Assembly (NCBI GenBank): GCA_043799545.1 | Contig: JAZDNO010000004.1 | Location: 32,001-96,000, forward strand | Source of the DNA: Methanobacteriota archaeon | GTDB lineage: Archaea > Thermoplasmatota > Thermoplasmata > SG8-5 > DAIRED01 | Reading direction: 5' to 3' | Length of the DNA: 64,000 nucleotides | Shown here: one piece after another, positions 1 through 64,000 of the stretch | Numbering within the stretch: position 1 is the first letter of the stretch | Layout of the letters: the number at the start of each line of letters is the position of its first letter | Program-made: the position numbers and the translations under genes | The notes under the pieces: model-generated | Seen by the model: only the letters and a program-made list of their open reading frames with translations | The model's database searches: none | What the model was told of the DNA's origin: nothing

Positions 1-2
1 GC

Positions 3-1340
3 GAGGCGACGAACGTAACGCTGGTCGACGGAAAGGCGACAGGCGTGAACATAAAGCTTACTGGCTTCACCGGCACGATAGTCGCGCATGTCCAGGATGC
101 GGAGGGCAACCCAATCGAGAACGCAAGCGTCTTCGTATACTCCGTTAACAGCCCGCGCACGTACATCAAGATGAACTGCACTGATGAGAACGGAACGGCG
201 GTCATCGGCGAACTCGCGCCCGGCATATACGACGCGGACGCATGGAAGGGCGGCTACGAGCTGCAGACGAGGGCCGGCGTGACAGTCAGGCCATCAGACC
301 CATCCATGGGACAGCGTTACTACGACGATTACAGAAGCGAGTCCGAAGCACCGACGACGACCGACCTATACTTCTCGCTGGGCAACGATGTCACACCTCC
401 GACGGTCACAAGCGTGACACCGGAGGCGAACGCCACTGAAATCTCGAGGGACAACGCTTCGATAGAGGTCACATTCAGCGAACCGGTAAAGCAGGCCACG
501 GCCGAAGGCGCCTTCTCCTTGAAGGGCACGGACGGCGTCGCAGTCGCAGGCACGTTCAGCTGGGACGAGACTGGAATGGTAATGACCTTCAAGCCAGGCT
601 CAAGGCTCCGAAACCAGGATGTCTACACGGTGACGGTGGGCACGGGAACGGCCGACTACGCAGATTTGACGATGGCCGCGGCGTTCACGAGCACGTTCAC
701 GACCGAGTGGAATCTGACGGTCGCGCCGACGACGTCGGCTACTCTATCGACCGGCGTTGTGGTCACAGTCAACGCTGTGATTGACGGCGATGGGACGATA
801 TCGGTCGCGGAAGTGGCTGCACCGGACACAGATGACGAAATGGCCATCGGTGTCTACGTCGACATAAGCCTCGTGACCACAGACCCGAACTGCACGCTAG
901 TCTACGCCATCATCGTGATAGACCTGAGCGGTTACACCCTCCCCGACGGATTCGACATCGCCGACTTCAAGATGTACTACTGGAACGGCGCTGCGTGGGT
1001 CGAGGCGGAGAACACCCAGGTGGACGTGGCGGGAAAGAAGGTCACAGCGAACGTCACCCACTTCACCGTATTCGCGGTCAGGTCGTCGGTCGCTCCCGTG
1101 GAGAGCGGAGGCGGCGGCATCGACCCGATTGTGATTGGAGCGGTGGTCGCGGTTGTGGTTGTGGTCCTGCTCGTCGTCGTAATGATGATGCGCAAGAAGC
1201 CAGCGTCCGAGGCGAAGCCTAAGGAGAAGGCAAAGAAAGAAGAGGGCGAAAAGAAGGACAAACCGGCCGAGGAAAAGAAGGCGGAGGAGCCAAGGGAAGA
1301 GAAGCCGGCCGAGGAGAAAAAGTCCGAGGAAGAAGCCTGA
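3..1340 (+). CDS. Membrane-anchored surface protein (carboxypeptidase-regulatory-like domain, Ig-like Big_5/SbsA domain, C-terminal TM helix, Lys/Glu tail); 5'-truncated by the window edge
   Basis: Frame is open back to position 3. DVTPPTVTSVTP...IEVTFSEPV is an Ig-like signature; VTHFTVFAV motif; hydrophobic IVIGAVVAVVVVVLLVVVMMM then a charged tail. Confidence 0.75.
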   Translation, partial: EATNVTLVDGKATGVNIKLTGFTGTIVAHVQDAEGNPIENASVFVYSVNSPRTYIKMNCTDENGTAVIGELAPGIYDADAWKGGYELQTRAGVTVRPSDPSMGQRYYDDYRSESEAPTTTDLYFSLGNDVTPPTVTSVTPEANATEISRDNASIEVTFSEPVKQATAEGAFSLKGTDGVAVAGTFSWDETGMVMTFKPGSRLRNQDVYTVTVGTGTADYADLTMAAAFTSTFTTEWNLTVAPTTSATLSTGVVVTVNAVIDGDGTISVAEVAAPDTDDEMAIGVYVDISLVTTDPNCTLVYAIIVIDLSGYTLPDGFDIADFKMYYWNGAAWVEAENTQVDVAGKKVTANVTHFTVFAVRSSVAPVESGGGGIDPIVIGAVVAVVVVVLLVVVMMMRKKPASEAKPKEKAKKEEGEKKDKPAEEKKAEEPREEKPAEEKKSEEEA

Positions 1341-1357
1341 GCGCGCGCAAACAGCCT

Positions 1358-1402
1358 AAAACCTTTTATTTCTCTTATATTTTCGATTTTCTCGACTTTT
1401 CA
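1358..1402 (+). terminator. T-rich tract after the surface protein gene (putative archaeal terminator)
   Basis: Several oligo-T runs (ccttttatttctc, ttttcgatttt, actttt) directly after the stop codon. Confidence 0.4.
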
Positions 1403-1538
1403 AATACAATTTATAAATCCTTTGGCCCAAGAGAATGGCGGAAAATGATTTCAGGCCAGATACGACCTAACTCTCTGCTGACCAATTGACGAAAACCGTT
1501 AGGTCTATCCCCTCCCCCTTAGTAATAAAATTTAATTA

Positions 1539-1620
1539 TGCGGGGGAAGGGATTCGAACCCTCGAAGGACTAACCACAGGGTCCTAAGCCCTGCCCCTTT
1601 GGCCACTCGGGTACCCCCGC
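1539..1620 (-). tRNA. tRNA-Leu (anticodon TAG), intron-less, CCA not encoded
   Basis: Reverse complement folds: acceptor GCGGGGG/CCCCCGC+A, anticodon arm CAGGG-CTTAGGA-CCCTG, long variable arm, T-loop GGTTCGAATCC. Confidence 0.95.
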
Positions 1621-1716
1621 GCGAAAGCCGATTGATGGATGGGATATTAATACTTCAGGGCGCCCGCAATGTGCTCGAGGGATTCGGACAAAGCCGCCCT
1701 TCGGCCATGTTCCAGT

Positions 1717-2121
1717 TTAATACGCCATCTGCCTGGCGATTATTGAGAGCACGATGCCGATGAAGCCGAGTATCGAGCCTCCGATTGCGAAAGCTCCCTC
1801 CATGCCGTTGAGGTACCAGAGGACGAACGAGATGAGGAAGCCTATGAGCCCCATCCCCGCGCCCAGGGCGATTAGGAACTTGCCCACCCCCACCTTGTCC
1901 CACCCTATCAGAAGCCCGCCGAGTATGACCGCCAACCCGCCAAGCCCGGCGATGATGAGCAAATAGTAGAATATGTCGTGTACAAGCGGGTCGTTGCTGA
2001 CATAAGTGACTATGATGTCCCGTATGCTGCTCCACGCCGCATAGCCCGTGATACCGGCCAGGAGGAGGCACAATCCGCCCGCAATCGCCGCGTACATCGC
2101 TGGCTTGTTGATCAAACTCAT
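1717..2121 (-). CDS. Small multi-pass membrane protein, unknown function
   Basis: About four hydrophobic Gly-rich segments; start MSLINKP chosen because GGTGA precedes it. Confidence 0.7.
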   Translation of the reverse strand: MSLINKPAMYAAIAGGLCLLLAGITGYAAWSSIRDIIVTYVSNDPLVHDIFYYLLIIAGLGGLAVILGGLLIGWDKVGVGKFLIALGAGMGLIGFLISFVLWYLNGMEGAFAIGGSILGFIGIVLSIIARQMAY

Positions 2122-2209
2122 TCTGTCACCTTGGTACTCCATGACCCGCCTACCATTAATATTTTCCCTAGTCGAAAGCGATTTACCCTTCTAGCGAGAT
2201 ACGAGTCGC

Positions 2210-2707
2210 GTGAACGACGGAGGATGGCAGAGGAAGGATCCGAACTCCCAGGCCTTGTTCGTCGGGATGGTCGCAACGACTGCCATTCTGGGAACGGTCT
2301 TCGCCATCCAGATTTTGCCGGAGAGCTTCGCATGGAACTGCTGCTGCGGGACGACTCTGCTGCTTATGCTCGGTTTCACTGCGATGGTGTTTTTCAACTA
2401 CGTCCGCGTGAACGCGTGGCACAAGGACTACAAACCCAGCCCGTCGAAGGTCCGCGAGTTCATCGAAGATGGGTTCCGGGTGCGGGGAATAGCTTACGAG
2501 AGGCGCAAGACCGGCAGCCCCGAAGGCTTCACGGCTCCAGAATGCGCATGGGAGGCGGTCCTCACCAACACCAAGGTCTATGTGAAAATATCCGATAGGA
2601 GCACTTTCACGCGGGTGTACGTGGGACCCGACGACCCGGCTTCCCAACCTTTGATTCAGGGGATACGGAAGGTCATCGACGAATCGATGGACGGGAGGCG
2701 CGCTTAA
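2210..2707 (+). CDS. Hypothetical membrane protein (2 N-terminal TM helices)
   Basis: Fills the gap between neighbouring genes; two hydrophobic stretches; stop overlaps the convergent mtnP stop. Confidence 0.6.
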   Translation: MNDGGWQRKDPNSQALFVGMVATTAILGTVFAIQILPESFAWNCCCGTTLLLMLGFTAMVFFNYVRVNAWHKDYKPSPSKVREFIEDGFRVRGIAYERRKTGSPEGFTAPECAWEAVLTNTKVYVKISDRSTFTRVYVGPDDPASQPLIQGIRKVIDESMDGRRA

Positions 2708-3486
2708 ACACCAGAATACTTCGCCGCGTCCTCGCATTTGCACGCTGGCCTTTCTGGAACGAGCGGCACGACCGCCCTCATCAGCTTCTTGACGTTCTCG
2801 GTGTTTGCCGCCATCGTTGCCAATATCGCTTTAACTTCCACCGGTTTCTCGGCCCAGACGTCGTAATCGGTTATCATCGCCACCGAGACGTAGCAGATGC
2901 CGGCCTCGATGGACAGGTTGATTTCAGGGACGAGGGTCATCCCGATGATGTCCGCGTACTGCCTGAACATGCAACTCTCGGCGCGTGTGGAGAACCTGGG
3001 CCCCTCGACGCAGACGTACGTCCCCTTGGGATGCATGCGAAGGCCGAGCTTCTTGCCGTGCTCGCAGAAGAGCTTCGAAAGCTCCGGGCAGAACGGGTCT
3101 GCCGCAGGGACGTGATGGGTCTTCCCGCCGTCGAAGAAGGTGTACTGCCTGGTCTTCGTGAAGTCTATGAACTGGTCCGGGATGACGAAGTCGCCGGGTC
3201 TCATCTCCTCCTTGAGCGAGCCGACCGCGCAGGGCGAGATTATCGCTTTCACGCCGAGCTCCTTCATGGCCCAGACGTTGGCCCTGTAGTTCACGGCGTG
3301 CGGGGGGAAGACGTGGCCCTTTCCGTGGCGCGGGATGAATGCGACCAGCTTGCCGTCCAGCTCCCCGACTTCCACGGGGCTGGACGGTGCGCCGTATGGC
3401 GTTGACATCTTGAGAGTCTCCTTCGGCTGGAATATGCCTGACTCGTACAGACCTGACCCGCCGATTATGCCGACCTTCACGTTCAT
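2704..3486 (-). CDS. mtnP: 5'-methylthioadenosine phosphorylase
   Basis: GIIGGSG, PRHG.GH..PPH.VNYRAN, EGPRFSTRAES, IGMT, MITDYD motifs. Confidence 0.93.
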   Translation of the reverse strand: MNVKVGIIGGSGLYESGIFQPKETLKMSTPYGAPSSPVEVGELDGKLVAFIPRHGKGHVFPPHAVNYRANVWAMKELGVKAIISPCAVGSLKEEMRPGDFVIPDQFIDFTKTRQYTFFDGGKTHHVPAADPFCPELSKLFCEHGKKLGLRMHPKGTYVCVEGPRFSTRAESCMFRQYADIIGMTLVPEINLSIEAGICYVSVAMITDYDVWAEKPVEVKAILATMAANTENVKKLMRAVVPLVPERPACKCEDAAKYSGV

Positions 3487-3563
3487 CTGCTCACCGTCCG
3501 GGGGATTGCGCGCGCCGATAATAACCTACCGCTACAATCAAATACGCCCAAGGGGATTAAAGC

Positions 3564-4769
3564 GTGATGAACGCGGGTCACGCCCAGCTCACGGCCGCGG
3601 ACAAGATTCTCCTCCACCTCAGGGAGTACTGGCTCGCCAGCGGGAAGCTCGAGTTTCCGGCCAACATAACCCAGCGCGGGATAGCAGACGCGACCCACTT
3701 GGTCCTGACGCACGTTCCGAGGGCGCTCAAGAGGCTGAGGGACGAGGGGCTCATCCGCGAGGTGAGCGGCCACATCGAGGGGGAGCGCAGGAGATACAAG
3801 GCGTACTTCCTCACGGATGACGGGATGCGCACCGCGACCAGCATGAGGGCGGAATTGCTCGCGTCCGAAATCACGATGAGGCGCGGGGATTCGCTGATAC
3901 CGATGAAGCTCGGCGAGGCCCTGGAGATGGCCGGACCGGGGACGGGATTGCTGGATGTCATCAGAAAGCTCGATGAGAATGGCGTGCTCGAGATGGGCGA
4001 CGCTGCCCGCAAGGCGGAGAAATCGCCCGTTTCTGACCTTTCCGAGGCGCCCGAGCGGGAGCAGTTCCACGACCGCGAGGAGGAGATGCGGCACGTGGAG
4101 TCGTTCGCCGAGACGCGGGGTTCGCGAATCCTGGCAATCATCGGCGGTGTCGGCCTGGGCAAGACCGCCCTCGCCCGCGAGTTCGCCGAGCGCCAGAGGG
4201 CGAGGGAGCGCATCGCGTGGATAAACCTGCACCGGTCCAGCACATACGATTCCATCTTCGCGCGGATGGCGGGATGCCTCGGAAAGGATGAGGGCTCGCC
4301 GACGGCCCCGGACGCCGCCGGGCGCAGGGCGGCGAGGATGCTGGACGAGGGAGACGGAATCATCATTTTCGATGATTACTACGATGTGCCAGAGGGAACG
4401 GTCGAATTCTTCCAGGCGATGGTGGAGGCGATGAAGGTTCCGGAGCGAGGCGCCAGGTTGGTCATATCGCTACGCGAGGACACGCCGTCCTACAACCGCT
4501 TCTACGGGCGGAGGGAGGTCGAGTCCGGCATCGTCGAGGAGCTGCACCTGCGCGGGCTGGGCCCCGAGGATTCCCGTATGCTGCTCGGCGTCCAGGGCAT
4601 AGACCCCGATGCGATGAAGCGCATCTACCTCCTGACGAAGGGTTCGCCCCAGGCCTTGAAATTGATAGCCGCGGGGGACTTCGCCCGCCTCAAGGAAACG
4701 ACGCGGTTCACGAACGAGGAGATAAGGCTCATCATGTTTCTAAAAACAGTAAAGGCCGTTGGAAATTGA
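3564..4769 (+). CDS. Winged-helix plus STAND-type (NB-ARC/AAA-like) NTPase, putative transcription regulator
   Basis: N-terminal wHTH (TQRGIADATHLVLTHVPRALKRL); Walker A GGVGLGKT; Walker B IIIFDD; TKGSPQAL (GxP) motif. Confidence 0.75.
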   Translation: MMNAGHAQLTAADKILLHLREYWLASGKLEFPANITQRGIADATHLVLTHVPRALKRLRDEGLIREVSGHIEGERRRYKAYFLTDDGMRTATSMRAELLASEITMRRGDSLIPMKLGEALEMAGPGTGLLDVIRKLDENGVLEMGDAARKAEKSPVSDLSEAPEREQFHDREEEMRHVESFAETRGSRILAIIGGVGLGKTALAREFAERQRARERIAWINLHRSSTYDSIFARMAGCLGKDEGSPTAPDAAGRRAARMLDEGDGIIIFDDYYDVPEGTVEFFQAMVEAMKVPERGARLVISLREDTPSYNRFYGRREVESGIVEELHLRGLGPEDSRMLLGVQGIDPDAMKRIYLLTKGSPQALKLIAAGDFARLKETTRFTNEEIRLIMFLKTVKAVGN

Positions 4770-4799
4770 TTCCGATGGGAGTCTCCGGCACGCCGGGGA

Positions 4800-5228
4800 T
4801 TAAATGTCCAGCAGAACCTTGGCATACCCTTTCTCCTCGTTGACCTCCAGCATGTGGTACGTCACAGCCTTGATTCCCCCCCTGAGCCCGTGCCTCTCTG
4901 GGTCCATGCGCTCGCCGCGCGACTTTGAGCGCAGGGTCCATCTCTTCTCTGCCCCGCCCAATTCTATCTCAATATCGTGCTCGCACAGGAGAAGCTGCTC
5001 GCTGTCCATGTAGAACAGCATCTCGCTTAGCCAGGCGACCAGGAGCGCCTCCAGGTCCCCCGACTCCACGGTGATTGCCCTCACTTCCAGCGCCCTCACC
5101 TTTCCCAGGTCGCAGACGACTCCCGCCAAACCCTTGGCGGCCTCGGAGAAAATCTCCGCCAGGCTGGAACCGTAAGCCTTGACGCCCACGTCGGCAGTAT
5201 GCTCGAAATATTCGTATCGCCCGCACAT
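4800..5228 (-). CDS. Archease
   Basis: YEYFEHTADVG at the N-terminus; IKAVTYH and C-terminal VLLDI. Confidence 0.95.
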   Translation of the reverse strand: MCGRYEYFEHTADVGVKAYGSSLAEIFSEAAKGLAGVVCDLGKVRALEVRAITVESGDLEALLVAWLSEMLFYMDSEQLLLCEHDIEIELGGAEKRWTLRSKSRGERMDPERHGLRGGIKAVTYHMLEVNEEKGYAKVLLDI

Positions 5229-5303
5229 TGCTCCGCAATAATCTCCCTGCCTTTAAATTACTTGCTGATAGATTTTAATAATACGCACAACTTGGGAGTG
5301 GCC

Positions 5304-6110
5304 ATGAATGTCACCATCCTCGGCTGCGGAGCAATCGGCGGTACCCTGGCAAAGGCGCTACAAGGCATGGATGGCATCAGCGGCGTCGTGCTGTACGACA
5401 TACACTCAGACAAGTCTGAGGCGCTACAAGCCACTCTCCCGAAAGCCAAGCGCGCGGCGAGCCTGGACGAGGCAATCGCGGGCGGAGACCTCATTGTGGA
5501 GGCGGCCAATCAGGATGCTGTGATAGAATTTCTACCGAAGGCGCTGGCTGCCAGGAAGGACGTGCTCGTGCTGAGCGTCGGGGCGCTCCTGAACTACGAT
5601 TTCAGGGCGACCTGCAAAGACCTAGCCACAAAGAACGGTCGGAAGATTTACATCCCAAGCGGAGCGGTTGCCGGCATCGACGGCTTAGGCGCAGCCGGAG
5701 AGGAGCAGATTGACGAGGTCATCCTGATGTCGTACAAGCCGCCGGCAGCTCTGGAGGGGGCGGAATACTTTAAAAAACGAGGCATCGACCTGACCAAAAT
5801 CGACGGGCCGAAGGTCGTCTTCGACGGCTCCGCGCGCGAGGCCGTGAAGCTCTTCCCGAAGAACATCAACGTCGCCGCGACGATTTCCCTAGCTGGGCTG
5901 GGGTTCGAGAAGACGCGGGTAAAGCTCGTCGTGGACCCCAAGGCGACGAAGAACACCCACCGCCTGATTGTCAAGTGGAAGTTCGGCGAGATAGAGGCGT
6001 GGACACGCAACGAGCCGTTCCCGAGCAATCCGCGGACGAGCTACCTGGCCGCTCTGTCGGCGATATCGGCTGTTAAGAAGATTGCGGGGACTGTCTGGGT
6101 CGGAGTTTGA
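5304..6110 (+). CDS. nadX: L-aspartate dehydrogenase
   Basis: Rossmann ILGCGAIG; IYIPSGAVAGIDG; FPKNINVAAT; NPRTSYLAALS. Confidence 0.9.
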   Translation: MNVTILGCGAIGGTLAKALQGMDGISGVVLYDIHSDKSEALQATLPKAKRAASLDEAIAGGDLIVEAANQDAVIEFLPKALAARKDVLVLSVGALLNYDFRATCKDLATKNGRKIYIPSGAVAGIDGLGAAGEEQIDEVILMSYKPPAALEGAEYFKKRGIDLTKIDGPKVVFDGSAREAVKLFPKNINVAATISLAGLGFEKTRVKLVVDPKATKNTHRLIVKWKFGEIEAWTRNEPFPSNPRTSYLAALSAISAVKKIAGTVWVGV

Positions 6111-6117
6111 AGGACCG

Positions 6118-6747
6118 TCACCGCCCTCTCTCGTCGCCCCATATCAGCTTGTGCAGCTGCGGCATCACGCGCGCGTCCAGTGTGTCCTTGAGAACGGCCT
6201 CTGCGAGCCACTTTAGGTTCGTACCTCCGACGGGGGTGAAGATGATTTCGCAAGCGACCTTGTTTGACTTCAGAATCCCCCGCGCAAAGTTGTAATCTTC
6301 CTGGTTCGCGATGACGAACTTGAGCTGGTCCGTCGGGCCGAGGACCTCGATGTTCTCCAGCTTGGTCTTCCCTTCCATCTTCGACGACGGGCACTTGACG
6401 TCCATGCTCACAGTCAGCCTCGGGTCGCACGGCATCTCCTCCAGAGAATGGGTACCGTTGGTTTCGAGCGTGACATGGTTGCCATTGGCCAGGAACCTGT
6501 TTATCAAGCGGGTGATGCCCGGCTGGAGCAGCGGCTCGCCTCCGGTAAGGCAGACGTGGCGCGTTTTCATTGCCAGGACTTCGGCGAAAATCTCGTTCGA
6601 CGATTTCTCCGCTCCGCCCTCCCACGCATATTTCGTATCGCACCACTCGCATCTCAGGTTGCACCCGGCGAAGCGAACGAAGGCAGTCGGCGCCCCGATG
6701 TGCAGCCCTTCCCCCTGCAGCGACTTGAATATTTCAACCACTTTCAT
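6118..6747 (-). CDS. queE: 7-carboxy-7-deazaguanine synthase (radical SAM)
   Basis: EIFKSLQGEG; CNLRCEWCDT; LTGGEPLL; ETNGT; PQLHKLIWG. Confidence 0.93.
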   Translation of the reverse strand: MKVVEIFKSLQGEGLHIGAPTAFVRFAGCNLRCEWCDTKYAWEGGAEKSSNEIFAEVLAMKTRHVCLTGGEPLLQPGITRLINRFLANGNHVTLETNGTHSLEEMPCDPRLTVSMDVKCPSSKMEGKTKLENIEVLGPTDQLKFVIANQEDYNFARGILKSNKVACEIIFTPVGGTNLKWLAEAVLKDTLDARVMPQLHKLIWGDERGR

Positions 6748-6802
6748 ATGGCGGGGCAAGCGGTTGTGGCTATTAAAATATTTTCAGGTTGGAAGAAACC
6801 CC

Positions 6803-7057
6803 TCACTCTTTCATGTCCTTTGCTTCCTTCAAGGTTTTCGCCAGCTCCAGGAGACGGTTTTTTGTCTCGTTCAGCTTCTTTTCCCTCGCCAGAAGCTCGT
6901 GCTCCCTCTCGTTTAACGCAGCCTCCCGCTTGCTGAGGTGCTCTTCACGCTCCATAATCATCGCCAGGAGGAGTTGCTGCTCCTTCTTCGTGTCCTTTTC
7001 GAGCTCAATCAGCTCCTTCCTGCGCAACTCCAGCGCTTCTGAGTCGTCACCGTTCAT
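6803..7057 (-). CDS. 84-aa coiled-coil protein
   Basis: MNGDDSEALELRRKELIELEK... heptad-rich E/K/R/L sequence; starts 1 nt after the GTPase stop. Confidence 0.7.
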   Translation of the reverse strand: MNGDDSEALELRRKELIELEKDTKKEQQLLLAMIMEREEHLSKREAALNEREHELLAREKKLNETKNRLLELAKTLKEAKDMKE

Positions 7058-7058
7058 T

Positions 7059-7595
7059 TTAAGTACCCTCCAGGCTGAGCTTGGCCAGCTGTTCGAAAGC
7101 GAGCTCCACATTGGCCCCAGTCTTCGCGCTCGTAAGATGGTATCCGCACTGGTATTTCTTTGCGAGTTCCGCCACGTCATTCTCGTCGAACGCCGCCTCT
7201 CCTTCGAGGTCAGACTTGTTGCCCAAGATGATTATGGGGACCTCGCCGCTTACCTTCCAAAGCGATTCCACCCAGTACGAGGCATTGTCCAGGGTTTCCT
7301 TCCTTGTGCAGTCGCAGACCACGAGCGCGCCCTTGACATGCGCGAATGCGACGCTCTCGATTATCTTGAAGTGCTTCTGGCCCATCACGTCCCATACCAT
7401 CATCGCGACTACTTCCGTCCCCGCCCCGGTCTTGATTTTAACTATCTTCTTCATCACCTTCGCACCGATGGTCTGGATGTACGAGTCGTCATATTTGTCT
7501 ATGACAAAGCGGGTGACCAGGCTTGTCTTTCCCACCATCGGGTCGCCCACGAGGGCGAATTTCAGGATGTAGCTCGGGGATTCTTCGGAGACCAT
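7059..7595 (-). CDS. Rab/Ras-like small GTPase
   Basis: G1 GDPMVGKT, G2 YIQTIG, G3 WDVMGQ, G4 NKSD, G5 SAK; no C-terminal Cys motif. Confidence 0.9.
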   Translation of the reverse strand: MVSEESPSYILKFALVGDPMVGKTSLVTRFVIDKYDDSYIQTIGAKVMKKIVKIKTGAGTEVVAMMVWDVMGQKHFKIIESVAFAHVKGALVVCDCTRKETLDNASYWVESLWKVSGEVPIIILGNKSDLEGEAAFDENDVAELAKKYQCGYHLTSAKTGANVELAFEQLAKLSLEGT

Positions 7596-7680
7596 TAGTT
7601 TACCTTAGTATGCAGTAAACAGGTAGATATATTTAAGAGATGACGCTCATCCATTTATCATCACAATCGATTTGGATTGC

Positions 7681-8706
7681 TCATTTCTGCGGTTCAATTA
7701 TGACCTTCATCGAGTCCTTTGCCTCGGCGACCAGCCTGAACCCCTCCTGGATTTGGGCCAACGGGAGCCTGTGGGTTATCATGTCCTTGACGTTGATCTT
7801 CCGCGCCGCGATGATGTCCAGAGCCTCGCGCATGTCCTGGAGCGTGCCGGCGTAGGACGTGTGCACGGTCACGCAGTCTCGCCATAGCTCCCAGAGCGGC
7901 AAAGGGACGGTCTCGCCAGGCTTTGTCGGCGCGAACAGCAGCACGTGGCCTCCCCGGTCGGCAGAACGGAAAGCCTGGGCCATGGCTGGCTGGGCGGCGG
8001 CGCAAACGATTACGATATCCGCCCCCTTTCCGCGGTTCAGTTCGCGTATCCTGGCGGGGACGTCCTCGTCAGCCGTCAGAGTGGCGTCGGCGCCGAGCTT
8101 CCGCGCCATTTCGAGGCGGGCGCCGCTGATATCTGTTGCAATGACCAGCGCTGCTCCCGACGCCTTCGCCAATTGAACGTGCAGCAATCCGGAAATCCCG
8201 CTCCCTATGACCGCGATGGTCTTGCCTTTCTTCATCCCGGCCTTCCGCTGGCCCCTGACGACGCAAGCGAGCGGCTCGACGAAGGTGCCCTCCTCGAAGC
8301 TCACGCCCTCGGGCAGTTTGAGCGTGCCCGTTTCGACCTGGGCTTTTGGAATCCTGACCAATTCAGCGAAGCCGCCGGGCTCGAAGTTGGTGGAGCGTAG
8401 CGAATCGCAGACCGTTTCGTTTCCGTCCTTGCAGTAATCGCACGAGTAGCAAGGGACGTGGTGCGTTGCGACAATCCAGTCGCCCGGCCTGAATTGCGAG
8501 GGACCTGGTCCGGCCTCTACGACGAAACCTGCAATCTCGTGCCCAAGGACGAGCGGCGCCTTCTTGACGCGGTACCATTCCATCACGTCTGAACCGCAAA
8601 TGCCAGAAGCCATTACCTTGACCAAAAGCTCTCCGGGGCCGACCTTGGGCTGGGGGCGCTCCTCCACCCTTACATCAGAATTATTATAGTAAACAGCCAC
8701 CCGCAT
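7681..8706 (-). CDS. Zn-dependent medium-chain dehydrogenase (threonine/sorbitol dehydrogenase-like)
   Basis: GICGSD, GHE, structural Zn CxxCxxC, GSGISG; TAATG overlap with the lsrF-like stop. Confidence 0.88.
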   Translation of the reverse strand: MRVAVYYNNSDVRVEERPQPKVGPGELLVKVMASGICGSDVMEWYRVKKAPLVLGHEIAGFVVEAGPGPSQFRPGDWIVATHHVPCYSCDYCKDGNETVCDSLRSTNFEPGGFAELVRIPKAQVETGTLKLPEGVSFEEGTFVEPLACVVRGQRKAGMKKGKTIAVIGSGISGLLHVQLAKASGAALVIATDISGARLEMARKLGADATLTADEDVPARIRELNRGKGADIVIVCAAAQPAMAQAFRSADRGGHVLLFAPTKPGETVPLPLWELWRDCVTVHTSYAGTLQDMREALDIIAARKINVKDMITHRLPLAQIQEGFRLVAEAKDSMKVIIEPQK

Positions 8707-9509
8707 TATCTCTTGCCCCACTTGCGCTTCGCCTTGACGCTCTTGAAAATCTCGTGGGCGTCGTTCGGTTTCGTCCCGTCGTGCACCACCGCCCGCACCG
8801 CCTGTATCATCGCGACAGGGTCTTCCGACTGGAAGATGTTCCTCCCCATGTCGACGCCCGCCGCGCCAGAAGCGATTGCCCCGCTGGCCATTTTCAATGC
8901 GTCCAGCTCCGGGAGCTTCTTGCCGCCGGCTATCACTATCGGAACCGGGCAGGTGTCGACGACCTCCTTGAAGTTGTCTACATAATAGGTCTTGACTATC
9001 GACGCTCCCAGCTCCGCGGCGATGCGCGAAGCCAGGCTCATGTATCTGGCGTCGCGGGCCATTTCCTTGCCGACGGCAGTCACGGCGACGACGGGAATGC
9101 CATACGCCTGCGCCTCGTCGACGACCTCGCTGAAGGCCAGGAGCGTGTCGCGCTCGAATTCCGCGCCGACCATTATCGAGAACGCAACGCCGGCGACATT
9201 GAGCCTGATGGCGTCCTCGATGGACGCGGTGATGCCCTCGTGCAGTAGGTTCTTGTTGAGTATGCTGGTTCCACCGGAGACTCGCAGGACGATAGGCACG
9301 TCCGTGTCCGGGCTCACGTAATGGCGGAGAGCTCCCCTAGTGAGCATGAGCGTGTCGGCGAAAGGCAGCAGCGGGTCGATTGTCTTTTTTATGTTCTCCA
9401 GCCCGGTCGTCGGACCCATGAAGTACCCGTGGTCCACTGCGAGCATCACGGTCTTTCGGCCCTTCGGTCTTATAATCCTGGACATCCTGTTTGCCATACC
9501 CCAGTCCAT
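8706..9509 (-). CDS. lsrF: LsrF-like class I aldolase/thiolase
   Basis: MDWGM.NR, AVDHGYF.GPT.GLE, IVKTYY, IAGGKK, GVDMGRNIFQS. Confidence 0.8.
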   Translation of the reverse strand: MDWGMANRMSRIIRPKGRKTVMLAVDHGYFMGPTTGLENIKKTIDPLLPFADTLMLTRGALRHYVSPDTDVPIVLRVSGGTSILNKNLLHEGITASIEDAIRLNVAGVAFSIMVGAEFERDTLLAFSEVVDEAQAYGIPVVAVTAVGKEMARDARYMSLASRIAAELGASIVKTYYVDNFKEVVDTCPVPIVIAGGKKLPELDALKMASGAIASGAAGVDMGRNIFQSEDPVAMIQAVRAVVHDGTKPNDAHEIFKSVKAKRKWGKR

Positions 9510-9621
9510 GCAAGCACCTGGAAGGGGATGCGCGTGGGGGTAAAAAAAGGTTGGGAGGGGTGAATTCGCCGGGGGTAATTATTTATCAGATGAGTATCAT
9601 GTATGAATTGGGGGAAAGAAA

Positions 9622-11139
9622 ATGTCCAACGACAATGATAAGAAGAAGGTTTTGACCAACAACTTCGGCGCACCGGTGGACGACGACCAGAACAGCGCGA
9701 CCGCCGGGAGCGGCGGGCCGATCCTCATGCAGGACGCACACCTGCTGGAGAAACTCGGGCACTTCGATCGCGAGCGGATACCGGAAAGAGTTGTGCACGC
9801 CAAGGGCGCTGGAGCCTACGGCTACTTCGAGGTCACGGCGGACGTGACGAAATACACGAAGGCGAGATTCCTCAGCCAGGTCGGCAAGAAAACCGAGGTA
9901 TTCGCCCGCTTCTCGACCGTGGGCGGGGAGAAGGGTTCGGCAGATGCAGAGCGGGATCCGCGCGGCTTCGCGGTCAAGTTCTATACCGAGGACGGCAACT
10001 ACGACATGGTCGGCAACAACACTCCGGTATTCTTCATCCGCGACCCGCTGAAGTTTCCGGACTTCATACACACACAGAAGCGCAATCCAAAGACGAACCT
10101 AAAGGACCCCGACATGTTCTGGGATTTCCTGTCCCTCACGCCGGAGGCCATCCACCAGGTCACCATCCTCTTTTCCGACAGGGGGACGCCGAGAACGTTC
10201 AGGCACATGAACGGGTACGGCAGCCACACCTTCATGTGGTACAACGTGAAGGGGGAGCACTGCTGGGTCAAGCTGCACTTCAAGACGGAGCAGAAGGTGC
10301 AGAACCTCACTCGCGAGGAGGCAGACGCCATGAAGAGTAGGGATCCGGACCACGCGACGCGGGACCTGCACGACTCAATCGCAAAGGGGGAATTCCCATC
10401 TTGGCGGCTCGAGGTACAGATTATGACTCCGGAGCAGGCTGAGAAAGCCAACTTCGACCCGTTCGACGTCACGAAGGTGATGCCGCATGCGGAGTTTCCG
10501 CCGATTACGGTCGGTCGCCTGGTTCTGAATCGCAACCCCGAGAACTATTTCGCCGAGGTGGAGCAGGCCGCGTTCTCGCCAGCGAACTTCGTGCCAGGAA
10601 TAGGGCCGTCACCGGACAAGCTGCTGCAGGGGAGGCTTTTCAGCTACCACGACACCCACCTGCACCGCTTGGGCACGAACTACCATCTCATCCCCGTCAA
10701 CGCGCCCAAGGCTGCAAAGATGGACAACTACCAGCGCGACGGCTTCATGTATGCCTCGCCGCCAGGCGGTGGGCATCCGAACTACTACCCGAACAGCATG
10801 GGCGGTCCCGCACCCGACATCAAGGCTCAGATGCCCCAGCTGGCGATTTCGGGGAAGGCCGCGAGGCAGAGGTATTCCCACCCCAACGACGACTACGTGC
10901 AGGCTGGAGACCTGTATCGCAAGGTCATGACGGATACCGACCGGACGCGGTTGATCGGAAATATCGTTGCCCACTTAGGTGGCGCCCAGAAGCGCATCCA
11001 GCTCAGGCAGGCTGCGATTTTCTACAAGGCCGACGCGGACTACGGGGGTAGGGTCGCCGAAGGTCTTGGTCTGGACATCAAGAGGGTCGGGGAGCTTTCC
11101 GAGATGGGTCATGAGGAGAGGGCGAAGGCGACCTTATAG
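9622..11139 (+). CDS. katA: Monofunctional small-subunit haem catalase
   Basis: [15 protein letters not shown] (distal His), [15 protein letters not shown] (proximal Tyr). Confidence 0.95.
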
Positions 11140-11237
11140 GCAATATTGAGAACTAGGAAAGGGATTTGGCAGCTAGCCTTCTGAGCCCTCGTCAATATCT
11201 TGATATGCCCGAAATCAGATTCATTCCCGGTGATAAC

Positions 11238-12023
11238 ATGAAAGTTGTGGACCTCGACCCGGCGTATGTCGACGAATACCTCGTGTGCCTTGAGGATTGG
11301 AGCCCCGAGATGAAGGAGGCGGGGGATCGCAAGCGCCAGTGGTACCAACGATTCAAAGATCAAGGTTTGCGCGTCAAGCTCGCGGTGGACGACAAAGGCA
11401 CAGTCGGCGGCATGATTCAGTATCTGCCAATCGAGAAATCGTTCGCCGACGGCGAGGGGCTCTACATGATTCTATGCATCTGGGTCCACGGCTACAAGGA
11501 GGGGCGCGGCGACTACAGGAAGAAGGGGATGGGCAGCGCGCTCATCAAGGCCGCTGAGGAGGACGCGAGGGCGCTCGGCGCGAAGGGAATCGCCGCCTGG
11601 GGCATCTCGATGCCTTTCTGGATGAAGGCGTCGTGGTTCAAGAAGTACGGCTTCGAGGTTGCGGACAAGAACGGCATGATAGTGCTGTTATGGAAGCCGT
11701 TCGCTGAGGACGCGAAGAAGCCAAAGTGGATTCCGGAGGCATTCGACGTGCCGTTGGCGCCAGGCAAAGTGAACGTGACCGCCTTCACGAACGGCTGGTG
11801 CCCGGCCAGCAACATAGTGTACGAGCGGGCCAAGCGAGCGTCCAAGGAATTCGGCGACAAGGTGAATTTCGTCGAGATAGATACATCGGATAAATCTGTC
11901 GTCTGCAAGTGCGGCCATTCGGACGCGTTCTTCATCGACGGGAAACAGGTGAGGACGGGACCGCCGCCGACTTACGAGAAGATTCGGAAAATGATTGAGA
12001 AGAAAGCGAAGAAGATAAAGTGA
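11238..12023 (+). CDS. GNAT acetyltransferase with C-terminal thioredoxin-like (YoaP-like) domain
   Basis: ILCIWV; RKKGMGSAL acetyl-CoA motif; NGWCP; FFIDGK. Confidence 0.7.
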   Translation: MKVVDLDPAYVDEYLVCLEDWSPEMKEAGDRKRQWYQRFKDQGLRVKLAVDDKGTVGGMIQYLPIEKSFADGEGLYMILCIWVHGYKEGRGDYRKKGMGSALIKAAEEDARALGAKGIAAWGISMPFWMKASWFKKYGFEVADKNGMIVLLWKPFAEDAKKPKWIPEAFDVPLAPGKVNVTAFTNGWCPASNIVYERAKRASKEFGDKVNFVEIDTSDKSVVCKCGHSDAFFIDGKQVRTGPPPTYEKIRKMIEKKAKKIK

Positions 12024-12083
12024 CGCATCCATCGTGCCGATCTCGTTACGTTTATATCCGTCGTCGTGCGTTGAGCGCCCGTC

Positions 12084-13277
12084 ATGCCGCGTTTCGTCAA
12101 GGGGATGGTACTCAGCGAGCGGTTCTTCCGCGAAGTCGTCGAGAGCATCGTGCACGACAAGCATCCCGGTCTGAAATATTCCGCAGGCCTGCTCGGGTAC
12201 GGTTCCGAGGTGCTGGGGCTCGATTCTGCGCGCTCCACGGACCACGAATGGGGGCCGTGCGTCCAGCTATTCCTCGAACCAGCAGACTTCGGAAAGAGAA
12301 ACCGCATCCTCAGGACTCTGGCCGAAAAGCTCCCGCCTGAGTTCATGGGATTCTGCACGAACTTCGAGAGGGATGCTCCGGGTGAATCCAGGGTGGCGAA
12401 GCGGTCCGGGAAGGGGGCGCCTATCAACCACAAGGTCGAAGTCCACACAGCCGCTTCTTTCTTCAAGGACTACATGGGGCTGGACATCAAGAGAAAGATG
12501 AGACCAATCGATTGGCTCACGACGTCGGAGCAGAAGCTTGCGACTGTGCGCGCCGGCACGCTGTTCAGGGACGACCTGGACATGGAACGCTTGCGGGAGA
12601 AATTACGATACTATCCCCGTGACATCTGGCTCTACCTGCTGGCCTCCGAATGGGCGAAGCTTGGCCAGGAGGAGCCGTTCGTGGGCCGATGCGGCGAGGC
12701 CGGCGACGACATGGGCTCGCGGCTCGTCGCCGCCAGGCTCGTCCACACGGTGATGCGGCTCTGCTTCCTGATGGAGCGTGAGTACGCACCTTACAGCAAG
12801 TGGTTTGGCACGGCGTTCTCGAAGCTGGAGTGCGCGCGGGTCATCGCCCCGTCGCTCAACGGCGCGCTCTCCGCGGGGGACTGGAAAACGCGGGAGGAGA
12901 ACCTCTCGATGGCTTACGAGTTCGTCGCGGCGAAGCACAACGAGCAGGGAATCACCAAACCGCTGGATTCGAAGGTGTCGCAGTTCCATGACAGACCGTA
13001 TTTAGTCATCCACGGCGATTCTTTCGCGTCCGAGATACGGAAGAAGATTCGCGACCCAGTGGTGAAACGGCTGCCTCCGAACCTGGGGTCGGTCAACCAG
13101 TTTTCGAGCACTGTGGACCTGCTGGACGACGACAGGCTTCTGCGACGGCTGGAGTGTTTGTACAGCCCGCTAGAAGCGAGCAACACGGAAAGGGTTTTCT
13201 TCCCCTCTACGCCTTCTGGCCAGCCATTTTCTTCTTCAGGTGCGGTATCAGCCCGCCGTCGGTCAGAATCTCCATGA
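12084..13277 (+). CDS. DUF4037-domain (nucleotidyltransferase-like) protein
   Basis: GYGSEVLGLDSARSTDHEWGP; APYSKWFGTAF; last 71 nt overlap the convergent leuD-like gene. Confidence 0.75.
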   Translation: MPRFVKGMVLSERFFREVVESIVHDKHPGLKYSAGLLGYGSEVLGLDSARSTDHEWGPCVQLFLEPADFGKRNRILRTLAEKLPPEFMGFCTNFERDAPGESRVAKRSGKGAPINHKVEVHTAASFFKDYMGLDIKRKMRPIDWLTTSEQKLATVRAGTLFRDDLDMERLREKLRYYPRDIWLYLLASEWAKLGQEEPFVGRCGEAGDDMGSRLVAARLVHTVMRLCFLMEREYAPYSKWFGTAFSKLECARVIAPSLNGALSAGDWKTREENLSMAYEFVAAKHNEQGITKPLDSKVSQFHDRPYLVIHGDSFASEIRKKIRDPVVKRLPPNLGSVNQFSSTVDLLDDDRLLRRLECLYSPLEASNTERVFFPSTPSGQPFSSSGAVSARRRSESP

Positions 13278-13704
13278 TGAACGGCGGCAGTGGTCTGAAC
13301 GTCACGACCTCGCCAGTGCGCAGTATCTTCACAGTCCCTGCAGCCATATCGAACTCTATCTCGTCACCCTTTTGCAGCTTGTCTACTAGCTCCGGCGCCT
13401 GTATCACTGGCAGGCCGAGATTGATTGCATTGCGGTAGAAGATGCGCGCGAACGATTTTGCTACAACCGCCTGCACTCCAGCCACGGAAAGGCACGTCGC
13501 GGCCTGCTCTCTTGACGAACCGCAGCCGAAGTTGCGCCCCCCGACGACTATGTCGCCCGGCTTGACGCCCTTGGCGAACTCCTTGTCCAGGTCTTCCATC
13601 GCCACAGAGGCCAGGAACTTGGTGTCGTAGTTGGCCAGATGCCTTCCGGGCAGTATGACGTCCGTGTTTATGTCGTCGCCGTACTTCCAGACCTTTCCAT
13701 TCAT
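13207..13704 (-). CDS. leuD: Isopropylmalate dehydratase/homoaconitase small subunit (LeuD/HacB family; substrate not determinable)
   Basis: WKYGDDINTD.I.P; NFGCGSSREQA; SFARIFYRNAIN.GLP. Confidence 0.88.
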   Translation of the reverse strand: MNGKVWKYGDDINTDVILPGRHLANYDTKFLASVAMEDLDKEFAKGVKPGDIVVGGRNFGCGSSREQAATCLSVAGVQAVVAKSFARIFYRNAINLGLPVIQAPELVDKLQKGDEIEFDMAAGTVKILRTGEVVTFRPLPPFIMEILTDGGLIPHLKKKMAGQKA

Positions 13705-14966
13705 TGCACATACCTCCTTGGGTCTGCAATGGCGCCCTCAAGCGCGGAAGCAGCCACCGCTGCGGGGGAAGCCAGGTAGACCTCAGACGTGGGGTCGCCC
13801 ATCCTTCCTTTGAAGTTCCTGTTCGTCGAGGAGATGCAGCGCTCGCCTGCGGCCATGATGCCCTCGTGCGCTCCGAGGCATGGCCCGCATCCGGGGTTGA
13901 TGACGACCCCGCCAGCGGTAACGTACGTAGCCAGAATCCCTTTCTTCGACGCTGCTATATAGACCTCACGTGACGCTGGCGCAACGATGAGGCGCACGTT
14001 CTTGTGCACGAACTTCCCCTTCAGAATTGCGGCCCCCTCGGCCAAATCCTCCAAGCGACCGTTTGTGCAGGAGCCGATAATCGCCTGGTTGATTGGGGTG
14101 CCAACGACCGCAGAAATCGGTTTCACGTTGTCCACGGCGTGCGGGCAGGCAATCTGCGGCTCGAGAGTCGAGACGTCGTACTTGAGCTTCTTATCGTACT
14201 TCGCGCCAGGGTCGGCGTAGACGGGTGTGAACTGCCTCTTCGCCCGGCCGTCCAGGTACTTCAGCGTCTTCTTGTCCGGCGGGCAAATCGCCGCCTTCGC
14301 GCCCATCTCCATGGACATGTTGCAGATGGTCATGCGCCCGCCGACTGACATCGAGGTTATTGTGGAGCCGTAGAACTCCACAGAAGCGTAGTCCGCGCCG
14401 TCTGCCTTGATGTCGCCGATTATCTTCAATATCAAATCCTTGGGGTAGACCCCCTTCGGAAACTTGCCCCGGACGCTAATCTTGATGCTCTTTGGCACCA
14501 TCAGCCATAGCGAGCCAGTAGCCCAGACTCCGGCCATCTCGGTCGCTCCGATTCCGGTGCTGAATGCCCCCAGCGCCCCGTAGGTCGTCGTGTGGCTGTC
14601 CGTGCCGACGATTAGCTCCCCCGGAAGGGCGTAGCCGTGCTCTGGCATGACCTGATGGCATATCCCCTCCTTGATGTCGAAGAAGTTCGGGAGGCCCTGC
14701 GCGGCCACGAACTCGCGTATCTTCTTGTGGCCTTCGGCGGTCTTGATGTCGTTCGCCGGAACCCTGTGGTCCATGAGGAGGACTATCTTGTCCTTGTCCC
14801 AAACATTGGGAACACCAATTGAGGCGAAGTGCTTCGACACGAGCGCCGCGTTGTCGTGCGACATCGCCCTGTCGACCTTCGCGTCGACAATCTCACCCAC
14901 TTCCACAGATTCCTTTCCGCCAGCTCTGGCCAAAACCTTCTGCGCTATCGTTTTTCCAACAGGCAT
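13701..14966 (-). CDS. leuC: Isopropylmalate dehydratase/homoaconitase large subunit (LeuC/HacA family; substrate not determinable)
   Basis: DSHTTTYGA; IGSCTNGR; PGCGPCLG; STNRNFKGRMG. Confidence 0.9.
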   Translation of the reverse strand: MPVGKTIAQKVLARAGGKESVEVGEIVDAKVDRAMSHDNAALVSKHFASIGVPNVWDKDKIVLLMDHRVPANDIKTAEGHKKIREFVAAQGLPNFFDIKEGICHQVMPEHGYALPGELIVGTDSHTTTYGALGAFSTGIGATEMAGVWATGSLWLMVPKSIKISVRGKFPKGVYPKDLILKIIGDIKADGADYASVEFYGSTITSMSVGGRMTICNMSMEMGAKAAICPPDKKTLKYLDGRAKRQFTPVYADPGAKYDKKLKYDVSTLEPQIACPHAVDNVKPISAVVGTPINQAIIGSCTNGRLEDLAEGAAILKGKFVHKNVRLIVAPASREVYIAASKKGILATYVTAGGVVINPGCGPCLGAHEGIMAAGERCISSTNRNFKGRMGDPTSEVYLASPAAVAASALEGAIADPRRYVQ

Positions 14967-15258
14967 GTGCTCGCCCCGCAGTGGAATCATGCAACAGGTA
15001 TAAAACTGATACTGTGCATAACATCCTGATGATGGCCATCGGGTTTAAAAACGCTCGAAATTCCAAACGGCCATGCACCAGCGCCATCTGCTACTCTTTT
15101 ATATAACAACCGTTATAAACCCCTTCCCTTTCATAGGGGGAGCCGCCTTCTGAGGGTCTGTGGCCTTCTACGGCGGGCGCACCTCGTGTGTCACAAGCAT
15201 ACTCGGTGCGCGACGGGCGCACACGATGCGCGATACTAAACCAAAAGGTCGTGAACTG

Positions 15259-15687
15259 ATGGCAAGGGGATTACACACAGCACGCAAGCTCCGGGACGAC
15301 AGGCAGGCCTCCCGCTGGAGCGACAGGTACTACAAGAAGAGGGTTCTCCACCTAAAGGAGAAAGCAGATCCCTTGGAGGGGTCAGCTCAGGGCAGGGGCA
15401 TAGTCCTGGAGAAGGTCGGAGTCGAGGCCAAGCAGCCCAACTCCGGCATCCGCAAGTGCGTCAAGGTCCAGCTTATAAAAAACGGCCGCCAGATAACCGC
15501 GTTCGCGGTCGGTGACGGGGCCATCAACTTCATAGACGAGCACGATGAAGTCCTTGTGGAGGGAATCGGGGGCCGCATGGGCCGTTCCTACGGTGACATC
15601 CCCGGCGTGCGTTTCAAGGTCATCAAGGTCAACAACGTTTCGCTGGACGAGCTTGTCCGCGGGCGCAAGGAGAAACCAGTGAGGTGA
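15259..15687 (+). CDS. rps12: 30S ribosomal protein uS12 (archaeal)
   Basis: [18 protein letters not shown]; [10 protein letters not shown]. Confidence 0.98.
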
Positions 15688-15691
15688 TGAA

Positions 15692-16471
15692 ATGGCCGAC
15701 GAAGACAAGCAGATTGCACCTGCACCCGAGACGCCAAAGCCTGAGCCGTCCAAACCCGAGACACCGAAAACTGAGGTGCCCGCACTGGAGTCGGTACCTG
15801 CAAGGACGCCCCGCGAGGCTCCTCTCAGAGACGCCGCCCCAGCCGACGATTTGGCCGCCGATGCCCCAAAAATTGTCAAGCCGAAAAAGAAGGTCCCGCA
15901 CGCGGCGACCCAGCTTAGGCTCTTCGGCAAGTACGACTTCACGGAGGTCGTGGTTCACGACGCCGGCCTGCTGAGATACGTCAACCTAGATCCGGTCGGC
16001 ACGCCGTACAGCGGCGCGCGCCACGCCAACCGCTCTTTCGGCAAATCGCACGTCAACATCGTCGAGCGTCTCATAAACAGCATGATGAGGACTGAGGTTT
16101 ACACAGGGAAGAAGGTAAAGGCATATTCAGCGGTAAAGAAGGCGTTTGCGATAATCGCAGCCCAGACCAAAACGAACCCCATCCAGGTATTCGTCGATGC
16201 TCTGGAGAACGCGGCGCCGCGCGAGGAAGTCACCCGTTTGAAGTACGGAGGAATCTCCGTGCCGAAGGCGGTCGACGTGAGTTCGGCCAGGCGCCTCGAC
16301 ACCGCACTCAGGAACCTCGCGAACGGCACAATCGCTGCCTCGTACAAGAGCACCAAGAGCATCGAGCAGTGCCTTGCCAACGAGCTGATGCTCGCGGCCA
16401 AGAAGGACATGAACAGCTTCTCTGTCGCCAAGAAAGAGGAGGTCGAGCGCGTAGCCGGCTCTGCCAGGTAA
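15692..16471 (+). CDS. rps7: 30S ribosomal protein uS7 with Pro/Glu/Ala-rich N-terminal extension
   Basis: NPIQVFVDALENAAPREEVTRLKYGGI; VDVSSARRLD; KEEVERVA.SAR. Confidence 0.97.
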   Translation: MADEDKQIAPAPETPKPEPSKPETPKTEVPALESVPARTPREAPLRDAAPADDLAADAPKIVKPKKKVPHAATQLRLFGKYDFTEVVVHDAGLLRYVNLDPVGTPYSGARHANRSFGKSHVNIVERLINSMMRTEVYTGKKVKAYSAVKKAFAIIAAQTKTNPIQVFVDALENAAPREEVTRLKYGGISVPKAVDVSSARRLDTALRNLANGTIAASYKSTKSIEQCLANELMLAAKKDMNSFSVAKKEEVERVAGSAR

Positions 16472-16501
16472 TCGCAGCTTGATTAACGGAACGGTGTAGT
16501 T

Positions 16502-18703
16502 ATGGGACGCAAGGAAGAGAACATAAAGAAATCGCAGGCATTGATGACTAAGCCGAAGCAGATACGCAACATCGGTACGGCCGCGCACATAGACCACGGC
16601 AAGACCACATTCAGCGACAACCTGATTGCTGGTGCCGGTATGATGTCGGAGGATTTGGCAGGCAAGCAGCTCATGCTCGATTTCGATGAGCAGGAGCAGG
16701 CCCGCGGAATCACGATAAACGCGGCGAACGCCTCGATGGTCCACGTATACAAGGGCCAGGAATATCTCATCAACCTCATAGACACGCCAGGCCACGTGGA
16801 TTTCGGAGGCGACGTCACGAGGGCGATGCGTGCCATAGACGGCGTTTTCATCCTCGCCTGCGCCGTCGAGGGTGTAATGCCCCAGACAGAGACTGTCATC
16901 CGCCAGGCAATCAAGGAGAAGGTCAAGCCAATCCTCTTCATCAACAAGGTCGACCGCCTCATCAACGAGCTGAAGGTCACGCCCGAGCAGATGCAAACTC
17001 GACTGACAGGAATCATCACGGAAGTCAACGGCAAGATACTCAAGCTTCTGCCCGACGAGCTGAAGAAGGAATGGGCGCTGGACGTCACTGGCGGCACCGT
17101 CGCATTCGGCTCCGCATACCATAACTGGGCGATTTCCGTCCCGTACATGAAGAAGTCAGGAATCTCGTTCAAGGACATCTACCAATTCTGCGCAGAGGGA
17201 AAGCAGAAGGAGCTGGCAAAGAAGGCCCCGATACACGAGGTCATCCTGGACATAGTCATAGAGCACATGCCCAACCCGCTCGACGCCCAGAAGCTAAGAG
17301 TCCCCCAGATTTGGAAGGGCGACCCGGAGTCAGAGGTGGGCAAAGCCATGGTCCACTGCGACCCGAACGGCCCGGTGGCGATGATGGTCACAAAGATTAT
17401 TGTCGACCCGCACGCCGGCGAGGTGGCAATAGGCAGATTGTTCTCGGGCAGGGTTGCCCGCGGGCTGGACCTGTTCGTCAGCGGCATGCCAAACAAGAAC
17501 CGGGTCCAGCAAGTGGCACTCGCCGTCGGTGCGGACCGTATCCCCGTGGACGAGATAGCGGCCGGAAACATCGTCGCCGTCGTGGGCCTCAAGGACGCCA
17601 TCTCCGGCTCGACCATATCGTCTGACCAGTCGATGGACGCGTTCGAGAAGATGGTTCACTACTCCGAGCCAGTGGTCACGGTCGCCATAGAAGCCAAGCA
17701 CATGAAGGACCTGCCGAAGCTGGTCGAGGTGCTGCGCACAATCGCAAAGGCCGACCCGTCCATCCAGGTCGAAATCAACCAGGAGACCGGGGAGCACCTG
17801 ATGTCGGGCATGGGCGAGCTTCACCTGGAAATCACCCAGTACAGGATAGTCAAGGAGCACGGGGTCGAGATAAAGGCCTCGCAACCCATCGTCGTCTTCC
17901 GCGAGTGCGTCGAGGGCCTGGGGGGCCCCTTCGAGGGAAAGTCTCCCAACAAGCACAACAAGTTCTACATCGAGGCCATGCCCCTCGACCCGGCCATAGT
18001 CAAGGCCATCAAGTCCGGCGAGATACAGGTCGGCCAGAGGATAAAGGACTCGAAGGCGCTGGCCAAGCAGCTGCAGGACCTCGGCATGGAGAAGGACGAG
18101 TCAAAGAGCGTGGCCGCCGTGGAGGAGACCAACATCCTCATAGACGCCACGAAGGGAATCCAGAACCTCCACGAGACGATGGAGCTGGTCATAGACTCGT
18201 TCCGAGAGGCGATGAACAAGGGTCCGCTGGCCGACGAGAAGTGCATGGGGATGAAGCTGCGGCTCGTCGACGCCAAGCTGCACGAGGACTCAATACACAG
18301 GGGACCCGGCCAGGTGATTCCGGCGGCCAGGCTTTCCATTTACGGTGCGATGTGCCAGGGCGGCCGCATCCTACTGGAGCCGAAGCAGAAGGTCTTCATC
18401 AACTGCCCGCAGGACGTCATGGGTGACGCGATGAGGGAGCTGCAGCAGAGGCGCTCGGTCATCGAGGACATCCAGCAGGAGGGCGAGAACGCCGACATCC
18501 TGTCGAAGGCGCCAGTCGCCGAGATGTTCGGCTTCGCTTCCGCGATACGCGGCGCGACGCAGGGCCGCGCGCTCTGGTCTACCGAGAACGCCGGTTTCGA
18601 ACGCCTGCCTCGCGAGCTGCAGACAAAGGTCGTGGCGGAGATACGCACGCGCAAGGGCCTCAAGCCAGAGCCGTACAACGAGGCGTACTACTCAGGGGCG
18701 TAA
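16502..18703 (+). CDS. fusA: Elongation factor EF-2
   Basis: AHIDHGKTT, RGITI, DTPGHVDF, NKVD; diphthamide-loop His in LHEDSIHRG. Confidence 0.98.
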   Translation: MGRKEENIKKSQALMTKPKQIRNIGTAAHIDHGKTTFSDNLIAGAGMMSEDLAGKQLMLDFDEQEQARGITINAANASMVHVYKGQEYLINLIDTPGHVDFGGDVTRAMRAIDGVFILACAVEGVMPQTETVIRQAIKEKVKPILFINKVDRLINELKVTPEQMQTRLTGIITEVNGKILKLLPDELKKEWALDVTGGTVAFGSAYHNWAISVPYMKKSGISFKDIYQFCAEGKQKELAKKAPIHEVILDIVIEHMPNPLDAQKLRVPQIWKGDPESEVGKAMVHCDPNGPVAMMVTKIIVDPHAGEVAIGRLFSGRVARGLDLFVSGMPNKNRVQQVALAVGADRIPVDEIAAGNIVAVVGLKDAISGSTISSDQSMDAFEKMVHYSEPVVTVAIEAKHMKDLPKLVEVLRTIAKADPSIQVEINQETGEHLMSGMGELHLEITQYRIVKEHGVEIKASQPIVVFRECVEGLGGPFEGKSPNKHNKFYIEAMPLDPAIVKAIKSGEIQVGQRIKDSKALAKQLQDLGMEKDESKSVAAVEETNILIDATKGIQNLHETMELVIDSFREAMNKGPLADEKCMGMKLRLVDAKLHEDSIHRGPGQVIPAARLSIYGAMCQGGRILLEPKQKVFINCPQDVMGDAMRELQQRRSVIEDIQQEGENADILSKAPVAEMFGFASAIRGATQGRALWSTENAGFERLPRELQTKVVAEIRTRKGLKPEPYNEAYYSGA

Positions 18704-18738
18704 AATCGTTCCAGTAAATCCCTTTAATTTTCGGTTTC

Positions 18739-19335
18739 TCATCTGGATATCCGGACCTTCGCTTCATTGTGTCTGGCCTTTCCGCGCTCCTCCCAGACCC
18801 AGAACGCACCTATCGTCAGATGGTAGCCGACCCTGGGAGCGGTCTGGATGAGGCAATGAATCTTGCGCTGGGAGTACCTGACATTCCAGAAGAGTTCTGG
18901 CGAGTAATCGAGAACGTACTTTCTCTTCCTAATGGCGACAATCAACTCGAGCCAGGCTTCGGCAGGAATCGGATATCCGCTTTTTTCGGCCTCGCGAAGC
19001 TCGTCCAAGGCGTATTTGACGTCCACCATGGAAATACCGCATTCGTTGGATGGGTGGCTGTGGTATCCCCCCACAAGCGCCACGCCACGCATGTATGATA
19101 GCGCACGCAAGACCTTTCTCGTGCGCACTCCCCCGCCGTCGCTCTCCTCAACGCTGGTGGGTTTCCGCCTCGCCGTCTGCTGGGGGTGGGCGCTGCATAT
19201 CTTCAGCCTTCTGCCGGGTTCCTCCCCGCGTTTGCACTTCCCCAGCAGGAATCCCGTGCACTCGCGGTTGTAGGTCTCTATTGCGGACGCGCAAAGGTCC
19301 ACGAACGCGCCGGGCTCTATGAGTATCTCCCGCAT
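18739..19335 (-). CDS. JAMM/MPN+ (Mov34) metalloprotease-like protein
   Basis: Complete motif E...HSH-x7-S-x2-D (RECTGFLLG...GYHSHPSNECGISMVD). Confidence 0.75.
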   Translation of the reverse strand: MREILIEPGAFVDLCASAIETYNRECTGFLLGKCKRGEEPGRRLKICSAHPQQTARRKPTSVEESDGGGVRTRKVLRALSYMRGVALVGGYHSHPSNECGISMVDVKYALDELREAEKSGYPIPAEAWLELIVAIRKRKYVLDYSPELFWNVRYSQRKIHCLIQTAPRVGYHLTIGAFWVWEERGKARHNEAKVRISR

Positions 19336-19459
19336 GTCGGGGGATAATGTGCGTGGCGAGTACTTAACCCCCTTAGCTCTTGGCAGATTCGGGATATTTT
19401 ATATATCCGTATCCGTATCCTCAAGAAGGCAGCCGCCCAGGCTGTCCTGGTTGTGTGAA

Positions 19460-20035
19460 ATGCGCTGGCTCGACCGCAAGATAAACAGCATCAAGGCGCC
19501 CATCCCCGGGGTAGAATACACGGGGGACGTCGTGGCGCGGATATCTGGCAAAATTGAAGGAAAACTCGTCCTGGGCGTGCACCACGGGCTCTGGACCCAC
19601 GAACCGACGTACCTTCAGGTCGATGGTGGAGCGCTGGTCAAGGTGGATGGATCGGTCCAGTTCTACGGCGGCAACATCATCCGCGTTGAACCTGGGGCAG
19701 AGCTGCACATGGGCAACGGCACGCTGGTCAACATGCGAACGTCCATAAGCGTGATAAAAAAGGTCAGCATAGGCTCTGACTGCCTCATCGCGGCGGAGGT
19801 GGCCATCCGGGACAATGACGGCCACAGGCTGGAGGGCACCGAGTGGGTGGAGCCGGTGACCATCGGGAACAAGGTGTGGCTGGGCTACAGGGTGACGGTG
19901 CTCAAGGGCGTGACCATCGGCGACGGGGCGGTCGTAGCGGCTGGCTCGGTCGTCACCTCGGACATGCCAGCACGCTCGCTCGCGGCCGGCAACCCGGCCA
20001 GGGTCATAAGGGGGGACGTGAAATGGAGCCCATAG
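19460..20035 (+). CDS. Hexapeptide-repeat O-acyltransferase (LbH)
   Basis: PVTIGNKVWLG..VTVLKGVTIGDGAVVAAGSVVT; AGNPARVI. Confidence 0.88.
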   Translation: MRWLDRKINSIKAPIPGVEYTGDVVARISGKIEGKLVLGVHHGLWTHEPTYLQVDGGALVKVDGSVQFYGGNIIRVEPGAELHMGNGTLVNMRTSISVIKKVSIGSDCLIAAEVAIRDNDGHRLEGTEWVEPVTIGNKVWLGYRVTVLKGVTIGDGAVVAAGSVVTSDMPARSLAAGNPARVIRGDVKWSP

Positions 20036-20724
20036 CCGTCCTTTCCAAGGAGGAGATGGTGCGCAGGATTGAGGCGCGGAAGACTCCGGTCCTCGACGAC
20101 GTCAGGAAGCTGAGGAAAAAGCTGTCGAACTGGAACGATTACTACTACAAGGCAATCATGGAGCTTTCGAAGGAAAAATACTTCTTCGAGACATGGATGG
20201 TAATCAACTGGATAGGGCTGGAGATGGCTCCTAAGCGCGTGCTGGAAATCGGCACGCGCAACGGAGGCTCGCTCGTCGCCCTTCTGCGCCCTTACAAGGA
20301 TTATTCCGGCGTGAAAGTGGAGAGTTTCGACATCTGGCACGACCCGATGCTGAGTGTGAACCGAGGCTCGCCGAAGAAGGTCAAGTCGAACCTGGAGCAC
20401 ATGGGCATCCCGACCTCGATGATAGAGTTCCACAGCGGGGATTCGACAGTGACCGTCCCGCAGTTCTTCAAGGAGCACCCCGAAGCGAAGTTCGACTACG
20501 TGCTGGTCGACGGGGGGCACGACAAGGACACAGCCGCATCGGACCTCAGGAACGTGGAGAACTCGGTTGCGCCGGGGGGCGTGCTGGTCTTCGACGACAT
20601 CTCCGAGGAATCGTATGGGCTCTTGCCAGTCTGGGAAGGGTTCAAGGCCAGGAACGGTGACAAATTCAGATACTTCGAGGTCATGCACAGAAAGGGGATT
20701 GCGTGGGCCTTCAGAAGGTTCTGA
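20023..20724 (+). CDS. Class I SAM-dependent methyltransferase (Methyltransf_24-like)
   Basis: VLEIGTRNGGS; FDYVLVDGGH; LVFDD; overlaps the acyltransferase stop. Confidence 0.8.
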   Translation: MEPIAVLSKEEMVRRIEARKTPVLDDVRKLRKKLSNWNDYYYKAIMELSKEKYFFETWMVINWIGLEMAPKRVLEIGTRNGGSLVALLRPYKDYSGVKVESFDIWHDPMLSVNRGSPKKVKSNLEHMGIPTSMIEFHSGDSTVTVPQFFKEHPEAKFDYVLVDGGHDKDTAASDLRNVENSVAPGGVLVFDDISEESYGLLPVWEGFKARNGDKFRYFEVMHRKGIAWAFRRF

Positions 20725-20754
20725 CGAAGAATCAGTCCTTTTCGGGCTCGCCCG

Positions 20755-21000
20755 TCATTTGTATTGCTGGCATCTGTGGCAGAACCACCGCTGGTATTGG
20801 GGCATGAACTGCAGCGGCGCTCCGCAGTGGTTGCATGCGGGAGGGGGAGGCGTGACCTCGGCTCCCAGTCCGGCAAACAAGTTGTCTACCGCGTCCCTCG
20901 GCGCGGGGTAATACCTCTGGCAGGCGTGGCAGAAATACTGGCCGTAGGCCGGAACCCAGTCCATGGGGCGGTTGCAGACGGGGCAGCCGTAGTACGCCAC
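20755..21000 (-). CDS. 81-aa protein of two tandem Zn-ribbon repeats
   Basis: CPVC...FCHACQRY and CNHC...FCHRCQQY. Confidence 0.7.
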   Translation of the reverse strand: MAYYGCPVCNRPMDWVPAYGQYFCHACQRYYPAPRDAVDNLFAGLGAEVTPPPPACNHCGAPLQFMPQYQRWFCHRCQQYK

Positions 21001-21084
21001 GAATCAAATATCGCTGGCGAGGTATAAGGATTTTTCTCAATAATTCGAGAAGCGGTTCGCACAACTGAAAAATGTTCAAGGTTT

Positions 21085-21180
21085 TCAGGTGTTCTTGAAC
21101 CGCCTCGTTCTCAGGTTCCTCGTGGCCTCGGCCGCGATGAGCGCGTATTCGAACGTCGTTTGCACCTCCGTATTACCCAA
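21085..21180 (-). CDS. Possible 31-aa microprotein (MGNTEVQTTFEYALIAAEATRNLRTRRFKNT)
   Basis: TTG start about 20 nt after a TTATA-like box; most codons end in G/C like host genes; not in the ORF track. Confidence 0.3.
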   Translation of the reverse strand: MGNTEVQTTFEYALIAAEATRNLRTRRFKNT

Positions 21181-21322
21181 TGCGCGGTCACGGGGTATAA
21201 GCGAAGTGAAAAGGAGTGGGCGAAAAGTGGCCATTTCAAGATTCCATGCAAATACTTGAATCCGGTCCAGCCGCTTGCGGGACTACGGTTAAATATCCCG
21301 CCTGTCATCGGCCTACCATAAC

Positions 21323-21694
21323 ATGGACTCCCCCTGCCTGCGCCACGGATGCACCGAGTGCTGCAAGAACACGGAGATGCTGCTCTCGAACGAGGACATC
21401 GAGCGCCTCGCCAGGGCGGGCTTCCATCGGAGCTATTTCGCGCGCGAAATCAACGGCTGGCTTGAGCTCAAGAATGTCAACGGGAGGTGCGCCTTCAACG
21501 ACGGCGGGAAGTGCCTGGTCTACGAGGACCGCCCGGAAGGGTGCAGGAGCTACCCGGTCGTACACGTTGGCGGTCACGCGGTCCTTGACGGGGACTGCCC
21601 TCACAAGGCAGAGTTCGAAATAATGCCCGGGGACGAGGAGAGCCTTTTGGCGCTGGTGGCGAAGCTGAAAAGCGAACGCCGCAAGACGAAATGA
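21323..21694 (+). CDS. YkgJ family cysteine-cluster protein
   Basis: CLRHGCTECC; CAF....CLVYEDRPEGCRSYP. Confidence 0.85.
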   Translation: MDSPCLRHGCTECCKNTEMLLSNEDIERLARAGFHRSYFAREINGWLELKNVNGRCAFNDGGKCLVYEDRPEGCRSYPVVHVGGHAVLDGDCPHKAEFEIMPGDEESLLALVAKLKSERRKTK

Positions 21695-21701
21695 CGAATT
21701 C

Positions 21702-22733
21702 ATGGAGCACAGGGCGCCAACGCACCGCAACATCTTTATCCGCTCCGTGCAATCCAACTCCGTGAAGCAGGGCCATGCTATTACAGTGGGAGCGACTCTG
21801 ACAGTGTTATTAATCTTAGTAGGGGCGGCGGTCCTGAATGGCCTGGTCGAGCGCCCGAACATCCCGGACAACGCAGACCGCCTCGCCGCGATACCTTCGG
21901 GAAGCCACAAGTGGTCGCCCGGCGAGGACAACTACCCGCCCGTGATGCTCGAAAACGGCTGGACCGAGCCTGTGCCGCTGCCTGGTCCAATCAACACCGC
22001 TGGCGCGGAGGACTCCCCGTTCGCGTCGGGAAACCGCCTCTTCTTCTTCTTCACGCCGGACATGAACATCCCCCTCACCGACCAGGCCGTCGACGGCATG
22101 ACAGGCATATGGTGGAGCGAGCGCGCCGGGGACGGCTGGACCGAGCCGAAGCGCGCCTACTTAGGCTCATTCGAGTGCCTGGACGGCGCGGAATGCGTGC
22201 GGGGGGACGAGATGTGGTTCGGCTCCGTGCGCAAGGGCAACCTGGGCGAAATCGACATCTACGCCGCAGATTACGACGGGAGCGGGTGGAGGAACATACG
22301 GAACGCGGGCGAGCGCCTGAATGTCGAGCTTGACATTGGCGAGTTCCACATATGGGGAGACGAGCTTTACTTCGCTGCCAACCGCACAGGCACAAAAGGA
22401 GGGCTGGACATCTGGATGTGCGAGCGCGAGGGCGACGGCTGGTCCGACCCGGTGAACGTTGGCTCGCCCAACAGCGCCATGGACGAGAACCAGCCTTTCG
22501 TCAGCGACGGCGGTAAGGAGTTGTGGTTCACGAAATGGGGCTCGCGCGCGGGGCCGTCGTGCTACCGCTGCCTGCGCCAGCCGAGCGGCGAATGGGGCGC
22601 CCCGGTGGAAATCGCCGCAAATTTTGCGGGCGAGCCCACGCTGGATTCCGAAGGCAATCTGTATTTCGTCCACCATTTCCTCGAGGACGGGGAGATATTC
22701 GAGGCGGACATCTACGTCGCCTACAGAAGTTGA
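21702..22733 (+). CDS. Secreted/membrane-anchored protein with PD40/TolB-like beta-propeller repeats
   Basis: N-terminal hydrophobic helix; repeated NxxxxEDSPF / GW..P.NVG / DENQPF / DIW motifs; exact start uncertain. Confidence 0.65.
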   Translation: MEHRAPTHRNIFIRSVQSNSVKQGHAITVGATLTVLLILVGAAVLNGLVERPNIPDNADRLAAIPSGSHKWSPGEDNYPPVMLENGWTEPVPLPGPINTAGAEDSPFASGNRLFFFFTPDMNIPLTDQAVDGMTGIWWSERAGDGWTEPKRAYLGSFECLDGAECVRGDEMWFGSVRKGNLGEIDIYAADYDGSGWRNIRNAGERLNVELDIGEFHIWGDELYFAANRTGTKGGLDIWMCEREGDGWSDPVNVGSPNSAMDENQPFVSDGGKELWFTKWGSRAGPSCYRCLRQPSGEWGAPVEIAANFAGEPTLDSEGNLYFVHHFLEDGEIFEADIYVAYRS

Positions 22734-22854
22734 CTCTTGGATTGGTCCAGGCAAACAAATGCGCCTCGGTTAGGTGAAATCTGGCTGCGTGACGCGTTCG
22801 TGCCATCCGCGAACGGGCCGAAGCATCCCGAAAGGTTATTTACGGCAGACCCGC

Positions 22855-25743
22855 ATGTACAGACGTGATGTGGAATTGGGGGAGCCAACTCTAGTCGGCC
22901 GGGGATTGGAACTCGGGGAACTGATGGTGGGCTTGCATGCAGCCATAAAGGGCGGCGGGGCATCCATCCTGGTATCGGGCGAGCCCGGAATTGGCAAGTC
23001 GAAACTCGTCGCCGAGGTTGTGCGCGCTGCCGAGGGCATGAACGTCCGGGTTTTGTCAGGCGCTGCGGCTTCAGGTTCGATGCAGCCATTCCAAGTGTTC
23101 TCCAAGGCATTTGGTAGAGAAGTGCTCGGCGACCTCGAGCGCGTCTCATTCGAACAGGCGATGGCCGCCGACCGCACTGGAGCCCTGCTTGCAAAGCACG
23201 GCTCCGAAGAGAACCTCGGGGCATTTGCCGGGATGCTCTCCGCCGTCCAGAGTTTCATCAAGGATTCTTTCGCAGGTTCGGACGGCGCCCTCGGTAGGTT
23301 GGAGTACGGGGAATACAGGATACTCGTCGAACACGAGGAAAACCTGTTCCTCGCGGCGATGTTCAGGGGGAACGAGCACCCGGACATGCGGCGGAAGCTG
23401 AAAGCCTCGGCCCAACGCATCGAAAGAACATTCAGCTTGGTCATAGAGGCGGGTGGGGACGACGCCGACGTTGCGCCGATGGTACACGAGCTGGAGTCCC
23501 TCGCCTCTGAGAAATTCCTGGTCAGGAGGGATTTCGGAGGTTTGAAGTTCGAAAGCGAGAGGCTGAAGGTGGCGGATGGAATACTGGATTCCCTCAATAA
23601 AGCAGCTGGAGGAGGCTCGTTGCTGGTCTTGCTAGAGGACTTGCACTGGGCGGATGAGTCGTCACTCTTCGCGCTGGTCCACATCGCGAGAAACCTCGTG
23701 GGAAAAAAAATCCTCCTCATCGGGACATTCAGGCCCGGGGAGAGCGAGGAGATGGAACTCGCGTCGGAGCGCATCCGCGAGGAGGGCACGGTGAAGGCAA
23801 TCCATCTCGCGAAGATGGGAGCGGAGGATGTTGCGAAACTCGCCATCGGCATCTACGAGCCTAACGATTTTCCGAGCGAATTCCTCGGGCGCCTGGCGGA
23901 CCAATGCTCCGGGAACCCGCTCTTCGTCATTGAGACGCTGAGGCAAATGGGCTCGGAGGGCGGAATAGGGCGTAAGGGCGAATGCTTCTCGCTACTCAAG
24001 GAAGATTACTCGGTCCCTGCGAGCGTAGAGGGGATTGTGGAGAGAAGGCTGGAGAGCCTCGAGCCCGATGCGATGGCCATGGCGGAATATGCCTCGTGCG
24101 CCGGACGGGAGTTCGAGACCGGCGCAGCCAAGTCGCTGAAATCCATGGTCGACCCCGAAGCGGCGCTGGACAAGCTTCGAACGTCCGGGATTGTAGGTGT
24201 GACCAATGGCAAGGCGGAGTTCGCGCACGCACTGTTCCAGGACATAGTCTACAAGAGCATTGACGCGAGATGGAAGTCAGCGTACCACAAAAGCCTCGGG
24301 GAACATTACGAATCGGTTAGCGGCGCCGGGGCGGAAGAGCATGCGTACGAGCTAGCCAGGCATTTCTCGAAAACGAGCGAGCATTCGAAGGCGTTCGCAT
24401 ATTGCAGCATGGCTGGAGAAAAGGCAGAGAGCGTCTTCGCAGCCAGTGAGGCTTTACGATTCTATGGCGACGCCTTGAGGTTCGCATCGAAAATACCAGC
24501 TGGCGCGGGCGATGCGGAAGCGGGAATCCACGAGCGTCTCGCTGATATTCGCAATCTGGTCGGCGAGTTCGAAGCCGCATTGGTGGATTACGCAAAGGCT
24601 TTAGAAAAAACCAGCAGCGACCCCAGGAAGGCGGACATCCATCGGAGAATCGCGGAAGTGCATATCAAGATGGGCGAGAGCCAGAAAGGCAGCGATGAGT
24701 ACGAGATGGGCATCGCGTTAATTGGCGATGAGGAGTGTGTCGAGCGAGCCAGGCTGCTTCTCGTTCAGGGCACAAACCACAGCAAGGTCGGTGATTACGG
24801 CAAGGCGGGTGCGTACTTCGAAGAAGGGATGCGCGTGGCCGGCAAGCTCGGCATGGAAAAGGAGATTGCGCTGGCCAATCACAACATCGGCGTGTCCGAT
24901 TGGCAGAGGGGTGAATACGACGCAGCCGAGGAGCACTTGACGGAGGCCATTGCCATCCGAAAGAGGATAAGCGACGTTCCGGGCCTGGCCGAATCCACAC
25001 TGAACCTGGGCACCGTGCACCATCTAAAAGGTGACCTGGACAAGGCGCTGGTATTCAAGAACGAGGGTCTCGCCATTTACACAAAGCTGGGGGACAAGAC
25101 GGGCATCGCCAAGGCGCTCAACAATATAGGGATAGCATTCGACGACAAAGGAGACATAGACAAGAGCCTGGAATACTACGAGAAGAGCTTGGCCATACGC
25201 AAGCAGATAGGGGACGTGCATGGCCAGGCGACGGGCTACCATAACTTGGGCGTGGCCTACAACGGAAAGGGGGACATGGAGAAGGCAATCGCCTATTTCG
25301 AGAAGGCGCTCGAGGCGAACCGCCGCATCGGCTCCAAGCATGGCATGGCATACGATTATTGCAGCCTGGCCGAGGCGCACTTCGCTGTCGGTGAAGATGA
25401 AAAGGGGGCGCAGGGCGCCAGGAGCGGCCTGGAGCTTTCTGTGGAAATTGGGGCGAAGAGCGAGGAGGGATGGGCGAGGCGCAACGTCGCCAGGGGGTTG
25501 TGGAGAGCGGCCCGATGGGACGAGGCGAAGATGGAACTGGACAAGGCGCTCGTCATTTTCGAGGAGGCGGGAGAGACTGAGGAGATTCTGAAGACATTTT
25601 ACGAGCTCGGAAATTACTGGAGGGACAAGGGAGACCCCGGCGCTGCTAAAAAGCATTATGATAAGGCGCTGGAAGAATTCGATAAACTCGGCCTGATTAA
25701 AAATGCGACAATGGTCAGAGAAGCGCTCGCGCAACTCGAATGA
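22855..25743 (+). CDS. STAND-type ATPase (AAA_16-like) with an inserted roadblock/longin-like domain and C-terminal TPR array
   Basis: LVGRGLEL; Walker A GEPGIGKS; Walker B LLEDLHWAD; SGNPLF; many TPR-like repeats (ALNNIG...GDIDKSLEYYEKSLAI). Confidence 0.85.
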   Translation: MYRRDVELGEPTLVGRGLELGELMVGLHAAIKGGGASILVSGEPGIGKSKLVAEVVRAAEGMNVRVLSGAAASGSMQPFQVFSKAFGREVLGDLERVSFEQAMAADRTGALLAKHGSEENLGAFAGMLSAVQSFIKDSFAGSDGALGRLEYGEYRILVEHEENLFLAAMFRGNEHPDMRRKLKASAQRIERTFSLVIEAGGDDADVAPMVHELESLASEKFLVRRDFGGLKFESERLKVADGILDSLNKAAGGGSLLVLLEDLHWADESSLFALVHIARNLVGKKILLIGTFRPGESEEMELASERIREEGTVKAIHLAKMGAEDVAKLAIGIYEPNDFPSEFLGRLADQCSGNPLFVIETLRQMGSEGGIGRKGECFSLLKEDYSVPASVEGIVERRLESLEPDAMAMAEYASCAGREFETGAAKSLKSMVDPEAALDKLRTSGIVGVTNGKAEFAHALFQDIVYKSIDARWKSAYHKSLGEHYESVSGAGAEEHAYELARHFSKTSEHSKAFAYCSMAGEKAESVFAASEALRFYGDALRFASKIPAGAGDAEAGIHERLADIRNLVGEFEAALVDYAKALEKTSSDPRKADIHRRIAEVHIKMGESQKGSDEYEMGIALIGDEECVERARLLLVQGTNHSKVGDYGKAGAYFEEGMRVAGKLGMEKEIALANHNIGVSDWQRGEYDAAEEHLTEAIAIRKRISDVPGLAESTLNLGTVHHLKGDLDKALVFKNEGLAIYTKLGDKTGIAKALNNIGIAFDDKGDIDKSLEYYEKSLAIRKQIGDVHGQATGYHNLGVAYNGKGDMEKAIAYFEKALEANRRIGSKHGMAYDYCSLAEAHFAVGEDEKGAQGARSGLELSVEIGAKSEEGWARRNVARGLWRAARWDEAKMELDKALVIFEEAGETEEILKTFYELGNYWRDKGDPGAAKKHYDKALEEFDKLGLIKNATMVREALAQLE

Positions 25744-25797
25744 CCCTGACAAGTTGCCTAAATAACAATTAAATACATACATCCGCATCCAAGGCTC

Positions 25798-26940
25798 ATG
25801 GCTGCAGGGGGAGCCGCGGAGATCTTGGAACGGGCTAGGGTAGCCTTTAGGGAGCTCCGGTACGACGACGCCGAGAAGCTGTGCAAAGAGGCGCTCACTG
25901 CCGCAGACAAGGGGATGAGCGGCAACGACGCGAAAAGGATGCGCGCCGAGATATTCTCGATGCTGGCGGACATAAAAAACCTCAAGGGCGCCTGGATAGA
26001 TTCGATGTTTTATCAGGACAGCGTCACGAGGACGTGGTTCGAGTTGGGCAACAACAAGAAAGGCACGGAGAGCCTTATCAAGGCGGCGATGACCTTGACC
26101 AGGAAGGGAAAGCAGGTCGAGGCGCTGGCGGCTTTCAAGAAGGCGCAGGAAATCTCCAGGAAGCACGGGAATCAGCCACTCCTCGGGAGGGCTCTCTTCG
26201 GCACTGGCTCGGTTTGCTGGAGGCAGGGCAAGTACGGGGAGGCGTTTCAGATGGCAGAACAGGCCGCGAACATAGGCAAGAAGGAGGTCGATTACGAGCT
26301 CCTGGGGCTCGCGCTCGGATTGCTGGCGGTCGTGCGCAGCGACCAGGGCGAATACAAGGAATCGATCGCCAAGTACAAGCTTGCCATCGAAGCGCTCGAG
26401 AAGACGGACAACCACTACGACCTGGCCAGAAACCTGAGCAACCTGGGCGAAACTTACATGACCCAGAACGATTTCAAAGAGGCTATCAAGGTTCTTGACA
26501 AGGCCCGCAAGATAGCGGAGCAGCACCAGAACAAGCGCACGCTGGGGCACATCTTGAACAACCTGGCGGTCTGCCATGTCAAAAGCGGTGACGCCGAGGC
26601 GGCTAAGAAATTTGCAACCCTCTCCGGCCAGGCACTCGAAAACGTCGAGGACAAGTACGCGAAGGCGAATCTCCAGACGGCGTGGGGAATAATTCACGCC
26701 AGCCAGGGAGAGCACGCCAAGTCCGAAGGGTGCTTCGAGAAGGGGACTCAGATGATGATGGAGCTAGGAATTCCTTACGACACCGGGGTAGTCCTACTCG
26801 AGCACGGGCGCGTTTTAATCAAGCAGGAGAAGACAGAAGAAGCCAAATCCGTCATCCGGCTGGCCATCGGCGCTTTCGACGAGGCGGGCGCCAAGGCGAT
26901 GAGGTTGATGGCCGAGAACGAGTTGAAGAGCATCAAATAG
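25798..26940 (+). CDS. Tetratricopeptide-repeat protein
   Basis: All-helical repeats (LARNLSNLGETY, LGHILNNLAV); 54 nt downstream of the STAND gene, same strand. Confidence 0.85.
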   Translation: MAAGGAAEILERARVAFRELRYDDAEKLCKEALTAADKGMSGNDAKRMRAEIFSMLADIKNLKGAWIDSMFYQDSVTRTWFELGNNKKGTESLIKAAMTLTRKGKQVEALAAFKKAQEISRKHGNQPLLGRALFGTGSVCWRQGKYGEAFQMAEQAANIGKKEVDYELLGLALGLLAVVRSDQGEYKESIAKYKLAIEALEKTDNHYDLARNLSNLGETYMTQNDFKEAIKVLDKARKIAEQHQNKRTLGHILNNLAVCHVKSGDAEAAKKFATLSGQALENVEDKYAKANLQTAWGIIHASQGEHAKSEGCFEKGTQMMMELGIPYDTGVVLLEHGRVLIKQEKTEEAKSVIRLAIGAFDEAGAKAMRLMAENELKSIK

Positions 26941-26974
26941 GCAAAAACGGCCCAACGGACTTTTTCAGGTGGGG

Positions 26975-27109
26975 TTATCGGTCATTGGGCAAAGCGCTCG
27001 CTGTCATCTCCGCTCCGCATGCCCAGCAGCGGGCCATCGTTTTGAACACCTGGGCCCTGCAGTTGAGGCATTCCAGCCACTCGCGGGAACTGGTCCCGGG
27101 CCGCCTCAT
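26975..27109 (-). CDS. 44-aa Zn-ribbon microprotein (not in ORF track)
   Basis: MRRPGTSSREWLECLNCRAQVFKTMARCWACGAEMTASALPNDR; paralogous to 28444-28608. Confidence 0.7.
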   Translation of the reverse strand: MRRPGTSSREWLECLNCRAQVFKTMARCWACGAEMTASALPNDR

Positions 27110-27379
27110 GGCGACCTTATTATTGTTATCCACGGGAAGGCAACCGCCGTGGATTTTATAAACCCCGCTGCGCCCGTATCAAAAGCGATAACGACGGATT
27201 TAAATAGAGGCTTTACCATCAAATTCCCAGCAGGAGGTTCTCTCATGATGGTGGCAACCGAGTCCAAAGAAGCAATCCTGCGCCGAGTTCCGGGCGCGCC
27301 TTAGGCAGCGGGCGAGCCGGAGCTGAATTTTTATTCAAATAACGAAATATATTTATGCCAGCATCCCGAATCCCCCGAC

Positions 27380-28447
27380 ATGGATTTGGCATCCTTAGGT
27401 TGGAGCCCCTTCTTCGAGGAGGCGTTCAAAGCGCACGACGGCGAGGGCTTCGTCCCGGCGAGGATTACGGGGCGCCAGGGCAACCTCTACATAGCTCTGG
27501 CCGGGTGTGGCGAGACGAGGGGCAAGGTCTCGGGGCGTCTGCGATACGAGTGCGCAAACGGCGCAAGCTTCCCGGTCGTCGGGGACTGGGTCGCAGTCAA
27601 GGCGAATCCCGAAACGGGGCTGATGACAATCCACGCCCTCCTCCCGCGCCGCACGAAGTTCGAGCGCGCGGATTACAACGGGGGCGCGTACATCGGCGAC
27701 CAGACGGTGAGCGCCAACGTGGACGTGATAATTGTCGTCGCTTCCCTGGACCAGGAGGTCAACGAAAATCGCATAGTGCGGTACCTGGCGCAGGGCTCGG
27801 CTTCCGGTGCGAAGACGATTCTCGTCCTCAATAAATCGGACCTTAGCGAGGATGCTTGTGAAGCGATGAACGCCGCCATGAAGGCCGCCAGGGGGGCGCG
27901 CATTGTGCTAACCAGCGCTGTCACGGGCGCGGGCATCCCCGAACTCGCCGAACTGATTGGTCCGGGCGTGACGGGCTCGATGGTCGGCCCGTCCGGCTCT
28001 GGCAAGTCATCCATCATCAACTCCCTCCTTGGCGAGGGAAGGCTGAAAACCGGCGGCGTGCGCGGCGGGGACTTCAAAGGACGCCACACAACGACGTGGA
28101 GGGAGCTGGTCATCCTGCCAAGCGGCGGGATGCTCATCGACAACCCAGGGATGCGGAGCATCGGCGTCACGGGGGACGAGGGGCTGGTGGCGGCGGCGTT
28201 TGAGGATGTGGAGTCGCTCATCGCGTTGTGCAAGTTCCGCGACTGCCAGCACCGGACGGAGCCAGGGTGCGCGGTCAAGGCTGCGATTGCGGACGGGCAT
28301 CTGGCCGAGGAACGGTTCGAGAACTACAAGCGGCTGCAAAGGGAGCTTTGGATAATCTCAGTGAAGAAAAGCCAGCGCTCGAGGCAAGGAGCTGCGCTTT
28401 CGAAGGCGATAAAGCGGAGGCAGAAGGCCGAGAAGCTGGTACTCTAG
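27380..28447 (+). CDS. rsgA: Ribosome small subunit-dependent GTPase A (bacterial type)
   Basis: OB-fold N-terminus (VVGDWV); permuted G motifs NKSD, GPSGSGKS, HTTT, DNPG; Zn finger CKFRDCQHRTEPGC. Confidence 0.93.
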   Translation: MDLASLGWSPFFEEAFKAHDGEGFVPARITGRQGNLYIALAGCGETRGKVSGRLRYECANGASFPVVGDWVAVKANPETGLMTIHALLPRRTKFERADYNGGAYIGDQTVSANVDVIIVVASLDQEVNENRIVRYLAQGSASGAKTILVLNKSDLSEDACEAMNAAMKAARGARIVLTSAVTGAGIPELAELIGPGVTGSMVGPSGSGKSSIINSLLGEGRLKTGGVRGGDFKGRHTTTWRELVILPSGGMLIDNPGMRSIGVTGDEGLVAAAFEDVESLIALCKFRDCQHRTEPGCAVKAAIADGHLAEERFENYKRLQRELWIISVKKSQRSRQGAALSKAIKRRQKAEKLVL

Positions 28448-28608
28448 AACCTCACGGCCGAGCTGTTCTTCTCCGTCATCGGAGCCCCGCAGGACCAGCA
28501 GGTGTCGAAGGTCGAGAACATCGTCGAACGGCACTTGCGGCATTCTATCCACATCCTTCCGCTTCCCCTCGTCTTGACTGGTGAGCCGAACTCTTCTTCG
28601 TCGTACAT
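28444..28608 (-). CDS. 54-aa Zn-ribbon microprotein (not in ORF track)
   Basis: MYDEEEFGSPVKTRGSGRMWIECRKCRSTMFSTFDTCWSCGAPMTEKNSSAVRF; GATATATC box about 25 nt upstream. Confidence 0.7.
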   Translation of the reverse strand: MYDEEEFGSPVKTRGSGRMWIECRKCRSTMFSTFDTCWSCGAPMTEKNSSAVRF

Positions 28609-28668
28609 GAGGTCTCGGACGGCGTGACGGATATATCAACGGTCTGGAGTGAAAATCATCTGCGATAA

Positions 28669-28794
28669 CTAGACTGCGAACACGACGTTCCTGCCGTCCA
28701 TCTCGGCCCCGCAGGTGCACCGCCTCGCGTCGAGCGGGAGTAACGCCCGGCACTTTCTGCATTTTATTCTCTCGCGGCAGAGCATGGCCGACAT
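28669..28794 (-). CDS. 41-aa Zn-ribbon microprotein (not in ORF track)
   Basis: MSAMLCRERIKCRKCRALLPLDARRCTCGAEMDGRNVVFAV. Confidence 0.6.
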   Translation of the reverse strand: MSAMLCRERIKCRKCRALLPLDARRCTCGAEMDGRNVVFAV

Positions 28795-28872
28795 GCCTGT
28801 TGAATTGGCGGGAGGCGTATTCAACCCGCGCATCCGGCTATCATTCGCGATAGCTTTCCCCCTCAGTGGGCT

Positions 28873-29565
28873 TCAACCAGTCTTTTTCAGCCCGAAATCC
28901 GCTTCAAGCATCCCGATGAACTCGTTGAAGCTCTTCACAGTGTAATCCGGAACGATTCCCTCCCTCGGGCGCTTCCACCACCACTTCAGCCAGGCACTCA
29001 TCATGCCGGCGTTCTTCGCCCCCTGGACGTCGTAGCGCAGCGAGTCGCCTATATGGAGCGTCTCCGAGGGTTTGGTGCCCATCTTCTCCATCGCCAGATT
29101 CAGCCCTGCCGGGTCGGGTTTGAGCAACCCGATATCCTCGCAATTCAGCACCAGCGCCCAAGGATATTTCAGAAATCCCATCTTCTCCATTTTGTCACGT
29201 GGCGGGTAATCCGAGACGACAGCGATTGGCAGACCGTTGGCGACGCACATGTCCAGCGCCTCGAAGACCCCCGTTGCGGGCTTGACCTTGTCGAACGCAG
29301 AGTTCCAGCCCGAGTAGACTACCCTTTCGAGCTTCTTGTCAGTCCACTCGATCGACTTCCCCCAGCGCTTCGCCATCGCCTCGGTCTGCCGCTCCCTGAA
29401 GTTCTCTATGCGCCCGAGCCTGCGGAGCTTCGCCCTCTCGTCGGTGAGGTCTCGAATCAGCTTCACATGCGGGCCGAAGCGGTGAAGCAGCCCAAGGACC
29501 ATGCGCGGGTAGTTGTAGAAAGTCGCGTCGAAATCGAAGGTCACGCCAGACAGTTTTTTCGTCAT
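28873..29565 (-). CDS. HAD-superfamily hydrolase
   Basis: FDFDATFY motif I; VVSD; KPDP; HIGDSLRYDVQGAKNAG. Confidence 0.88.
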   Translation of the reverse strand: MTKKLSGVTFDFDATFYNYPRMVLGLLHRFGPHVKLIRDLTDERAKLRRLGRIENFRERQTEAMAKRWGKSIEWTDKKLERVVYSGWNSAFDKVKPATGVFEALDMCVANGLPIAVVSDYPPRDKMEKMGFLKYPWALVLNCEDIGLLKPDPAGLNLAMEKMGTKPSETLHIGDSLRYDVQGAKNAGMMSAWLKWWWKRPREGIVPDYTVKSFNEFIGMLEADFGLKKTG

Positions 29566-29574
29566 GCGTCCCGC

Positions 29575-30681
29575 CTAGCTGAGCAGCAGCCCCCACGAGT
29601 ACTCCGTGTTGCCGTTCCACTCGGCCCCGCCTTCCCTGTGTGTTTTTCCTGCCGCGTCGGTGTGTTCGATTTCAACGACCTCCGAAGGGAACTCGTTGTA
29701 GAAGAACCTGTTGCGCCAGAATTTCTTTCTCTCGAACTCGTAAGTGCACTTTGCGACCGCCTTGACCCTGACGCGCAGCCTCTCGTTTCCCAGTTCGCCC
29801 CGCGCCTCGAAACCGGGCAGGCCGCTCTCCTGGCGGAATACCCTGTAGCGCACGTGCTTGAACCGCTTCGTCTGGGAGCCGGCAGGCGTGTAGTTGAGGT
29901 TTTTGTTCAGGAACCTGAAGGTGTTGTCCCAGCCCGGCTCGCATTCGGCCTTGCGCCTGAACATCAGGGGCCCGAGGAATGTAGTGAAGTAGGTGAGGTA
30001 CGAACCGTCTTTCTTGTGGAACACCCCCCATAGCCAGGGGAACGCCGGCGTGTTCAGGCAGATGTGCTGCATGTAGAGGCTCCCCGACACTTCCCTTTCG
30101 CGCCCTTTCGTCGAGAGTTTACCCTTCCACCTGGCGTGATAGATTTTCAGGGCGTCGAAGCCCATGGATTTGGTGAGCATCGTGCGCCTGTAACCGACCG
30201 GCGGCGGATTCGGCGCAACCGATTCCACGTCCAGACGGAAGTCGGACGGGTCGCGGCAGAATGACAACGACGTTCCGTTGGGGCCGGACGAAAGCCGGAC
30301 GTCGTCCGATTCAACCGAGAGCGCGCCCTCCGCGACCTTCGTCCTAAAGGTCTGGTTCTTCGGAGGGGTTTCGCAAAACCCCTCACCGTCCCAGTGCCAG
30401 AACGTCGCGATGCCCTTGTACGAGAAGTCTGCCGGCGAGCCGGAAATCTCCGCCGCGGGTCCCCAATCGACGCCGTTGGCGAGGACATCCTTGTAGGTCT
30501 TCGCAGTCCAGAATGCGACTATCTGCTTCTTGACGCCGTCCTCGTCGAAGAGGAGCATCCACCACCACCAGACGAAGCTGCCCATTTTCGAGAAAACCCT
30601 GGGAGGCGGAAAATCGGAGAGAAACAGGGGTTTCTCAGGCGGCGTCCATTTGTCTATCGGTTCGAACATGGTTCCGACCAT
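29575..30681 (-). CDS. Hypothetical aromatic-rich beta protein (AttH/tocopherol-cyclase-like fold possible)
   Basis: Long ORF with host-like codon usage; WWWWMLLF, FPWLWG, NTEYSWG; fold is a guess. Confidence 0.55.
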   Translation of the reverse strand: MVGTMFEPIDKWTPPEKPLFLSDFPPPRVFSKMGSFVWWWWMLLFDEDGVKKQIVAFWTAKTYKDVLANGVDWGPAAEISGSPADFSYKGIATFWHWDGEGFCETPPKNQTFRTKVAEGALSVESDDVRLSSGPNGTSLSFCRDPSDFRLDVESVAPNPPPVGYRRTMLTKSMGFDALKIYHARWKGKLSTKGREREVSGSLYMQHICLNTPAFPWLWGVFHKKDGSYLTYFTTFLGPLMFRRKAECEPGWDNTFRFLNKNLNYTPAGSQTKRFKHVRYRVFRQESGLPGFEARGELGNERLRVRVKAVAKCTYEFERKKFWRNRFFYNEFPSEVVEIEHTDAAGKTHREGGAEWNGNTEYSWGLLLS

Positions 30682-30759
30682 GGATGGCGCGGTTTGTAAT
30701 TATCTTTATGGTTTTTGGGGACAATTAACTATTTATCGTCCTAAAGGCATGCTATCTTC

Positions 30760-30966
30760 ATGGACGTAAAATGTCCAAAATGTGGGCAGCCGATGGAAGC
30801 GGGTTATCTGGGCACCGAGAGCCTTGTCGGGGGCGCGAAGTGGTACCTGAAGAAGACGGTGCTGGCGCTCGACGGGGAGAAGCTCAAGGAGCCGGATATG
30901 AGTGGCATGGTCTATATAGACTCTCTGCGTTGCAAGGAATGCAGGGTGATTCTGGCCAGATACTGA
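30760..30966 (+). CDS. Small Zn-ribbon protein (PF20097/DUF6487-like)
   Basis: KCPKCGQPMEAGYL ... LRCKECRVILARY. Confidence 0.75.
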   Translation: MDVKCPKCGQPMEAGYLGTESLVGGAKWYLKKTVLALDGEKLKEPDMSGMVYIDSLRCKECRVILARY

Positions 30967-31011
30967 CCGAGCCTTCTAAAGCCGCGGGCAACTCTCCGAC
31001 CACTATGTGAA

Positions 31012-31734
31012 TCACTGCGTCGGCGGCTGCTGGTAGCCCTGAATTGGTGGTTGTTGCTGCGCAGGATAGTATTGTTGAGGCGTTGGCGGCCGATTTGCAG
31101 GCGTTTCAACCGGTTCCAATTGAAGGTGCTTCGGCTTGACTCGCACGGATATCGTCTCGGCCTTGGGCGTTATCAGGTTCCATCCGGCCTTCAGTATCGA
31201 TGCCCCGATGAGGTATAGGACGATGTAGGCGATGGATACCAGCGCGGCTATCGCGAACGGCGTGAAATCCATGCTGAAGCCAAAATCACCCATATCGCCA
31301 TCCGACTGGCTGCTCCCGCTGTTCTGGCCCATGGCGTCAGGATAAACGGTGGTCATCGACGACGCGCTCAACCCATTGCCGTCCCGGACTGTCAATCTCA
31401 CGTTGTAGTCCCGCGAGTCGCTGTACGTATGTGTCGGGTTTGGCTGGACGCTCGTTCCCCCGTCGCCGAAATCCCAGCTGTACGAAGTGATGGATGCCGA
31501 GCCAGTTGTGGATGAATCTGTGAAGCCCACATTCAGCTCGTTCGAGTTCCAGTAGAACGAGCATTGGGGCGGTTGCGCCTGCTCTTCATCCTCGGGCATT
31601 TGCTCGCGGAGGAACTTGCCCGGATTCTGTGCGATTGGCAACATCATCGAGAAGACGAACAACAGGATGACGATGCCGGCAATCAATACCCCAGTTCCGA
31701 GGAATACCTCGTATTTGCGTTCCATCGCTTCCAC
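31012..31734 (-). CDS. Membrane protein with PKD domain and Gln/Pro-rich tail
   Basis: SYSWDFGDGG, NPTHTY, VRLTV; flanking TM helices. Confidence 0.85.
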   Translation of the reverse strand: MEAMERKYEVFLGTGVLIAGIVILLFVFSMMLPIAQNPGKFLREQMPEDEEQAQPPQCSFYWNSNELNVGFTDSSTTGSASITSYSWDFGDGGTSVQPNPTHTYSDSRDYNVRLTVRDGNGLSASSMTTVYPDAMGQNSGSSQSDGDMGDFGFSMDFTPFAIAALVSIAYIVLYLIGASILKAGWNLITPKAETISVRVKPKHLQLEPVETPANRPPTPQQYYPAQQQPPIQGYQQPPTQ

Positions 31735-31811
31735 CTTAAGGCAATTAAAGACGACTCGGTTTATATACTTTTGTAATGCTGTATTTCAAATGCAGTCGAG
31801 CCTCACCGCAA

Positions 31812-32363
31812 TCACGGTTTCAGAGAATCTGGGCGCCACGCCATCTCCAGCCTGACCTCCCCCCTCTCCACGTCTTCGTTCGAGTAGCTGGTCGCGTCGA
31901 AGCCGACCAGCTCGAAACCGTTGGCCAGGTAGAAATCTATTGCCTTGAGGTTCGACGTCTGGGTCTCCAACACGATGCGCCTGGCGCCGAGCTCCCGCGC
32001 CCGCTTCTTCGCAACGTCCAGCAGCTCTGTGCCGACCCCCATTCGCCTGCGCGACTCGTCGACTGAGATGTCCCAGACGCGGATGCTGTTGTTCCAAGCC
32101 TGGTGCTCGATTTGGATCAGCCCGGCCTCGGTTCCGCCGGCGAACGCCGCATAGACCTCTGTCTCGCCTTTGTATGGCTTCAGCAGGGGCTCGTTGAGGT
32201 CCTTGACGAACGTCTCTGGAAATGGCTCCTTCCGCAGGGCGATTTCCCACCCGTCGCTGGTGCGCTTCAAACTCAGCCGGTACGTTCCGTCCGACGTGTA
32301 GGCGAAGTCGTCCATCTTCCCCGCCAGCTCGCCCTTGTCAAGCTTCCTGATTTCGATCTTCAA
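31812..32363 (-). CDS. GNAT N-acetyltransferase (streptothricin acetyltransferase-like)
   Basis: [10 protein letters not shown]; [19 protein letters not shown]; TTG start overlapping the ChlI stop. Confidence 0.85.
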
Positions 32364-33466
32364 GCAATGTCCTCGCCGTACTTCCTCACGAGCTTGCGGA
32401 GCATCTCCGCGGAGAACGCCTCCTCCTCGAAGGGCTGCTTGCGCATGCGGTGCGGCAGCGCCATCTCCGCGGCCAGTACGACGTCCTCGACGGTCGTCTC
32501 GTCGCGGCCCTCGAGCGCCGCGTTCGTCCTCGCCGAGCGCTCGATGATGATGTCCCCGCGATGGCCGTCGATGTTGAAGTCTATCCCCAGGCGCGTGATG
32601 AGCTCGACGATTTTCATGGAAGTCTTTATCTTCGGGAGCCTCTCCATGGCCTCCAGGATGCGTTTGCGCAGCTCGTTCTGTGCGGGCTCCCACTTCTCCC
32701 TGAATAAGACCGGGTCCTCCTGAAACTCGCGCGAGCGCTTGATTATCTCGACGCGCTTGTCAACTTCCTTGATGCCCTTGACCTCGGCCTGCAGCGCCAG
32801 CCTGTCCAGGAGCTGCGGTCGTAGCTCCCCCTCCTCGGGGTTCATCGAGCCGATTATTACGAACTGAGACGGGTAGTTCAGGGAAATCCCCTCGCGCTCT
32901 ATCGTCACCATCCCCATGGCTGCGGCATCCAGCAGGACGTCGACGACGTTGTCCTCCAGGAGGTTTATCTCGTCCACGTAGAGGATGTTGCGGTGCGCCT
33001 CCGCGAGGATTCCCGGCTCGAACGCCTCCACCCCCTCTTTGAGGACGCGCTCGATGTCTATCGCGCCGACGAGGCGGTCCTCCGTGATGTTGAGGGGCAG
33101 GTCGCACACGTTCATGTCCGTTTTCGTGGCCTTGAGCTCCCCCTTCTCGTGCTTCAGCTTGCACTCGTTGCAGAACTTCTCCGGCTTGTCGGTGGGGCGG
33201 CAGTTGAACTTGCAGCCCGTCACGTCCATCTTCGGAAGTATGTCCTGGAGCGCGCGCACCGCGATGGATTTGCCAGTCCCCTTCTCGCCCCTTATCAGCA
33301 CCCCCCCTATCTGGGGATTGACGACGTTGAGCAGCAGCGCCCTCTTGAGAACTTCCTGGCCGACTATGGCCGTGAACGGATAAATCCTCTCGGGCGAATG
33401 GCGCTTCCTCGAGCCCTGAACGGCCGGCGATGGTGTCTTTTTCTCCGTCCTCTTTTCGGGAGGCAC
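32360..33466 (-). CDS. ChlI/BchI-type AAA+ ATPase (stand-alone, intact)
   Basis: YPFTAIVGQ; GEKGTGKS; GCKFNC...FCNEC; TEDRLVG; YVDEINLL; [17 protein letters not shown]; DGHRGD. Confidence 0.92.
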
Positions 33467-33469
33467 GCC

Positions 33470-36331
33470 TCACCCCTTCCTGCCGTCGATGGACTCGCGC
33501 TCGCGCTGCTTCACGAGCTTGCGGAGCATCTCCTCGCTGAACTCCTCCTCCTCGTACGGGCGCCTGCGCATCCTGTGCGGCAAAGCCATCTCCGAGACGA
33601 CGACGATGTCCTCAGCCGCCACCTCAAGCCGTCCCTCGAATGCCGCGTTCGCCCGCGCCGCCCTCTCGATTATGATGTCCGCCCTGTGGCCGTCCACGTT
33701 GAAGTCTATGCACACCTGCGCTATCAAATCGTAGACGTGCTGAGGCGTCCTGACGTTGGGGAGTATCTCCCTCGCCTTCGTGATGCGCTCGCGCAGCTCC
33801 TGCCGCACTGGCTCGTGCTTGGCGCGGAATCCCTCCGGGTCGACTGTGAACTCCTCCCTCCGGCGCACGATGTCTATGCGAGACGTGACGTCCTGGATGC
33901 CGATGACGTCAGTTTGGAGCGCGATGCGGTCCAGTATCTGCGGCCTCAGCTCTCCTTCCTCTGGGTTCATCGAGCCGACGATGATGAACCTGGCCGGGTG
34001 CGAGAGGGAAATGCCCTCGCGCTCGACGTTCACGTTCCCGGACGAGGCCGAATCCAGCAATATGTCAACGATATAGTCGTCCAGCAAGTTTATCTCGTCC
34101 ACGTAAAGGATGCCTCGGTGCGCCTCCGCTAGGATTCCTGGCTCGAACGATTTTGTGCCTTCTGACAGAATCTTCTCTATGTCTATCGAACCGACGAGGC
34201 GGTCCTCCGTGATGTTCAGCGGCAGGTCAACGACCTGGACCTGGCGCGTGAAAGTCTCCAGCTTGCCTGCTTCGTAGCGAGCCGCGCACTCGGGGCAGAG
34301 CTTGTCCACCTCCTTGGGGTCGCAGATGAACTTGCATCCAGTCACTTCGATGTCCGGCAAGACCTCCGCCAAGCCGCGTACGCCGACGGACTTGCCCGTC
34401 CCCTTCTGTCCGCGTATGAGCACCCCTCCGACTTCCGGGTAGATGGCGTTGAGAATCATCGCCTTCTTCATCTTCTCCTGGCCGACGAGCGCGACGAACG
34501 GGAACAGCACGCGCTTCTGCTTGGTCTGCTCCACCATGCGGCCCGCCGCGGCCTTGAGCTTGAGCTTCTCCTCCTCCTCCAGGCGCTGGCGTATCTGGTT
34601 CTCCAGCTCCTGCTTCAGGTGCGAAAGCTCGCCTTCCTTCATGCGCAATTTTTCACGCGACTCGTCGAAGAGGTTGCGCTGGATTTCGAGGTCGGAGCGG
34701 GCCTTGATGAGGTCCTGCTCCTTCATCCTGATCTTTTCCTCCTCCTCCATCATGAACTCCTCGGTCTTGCGCTCGACCTCGGTCTGGACCAGGCTCTCCA
34801 TCTCCTGCTCCTTCATGTGGAGCTTCTCCTCCTCGGCTGCCAGGGCCTCGTTTTTCATTTCCAGCTCCGCCTGGATGGCAGAGACTTCTTGCTCCTTGAG
34901 GCGGACCTTCTCCTCCTCCTGCGCTATCTGCTCGGTCATGCTCTCGAGGCGCTGCTGGATTTCCTTCAGTTCCTCGTCCTTGAGGCGGAGGCGCTCCTCC
35001 TCCTCCTCGCGCATCTTCTCCATCTCCGTCTCCATGTCCGTCTTTATCTGGTCGATGTCGTTCTCCTTGTCCAGGTAAAGCTCGAAGTGCGCGCGGCCCG
35101 GGTCCTCGAGGACTGCCGGGTAGTTCATGTAGGCGATGAAGTCCAGGATTATCATCGTGGCGAGCACGATGATCATCACGATGCCGCCCAGGAGGTCGAT
35201 GGTTTCCGAACCGCCTTGCTGGTAAAACGCGGTGATGAATATCCCAATGAGCATGGCGAACGAGACCCAGATGCTGGCGAAGACGTTCAGCTTCGTGTCC
35301 CACGTGTGAAGAAGGGCGTCGACCGCGGTGATGATGACGGTTATCAGCAGCAGGTTGACCGTAATCGCCCCGCCCAGCATCGGCGCGAAGATCAGCATTG
35401 ACCGGGGTATCTTGTTGGAAATGTTGAACGTGAAGAGTATGAACTCGATGAACATGAACAGGGCGAGGAACGTGAAGAAGGTCACGGTGATGTTGCTGAC
35501 CCGGAAGTAGTTGAGGAACCCCTCGCTCTTCTCCTCCTCCAGCATCTCCTTAATCTTGCGCTTGCGCTCGTCCTTGCGCAGCTTGGCCCTCTCGCTCTCG
35601 TCCAGGTCATCGTCTTCCTCGAAATCGTCCCCGTCTTCCGCCGCTTCGTCCTCAGCGGTTTCGTCGCCCTCGCCATCGTCTTGCGGTTCGGCCTTCTTCT
35701 TGCCGAAACCGAAGCGTTTCTTCTTCGGAGCCTCCTCCTCGGCGACCTCCTCTTCCGCCGGTTCCCCGGATTCTGCATCATCCTCTTCCACGGCAATGTC
35801 TGGGGTTTCAGCGGCTTGTTCTTCTTCCCCGGCCGCCTTCTTCTTGCCGAAACCGAAGCGCTTTTTCTTCGGGGCTTCCGCCTCCTCAACGGTTTCAGGC
35901 TCCGCTTCAGGTTCTGCGGGGGCCTCTGGTGTCTTTGGTTTTTCCTCGGCTTTCGGCTCATCCTCTGGCACAGGCCCTGGTTTTCCCCCTCCCACGGAAC
36001 CCGCGTCCCAGCTCTCCTCAGTTTTCTTGATGGGATTGAAGCAGTTGGGGCAGATCTCGGCTATCTCGTCCACCCCTTTGCCGCATGAAGGGCATCTGAC
36101 GAAGTGCTCGAGGCTGGCGCTGCAGGATGGGCAGATCTTTGCCCCCGAGCCGACCAGCGTGCCGCACTCTGGGCAGCTCATCTGATCGCCGGGCACCTCG
36201 GCTGTAGGCACCCGCTCATGCGGCGCCTCCTGCGTTGCTGCGTCTTCAGGCAAATCTGCGCCGCAATTGGTGCACTGCGCCGCCTGGTCGTCGTAGTTGA
36301 CGGTTCCGCAATTCGAGCAGTAGCGCTCCAC
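33470..36331 (-). CDS. Multidomain protein: 3 Zn ribbons, acidic low-complexity linker, 4 TM, long coiled coil, intact ChlI-type AAA+
   Basis: Six CxxC pairs at the N-terminus; four hydrophobic segments; about 190 E/K/Q-rich heptad residues; [31 protein letters not shown]. Confidence 0.88.
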   Translation of the reverse strand: MERYCSNCGTVNYDDQAAQCTNCGADLPEDAATQEAPHERVPTAEVPGDQMSCPECGTLVGSGAKICPSCSASLEHFVRCPSCGKGVDEIAEICPNCFNPIKKTEESWDAGSVGGGKPGPVPEDEPKAEEKPKTPEAPAEPEAEPETVEEAEAPKKKRFGFGKKKAAGEEEQAAETPDIAVEEDDAESGEPAEEEVAEEEAPKKKRFGFGKKKAEPQDDGEGDETAEDEAAEDGDDFEEDDDLDESERAKLRKDERKRKIKEMLEEEKSEGFLNYFRVSNITVTFFTFLALFMFIEFILFTFNISNKIPRSMLIFAPMLGGAITVNLLLITVIITAVDALLHTWDTKLNVFASIWVSFAMLIGIFITAFYQQGGSETIDLLGGIVMIIVLATMIILDFIAYMNYPAVLEDPGRAHFELYLDKENDIDQIKTDMETEMEKMREEEEERLRLKDEELKEIQQRLESMTEQIAQEEEKVRLKEQEVSAIQAELEMKNEALAAEEEKLHMKEQEMESLVQTEVERKTEEFMMEEEEKIRMKEQDLIKARSDLEIQRNLFDESREKLRMKEGELSHLKQELENQIRQRLEEEEKLKLKAAAGRMVEQTKQKRVLFPFVALVGQEKMKKAMILNAIYPEVGGVLIRGQKGTGKSVGVRGLAEVLPDIEVTGCKFICDPKEVDKLCPECAARYEAGKLETFTRQVQVVDLPLNITEDRLVGSIDIEKILSEGTKSFEPGILAEAHRGILYVDEINLLDDYIVDILLDSASSGNVNVEREGISLSHPARFIIVGSMNPEEGELRPQILDRIALQTDVIGIQDVTSRIDIVRRREEFTVDPEGFRAKHEPVRQELRERITKAREILPNVRTPQHVYDLIAQVCIDFNVDGHRADIIIERAARANAAFEGRLEVAAEDIVVVSEMALPHRMRRRPYEEEEFSEEMLRKLVKQRERESIDGRKG
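35691..35860. repeat. 26-bp direct repeat (35691-35716, 35835-35860) encoding the duplicated KKKRFGFGKKKA peptide
   Basis: gccttcttcttgccgaaaccgaagcg occurs twice. Confidence 0.9.
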
Positions 36332-36333
36332 CC

Positions 36334-36999
36334 CTAATCTGCCTCCTCAGCGCCCTTGCGCTCTATCTTCTCGATCTTTCTGGCCAGCCTGTTGCTGAGG
36401 ACGCGCTTGTACAAAGTGAACCCGGCCGGTATGGCTGAGGCGGTCAGGGAGACCGCCACGAGCGCGTACACCTGGTACTCCTCTTGGATTATCGGCGGTG
36501 GCCTGTACTCGGAGGAGAACGGCCCCTCGTAGTATGCGGTCCTCCACGTATTGTCCGCGGCAAGGACCTTGATGGTCTTGCCCTGGAACTGCTCGAAGAC
36601 GAAGATTATTCGGATGGTGTTGTTCTTCACGTAATCGCCAACGAAGCGGTCGACTATGCATCTCCCCGCCTGGAGGGTGCCTCCCGCGTTGTCAACGAAT
36701 CTGTCGTTGACGTCGTAGGTCGTGTTCGTGTCGTGCTGGAAAAAGGTGACGTTCGCGACCTCGTCGCCGCTCCCGTCGATGACAAGCACATTCACGTTGT
36801 ATATGTCCAGCCCGCCGTTCTGGTCGTAAACCGTGACGTTGACTTCAACGTAATCCCCGTTCAATCCGACCCGGATGTCGCTGAACGTCGGGGGGATCCC
36901 CCAGACCCCCACGCCGCTCTGCGCTTTGGCGCCCTGAATGGCCAAGGCTAGAACGAACGTTGCGACTAGCGCCACGGCGAACATGCTCCTGGCCTTCAT
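36334..36999 (-). CDS. Exported protein with signal peptide, beta-rich domain and C-terminal TM anchor
   Basis: MKARSMFAVALVATFVLALAIQGAKA signal; C-terminal hydrophobic helix plus basic tail; 2-nt gap to the next gene. Confidence 0.8.
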   Translation of the reverse strand: MKARSMFAVALVATFVLALAIQGAKAQSGVGVWGIPPTFSDIRVGLNGDYVEVNVTVYDQNGGLDIYNVNVLVIDGSGDEVANVTFFQHDTNTTYDVNDRFVDNAGGTLQAGRCIVDRFVGDYVKNNTIRIIFVFEQFQGKTIKVLAADNTWRTAYYEGPFSSEYRPPPIIQEEYQVYALVAVSLTASAIPAGFTLYKRVLSNRLARKIEKIERKGAEEAD

Positions 37000-37004
37000 T
37001 TGCC

Positions 37005-38456
37005 CTATCCCCTCTTTCCTCGCCCCTTTTTCTTTTGCTTGCGCTGCTCTTTCTCCTTCTTTTTAAGGTTCGAGTAGTATGCCATGAAGCCGACGATCAC
37101 TGCCACGACCGCGACGATGGCGATGATGGCCATCCAATTGATTTCCACAGGCTCCTTGTAATCGGACGGCACTCTGTCAACTGTGACGGCGGTCGAGAAC
37201 AACTCCTCGCGCGCGGCCCCGCCGTCCGACCAGCCAAGAGTGTATATTATGCGCGCGGTGAACGCGGTCGTCGATGCCTTCTCCGCCTTGATTGTGATGC
37301 GAAGGTGCCTCTCAGTGACGTTCGAAAGGCTCAGCACGATGCTAGCCGGATCCACGGCCACGTCGTCGATTGTGGCGGAGGTAATCGTGATGTTGTCACC
37401 CACCAGCGAGAGCGTCGCGCTCCCCTCTCCAGTGAAGTACGCGTCTACGGTCGTGCTGTTGCCGAACTTCAGGAGCGGAACGTTTTTCACATACTGGACT
37501 ATGACCTTTCCAAAGTCCAGGAGGGTGTACCCGGTCCTCTGGACGTTGACGTTTATCGAGAATTGCTGCTCGAATGCGGGAACGAGCGCGACTGTCGCGG
37601 GGGTGATGAGGTACTTCGGCTCTCCGCGCACCGTCCCCGTGACCTTGAGCTCGCGCGGGCTCCATGCGGGGGCGGCGAAATCGATGAAATAGAATCGCTC
37701 CTCGCCGGGGTGGAAGATGGGGTAGTTGTCGCCGGCCTTCAGGGGCTCTGACTCGTTGTTCTTGTCCCACTTGAACCTGGTCGAGAAGTATTCGCCGAAG
37801 GGTTCAAAGCGAAGCGACAGCGTCAGCGGGACGTTCTCCACGTTGTTGGCCCTGACGTAGAAGCTCTGGTCCGCCGGGTCGAAGGACGAGACGCTCTGGG
37901 TCTGGAACGGCGACACGGCGAAGAAAAAGTCCGGCCTTGACAGGGAGAATCCGGATTCCGGCACCTCCACGACCACGTCGCCTGCCCAATCGAGAGCGCC
38001 GTCGACGTAGACTGTGAAGTTCCAGACGCCCGGAGTCGCCCTCGCGGACATTCCGACCGCGAATTTGTATATGTTGTTTGCTCCTATCGAGCACTGGCTG
38101 AGATTTACATACATCCCGTACTTCGCGTCCGACCAGACGCTGTTGACGCATGCCCAAGAATAGTAGTTGGTATCATCCTGGACGGCGGGAGCGGTCGCTC
38201 CCGGGTGGCATACGATGGTCACGTTCGCATGCGGCGCATCCAGCGAAACATCGATGGAGTGTATCACGCCAGCGACCATGATTGGAACTGTTCCGGCCGA
38301 AAACCTGAGGCTCTCGCCGGGTATGTAGAAGCTGACGGAGCTTACGGCGGCGGACGCGGGACCGGCCAATGGGGTCAGGGCCAAGAATCCGAGGGCCAGC
38401 AACACCAACACCGAGAGCGCTCGCATTCTCATAGTTCGCCCCTCCAAAGCATACAT
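37005..38456 (-). CDS. Exported beta-rich protein with signal peptide and C-terminal TM anchor
   Basis: MRALSVLVLLALGFLALTPLAGPASA signal; WMAIIAIVAVVAVIVGFMAYY plus Lys-rich tail; true start may be a downstream Met. Confidence 0.8.
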   Translation of the reverse strand: MYALEGRTMRMRALSVLVLLALGFLALTPLAGPASAAVSSVSFYIPGESLRFSAGTVPIMVAGVIHSIDVSLDAPHANVTIVCHPGATAPAVQDDTNYYSWACVNSVWSDAKYGMYVNLSQCSIGANNIYKFAVGMSARATPGVWNFTVYVDGALDWAGDVVVEVPESGFSLSRPDFFFAVSPFQTQSVSSFDPADQSFYVRANNVENVPLTLSLRFEPFGEYFSTRFKWDKNNESEPLKAGDNYPIFHPGEERFYFIDFAAPAWSPRELKVTGTVRGEPKYLITPATVALVPAFEQQFSINVNVQRTGYTLLDFGKVIVQYVKNVPLLKFGNSTTVDAYFTGEGSATLSLVGDNITITSATIDDVAVDPASIVLSLSNVTERHLRITIKAEKASTTAFTARIIYTLGWSDGGAAREELFSTAVTVDRVPSDYKEPVEINWMAIIAIVAVVAVIVGFMAYYSNLKKKEKEQRKQKKKGRGKRG

Positions 38457-38541
38457 GTCGTTAGAAGGCTTATTTATATAAAAAGGTTAGCTATTAAGGT
38501 TCTGTTGCGTTTAAGGGTGCTATCACCCGCCGCTAGTGCCC

Positions 38542-38558
38542 TGTTGCACGGCGGGTGC
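38542..38558. repeat. Subterminal inverted repeat, left copy (partner at 46771-46787)
   Basis: TGTTGCACGGCGGGTGC versus reverse complement of GCACCCACCGTGCAACA (16/17 identical), at the same distance from each end. Confidence 0.85.
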
Positions 38559-38632
38559 TGACCTCGATTAAAGGCATCCGAAAGTGGCTTATACGCGCTC
38601 CACGATGCCCGCAGCATAGGAGAGTGCTAGGG

Positions 38633-38941
38633 GTGCGATTGAGTATATTGGCCGTCGGAGTTGTAATCTTAGTGCTGGGTATGGTCGTCGCCTTATTGGG
38701 AATACAGGCCGACCTTGATAACCCCTATGTCACTATGCCAACCAGCAGTGGATATTCATACTACTACCCGCCAACGAGCATCGGTATGGCTGTGTTTGGC
38801 GCTTTAATGATGGCGGCGGGCACATTTTTCATGGGGTTGGGTGCTGGCATCCCCTCCCCCGTCAAATATACTTGTCCCAATTGTGGGGCAAAAGATTCGG
38901 CCAGTAATTTTTGTAAAGGCTGTGGTATGAAGTTGCGATAA
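38633..38941 (+). CDS. Small 2-TM membrane protein with C-terminal Zn ribbon (cargo)
   Basis: Two hydrophobic helices; YTCPNCG...FCKGCG; GTG start after AGGAG. Confidence 0.7.
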   Translation: MRLSILAVGVVILVLGMVVALLGIQADLDNPYVTMPTSSGYSYYYPPTSIGMAVFGALMMAAGTFFMGLGAGIPSPVKYTCPNCGAKDSASNFCKGCGMKLR

Positions 38942-38984
38942 ACGGCCAGTAATACTTTGGGTGCAAGGCGCCCAATTTGCAATA

Positions 38985-39389
38985 CTATTTATTTTGTTTC
39001 TGTGCTTGCACCTTTGTGTAAATTTCGACTATCTGGTTGAAATTTCGTCTGTTCTTTAATTGTGCAACGATTTCATCTGTCTTTTTCAAATCACCAGATA
39101 GAATGCCTTGCTGGACCATTGTAACACAAACTTTCCACTCATTACAGTTCATCCATTCCTTTTGAAAAAACCACATCCAGAATAATGAAACCGCAATGCC
39201 TATCAAACCTAGCATCCACATGGGGAAATCCTGTAAGCATGCGATAACTGAGCCCACAAATAGCGATATTGATACGAGGAGTCGCTGATTGACTATGCCC
39301 AGAATTGAAACAGCGCTGGCGTGCTCACATTCCAGATACGACAACCAATCCTGCAAGGTTAATTTTTCTTCCATCGCGGTCAAACCCAT
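38985..39389 (-). CDS. Hypothetical 2-TM protein (cargo; last gene of the parB operon)
   Basis: Two central hydrophobic segments; 10-nt gap to the upstream gene. Confidence 0.6.
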   Translation of the reverse strand: MGLTAMEEKLTLQDWLSYLECEHASAVSILGIVNQRLLVSISLFVGSVIACLQDFPMWMLGLIGIAVSLFWMWFFQKEWMNCNEWKVCVTMVQQGILSGDLKKTDEIVAQLKNRRNFNQIVEIYTKVQAQKQNK

Positions 39390-39399
39390 TTTATAGGCA

Positions 39400-39636
39400 T
39401 CATTTTTTCTTTTGATTGTATTGCTCTTCCCGAGCCAACCGTTCATAAGCCGCTCTTTTTCGCTCGGAAATTATTAGACAACTGGCTTCGACACTACCGC
39501 ACATCCTATTTGCCATCGAATTCCAGACACCATGATATACTTCAAGCCATGTGTATTTTGCCAATAAATATTTCAAATCTTTTATCATTTTATCGGCGAT
39601 TTCTCGGTCTTTTTGTTCAAAGGCTTTAATTTCCAT
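39400..39636 (-). CDS. 78-aa hypothetical protein (cargo)
   Basis: MEIKAFEQKD start preceded by GAGGTG; overlaps the upstream stop by 11 nt. Confidence 0.6.
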   Translation of the reverse strand: MEIKAFEQKDREIADKMIKDLKYLLAKYTWLEVYHGVWNSMANRMCGSVEASCLIISERKRAAYERLAREEQYNQKKK

Positions 39637-40363
39637 AATTTTCACCTCGCCCATAACGCCTTCTGACATCGTTTCCATCTAATTCAGAGCCACAATTGGA
39701 GCATTTATAATTCTTTCCCAGCCATTTAAGGTCGCCAACGCTGCAAACATGGCATTTTGGGCTACTCCCTTCCAATGGGTCTTTTAACTCACTACCGACC
39801 TCCGCCCCCCTTGACGGTAGCGCTTTTCTTTCGACTGTACCGCCCCTTACCATATATCCTTCTTCGACCCCACCGAGTTTACCCATTAACTCTGCGGGTT
39901 TTCTCCCCGATGGCATTTCAAGCTTTAATTCATGTGACCGTTTTACTTTGCTATAAAACGTTTTCCAGCATCGTAATACGTGCTTGTTTTGATAATCCTG
40001 CAAGTCATCGAATGTTGGCTCAAAATACTCATTATCGTCATTACATACAGTCAGGTATATCCCATACGAATGAAGATATTCCAGTACCTTACTATAAAAT
40101 TCTTCCTCATCCTCCACATGCTTTAATAGGTCTGGTTCGAGGAGCGTATAATACATGTATTTCGATAGTATGGCCTCACGAATCCCCCTTAATCCATTAT
40201 ATGCCCTATTATGGTCTTTAGTATTATCGGGGTCCCAACCGATTCCCCGAATCATGACCTCTAATGTGAACTTGTTCTCTGGCCCCCGGTCCCTAATCCA
40301 CCTCAGGATTTGGCGTCTAACTTTTCCCATCGCTATGGGTGTTTTTTTATTCATTTTTACCAC
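39626..40363 (-). CDS. Hypothetical protein with possible N-terminal wHTH and C-terminal Zn ribbon (cargo)
   Basis: VRRQILRWIRDRG...; KCHVC...YKCSNCG; GAGGTG upstream. Confidence 0.65.
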   Translation of the reverse strand: MVKMNKKTPIAMGKVRRQILRWIRDRGPENKFTLEVMIRGIGWDPDNTKDHNRAYNGLRGIREAILSKYMYYTLLEPDLLKHVEDEEEFYSKVLEYLHSYGIYLTVCNDDNEYFEPTFDDLQDYQNKHVLRCWKTFYSKVKRSHELKLEMPSGRKPAELMGKLGGVEEGYMVRGGTVERKALPSRGAEVGSELKDPLEGSSPKCHVCSVGDLKWLGKNYKCSNCGSELDGNDVRRRYGRGENYGN

Positions 40364-40398
40364 CTCTTCTTCCCACGGGGGCGTAGCAGATGATGCAA

Positions 40399-41385
40399 TT
40401 ACTCTTCTAGCGCCTCCCTAATTTGCTGGCATTTCTCCTCGATAGCATCTACCATTTTTATAATTTGTTGTTTTTGCTTGGGTATCAATTTTACGATGCG
40501 TTTATGATTGACTAATAAGATACGCTCACAACTTTTCTGAAACTCTTCGATAAACATTTGGTTTGAATCGTGCACTCTTGGTACATCTATGGCGGGTGTC
40601 TCGATTCCTTTTCTTTGGCTTACGCGAATATCCTCCACCCGCTCTTTTAATTCCCTATCTGAATAATCGTATTTCTTTACTTCATTGAGAACTACAATTT
40701 GTGTTTTTTCATCCTCGACTTCAGACAATATTTTTAATTTCTCAGGATTTAATGTTGATGTTTTACTAACAAATTCCTTTTGTACAGATTCCGGCGCTTT
40801 TTTCATTAGAGTAACCACATCGCCGACCTCGCTGGTTTGTATTTCGCCCTTTTCTACTCTCTTAAGAAATGATTCTCTTAGATTTTTTTCGGGTATTCGT
40901 GAGACTTCGTACAGTGATGATGTAGGCACCGAAGACGGCGTCTTCGCTTCATCCCTAATTTCTCTTGCTTTTAATATGTGCTGGATAGCGGTTTTATCGG
41001 AGTACCCCAGGGCATCTGCGAGGTCACCTTGATTTTTATATATGCCCGCCACCCATATTTCCTGTATCGCATGCTCCCTTTCAGTCGATGATAAATCTTG
41101 GCGATGTAAATTTTCTATAAGGGATTCCACCAGAACCTGGTTATCCGAAACGTTTTTTATTACTGCCGGGATTGTAGCTTTATTAGCTAGCTTACTGGCC
41201 CTCCAACGACGCTCACCACATATAATTTCGTACCTATTTCCTTTTTTTCTAACGACAATTGGTTGTAATATTCCATGAATTTTAATCGAATTGGCGAGTT
41301 CTTTAATATTCTCTTTTGTGAACTTCTCTCTCGGTTGCATCGGATTCGGCGTTAGCATCTCAATATCTAGTTCTTGATACTCCAT
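40399..41385 (-). CDS. ParB/Spo0J-family CTP-binding protein (cargo)
   Basis: PNPMQPRE; GILQPIVVR; GERRWRA box; ENLHRQDL; HTH QGDLADALG. Confidence 0.92.
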   Translation of the reverse strand: MEYQELDIEMLTPNPMQPREKFTKENIKELANSIKIHGILQPIVVRKKGNRYEIICGERRWRASKLANKATIPAVIKNVSDNQVLVESLIENLHRQDLSSTEREHAIQEIWVAGIYKNQGDLADALGYSDKTAIQHILKAREIRDEAKTPSSVPTSSLYEVSRIPEKNLRESFLKRVEKGEIQTSEVGDVVTLMKKAPESVQKEFVSKTSTLNPEKLKILSEVEDEKTQIVVLNEVKKYDYSDRELKERVEDIRVSQRKGIETPAIDVPRVHDSNQMFIEEFQKSCERILLVNHKRIVKLIPKQKQQIIKMVDAIEEKCQQIREALEE

Positions 41386-41619
41386 GTTAAATTCCCCCGG
41401 ATACTCTGTTTAACGTACATCATCATACTCGTATAAATAACTACATTTCACCTTTCGACTACCCCTATTCGAATTTTACGAAGAGACGAACATCAATTTA
41501 GGAAGCATTCAGGGCTTTTATCACATTATTTTTCAAGGGAAACCGTAGTCAATCCCCCGATAAATATATATATTGCCTGTTTTTTCAGTAAATTATTTAT
41601 AGTAATGCTGCTTTAACCG

Positions 41620-42168
41620 ATGGTAGTAACTATGGAGTTCGTTCCCATGTTAATAAACCAAGAAGAAGGCTGGCGTTTGCCCGAATTATACGATACCATG
41701 ACACCAACTGAAAAGGCATCAGCTATTAAATCTTGCGTTTTAACTTTTCTTAATAACAATGGACCGGCTCCAAAATCAGTAATCGGAAAAGCGATAGGCA
41801 CGACTCATGAAGACAGCTTAAAAAGGGCTTTGGATTACTTGGTTCATACTCGTCAAATTTATTCAGAGAAATGGGGTTCGCGAAATCCAGTATATTTCCC
41901 GAATGGTTGTTTGGGGCACCCCCTCTATCAGGGGCGTATAATTTGTGGTCGGAAGGAATACACAATTAGAACATATATAGACCGAGTCACTGGTAGAAAT
42001 TTAACAATAACTGAGTATGAAAAAGATTATTCGGGTAAACAAGACCCCAAAGGAGGCATTAGAATAGACGCCGTGGATTTAGACGCCATTATTAGAGAGT
42101 TAGTGAGGATAAATGACTCATTGCGCCAGAGTGTTGAAATTAACGACAGAGGTCTAATATCAAGGTGA
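41620..42168 (+). CDS. wHTH protein with C-terminal PC4/PUR-like beta domain (cargo)
   Basis: VLTFLNNNGPAPKSVIGKAIG...LKRALDYL; YTIRTY...NLTITE...KGGIRIDAVDLDAIIREL pattern. Confidence 0.55.
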   Translation: MVVTMEFVPMLINQEEGWRLPELYDTMTPTEKASAIKSCVLTFLNNNGPAPKSVIGKAIGTTHEDSLKRALDYLVHTRQIYSEKWGSRNPVYFPNGCLGHPLYQGRIICGRKEYTIRTYIDRVTGRNLTITEYEKDYSGKQDPKGGIRIDAVDLDAIIRELVRINDSLRQSVEINDRGLISR

Positions 42169-42172
42169 GAAA

Positions 42173-43504
42173 ATGAACACGCAACTATCAATGTATGTGG
42201 AGGAAGAGGACGCGCAAAAGGCTGTATGTAGATTCGGGAATCTTAAAATTCCCCGAGGATTATTTTCAATGCCGACAATAAGTCCAGGTATTCAGAAAAA
42301 TTTAGATGTGGAAGCATTGATGGCTAACATTAGCGGTGGCTCCTTCCCACATGCAATTACGCCACATCTCAGCACAAAACAGAGATATATTGTGAAATTA
42401 ATGCCAATGCTCCCCTCTGGCAAAGGCGTTATACATCCGTTTGTTGTGCCAGACCCGGAATATGAGGCTCTTTCCGTCAATTGTCTTGCGAGATTGAATT
42501 ATATGCAATTTGAAAATCCACCCCCCACAGTGCGTATGATTATGGATTCGGGGCTGACCGATGACCCGGATACAGATAGATTTAATGTAACAACAAGATG
42601 GCAAACCATTAGGCAGCGCTATGGCCTTGCTCCTTTGTTAGATTGGTCGTTAAATCTTCACGACTCCATCAATTCCGATTTGTATCTTGCACCGACCCCG
42701 ATAATGCGGGCCGATGAAAAACTTAAAAGCATTGAAGAGGCTTTTACCAGTGGGTATTTCCTTCTCTCAAATGCCGTCAGTTCGGCTCGATTCGCGTTGA
42801 ATGGGATTCACACGTTGCTCCATATCGAAATTTTTTCCGATACGGATGAAGCTGACGCTGCTCGAAACAAGATACTTACTGAGTTCGAGTCTTGGAAATC
42901 CGAGAAACAGCAATATCGGGGTTCAATAGTAGGCATAAAGCTCTATGACCCAAACAACTTATTCGGAGAAGCTGACTCGGGTTCAGTAAGGCGCAGATTA
43001 TTCAGCGAATTTGTAACAGAGCTTTCATCAAAGGTTCGAGGAGCCGATGGTTTTGTCATTGGTTATAATTTTGCCAATCTATCTCTTGGAATTTTGGATA
43101 GCGGCGCAGATTTAGCTACATTCAAAGTGGCTGGGGGAATGCGTATCGATGTGCCAATTAAATCAAGCAAGGGGAAGCGTGGTAAACGAAGGATTCCTTC
43201 CGTATTCGACGGAAGCACACTTTCCGAGGTGGGAAGCGACATCATCAAACAAACTTACAATAAATATGGTTCATTCCCTGTGCCGGCGTGTATGCAACCG
43301 AAGCCATATTGGGACGAAAATTATAAGGAGGCGTCGATATACGCGAGAAGAACCCGTTGTGCCTCATTGATTGCAGTTGGTGAAGAATATCGAGCAGCGG
43401 CGCTCGATAATGCAATCCCGTTGAAAGATTCCTTACGAAATCGAATTATGCAAAGTGAGGCGAGACAAGAATTGATTGATTTGTGTCCAACAATAAACGG
43501 TTAA
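42173..43504 (+). CDS. Divergent TGT/'beta protein'-like TIM-barrel protein (cargo)
   Basis: RFGNLKIPRG...MPTISP start; VVPDPE, IMDSG, SDLYLAPTPI, GILDSGADLATF; AGGTGA RBS; fold inferred by eye. Confidence 0.45.
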   Translation: MNTQLSMYVEEEDAQKAVCRFGNLKIPRGLFSMPTISPGIQKNLDVEALMANISGGSFPHAITPHLSTKQRYIVKLMPMLPSGKGVIHPFVVPDPEYEALSVNCLARLNYMQFENPPPTVRMIMDSGLTDDPDTDRFNVTTRWQTIRQRYGLAPLLDWSLNLHDSINSDLYLAPTPIMRADEKLKSIEEAFTSGYFLLSNAVSSARFALNGIHTLLHIEIFSDTDEADAARNKILTEFESWKSEKQQYRGSIVGIKLYDPNNLFGEADSGSVRRRLFSEFVTELSSKVRGADGFVIGYNFANLSLGILDSGADLATFKVAGGMRIDVPIKSSKGKRGKRRIPSVFDGSTLSEVGSDIIKQTYNKYGSFPVPACMQPKPYWDENYKEASIYARRTRCASLIAVGEEYRAAALDNAIPLKDSLRNRIMQSEARQELIDLCPTING

Positions 43505-43644
43505 TACAAATATATATTGACTTCACCCCGATGTCATAATCGCTGCCAGCTCATTTGCCTATACCGGGCCTTTCGACCCAGATTAATGTTGACATCAAAG
43601 TTGAACTCCTTCTCTATTCTCTGGGCGGTGTGAAAAATAATAAA

Positions 43645-43809
43645 TCATGCCTTACGAACGACAGCGACTATACTCTTACCCTCGTTACGGATGAGCCAGT
43701 TTACCTCATCTCCTGCCCTCAAGTTAAGGGATTCGACTACGGCCTCGGGAATAGTGGTTCGTAACGAGGGACTGGTTGTATTTGCTTTTGAAATCTTGGT
43801 ATTAGGCAT
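43645..43809 (-). CDS. AbrB/MazE/SpoVT-family DNA-binding protein, 54 aa (not in ORF track)
   Basis: MPNTKISKANTTSPSLRTTIPEAVVESLNLRAGDEVNWLIRNEGKSIVAVVRKA. Confidence 0.85.
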   Translation of the reverse strand: MPNTKISKANTTSPSLRTTIPEAVVESLNLRAGDEVNWLIRNEGKSIVAVVRKA

Positions 43810-43840
43810 GGATACAGGATATGCCTCTGGCCGTATTTAT

Positions 43841-43923
43841 AGTTACCTATATACTGATAATCGTAGTTACCATAACCTTTATATCCTCCCTTGCTATATA
43901 GGTAACTGTGGTAGTAACCACAG
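43841..43923. promoter_or_regulatory. Divergent AbrB/transposase promoter region with inverted repeats
   Basis: 13-bp perfect IR AGTTACCTATATA (43841-43853) / TATATAGGTAACT (43895-43907); palindrome CTGTGGT-N4-ACCACAG (43906-43923). Confidence 0.7.
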
Positions 43924-43934
43924 AGGCAACAAAT

Positions 43935-45095
43935 ATGATGATGGACGATGCGAGACAGGCGCGGGGATTAGAGATACTAAAGGACGAGAGCGCAGTAGTG
44001 CGCATAAGCCAGAAAACTTACCACGTCAAGAGCCAGAGCGGGGAGGGGTTCTACACGGTTAAAAAGCAGATGGGGCTTTGGGGTTGCACATGCCCAGACT
44101 TCACCAACCGAAAGGTGTACTGCAAGCACATCTACGCCGTTGAGTATAGCCAGAAGCTCCGAAAACTCATCAAAACCGAGGAGAGGCCGAGGCCCGTAAT
44201 CGACGCAACCATGCACCCGATGTGCTGCCCGTCGTGCCACGCCGGGGAAATCAAGAGGAATGGCAACCGCGCAACCAAGAACGGGCCAATCCAGCGCTAT
44301 AAGTGCGAGGCTTGCGGATTCAGATTCACCATAGACAAGGGCTTTAGTGGTATGAAATCCGTTCCCGAGAGCATTTTAGCTTCGGTGGACCTCTATTTCA
44401 AGGGGCTTTCTTACCGCAAGATAGTGGACCACCTCAAGCAGTTCTATGGCGTGACTGTCAGCCAGACCACGCCGATGCGCTGGGTGACGAAGTACCTTAA
44501 GATGCTCGGAGATTACGCCGAAAAGCACCAGCCAGACGTGGGGCGCATGTGGCACAGCGACGAAATGGCTCAGAAGGTGAACGGTAAGCAGATGTGGGTT
44601 TGGAACGTCATGGACCACGAAACGCGCTTCTTGCTGGCCTGTAAGATTTCAGAGGGGCGCAGCATCCGCGAAACGAGGGCTGCGATAAGGGTAGCCAAGG
44701 AGAAGGCCGGGAAGCGCCCGGACTTCTTTGTTACCGATGGATTGCCAACATACCCGATAGCAGCCCGAAAGGAGTTCGGACCCGGGGAGAAGTTCGACAC
44801 GCAGAGCCGCCACCACAGATACAAGGATTTCCGCACAGCGCCCAACAACAATATCCTAGAGCGCTTGAATGGAACGCTCAGAGAGCGCTTCAAGGTGATG
44901 CGGAGCTTCGACAACCCCGAGAGCGCCGCCCGGATGCTTGCGGGCATCCAGACGTACTATAACTACGTCAGAGAGCACTCGGTACTAGGCACGACCCCGG
45001 CAATCGAGGCCGACATAGACCTAAACCTCGGAGAGAACCGCTGGGCCGGGATGGTTGGCCTGGTTGCGAATCAAAAGCAGTTCGGGGGCGTGTGA
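43935..45095 (+). CDS. IS6-family DDE transposase with N-terminal SWIM finger and Zn ribbon
   Basis: SWIM CTCPDF...CKHIYAV; CPSC...YKCEAC; HTH GLSYRKI; DDE in WHSDE / VTDG / NNILER. Confidence 0.93.
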   Translation: MMMDDARQARGLEILKDESAVVRISQKTYHVKSQSGEGFYTVKKQMGLWGCTCPDFTNRKVYCKHIYAVEYSQKLRKLIKTEERPRPVIDATMHPMCCPSCHAGEIKRNGNRATKNGPIQRYKCEACGFRFTIDKGFSGMKSVPESILASVDLYFKGLSYRKIVDHLKQFYGVTVSQTTPMRWVTKYLKMLGDYAEKHQPDVGRMWHSDEMAQKVNGKQMWVWNVMDHETRFLLACKISEGRSIRETRAAIRVAKEKAGKRPDFFVTDGLPTYPIAARKEFGPGEKFDTQSRHHRYKDFRTAPNNNILERLNGTLRERFKVMRSFDNPESAARMLAGIQTYYNYVREHSVLGTTPAIEADIDLNLGENRWAGMVGLVANQKQFGGV

Positions 45096-45156
45096 AAGCG
45101 CGCTCCCAATTTTCTAGTTTTTACATATAACGTATGTTATACCGGAATACTAAAAT

Positions 45157-46491
45157 CTATTTAATATCGATTTTCTCACACTCATCCAGTAATTTTATTG
45201 CTTCGGAAAAAGGGATTAATGATTTTGGGAAAGGAGTAAATGATGCAACCCTAAGAAGTGCAGCTGCTTTGCTAACACATAAGCGATGTTTATATCCAGT
45301 ATCTTTATTTTCTTTGGCAAAAATATCTAATTTGCCCTCTATAAATTGTACAAATCGGTCTACGCGCTCGTTCTTAGGCAAGGTATAATTGATTCGATGC
45401 TCATTCTTTACGACGTGATAATTTATTTTAATAGGTGCATATTTATATTTTACTTTATTACCATTAATTTCCTCGGTATGAATCGGACTAAATATTGCAA
45501 TATCCGATAATAATTCACCAAGGTCATAAATATAATCACCCCTCAGGGATAATTGGTCAATATCAATGAACTTGACGCTATTAGCATGTCTCGATACTTT
45601 TTCCATAAAAACATTTCTACCATGACAATCCCCATGCTGGATTGTATTAAATGGCGGTATAAATTTTGGATAATTAGTTAAAATTCGCTCAACGTAAAAT
45701 CGGACATTTTTATATTTAAAACCATTTACAATATATTCCGCTTCAGGATAAATCAAAGGTAACATCGTGTCATTAAATTTCAATATGTCTCGATAGAAAT
45801 GTTCGAGATATGGGGGTTTCGTCAAAGCTAGCAATTGATTCGCAGAGTCGACTTTTTTTGTTTGTGAATACATTAAATTAAATGCTCCCCATAAACTTTC
45901 TAAATGTTTATTATCAAAGCCAAAAGACCTATTCCAGATAAATTCGTATAGTGGTTCAAAATCAGCTAGGTATTCAATTCGCATTACATGGAGTCGGTCA
46001 TTTTTATAGGTAAATTGCTCGGGCTTATGCGGCTGAGCAAATAAATGCAATATTGGCCCCGGAACTTCGGATTCAATTTTATCGTAGTCGGGTATATCCG
46101 ATTTACTTATTTTTAAAACAGTAGTATACTCAGATAATGTCGTTTGTCCATCTTCTTTCTCCCCCCCAATTGAAATGGAATGCTTTGTGCGATAAACTTG
46201 GTCGCCGCTATATCCACCAGACAATCTGTACAGTTCCTTGATTTTCGATTGAATATTAGTAGTTATCATTAATCCGGTATGGACATGCGTGAAACTTAGA
46301 ACTTGTTTTTCAATTTCATCATCTGCTAGTGTCCTCTTACCTTTTAACAGATTTTTTACTAATTTAGCTTGTTCTTTAATATCTGCATCCAGTTTATCAT
46401 TCGGCTCATTGTCTTTAATATTATATGTTTTTTTAATGATTTTCGCAATCCTTTGAACTGTTATAGGCGATGGTTTATTCCTACTTCCCAT
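45157..46491 (-). CDS. Protein-kinase-like (APH/phosphotransferase) protein (cargo)
   Basis: LSGGYSGDQVY Gly loop; VLKI; QHGDCHGRN catalytic loop; FIDID; DYIYDLG. Confidence 0.8.
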   Translation of the reverse strand: MGSRNKPSPITVQRIAKIIKKTYNIKDNEPNDKLDADIKEQAKLVKNLLKGKRTLADDEIEKQVLSFTHVHTGLMITTNIQSKIKELYRLSGGYSGDQVYRTKHSISIGGEKEDGQTTLSEYTTVLKISKSDIPDYDKIESEVPGPILHLFAQPHKPEQFTYKNDRLHVMRIEYLADFEPLYEFIWNRSFGFDNKHLESLWGAFNLMYSQTKKVDSANQLLALTKPPYLEHFYRDILKFNDTMLPLIYPEAEYIVNGFKYKNVRFYVERILTNYPKFIPPFNTIQHGDCHGRNVFMEKVSRHANSVKFIDIDQLSLRGDYIYDLGELLSDIAIFSPIHTEEINGNKVKYKYAPIKINYHVVKNEHRINYTLPKNERVDRFVQFIEGKLDIFAKENKDTGYKHRLCVSKAAALLRVASFTPFPKSLIPFSEAIKLLDECEKIDIK

Positions 46492-46815
46492 TATTACACC
46501 AGAATGAAAGGGTTTATTCTTCGTAGATGATTAAATCCTGATTATATTGTGCATCTCTCATTGTATAGCATTTTAATCCTTCGCGCATGTATGAGTTCAA
46601 GTTTTTTCCACCACATGGCCCAGCATTTAAACTCTTTATTCTACCTACCATCTTAATCACCAACGCATCCCATCCGACATGCAGTTCAGGATTAGACAAC
46701 TAGTAAATAAATCTAGCGACAACGAATATATACTGATAGTGGTGGCAGTATAATCGGTTGGCTCAGATTGGCACCCACCGTGCAACACCCCGTTTAGATG
46801 CAACAAAACACCCGC

Positions 46816-47784
46816 CTACGCAACAGAACCGCTATTAAACCCCTTCTGGTGCTGGAGGGCGAAATCCACGACCTCCGTCACGTCGTCCATCGTGGCCCAG
46901 CTCCTTCCGTCGTAGGTGGCGTTCGCGATGGCCGCCTCGCGCAGGTTTGCGACGGCCCTCTCGTCGGCTCCGACCCTCCGTCCGACGCGCCCGATTGCCT
47001 GCACGACCTTTTGGGGGACATCCGCGCGCCCGATGAGTTTCCGCGCCGCCGCGAGCTTGCCCCTGACGATGGCGCTCTCCTTCTCGTGATGGCCCGCAAA
47101 CTCGGCCGGTCCCGCCTTGTACGCCTCCACCCTCCTAACTATCTCGAGGCGCTCCTCGATGTCGCTCAGCGAGCGGGCCGAGGCCCGCAAAACGAACCGC
47201 CGCCTCAGATCTTCCGGGAGCTCGCCCTCGTCGTCGTTCATCGTCGCGATGAGCGTTATCGCCGTCGGCCACGCGCCGTTGGCTTCGACCTTGCGGTTCT
47301 CCGTTGCATCCAGGACGAACTTCAAAATGTCCTCCGAAAACAGGTTCGCACGTTCCATTAGGGCGAAACCGCGGTTCGCCTTCGACAGCAGCCCCGGTCT
47401 GGGGGGGTTGCCCTTCCCGCCCCGGAGCTTCTCGATGGTCGCGGATATCGGAATCTCGACGAACGGCATCCGAGCCCTGACGCGGCTCTTGGGGTTGCTA
47501 GCGGCCTTGCAGGCAGGGCACCTCTCGCGGGCTGTGGGTATGCAGCTGACGGGGCAGCCTTCCGCGACGTCCATCTCAGGCAGCAGCGCGGCAAGCCCCC
47601 TCGCGGCGGTCCTCTTGCCCGTGTCCCTCTCGCCCGACAGGAGGAGGCTGGTAATCCTCGGGTTCACTACAGAAAGGAGCAGCCCGCGCTTGAGGGCGTT
47701 CTGGCCGACGACCCCCGTGAACGGGAAAGGCGGGTCGCCCGCCGAGCCTGGTTTGCGCCTGGATTTCGATGCCTCGTCCGCCAT
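46816..47784 (-). CDS. ChlI-like AAA+ protein with degenerate Walker B; last 4 aa and stop supplied by the transposon TIR
   Basis: FPFTGVVGQ; GERDTGKR; GCPVSC...CPAC; LMERANL where YVDEINL is expected. Confidence 0.82.
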   Translation of the reverse strand: MADEASKSRRKPGSAGDPPFPFTGVVGQNALKRGLLLSVVNPRITSLLLSGERDTGKRTAARGLAALLPEMDVAEGCPVSCIPTARERCPACKAASNPKSRVRARMPFVEIPISATIEKLRGGKGNPPRPGLLSKANRGFALMERANLFSEDILKFVLDATENRKVEANGAWPTAITLIATMNDDEGELPEDLRRRFVLRASARSLSDIEERLEIVRRVEAYKAGPAEFAGHHEKESAIVRGKLAAARKLIGRADVPQKVVQAIGRVGRRVGADERAVANLREAAIANATYDGRSWATMDDVTEVVDFALQHQKGFNSGSVA

Positions 47785-47881
47785 CTGATATTTGGCTCCT
47801 AAATGCGGGTATGCGCTTGGTGGTTAAACCCTTTGCTGCGCTCAATTCCCGATATGTTCTGGCTCCATTGGTCTGCGTGGC

Positions 47882-50800
47882 TTAGGGCCCCGGCGAATTT
47901 TCCCCTTTGCCGGGGTCTGGCGAGTCGCCCGAAACGTCTTCCGCCATCTCATCCGGGGCCTTGGGGTCTTCTTCGGCATCTTGGCCGGCATCCTTCCCTT
48001 TTTTACGTATCATCACGTAAATGAGCGCCATGGCTGCCATCAGGACGATGATTATTATCCACCAGTAATCCCCGAACCCTCCGCCTCCGACTCCGCCGCC
48101 GGTGACATCTATGCTTACGGTATGAGTCGCGGCCCGGTTGCCCAGCGCGTCCTCGGCATAGAACATCAGCGTGGCGTCTGCATCGAAGACCAGCGGCGCT
48201 GTGTACTGGCTCCACGTCGTTCCGCCGTCGAGGCTGTAGAAGATGGTTGCACCGCCCACATCCGCATCGATGGCCATGAGAGTGACGTTCTCGCCAGCAT
48301 GCAGTACTATAGCACCTCCAGTGGGTGTGGGAGACATCGAGGCTGTCGGCGGGGTCACGTCCACGAAAATCTCGATTGTCGATTCTGCGGACTCGTGACC
48401 CAGGTTGTCGGCAGCGTAGTATCGGATTGCGTGGGCCCCTTCAGTCGCAAATGTCAGCGCAACCGAGTATGCGGTCCATGCGCCTGCATCCACCGAGTAA
48501 CGCATTTCCGCGACGCCGGAACCGCTGTCGCTTGCAGCCAGGGTCAGGCTCGTGGCCGTTGTAATATAGGTGGGCGCGTTTCCATACTTTGGGCTTCCCA
48601 CCGTCGCGTCAATCGCCGGGGCGCTGAGGTCGACGATTATGTCTAATTTTTTGATTGCCTCGGTATTGCCCAGGTTGTCCAGCGCTCGGTATTCGATGGC
48701 GTACGCGCCGGCCGTCGAGAAGTTCAATGGACCGGAGTATGTTGCCCAGCTGGTCCATGTGCCCGTGCTGTCTCTGTAGACGCGGAACCTGATGAGGTCC
48801 ACGCCCGCACCTGAGTCGTTCGCTGTGAGGTTGATTTGCGTCGAAGAGCTGATGTAAACCGGCGCCGTGCCATACGACGGCGCTCCGATTTCGACAGAGG
48901 TGACAGGGACGATGGTGTCGACGAACACGTAGAATGTATCAAGGGTCGAGTTCTGACCAATATTGTCACTGGCCATGACGCTGATGTTGTGCGCCCCGGA
49001 GGCGGTCAAAGCGAAATTGCCTGAGTATGCAACCCACGCTCCGCTGTCGATGCGGTACCACATCCCCGCCACGCCTGAGCCCGCGTCCGTCGCAGTCAAG
49101 TTGAAGACGGTCGATGGCATGATGCAGACGGGATTCAGCCCGAACCTGGGGGCCGTAATTGTCAGCGTGACGACTGGCGGCTCCTCGTCTGGCCACACGG
49201 TCACGTTATTTGGCGCCTCCTGATTTCCGGCGAGGTCGATGCTGAAGTATTCGATGTACGCAATCCCGATCTGGTCCTCCAGAGTGAAGTTGCCCGTGTA
49301 AATGTTCAGCCCGCTCCAGCCGCCGTCCCATATTCGGTACTTGATGGCCGCTACGCCAGACAAATCCGTCGTCGCCGTTAGGTTGAAAGGAGTCGACCTG
49401 TTGACGTAGACGGTCGCCGTGCCGTTTTTCGGAGTCCCGATGGAAATCGTCGTGGCCGGGGCATCGGAGTCGAAGCCATGGCGCAAGTCCGCCACCGCCT
49501 GGGCAGCCTCAGTTTGACCCAACTTGTCTGTGGCTATGGTGTAGAATTCATAGAATCCCTGCCCATCAGGGAAGTTGAACGGCCACGACCAAAGTGCAGC
49601 ATTATCGATACCGGCACTCGTCCAGGGTACGGTCCAGGTTCCGTTGATTGCGCCGTACCTGTAGAACAGTTCGACGTTGGCGATTCCGCTCGACGGCGAA
49701 GCGTCGATGGCCGTCGCCGTGAGCGTTATCGGTGTGGTTGTGCGCCAGTATGCACCAGTCACGTCGCAGCCGCTCGACGGCGCCGTGCTGTCTCCGGTGA
49801 TGAATACCGTGAACGAATCGGAGCCCCAGGTAGAATCCGTCCCCGTGACTATGGTCCAGCCGCCCGTGTACCCGGCTGTGAATGTGCTGTTGGGTCCGGT
49901 GGCGTTGTCGAAGGTCCCGAGCACAGGTGCAACGGACCATGCGACAGAGATTGGGCCGAGGTCTCCGCCCGTGACGTTGGAAGCGATTGCCCGAGCCATG
50001 ACAGCCTGTCCGCCGTCCACATATACTGTGCCGATTTCCGTGCCATTCGACGGGTGCACGATTTGGATGGCATCCGGCGTCCAGATTTGCGACGTGACGC
50101 CGAAGCTGTCGTGATTCGTGGCGTTGCCGCCGAAGAGGCCGAGGCCTACCGACCGCATGTCTCCCCACGAGGCGTTCGCCGGGCTAGTAACGTTCATTGA
50201 GAAGTTGGCGCTCTGTCCAGGGTTGAGATTTCCCAAGTCCAACACGATGGTGCCGAAATTAGCATCTATTGTAGTGCCGTTCCAATGGCAGTAGAGCGTC
50301 GCGTTCCACCCGCCATTCAATCCCGTTGTCACCCACATCAGTGTAAAGCGGTCTGGCGCTGTCCCGTTGTTGGTGGCGCTGGCGCTGTAGCTTCTCGCTC
50401 CGTTAATCCCTATGCCTCGCGTCATTGTCTGTTCCGGCCCAGGAGGGTCTTGGAAAATGTTGCCACCGACCCCGTCGATTGATAGGTCCGGGAAGTAGCG
50501 GTTGATTGTGATGTTGATGGTGTAATTGATTCCCGGCGCGTAAACGACGGTCATGTGCGCGTAGCCAGTCGCGGCTCCCGAGGATAGGGTGTTGTTTAAT
50601 CCCCATGCACCCGTGAGCGATGCGGATGCGCCTGAGAAGTTCTGCAGCGACCACGTCACGTTAGCATCAAATAAATAGGTCCAGTTGGCGTCGTAGGCCG
50701 ACGCGAAGACGTCGCCAGAGAAGCCAACATCTGCGACTGTGTCCGTGAGATTCTCGCCGGAGTTGCCCGCGCCGGTGTTCATGCGGATGTGGGCGATTGA

Positions 50801-52738
50801 GACCGACCCGAATGCGTGTATCAGCGGATAACGGTCTTGGGTGTTCCCGTCGACATCGTAAGGCGCGTCTCCGAGACCGTCCTTCCCGGGCAAGTCTTGG
50901 TCGACCCCCCACATTGCATCCAAACCCGCGTAATCGTTCCAGTAGTTGCCGCCCCGGGGATATGGCGCACTCCAGTCGTTATTTAATTGGTTGTCCATAC
51001 CCTGCGCCACGTTATCGATTAGGTTGTTATTGTATATCAGGTTGTAGTCCGAAGAACCGATGTATATGCCTGTGTTGGTGCTGTCTGATATGGTGTTGTT
51101 CCTCACTTGGTTCTCAGTTCCTGAGGAAAGGTGTACGCCCATGGCGTTGCCTGTGAACGTGTTATCCGCGATGGTGGCGTAGGACGAAGGGAGAAGCAAG
51201 ACGCCCGACTGACCATTCACGTCGAACGTATTGTCCGTAATATTGATCCAAGAAGTAGTCTCAAGCCATATGCCATCCTGAACGTTGTTATGGATGTCAT
51301 TGGAAACGATCCAGCTTGCAGTGATGCCGTTCATGTGGATGCCCCTGTCATTGTACGAGATGTTGCAATTTGTCACTGTGTTTCGATCCGAATTAGCTGT
51401 AGTCTCCAAACCGCAACCGTCGTTGTTGGACAGTGTGCATTTGGTGATGTTGTTCCACTCTGAGTCCTGAAGGAAGACGCCGTTTCCGGTGTTGTTCGCG
51501 AATGTGCAGTTTATTATGCGGTTTCTATCGGACTGGCTGTTGAGAACTAAGCCTTGGAGCGCGTTCCCCATCGCGCTGTCGCGCACAGTGTTCAATCTGC
51601 TCGTGAGGAAGTATGCCCCGGACCCGGTGTCTCGCGACGTGACGTCGGATATCTCGTTGTTGTCTGAATAATACAGCGTGATTCCGTGAGTCTGGTTGTG
51701 GAGAGCCAGGTTGGAAATCCTTCCATTTTGCAGATTGTAAAGGTCGACCCCGGAGTTCGGCCGGAAAACGTCCAGACCGCCACTCGCATTATACAATGAG
51801 CAGTTCGAAATAACGAAGTATTCGGTCGTGTTGCCTATGTATATGCAGCATCCCGCCCCGGTCCCGTTGATGTCCCAGTTCTCGATCGTCCAGGGATTCC
51901 AAACGGTACCGTTCCCCGTCGCCCAGTTTACGACGCCGTGCCCAGCGTCGAAATCGCCATCGGAGTCGATGCGGATGGGCAGATGTGGCGTCATGCTGAA
52001 TCTGGTGTAGCTCTCCCAGATTTCTGTGGCGTTGAGGGCGCGGGACCAGATGCGAACCTCGTCGATTGAACCGTTGAAAAAAGCGGCAGTTCCAAACTCG
52101 CAACCAATGTTTAACGTTTCAGTGCATCCCTCGGTTCCTGGTGTTGAGCTAGAACTTGTGTTCACTAACATTCCATCAAAGTATAACCTTAATAGCTCGT
52201 CGGTAGCGTTCTTTGTTGCGGATACGTGATGCCACCTGCCATCATTTGCTGACACTGATGCAGAAGCAGACACTCCGGCATTGTACGATCGGAATGTCAG
52301 GTTGTTTCCAGTGTCTCTTATCTGAAATTCATATCCTGTGCCTGAGGGATCTCTTTTTCTCATTATCTGCATGAAAGAAGTAGCTGGATTGTTTAATTTA
52401 ATCCACGCCTCAGCGGTAAAACCAGCACCGGCACCGCCGATATTTAGGGCAGGGTTATGGCTCACATTCACATAATCATTTAGACCATCGAATTCCAATC
52501 CATTTTCAGAAATTCCGGGAACCCATGCCGGTCCTTTCATAAGCGTCCCGTCGTTTCCGTTGCCGCTCGTGTCGTATGCAACCGTACCTGCCCCCTCGTT
52601 GAACTTCCACTCCGCGACCAGCGATGGATCAACCATCGCTGATGTCTCAGCATTCGCGGCTTCGCTGGATGGAATTATCACGACAACCGCGCTCGCCACC
52701 ATCATCAGCCCCAAAACCGCCGCCAACAGCCTGTTCAT
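47882..52738 (-). CDS. Giant surface protein (1618 aa): signal peptide, LamG domain, right-handed beta-helix (NosD-like), Ig-like repeats, C-terminal TM
   Basis: LVAEWKFNEG...FNGSIDEVRIW; repeated I.NNT units; NNLIDN...GGNYW; repeated D..AP.T...YRALDNLGN; WWIIIIVLMAAMALIYV. Confidence 0.88.
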   Translation of the reverse strand: MNRLLAAVLGLMMVASAVVVIIPSSEAANAETSAMVDPSLVAEWKFNEGAGTVAYDTSGNGNDGTLMKGPAWVPGISENGLEFDGLNDYVNVSHNPALNIGGAGAGFTAEAWIKLNNPATSFMQIMRKRDPSGTGYEFQIRDTGNNLTFRSYNAGVSASASVSANDGRWHHVSATKNATDELLRLYFDGMLVNTSSSSTPGTEGCTETLNIGCEFGTAAFFNGSIDEVRIWSRALNATEIWESYTRFSMTPHLPIRIDSDGDFDAGHGVVNWATGNGTVWNPWTIENWDINGTGAGCCIYIGNTTEYFVISNCSLYNASGGLDVFRPNSGVDLYNLQNGRISNLALHNQTHGITLYYSDNNEISDVTSRDTGSGAYFLTSRLNTVRDSAMGNALQGLVLNSQSDRNRIINCTFANNTGNGVFLQDSEWNNITKCTLSNNDGCGLETTANSDRNTVTNCNISYNDRGIHMNGITASWIVSNDIHNNVQDGIWLETTSWINITDNTFDVNGQSGVLLLPSSYATIADNTFTGNAMGVHLSSGTENQVRNNTISDSTNTGIYIGSSDYNLIYNNNLIDNVAQGMDNQLNNDWSAPYPRGGNYWNDYAGLDAMWGVDQDLPGKDGLGDAPYDVDGNTQDRYPLIHAFGSVSIAHIRMNTGAGNSGENLTDTVADVGFSGDVFASAYDANWTYLFDANVTWSLQNFSGASASLTGAWGLNNTLSSGAATGYAHMTVVYAPGINYTINITINRYFPDLSIDGVGGNIFQDPPGPEQTMTRGIGINGARSYSASATNNGTAPDRFTLMWVTTGLNGGWNATLYCHWNGTTIDANFGTIVLDLGNLNPGQSANFSMNVTSPANASWGDMRSVGLGLFGGNATNHDSFGVTSQIWTPDAIQIVHPSNGTEIGTVYVDGGQAVMARAIASNVTGGDLGPISVAWSVAPVLGTFDNATGPNSTFTAGYTGGWTIVTGTDSTWGSDSFTVFITGDSTAPSSGCDVTGAYWRTTTPITLTATAIDASPSSGIANVELFYRYGAINGTWTVPWTSAGIDNAALWSWPFNFPDGQGFYEFYTIATDKLGQTEAAQAVADLRHGFDSDAPATTISIGTPKNGTATVYVNRSTPFNLTATTDLSGVAAIKYRIWDGGWSGLNIYTGNFTLEDQIGIAYIEYFSIDLAGNQEAPNNVTVWPDEEPPVVTLTITAPRFGLNPVCIMPSTVFNLTATDAGSGVAGMWYRIDSGAWVAYSGNFALTASGAHNISVMASDNIGQNSTLDTFYVFVDTIVPVTSVEIGAPSYGTAPVYISSSTQINLTANDSGAGVDLIRFRVYRDSTGTWTSWATYSGPLNFSTAGAYAIEYRALDNLGNTEAIKKLDIIVDLSAPAIDATVGSPKYGNAPTYITTATSLTLAASDSGSGVAEMRYSVDAGAWTAYSVALTFATEGAHAIRYYAADNLGHESAESTIEIFVDVTPPTASMSPTPTGGAIVLHAGENVTLMAIDADVGGATIFYSLDGGTTWSQYTAPLVFDADATLMFYAEDALGNRAATHTVSIDVTGGGVGGGGFGDYWWIIIIVLMAAMALIYVMIRKKGKDAGQDAEEDPKAPDEMAEDVSGDSPDPGKGENSPGP

Positions 52739-52820
52739 CGCCTCACCTACTAAGGCGTTAAAGGGGCAACGGCGTTAATAGCTTTTCCTCGCACGAAACC
52801 TCATCGGGCCAGCTTTTCGC

Positions 52821-55607
52821 TCAGAACGTCCCCCAGATTGCGTTCAGCTCCTCCGGCTTCTTCAGCGCCGCCTGCGCGGCCGCGAACCGCGCGACCGGCA
52901 CCCTGTACGGCGAGCAGCTCACATAGTCCACGCCGATTGTGTGAACGAAGCCTATCGATTTCGGCTCTCCACCGTGCTCGCCGCAGATGCCTATCTTCAG
53001 TCCAGGCTTCGTCCTGCGCCCGAACTGCACGGTGATGGCCATCAGGCGCCCGACTCCCTTCTGGTCGAGCACCTCGAACGGGTTGTCTTTCAGGATCTTG
53101 CGCTCGTTGTACAGCGGCAGGAAGGTGTTCTCCGCGTCCTCGCGGCTGAACGAGAAGACGGCCTGGGTCAGGTCGTTCGTGCCGAAGGAGAAGAAGTCGG
53201 TCATCTCCGCGATCCGCCCGGCGCGCATGCACGACCTCACGACCTCAATCATCGTGCCGAACTTCATGGGAATCTTCAGGCCGTAGGCCTTCTCGACAGC
53301 CTCCTTCTCCTCCATCAGTTGGCTGTTCACCCACGCCAGCTCGTCCTTGGTGCAGACCTGCGGTATCATTATCTGCGGCTCGACCTTCGAGCCGTCCTTG
53401 ATTCTCTCGGCCGCAGCCTCGCATATCGCGCGCATCTGCATCCTATAAATCTCGGGGTACGTTATCGCCAGGCGTACGCCGCGGTGGCCGAGCATCGGGT
53501 TGACCTCCATGAGGTTCCGCACCTTGGCGAGCATCGAGAGCTTCACGCCCAGGGTCTTCTGGGCAATCTCCTGCTCGTGTATCATCTCCGTTTCCTTTGA
53601 AAGCCTGTGGACGACGGACTTTGCCTCGTCCGGGAGGGGCACCAGGTCCACCGCCCCGGACAGGGACTTCATGAAGTTCAGCCACTCCACGAACTTCTCC
53701 AGGTTCGCCACGTCGGCGTTCAGCTCGTCCACGCTGGGCAGGAACTCGTGAAGCGGGATGTCCAGCAAACGTATGACAACGGGCTTCTCCCCCATCACTT
53801 TGTATATCTCGATGAAGTCCTTCTTCTGGAACGGCATCAGCCTGTCCAGCGCGTGCTTGCGCCCCTCGGCGTCGTCGGCCAGAATCATCTCGACCACTAT
53901 GGGAAGCCGGTCGGTCGCGTTGAACATCCTCTCCGTCCTGCAGAGGCCGATGCCCTCGGCACCGAACTTCTTAGCCGCGAGCGCTTCCGCCGGCGTCGAG
54001 GCGTTCGCCCACACCCCCAGGCGGCGCATCTCGTCCGCCCACTTGAGAATCCTCTCGGCCTCCTGGGAGAGGTCGGGCTCGATGGTGTCTATCTGGCCCA
54101 CCATCACGAGCCCCTCAGTGCCATCGATTGTCACCCAGCTCCCCTCCCGGACCGTCGCCCCGCCAGCAGAGAACGATGCCTTCTCTATCAAAAGACCCTC
54201 GCAGCCGCTGACGCAGGGCTTCCCCATGCCGCGAGCGACCACCGCCGCGTGGCTGGTCTTGCCCCCCCGCGCGGTCATTATGCCCTCTGCGGCGAAGAAT
54301 CCATGAATGTCGTCCGGCTTGGTCTCGACTCTGACTAGAACGACCTTCTCCCCGCGCTTGTGCCAGGCCTCCGCATCATCTGCGGTGAAAACGACCCTTC
54401 CCACGGCCGCTCCGGGCGACGCGGGCAAACCCTTGCATACGGGCTTTACTGGAACCTTTGGGTCGAGCCTCCTGTGCAACAGATGTCCAATCTGGTTCGG
54501 GTCCACCCGGAGAATCGCCTCCTTTTTTGTTATGAGCCCCTCGTCCACCATGTCGACCGCCATCTTGATGGCGGCTTGCGCGGTCCTCTTGCCGTTCCTG
54601 GTCTGGAGGATGAAGAGCTCGCCGCGCTCGATTGTGAACTCGAAGTCCTGCATGTCCTTGAAATGCGCTTCCAGCGCGGGGTAAAGCTTCCGGAGCTGCT
54701 CGAACTGCTCTGGCATCTCGTTCTCCATCTCCGTGACCGGCTTCGGAGTGCGGATTCCGGCGACGACGTCCTCGCCCTGGGCGTTCCTCAGGTATTCGCC
54801 GTAATATTCCTTGATGCCGGTGCTGGGGCTCCTCGTGAAGCCCACGCCAGTCGCCGAGTCGTCGCCCAGGTTGCCGAACACCATCATCTGCACGTTGACG
54901 GCCGTGCCCAGATCGTCCGGGATGTTGTTGAGCCTCCTGTACGTGATGGCCCGCGGCGTGTTCCAGGAATCGAAAACAGATTTTATCGCGAGCTCCAGCT
55001 GCTCCATGGGCTCCGCGGGGAACGCCCTGCCAGCGTGCTCCTCCACAATCTTCAGGTAAGTCCCTACGAGCTCCTCCAGCGCCCCCTCGTCCAGCTCGAC
55101 GTCAGTACTGGCCTTCTTCCTCTCCCTCAGCTTCTCGAGCTGTACTTCGAAGAGGTCCATGTTCACGTTCAGCACGACCTCGCTGAACATCTGGATGAGC
55201 CTCCGGTAACAATCCAGGGCGAAGCGCCTGTCCCCTGAGAGCTTCGCAAGCGTCTCAACCGTGTCCGCGTTCAAGCCCAGGTTGAGGATGGTGTCCATCA
55301 TCCCCGGCATCGAAGACGCAGCCCCGGAGCGCACCGAGACCAGCAGCAGGTTCTTCGAATCCCCGAACTTCTTTCCCGTCGAGGCTTCAAGCTTTTTAAC
55401 GGAATCCGTCACCTGCTTCCACATCCCCTTCGGGAACTGGCGCCCGCTCTTCAGGAAGTGGACGCACGCCTCCGTTGTGATTGTGAAGCCCGGAGGGACG
55501 TTGAGCCCCTGCCTCGTCATCTCGGCCAGGTTCGCCCCCTTCCCGCCGAGCAAAGGCTTCATTCTCGCGTTCCCCTCGGAAAACATGTAGACGTATTTCG
55601 CCGGCAT
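52821..55607 (-). CDS. ppdK: Pyruvate, phosphate dikinase
   Basis: LLGGKGANLAEM; SVRSGA; phospho-His GGKTSHAAVVARG; GLCRTE; FGTNDL; GICGEHGG. Confidence 0.97.
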   Translation of the reverse strand: MPAKYVYMFSEGNARMKPLLGGKGANLAEMTRQGLNVPPGFTITTEACVHFLKSGRQFPKGMWKQVTDSVKKLEASTGKKFGDSKNLLLVSVRSGAASSMPGMMDTILNLGLNADTVETLAKLSGDRRFALDCYRRLIQMFSEVVLNVNMDLFEVQLEKLRERKKASTDVELDEGALEELVGTYLKIVEEHAGRAFPAEPMEQLELAIKSVFDSWNTPRAITYRRLNNIPDDLGTAVNVQMMVFGNLGDDSATGVGFTRSPSTGIKEYYGEYLRNAQGEDVVAGIRTPKPVTEMENEMPEQFEQLRKLYPALEAHFKDMQDFEFTIERGELFILQTRNGKRTAQAAIKMAVDMVDEGLITKKEAILRVDPNQIGHLLHRRLDPKVPVKPVCKGLPASPGAAVGRVVFTADDAEAWHKRGEKVVLVRVETKPDDIHGFFAAEGIMTARGGKTSHAAVVARGMGKPCVSGCEGLLIEKASFSAGGATVREGSWVTIDGTEGLVMVGQIDTIEPDLSQEAERILKWADEMRRLGVWANASTPAEALAAKKFGAEGIGLCRTERMFNATDRLPIVVEMILADDAEGRKHALDRLMPFQKKDFIEIYKVMGEKPVVIRLLDIPLHEFLPSVDELNADVANLEKFVEWLNFMKSLSGAVDLVPLPDEAKSVVHRLSKETEMIHEQEIAQKTLGVKLSMLAKVRNLMEVNPMLGHRGVRLAITYPEIYRMQMRAICEAAAERIKDGSKVEPQIMIPQVCTKDELAWVNSQLMEEKEAVEKAYGLKIPMKFGTMIEVVRSCMRAGRIAEMTDFFSFGTNDLTQAVFSFSREDAENTFLPLYNERKILKDNPFEVLDQKGVGRLMAITVQFGRRTKPGLKIGICGEHGGEPKSIGFVHTIGVDYVSCSPYRVPVARFAAAQAALKKPEELNAIWGTF

Positions 55608-55688
55608 TTCAATCCCGCCTTTCAATTCCACAATAAATCTACGGATATTATGGTTGCGCTCGCGCAACCGATGTCAACCCGCCGTGGC

Positions 55689-58451
55689 TCAGCCACCGTT
55701 CTGCGCCACGAGCCCGCGAAGCGACGCCTCCGCCTCGGCCTTCTCGCCTAGCTCCGTTCCGTACAGGGGCAGGACCAGCTTGACCGCGTTCAGGATGTCC
55801 ACGTCGTCCACCCGTCCCTCGCCGCGCAGCGCGGCCAAGACCCGTGCAACGTTCTGTATTCCCAGCTCCGCGGTGTTTCCACCAGCGCCCAGCTCGGCGC
55901 ACATCCTCGCGGTCATGTCGAGCTGGCTCTCGCTAAGGGTCGAGCGCGCTAGCGCCTTGCGGGCGGATTCGAGCTGCTCCAGCGTCGCCGCCTTCTCCGC
56001 CTGGCTGACCTTGGCGAAGCTCTCCGGCGATTCGGAGAAGACCCGCGCGAACCTCTCGGCCTTCACTGAGATGCGCAGCGCATCCAGCTCGTCGTACTTT
56101 ACTAGAGCGGACATGTGCTCCAGCAGCATCGGGTGCACCTCGCCGTCGGGGCTTCCCAGCGTGCCTATGATTGTGAACCTGCACGGCACGTCGATGTCCG
56201 AGTCCTCGCCCTCGATGAAATTCCGTCCGGTGGCCAGCACCTCGGCGATGGACTCCGCCGCCTCGCTGGGAAGCTCGTCCACGCTCTCCACGAAGACCAC
56301 GCCGCGGTGAGCCCTGGTGAGCAGGTTCGGCGTCAGCATGTAGTGCACGAATACCCGTCCCTTGAGCCTGTCCCGCGTGGCGGTGTGCGGGACATTTATC
56401 ACTGGCATCTTGAGCTTCACTCGTTCCATCTCTCCCGAGTCGGCTTTTATCCTGCAATAGTTGCAATAAGCCTCTGGGTCGTCCGGGTCGCAGAGGAACC
56501 TGCAGCCCTTGACGGTATCGACCTCGAACCCCATGTCCTGGACGTACCTGAGGGCGTTCCGCACGGCCTCCGTGGAAAATCCGGAGAGCATCAGCCCCTT
56601 CACCAGCTCCGGCGAGGCGAAGGCCAGGAGGAGCTTCTCCTTCAGCACCTCGTTCTCCGCAACGGAGCGCGCGACGTTCATGAACTGCGCCGCCTGGCCT
56701 CCAGTCCCGTCCAGCTCCCAGAGGGGTTTGAGGGCCACCAGCGCGTTCGCGATGTCCAGGTCGTCGACCTGGGAGCGGATGCGTTTCGCCGCGAAGGTCT
56801 TGGCGAGCTTGTTGACCTTGCTGATGAAGTCCGGGTTAGCCGAATACCTCGAGGCTATGGACCAGACAACCTCCTCGGAGTATGCGCCAACCTTCATCCC
56901 GGGCACCATCTTCCGCGCCTTGATGACCTGGAAGATGGACTCCTTGCGCTGCCTGTCGAGCTGGCTCTCGAAGCGCGCCGGGTCGACGTCGTAGCCTTTG
57001 CGGTACGTCAGGCTCCTGGCGCTGGAGTAGAGGTCGTCGCCGGCCCCGATGTCCACCACGGCGTCCACGATGTCGGCGATGTGCGCAGACGGTTCGTAAC
57101 CTGGCTCCGCCACGGCCACCAGCGTGAAGCGCGCGGGGAACCTCATCCTGTTGCCGTCCTTCTCCAGCTCGTAGAAGCCCCGCTTCAGCAGCGCGGCCGT
57201 GGCTTTCAGGAGCTTGCCATCCATGTCGGGCAGCTTCCCGGCGTACAGCATGCCCCTGTGCGCCTTTCCGATGAGACCAGGCACGACGATGAACCTGATG
57301 TAAATCTCCCCCAGGAGGTCCCTCACGCTCCCGGATTTTGGCAGGGTCACGATGGGGTATGTCCAGAGCGACGTCGGTATCTCTTTCGACTTGTCTTCCA
57401 CGTGGCCGGAATCTATGTATCGCAGCCTGCACGCGTGGCAGTAGTCCTCCGGATGGTCGGGCGAGCAGCCCACGTCGCATCCGGCGTTCGCCTTTATCTC
57501 CAGCGAGAGGTCGTCCAGGTACTTCATCACCTCCGCAACTATTTTGGTGTCTGCCCCCCTGAGTAGTATCCCGCGTATGTCGGGGTTGACCAGCGCCCCC
57601 ATAAGCGCCTGCAGCACGTCGTCGAAATGCATGAGGTCGTCCACGCTCTTGGAGCCCACGGCCTCGTCCGGGGGAAGCGCGTGGTGGTAGAACCCGCCCG
57701 AGACGCTGGCAATCTCGGTCGCGAGCTGGCTTCCCTCCTCGCTCACGTCTATTATCAAGGCCGGCACGGCCGCCTCGTTTATGGCGAGCGACGTCCCTTT
57801 AATCTCCCCGCGCACGTCCGCGCCAGGAACGATCGGCACGTTCGCCGTCCCGTCCGTGACTATGACCAGGAGCGGTCGCGTGTCCTTCTCTATCCTGAGC
57901 TTTGACTGGAGCGCCTCGAGGCCCTTCCTCATGCCCGCCGCGAGCGGGGTCGTCCCGCCGTACTGGACCCTTTCGACGTAGGCCTGGCCCTTGTCGATGC
58001 TGGAGGTGAATGGAACGACCATGTCCGCCCCTCGTCCGAAGCAGGCGACGACGGAGATGCGGTCCCTCTTCTGGTAGGCGTCCATCATCAGCTCCCGCAG
58101 CGCCGCCTTGATTGCCATGATGCGCGAGTGCGTGACCATGGAGCTGCTGGTGTCCATGACGATGCAGATGAGGCTGGAAATCTTGCGCCTGCGCACCTTC
58201 TCCTTGTAGTCGCGCTTCTTGATTTCGAGTTTTCCGCCTGCTGAATGCATGATGGCGGATTTTATCGTCGGCAAAAGCGCTATGTCCTGGCAATCGGACG
58301 TCGAGGGGGTGCGGTAGCGGATGTAGCGCCCGATGCGCCCCACGGTCATGATGTCAGTGCGCCTCCCGGCCCGCACTATGCCAGTGACGACGCGCTTGTT
58401 CTTCTTGTGGAGCAGCCCCCCCATTACCTTCTTGAGTTCCCCCTTGCTCAT
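55689..58451 (-). CDS. ChlD-like protein in reversed order: N-terminal vWA plus two degenerate ChlI-like AAA+ modules
   Basis: GRYIRY...DIALLPTI; MIDAS DTSSS, DAYQKRD, GGTTPL, VTDG; two modules with GCxxxC...YCxxC and PG/PNLL..AHRG but no GKT. Confidence 0.82.
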   Translation of the reverse strand: MSKGELKKVMGGLLHKKNKRVVTGIVRAGRRTDIMTVGRIGRYIRYRTPSTSDCQDIALLPTIKSAIMHSAGGKLEIKKRDYKEKVRRRKISSLICIVMDTSSSMVTHSRIMAIKAALRELMMDAYQKRDRISVVACFGRGADMVVPFTSSIDKGQAYVERVQYGGTTPLAAGMRKGLEALQSKLRIEKDTRPLLVIVTDGTANVPIVPGADVRGEIKGTSLAINEAAVPALIIDVSEEGSQLATEIASVSGGFYHHALPPDEAVGSKSVDDLMHFDDVLQALMGALVNPDIRGILLRGADTKIVAEVMKYLDDLSLEIKANAGCDVGCSPDHPEDYCHACRLRYIDSGHVEDKSKEIPTSLWTYPIVTLPKSGSVRDLLGEIYIRFIVVPGLIGKAHRGMLYAGKLPDMDGKLLKATAALLKRGFYELEKDGNRMRFPARFTLVAVAEPGYEPSAHIADIVDAVVDIGAGDDLYSSARSLTYRKGYDVDPARFESQLDRQRKESIFQVIKARKMVPGMKVGAYSEEVVWSIASRYSANPDFISKVNKLAKTFAAKRIRSQVDDLDIANALVALKPLWELDGTGGQAAQFMNVARSVAENEVLKEKLLLAFASPELVKGLMLSGFSTEAVRNALRYVQDMGFEVDTVKGCRFLCDPDDPEAYCNYCRIKADSGEMERVKLKMPVINVPHTATRDRLKGRVFVHYMLTPNLLTRAHRGVVFVESVDELPSEAAESIAEVLATGRNFIEGEDSDIDVPCRFTIIGTLGSPDGEVHPMLLEHMSALVKYDELDALRISVKAERFARVFSESPESFAKVSQAEKAATLEQLESARKALARSTLSESQLDMTARMCAELGAGGNTAELGIQNVARVLAALRGEGRVDDVDILNAVKLVLPLYGTELGEKAEAEASLRGLVAQNGG

Positions 58452-58543
58452 GTCGATACCTAATAAGTGGTTGGGGGTATTTCACGGCTTCGGTTGAGTG
58501 GAGGCGTAATCTGGCCGGCGCCTGGTATGGACGATTGGAGCCG

Positions 58544-61500
58544 TTACACGATCACGTCGTACGTTATCGCCCCGCCCCCTGAGTAGACCCAGAAACCACT
58601 CGCGTAGTAAATCCGCATCGCTTCGTTGTTGTAGCCCAGGCCAGCGTTCCAGAGGCCGAACCACGCGTCGTAGATGCACGTGTCGTAAGTCTGCGTGGAT
58701 GGCAGCCAGACAGCTCCGGACGAGAGCGCGACGCCTCCGGTGAGGTAGTCTACGCCCGCGTTCGAGTCCGCGATTCCGCCAGGCTGGTCGTACCAGGCGT
58801 AGTGGACGCCGGCCTGCCAGCTTCCCCCCGTCCAGAAAATGCTGCCCTGGAAGCCGTGTCCCGTGTTCCCGATCGGGTCGACGAGGATTGGTGCGGTCAC
58901 GCCCCAGTTGAAGACGGCGCTGACCTCGTTCATGCCCGTGCTGACCAGCGTCCAGCCGTTGTTCAGGACGACGGTATTTACACCTGCGACGATTCCGACG
59001 CCCGGGTCGTTCGGCAACGTTATGTCAATTCCTGGTATGTAGACGCGCGGTATCGCAGCGTCGACGTAGACCCAGTAAGCGTAATCGTTCCCTATCGGAA
59101 AGTTCGGGCCGCCGACCCCGTAGGTGTATGTGTCGTAGCTGATGGTGGAAGGCTGGCCGTTCGTGAGCCTTGCCATCACTATGGAAGATGCTGGGCTGCC
59201 GTACAGGAGGTTCGCGTCCTGTATGCGCTGGCAGGCGACAGAGGCAGTGAAGGCGCCCATGCCAGTGTCTGCGAAGTCCTTGGTCATGGAAACGATGTTC
59301 CAGCCAGCCGCGAGCTGCCACATCAGGCCGCCGGTGAGGACTCTGATGTGCGTGTTGTCGGCCACGGTGGATGCCGCGTACGGGGCCAGCCACGTCGCCG
59401 GGTCTATCAGCGACGCGTCGCCGTTCCAGGTGTCGTTGACCCAGACGACCCAGGGATGCCATATGGCGTAATAAAGCTGGATTGTGCGGTTGTAGTACCC
59501 GTCGCTCCCGCCCAGCGGGTCGTCTCCGGGATTGAACGGTGAAGATGTGCCGCCGACTCCGTCGAGCGTTATCGTCGTCGGGTTCGCGCCGCCCCCAGAG
59601 CGTCACGAACGGGTGCGTGTCGTTGCTCCATATCCGCAACTGGCCGTAGTAGCCGGGGCAAACTATTGAACGGTTGTCCCGCACCGCGGCCTCGACATTG
59701 ACGAGCATTCCGGGCGTCACCACGTTGACGCCGATGATGGCCATCGTCGTCCAGTCTGGCACCCAGGTCACGGTCAGGTTGTACGGGATTCCGTAAGTCA
59801 CGTTGCAACCGGCCTTATCGGTATTCAGAACAATGATGGTCTGGTTCCAGCCCGTCCAGCCCGCCGCGTCGGTAGCCTGCACAAAGAACTGGTTCCCCCA
59901 GACCAGCTCGTCCTCCGGCTGCACTGTGAAAACGTAGTTCCCCGCCGGGTCGGTGTTCTGCGGCCCGTAGGTCAGGAAGGCGCCGGTCGCGTTGTACGTC
60001 TGCGCGATGACTGCCGCACCCGCCCTGGCTCTCGGATTGTAGCCTGCGCCGATGCTCCCGTTGTACAGGAACGCCCGCCCGTACAGCGTGTACGGGGCGT
60101 TCGGCGACACGTTCGCGGCGAAGTTCACGGTCCTCGGCGACGCCATCGTCGTGAGGTTGGCGGCGCTGGTGCAGTTGACGTAATAAGTGACAGTCGTCGG
60201 GCTACTCTCCGTGAAGTTCGCCTCGAAATAATTGTTGTACGAGCCGTTCCAGAACGAGATGTTTGTCATCGGCTGCCTATGCCAGGCGGACTCCGTCGCG
60301 TTCTTCCAGAACAGGGTGGCGTTCGCGCAGGCGGATTCGTTGTCGTAGTAGCGGGCGCGGACGGTGGCTTTATGGTTGAGGGCGAGAGTGGAGTTGTCTG
60401 GGGGAGTTGGGGGCGAGACGTAGGACACGGTCGGCGGGGTGGCGTCGGATGGGAAGTCGGGGAAGCGTTTGTAGTAGATTTCAGGGTTGCCATCGCGGTT
60501 ATCACCAAAAACCAAATGCTTATTCGTTCCTGAATTTTTTATTTTCCCTCCTCCAGAGCCAAATCCATCATCAGAGGTCAATTGAAGTTCTGAATCCCAA
60601 CTTGCACCACCATCGGTTGAATTAATGTAATAAACTTCGTTAGTGACTCCGTTTCTACCATCATCCCAGACCACATGAACTTCATCACCATTAGCATCTA
60701 TCGAAGGATTAACAGCATACCCAGAATTAACGAGCATTTTTATTGGGTTCCAACTAAGACCATTATCAGTGGAATTACGGTAATAAATATAATAATAAGG
60801 TCCAGGAAAAACTTCATCCACCCAGACTACATGAATTGCTGAGCCATTCACACCGACTTGGGGAGACATATGGGTACTAGTGATATTTGTCGTCAAGAGG
60901 CGGTCTAGTCCTACATTTTCTTGGCCGTCTTGCCATGTAACTCCGTTATCTTTGGACATCTTGTAAAAAATCTCAAAAGAACCCGTTCGTGAATCAGCCC
61001 AAACCAAATGGAGATTGGAATAATTCAGGGCTATATCGTGGCCAGCAGACGCATAAAGCGAATTCGTCAACCGTTGTTCACCCTCCCAAGTTATACCCCC
61101 ATCAAGGCTTCGATTAAAGTAGATTTCTGTATTTGCTGGAACTGATTCAGCACCGTGTCTTGAATCAACCCAGATTACATGGATGTTCTGACCGTCCTCA
61201 CTCATAGCAATTTTTGGATCTTGTGAGTTAAAGCCATCGTTTGCAGAAATCCTCTTTTCGGAATCCCAAGTATCGCCCCCATCAGTCGAGTTTCGGTAGA
61301 ATATTTCCCAGGCAGGGGTTTTCCAATCTTCCCAGACTATAGACACATTGTTCCATGCCATGGAAATATCAGAGTTCCTAGCACTTACCCCACTATTAGA
61401 TACCTTAAACGCTGTACCCCATGTTGTTCCATCATTATCAGATTTCATATGAAAAATTTCGTAATTCCCGATGTTTCGTGTCCAACTTAAATGGACATTC

Positions 61501-61700
61501 GAACCCGCTACCACGATGTTTGCACTCGAATCAGTTATTGCATTATTCGTTAACCGGATATCATCTGTCCATCCCGCAGGAACCCCTGCAATTCTATCAT
61601 CGGGCGAGCCAGCGGATTGGCCGAACGGAGCGTTGACGGCCATAACTAACACGGCCTCGACAACTAGGGAAACAACCAGCCGATGCCCTGCCTTCATCAT
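58544..61700 (-). pseudogene. Large surface protein (BNR/sialidase-like repeats plus Ig-like domains) split by a 1-nt frameshift at a G5 run (59592-59596)
   Basis: Frame 1 turns to nonsense after ...PFVTLW; the other frame continues GGANPTTITLDG...LAAGWNIVS to the stop at 58544; repeated EIFY..S.DGG.TW units. Confidence 0.75.
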
Positions 61701-61815
61701 TCCAATATATAGAATCCCTTGCTAATAACGCTTTCGCACGCACTTTCGGCTACCCCCCGACTACGAATTTATATAATTGTTCGTCAGTCCCGTGTTCAAA
61801 GGTAGGGGGAAACGC

Positions 61816-64000
61816 ATGAGTTCCGAAGGCAGAAGGAGAAAGTTAGCCGCCGCAATAGCTGCGTTGTTGACCATCCTGGCCGCCCAATCCGCGGTCGCCG
61901 AATATGACACAGGGGACGACATGGACATCTTCATTGACTCACTAGGAAACAAGAACATGGTCTGGCGCGAATCGGTGAACGGGACATATCAGGTGTTCTA
62001 CGGGTACGAAATAGTAGATACAATTTACGACCAGAATAACGATTCCTATGTAAATCAGACCATAAACGCCAACATAGTCTTTGATGACGGCTATCTAACA
62101 CTCCAGAATTGCATAATCAACGGCAATATCAAGACAACTAGAGCGCAAGTGGTCATAGAGAACTGCGAAATCTATGGCAACGTCAACCACAAGCTCGGAA
62201 GCCTCGTCATCGAATCCTCGAACGTCAGCGGCAACGTTGATGTGGAAAATTCTGATTTGGAGCTAAGAACCAGCTACGTCAACGGCAACGTGAAAGCCAA
62301 GACGAACACAGACGAAAGTTACTCGACCATCGTTACTGGCAACACAGTCAACGGCAATGTCGATTTGAAAAGCGGAATATGCTACGTCGTCGGGAACACG
62401 ATTGATGGCAATCTGAAAGTCAAAGAGCCAGCAATCATTCAGGAAGTCAGCGACAACATTGTAAGCGGGAACACGCAGTTAACAAATAACACCAGCGGCT
62501 TCGATGGCTACCAGATAACGAACTCGACGCTGGACGTGATGTACCCGCAGGTTGCGATAGATTCGGCTTCGGGCATGGCCTACGCGCTATGGGTCGTTAA
62601 TAGCAACAGAACCCTCGAATTCTGGTACGCGGTCAGCCCCGACACGATATTCTGGCTTGAGGCTCATTATGCCGGGACACTGAACTACGCCGCAGGAAAT
62701 CCAGAACTCGATTTCGAGACTATAAACGGTACTCTCTACGTTACCTGGCTGAACGGCGGAGAGTTGACGATTGCACCGGATTACAACGCGCCGCCAGATC
62801 TGCAAATCGTCGGCATCTCGGCGGACAAGCCAGTTGTTTATCTGAATAGCCCTGTAACCATCACGTTGGAGATGGGCAACGCTGGCAACGGTTCCGCGCT
62901 ATACACCGTCGTCAATGTAACGGACATCGGTGGAGAGAATGAAACCTTGATTGATTCGTCGGAAATCGGGATACTCCGGCCCGGAACGGAGAACGTTTAC
63001 CAGTTCAACTGGACGCCCGTAAAAACGGGTATCCATTACCTCAAGGTCGAGATGCTTGCAAATCATATAGAGCATCATTCCCCTGCGGCGCTCGTAGAAA
63101 GTCCGCCAACGATAATGAGCTTCGGATTTCCCGTGTCCATGGTAGCAGAGGAGAAAATCATTTGGTATGGTGGCCACATTGTGCCTAATGGTATCATAGA
63201 TGAATTTCCAGGCATCAATCCAACTTGGGGAGGAAGATATAACAGCACAGAAATCGTAATACCAGAGGATGACCCAGGCAACCTCGTCATCCAGTCTGGC
63301 GGTACTCTCATCTTCAACGACAACGTTACTTTTGTTATCGAGCAGCCCACTGGCCCTGGCGGTTGGCCCACAACCAAAAATGAAATCACCATCCAATCCG
63401 GCGCCTCCTTCATCATCGACAGCCCCCTTCGTACCACGACCATCCAGTCCCCCTCTTTAGACCCATATTACACCTACCCCTTCCTAAACTCCGGCGTCGT
63501 GGACTTTCTAGGCGCGAACGTAACATACACCTACGGCGACACGACGGACCTCTCCAAGTTCGGCGGAATCCAGAACAAGCCGGGGAGCGTGTGCAACCTG
63601 ACGGACTGCCGCGTGGAGTTCGCGGACACCCATAGCGTCATCGCCAACAACTCCGACATGCGGCTCGACGGTCCTGGAACCCTTGTTGGAAAAGGGAACA
63701 AGAACCCGCCGTATCCGAAGGGCGCCGGGATTACCATCAAAGGCGATGCGGGCGTTGTGGTCGATGGCGTCACGGTGGGGTGCAACGAGGGCTACGGGAT
63801 AAAGTGCGTGGATACCGTGAGTGGCACGAGGATTAGGGACAGGTTTTCCGACGGCTCGGCCTCGAAAGTTCTCACGTATTACGGCCAGGGAAGCCAGACC
63901 ATAAGCGTTTCTCTGCCTAAGGACGCATCAGTTGGCCCATCCTGTCTCAGTTTTGAGGGGGAATACAGGACACTGGCCGGCTCCGAAGATATGTATCCGG
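61816..64000 (+). CDS. Large secreted protein (signal peptide, beta-helix-like region, CARDB/Ig-like domain); 3'-truncated by the window edge
   Basis: ATG at 61816; RRRKLAAAIAALLTILAAQSAVA signal; PDLQIVGIS...NAGN CARDB-like; spot-checked open to the end; absent from the ORF track because it has no stop. Confidence 0.8.
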   Translation, partial: MSSEGRRRKLAAAIAALLTILAAQSAVAEYDTGDDMDIFIDSLGNKNMVWRESVNGTYQVFYGYEIVDTIYDQNNDSYVNQTINANIVFDDGYLTLQNCIINGNIKTTRAQVVIENCEIYGNVNHKLGSLVIESSNVSGNVDVENSDLELRTSYVNGNVKAKTNTDESYSTIVTGNTVNGNVDLKSGICYVVGNTIDGNLKVKEPAIIQEVSDNIVSGNTQLTNNTSGFDGYQITNSTLDVMYPQVAIDSASGMAYALWVVNSNRTLEFWYAVSPDTIFWLEAHYAGTLNYAAGNPELDFETINGTLYVTWLNGGELTIAPDYNAPPDLQIVGISADKPVVYLNSPVTITLEMGNAGNGSALYTVVNVTDIGGENETLIDSSEIGILRPGTENVYQFNWTPVKTGIHYLKVEMLANHIEHHSPAALVESPPTIMSFGFPVSMVAEEKIIWYGGHIVPNGIIDEFPGINPTWGGRYNSTEIVIPEDDPGNLVIQSGGTLIFNDNVTFVIEQPTGPGGWPTTKNEITIQSGASFIIDSPLRTTTIQSPSLDPYYTYPFLNSGVVDFLGANVTYTYGDTTDLSKFGGIQNKPGSVCNLTDCRVEFADTHSVIANNSDMRLDGPGTLVGKGNKNPPYPKGAGITIKGDAGVVVDGVTVGCNEGYGIKCVDTVSGTRIRDRFSDGSASKVLTYYGQGSQTISVSLPKDASVGPSCLSFEGEYRTLAGSEDMYP

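Follow-up and report, generated by a model that had tools for sequence, protein, structure and literature searches.

A ChlI-type AAA+ module in a four-helix membrane protein: candidate motor of a lineage-specific machine in uncultured Thermoplasmata

ChlI-family ATPases are normally soluble proteins of about 350 aa, and to our knowledge ChlI/ChlD motors have been described almost exclusively as the soluble engines that drive Mg and Co chelatases. The 64,000-nucleotide stretch of Thermoplasmata DNA analysed here (the window) encodes a 953-aa protein, P0001 (33470..36331, minus strand, as are all other genes of the window described below), in which such a module follows zinc ribbons, an acidic linker, four transmembrane (TM) helices and a coiled coil. 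The question raised by this locus is what a ChlI motor does when it is built into the membrane. P0001 was analysed through its ORF and translation, Pfam and NCBIfam matches, a full-length AF2 model and its orthologues.

The first point to settle is whether the protein is real, as the ORF could be an artefact of assembly or annotation that joins unrelated genes. P0001 is a single uninterrupted frame with a GTG start codon, and its N-terminus, (M)ERYCxxC, agrees with the orthologue consensus MERxCxxC. Full-span orthologues in one open frame were found in 31 of 401 sampled genomes of the class, and within its own order in 17 of 22; searches of NCBI, JGI, ENA and Logan assemblies gave more than 45 orthologous clusters (627–1101 aa) with the same domain order. 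Chimeric assembly, which the first-pass annotation had named as a refuting condition, is excluded because the orthologues lie on many independent MAG contigs, the MAGs coming from soda-lake and sediment samples. Nothing was found in favour of an artefact, and we regard its probability as negligible.

The domain order proposed from the bare sequence was confirmed by Pfam, hydropathy, composition and AF2. At the N-terminus are three CxxC...CxxC zinc ribbons (residues 2–27 and about 50–99; 36035..36328), detected by Zn_ribbon_3, DZR and Zn_Ribbon_1, the Zn_ribbon_3/DZR matches covering residues 2–27 and 53–97; the full-length AF2 model gives them a pLDDT of 82–94. They are followed by an acidic linker (residues about 100–244; 35600..36034), recognised by its composition and low pLDDT: residues 106–240 contain 25% E and 10% D and are modelled as disordered, with a pLDDT of about 30. 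The number of zinc ribbons varies among orthologues (0, 1 or 3), and ribbons and linker together are a variable add-on. The motif KKKRFGFGKKK, present twice in the linker, was considered as a family feature and rejected, since it is otherwise limited to the closest relatives (P0006–P0009).

The linker leads into a basic pre-membrane helix and a 4TM scaffold domain (residues about 245–405; 35117..35599), defined by hydropathy, an AF2 domain model and alignments. Hydropathy gives four hydrophobic segments at about residues 277–405, which AF2 models as four TM helices (pLDDT 84.7, pTM 0.75). As the TM count is even, both ends of the protein should lie on the same side of the membrane, as had been predicted. 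The zinc ribbons and the ATPase are both on that side, which must therefore be the cytoplasmic one; the basic stretch ahead of TM1 and, in loop 1, a conserved N-x-S/T sequon (family consensus FNIT) are consistent with this. Beyond the membrane domain lies a coiled-coil stalk (residues about 416–602; 34526..35086), identified from its repeats, heptad periodicity and AF2 helices. These roughly 190 residues contain 26% E, show a hydrophobic period of about 7.2 residues, and are made up of six repeats of about 28–31 aa each, of the type EEEEKLRMKEQE, which are retained in the family consensus. AF2 models the stalk as two long helices (416–511 and 523–602), and the monomer model, with a low-confidence break at 510–525, is compatible with a rod extending over about 25 nm and also with a hairpin that folds back on itself.

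A long helical tail on a small TM bundle suggested a stator-like reading, on the pattern of MotA, ExbB or ZorA, which was dropped as unsupported when fold searches returned generic helical bundles only. The best Foldseek E value for the 4TM model was 0.43, with TolQ chains at noise level (about 1.4–2.7), and the best VIA-align Z score of 10.3 (generic four-helix bundles, tetraspanins, NACHO) is no more than noise level for helical bundles. The likeness to these stators and to FtsH is a general one, of a motor or long helical tail on a small TM bundle with single-pass partners; FtsH moreover belongs to another AAA+ clade, and P0001 has no protease domain.

The C-terminal part of P0001 (residues 609–942; 33506..34507) is a ChlI/BchI-type AAA+ module with a 4-Cys insert, assigned from TIGR02030, the match to a solved ChlI and a motif table. 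Pfam places Mg_chelatase, AAA_5 and AAA_lid_2 at about residues 694–938, and TIGR02030 (BchI-ChlI) matches residues 610–932. The nearest solved relatives are true ChlI structures (8osf, 6l8d and 1g8p), residues 16–343 of 8osf aligning with P0001 604–929 at an E value of 2.7e-100. Walker A (GxxGxGK[ST]), the Walker B DE, the sensor 1 Asn, the arginine finger and the sensor 2 Arg are all intact, and these motifs are invariant across 30 orthologues. The module is thus predicted to be complete and catalytically competent. The MoxR model PF07726 (AAA_3) has no match in P0001, and only a sub-threshold one (19.8 bits against a cut-off of 27) in the neighbouring ChlI protein.

That neighbour, P0002 (32360..33466), lies 3 nt downstream of P0001 and is a soluble ChlI paralogue of 368 aa with intact motifs and no TM helix. 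The first-pass annotation had called the two AAA+ modules very similar, which was borne out (60% identity over 335 aa), and had explained them by duplication followed by membrane tethering. The paralogy holds, but a recent local duplication is ruled out by the tree, where the stand-alone ChlIs adjoining fusions form their own clade (support 100/99), separate from the fused ChlI domains. Since the two clades are separate, the pair represents an old paralogy that has been inherited together, and each clade is retained across lineages. A set of soluble ChlIs with zinc-ribbon arrays (P0064–P0099) was also considered as truncated forms of P0001 and rejected, since its gene context differs: a Big-domain protein, the zinc-ribbon ChlI and a zinc-ribbon/coiled-coil/AAA_lid protein, with a vWA protein in one locus (L069).

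On its other side, P0001 is preceded by two genes for exported proteins. P0003 (36334..36999), which ends 2 nt ahead of the P0001 start, is a 221-aa protein whose single ectodomain is rich in beta structure and which has a TM helix and a basic tail at its C-terminus (alignments A1 and A6). P0004 (37005..38456) is a 483-aa surface protein, again with a C-terminal TM helix and basic tail (alignment A2); we read it as a multi-domain Ig-like protein on leads from Atlas look-alikes (NEW3, CARDB, FixG_C) and faint Ig-like Pfam matches in orthologues. The gene order (surface protein of ∼480 aa, surface protein of ∼220 aa, TM-ChlI, ChlI) is the same in all 14 loci compared, two of which are cut or mis-called at the first gene. 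The cassette is conserved across loci whose surface proteins share about 30% identity. A search with a four-sequence alignment of the P0003 family reached seven loci only, all in Thermoplasmata MAGs.

Two further genes in the window encode inactive relatives of the motor. P0127 (55689..58451) is a 920-aa ChlD-like protein consisting of a vWA domain, whose MIDAS (DxSxS) is intact, and a pair of dead ChlI-like AAA+ modules, and P0128 (46816..47784) is a 322-aa ChlI-like pseudo-ATPase with degenerate Walker A and B motifs. In both cases the degenerate motifs are conserved as such within the family. Both the ChlD-like protein and the dead ChlI occur together with the fusion across genomes and are frequently its neighbours. 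A P0127-like protein occurs in 29 of the 31 fusion-bearing genomes; in eight the two genes share a contig, and in seven of these eight they are within about 21 kb. Two loci (L071 and L072) have the vWA-AAA2 gene, the dead ChlI directly upstream and then the cassette, all on one strand. In the window, P0128 and P0004 are separated by an IS6-like cargo transposon (38490..46838, no strand assigned) of low GC (0.40–0.47 against about 0.59 in the flanks), with an 8-bp duplication (gctattaa) and 13-bp inverted ends. The transposon is no part of the cassette system. Its removal in silico, by reconstruction of the junction, restores the L071/L072 gene order, and P0128 probably adjoined P0004 before the insertion. 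Families f52 and f53 differ in that P0127 and P0128 lie far from the cassette (64 kb away in genome G416, on other contigs elsewhere). Because of this distance, a reading with six components rests partly on shared phyletic range, and as the genomes are related the observations are not independent.

An active ChlI beside dead ChlI-like modules joined to a vWA/MIDAS domain is the principle of ChlD, and the known systems (ChlI/BchI with ChlD/BchD in 8osf, 6l8d and 1g8p/2x31, and archaeal ChlID, TIGR02442) share with P0001 a full-length AAA+ alignment and all catalytic motifs. The locus might encode a true class-I metal chelatase (Co, Ni or Mg) with a membrane-anchored motor, whose catalytic subunit escapes detection through divergence or poor assembly. 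Archaeal ChlID proteins annotated as ‘putative cobaltochelatase’ are 53–55% identical to the P0001 module, an acidic low-complexity linker is common to P0001 and ChlD, and P0127 provides the ChlD-like partner (inactive AAA+ joined to vWA/MIDAS) of a class-I chelatase. The domain order of P0127 is however inverted, with the vWA N-terminal to two dead AAA+ modules, rather than C-terminal to one as in ChlD. The soluble motor of ∼350 aa typical of these enzymes is represented by P0002 and not by P0001. Both proteins miss the TIGR02030 equivalog cut-off of 466.95 bits, P0001 scoring 409.6 and P0002 405.7.

The context also departs from that of a chelatase. CobN/ChlH (PF02514) had no match in the 2.06-Mb, 94%-complete source genome, an absence that is unproven as the genome is incomplete. 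Of the 14 control genomes, five gave a PF02514 match, three of the five being archaea. Domain searches found no tetrapyrrole-related domain in any cassette neighbour, and in all 14 loci the gene is fixed beside genes for surface proteins rather than for tetrapyrrole enzymes. Unlike in Mg-chelatase, the motor itself is a 4TM membrane protein that also carries zinc ribbons at its N-terminus and a long coiled coil, and its genes stay linked to those of two exported surface proteins. Taking these points together, we consider a chelatase improbable.

The pairing with a vWA protein also recalls the MoxR-class AAA+ systems (NorQ/NorD, CoxD/CoxE, RavA/ViaA, CbbQ/CbbO), in which a helix-2-insert ring and a MIDAS vWA adaptor remodel or mature a client, often at or near the membrane. 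The pairing of a helix-2-insert-clade AAA+ with a vWA adaptor is comparable, but P0001 and P0002 are ChlI-type, not MoxR-type, and we know of no MoxR/vWA system with a motor fused to a polytopic membrane domain or with a fixed pair of surface proteins.

The history of the fusion is indicated by the membrane domain. A profile of the 4TM domain (A7) found only 116 representatives among 1.84 billion proteins, and it retrieves ChlI-fused proteins (P0034 at 7e-39 and P0025 at 5e-28) as well as members without ChlI. In alignments that include the latter, H342 is invariant and D397 nearly so; the loop His, in the context LH..D/x.K.N, and the Asp in TM4 are both present in P0001. The ChlI-less members have a homologous domain with the invariant His and the near-invariant Asp, Pro and Ser, and the same upstream gene pair, but lack the ChlI module, the long repeat stalk, the second ChlI gene and the zinc-ribbon/acidic N-terminus. 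Outside the fusion lineages, in other Thermoplasmatota, the surface-protein gene pair is followed by such a 4TM protein, whose C-terminus is PAS, TPR or DUF4332. The 4TM gene always comes directly after a P0004-like and a P0003-like gene: this placement is found in the window, in the loci L009, L011 and L013, in the 13 loci L071–L083 and in 14 ChlI-less loci (L045–L059). By these alignments and neighbourhoods, the 4TM part is a small autonomous family with interchangeable cytoplasmic ends (ChlI, PAS, TPR, DUF4332), and the tethering of P0001 arose by fusion to this pre-existing scaffold. The interchangeable PAS, TPR and DUF4332 C-termini agree as well with a role in signalling or scaffolding as with a mechanical role.

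Some of the ChlI-less loci bring in another explanation, that the proteins belong to an archaellum- or pilus-like filament apparatus, or to envelope or division remodelling, with the ChlI motor replacing or assisting the usual ATPases. Two Arch_flagellin (PF01917) genes neighbour the ChlI-less trio in part of the genomes of another family of the phylum. However, these flagellin genes are convergent, occur in only a subset of loci and are not found near the ChlI-fused cassettes, and no FlaI, FlaJ or Cdv gene was present in any locus examined. We think a filament or division role most improbable.

A ChlI motor anchored in the membrane, in a conserved set with two surface proteins and with no chelatase enzyme found, points instead to an undescribed membrane machine. 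We propose that P0001 is the membrane-embedded motor subunit of a lineage-specific, chelatase-type AAA+ machine of uncultured Thermoplasmata that is not a tetrapyrrole chelatase, a proposal whose chances we judge to be evenly balanced. In such a machine, the 4TM domain would associate in the membrane with the TM anchors of P0003 and P0004, P0001 and P0002 would combine into a mixed ring of ChlI type, and a ChlD-like scaffold and adaptor would be supplied by the dead modules of P0127 and P0128. Force from ATP hydrolysis could run along the stalk and remodel, assemble or regulate the surface-protein complex. Alternatively, the target may be a cytoplasmic client, recruited through the MIDAS site of the vWA domain, through the acidic linker or through the zinc ribbons. 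The domains of the cassette give no hint of a particular process.

The same parts could also form a receptor, in which the surface proteins and the 4TM domain sense, the cytoplasmic end is a swappable signalling module, and the ChlI pair is an ATP-dependent output or switch that exerts no force on the surface complex. This would fit the predominance of PAS among the 4TM C-termini (26 of 65 representatives, the others including TPR and DUF4332), the resemblance of the surface proteins to Ig-like adhesin-type proteins and the conservation of the membrane trio independently of ChlI. Against this, no variant has a conserved neighbour that encodes a kinase, a cyclase, a transcription factor or another recognised output, and it would be unusually costly to build a signalling output from a complete, highly conserved AAA+ motor, a second active paralogue and a ChlD-like scaffold. 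ChlI-type rings in their known roles are, in addition, protein remodellers. A receptor is possible, and we give it real weight, but we think it unlikely.

A more specific form of the proposed machine would be a chelatase-derived, ATP-driven transmembrane coupling device, in which a mixed ring of membrane-embedded and soluble ChlI, with the ChlD-like pseudo-ATPase as its scaffold, pulls or twists the stalk on a 4TM hub that holds the anchors of two Ig-like surface glycoproteins. We know of no AAA+ machine that offers a precedent, and we put this forward as a doubtful and speculative suggestion. If it were true, it would amount to energy-dependent, inside-out control of a surface complex, for adhesion, envelope assembly or contact sensing.

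The first-pass annotation did not recognise the architecture from any described protein, and in the literature searched (full text) we likewise found no published description of it, of a membrane-embedded ChlI or of the four-gene cassette. Here a chelatase engine that retains about 50% identity to true ChlI has become part of a membrane protein and has long been co-inherited with two surface proteins and a ChlD-like scaffold. A small, previously unnamed family of 4TM scaffolds with swappable cytoplasmic heads is now defined. In the reading that we propose, the chelatase motor would be a remodelling module of general use, which archaea have put to new work at the cell envelope, and these four to six proteins would make up a concrete candidate set for a novel way of coupling energy across the membrane of archaea.

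The 953-aa fusion protein P0001 is encoded by 953 codons in one unbroken frame (33470-36331, minus strand). Residues 2-27 and 53-97 match zinc-ribbon families in Pfam; the C-terminus matches Mg_chelatase, AAA_5 and AAA_lid_2, and there residues 610-932 cover the whole NCBIfam BchI/ChlI model with 409.6 bits, under the equivalog cut-off of 466.95. Hydropathy gives four segments within residues 277-405, and an AlphaFold2 model of residues 262-440, with 30 homologues as input, contains four transmembrane (TM) helices (pLDDT 84.7, pTM 0.75). In the full-length model the zinc ribbons are confident, the ChlI module is well folded, residues 106-240 are disordered and residues 416-602 form two long helices with a low-confidence break between them at 510-525. 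The stalk is 26% Glu with a hydrophobic period of 7.2, and consists of six repeats of ∼28-31 aa each, of the type EEEEKLRMKEQE, which are kept in the family consensus. Since, in addition, the ChlI module shares 60% identity with P0002, the adjacent stand-alone ChlI of 368 aa, the first-pass annotation was accurate in describing zinc ribbons, an acidic linker, four TM helices (4TM), a coiled coil and an active ChlI. An identical basic-aromatic motif, KKKRFGFGKKK, occurs twice in the acidic linker (residues 155-165 and 203-213; window 35690-35870) and is limited to the closest relatives, P0006-P0009. No description of the fusion was found in the full-text literature searched.

Searching with P0001 residues 260-953 brought up over 45 clusters, 627-1101 aa long, from NCBI, JGI, ENA and Logan assemblies, which span the 4TM, coiled-coil and ChlI regions; all named clusters are from Thermoplasmata or Thermoplasmatota. 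These three regions are the common core, the acidic linker and the ribbons (0, 1 or 3) being variable. The distribution was then taken from whole genomes, all of uncultured organisms, using the TM-to-ChlI junction as query. Among 401 genomes of the class, 31 carry the full-span fusion in one open frame, including 17 of the 22 from the window's own order, where the five genomes that lack it are 59-79% complete. Family f61 has it in seven of seven genomes (one match partial), and it also occurs in members of f55, f62, f63 and f7; the same search gave no full-span match in f2, f3, f5, f57 or f69. A chimeric assembly, which the first-pass annotation had raised against its own reading, is rejected by the clusters from independent assemblies and the single-frame matches in 31 genomes, and an artefact is among the less likely explanations.

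A separate, soluble family (P0065, P0075 and P0082, at loci L068, L069 and L070) has four tandem zinc ribbons fused to ChlI, in some cases also with an HhH domain and DUF7479. A Big/CarboxypepD_reg protein of ∼790-800 aa lies 4 nt upstream in L068 and L069, and an AAA_lid_2 protein of ∼600 aa lies downstream in L069 (there with a zinc ribbon and coiled coil) and L070; L069 additionally has a 415-aa vWA protein.

P0001 belongs to a tightly packed cassette: P0004 (483 aa), a 5 nt gap, P0003 (221 aa), a 2 nt gap, P0001, a 3 nt gap, and P0002. Both P0003 and P0004 start with a signal peptide and have a beta-rich ectodomain carrying N-x-S/T sequons, with a single TM helix at the C-terminus followed by a basic tail. 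No Pfam family covers either of them; Atlas look-alikes offer, as a lead only, a NEW3/CARDB/FixG_C-type Ig-like surface protein for P0004. The four-gene order is found at all 14 compared loci of the order and class, and is the same at three distant MAG loci, with surface proteins of ∼30% identity. Downstream of P0002 are a GNAT acetyltransferase ORF (31812-32693, minus strand), whose true start is probably near 32350 because its longest frame overlaps the P0002 end, and then a 240-aa PKD-domain protein (31012-31734, minus strand); neither gene is conserved beside the cassette in other loci.

Homologous 4TM domains also occur apart from ChlI. In a search of 401 genomes of the phylum, the P0003 family was found in 29 of the 53 genomes of another family, f23, and a second copy lies on contig C18 of the window's own genome. 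At these loci the gene after the P0004-like and P0003-like pair encodes 300-458 aa that include the 4TM domain but no ChlI, and the C-terminal domains are PAS or DUF4332. A 4TM-only profile found 116 representatives among 1.84 billion proteins, and the heads on the 65 scanned include PAS (26), ChlI (6), DUF4332 (4) and TPR (3); His342 is invariant in the family and Asp397, in TM4, nearly so. Given these ChlI-less trios and swappable heads, the membrane trio is older than the ChlI fusion, and ChlI is one among several heads fused to it. Such swapping is also what the main rival explanation, a receptor whose signalling head can be exchanged, would entail; with the ChlI head keeping its full set of motor motifs (below), we regard that reading as rather unlikely.

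The C18 trio (137815-139480 and beyond; L045:7815-10328) comprises a P0004-like gene cut by the contig end, a 218-aa P0003-like protein and a 4TM protein of 343 aa whose C-terminus has no recognisable domain. In part of f23 a tandem pair of Arch_flagellin (PF01917) genes faces the ChlI-less trio in convergent orientation (L047:4388-6375; also L046, L050, L054 and L057), and upstream are two paralogous N-terminally anchored proteins of ∼380-400 aa and a ∼1000-aa protein (DUF2341 in L053). Together these genes look like a larger surface-structure cluster. For the system as a whole, a filament or division role is one of the less likely readings.

By maximum likelihood, stand-alone ChlIs adjoining fusions form one clade of the tree (support 100/99), outside which the fused modules group with other N-terminally extended archaeal ChlIs and with ChlID proteins. 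On this sequence evidence the two are old paralogues that have been passed on as a pair. Of the duplication followed by tethering first proposed, the paralogy and the fusion to 4TM stand; the pair is old, and the trio predates its ChlI head. Walker A, Walker B, sensor 1, the arginine finger and sensor 2 are all kept in both proteins, and a putative mixed ring of the two is a natural inference.

The P0001 motor is very close to true ChlI (8osf, E = 2.7e-100; also 6l8d and 1g8p). Membership as a chelatase subunit fails on three features, namely the equivalog score, the lack of a detectable ChlH/CobN and the non-soluble architecture. CobN/ChlH (PF02514) had no match in the 94%-complete genome, although control genomes scored, and the cassette contains no tetrapyrrole-related gene at any locus. 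A true chelatase is among the less likely readings, and the system is probably not one. The ChlI/ChlD motor of class-I chelatases is its closest known counterpart, and MoxR/vWA pairs are a broader functional analogue.

Two further ChlI-like proteins lie in the window. P0127 (55689-58451, 920 aa) is ChlD-like: a vWA domain whose DxSxS MIDAS motif is intact precedes two ChlI-like modules, both without Walker A, Walker B, arginine finger and sensor 2; in P0128 (46816-47784, 322 aa) the Walker motifs are degenerate. This degeneracy is kept in orthologues, and all modules have a 4-Cys insert. In L071 and L072 the one-strand order is vWA-AAA2, dead ChlI, P0004-like, P0003-like, fusion, ChlI. In the window the junction of P0128 and P0004 is the exact site of a low-GC, 8.3 kb IS6-like transposon (38490-46838); if it is excised in silico together with a single copy of the 8-bp duplication, P0128 regains its TAA stop and the P0004 start is again preceded by a 30-nt spacer containing a TATA-like box. 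This cargo transposon entered at the extreme 3' end of the P0128 gene, changing the native ...FNS-stop to ...FNS-GSVA-stop, with the added residues encoded by the inverted repeat, and spared the box 'tttatata', ∼20-27 nt upstream of the P0004 start. Directly upstream of P0128 is a 1618-aa surface protein (47882-52738, minus strand) with LamG, right-handed beta-helix (NosD-like) and PKD/Big domains, and between its gene and P0127 lies pyruvate phosphate dikinase (52821-55667). A P0127-like protein is present in 29 of the 31 fusion-bearing genomes; the two share a contig in eight, lying within ∼21 kb in seven of these, and are unlinked in f52 and f53. Because the genomes are related, this co-occurrence is suggestive, short of statistical proof.

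Our general reading, to which we give roughly even credence, is of a membrane-tethered machine built from chelatase-type parts. The 4TM hub would bind the anchors of both surface proteins, as the gene order is fixed and tightly coupled whichever cytoplasmic head the hub carries. The active ring would be formed by P0001 with P0002, and P0127 and P0128 would contribute their dead modules in the role of ChlD. The MIDAS site, zinc ribbons and acidic linker may recruit a client or the basic tails, and the stalk would relay ATP hydrolysis.
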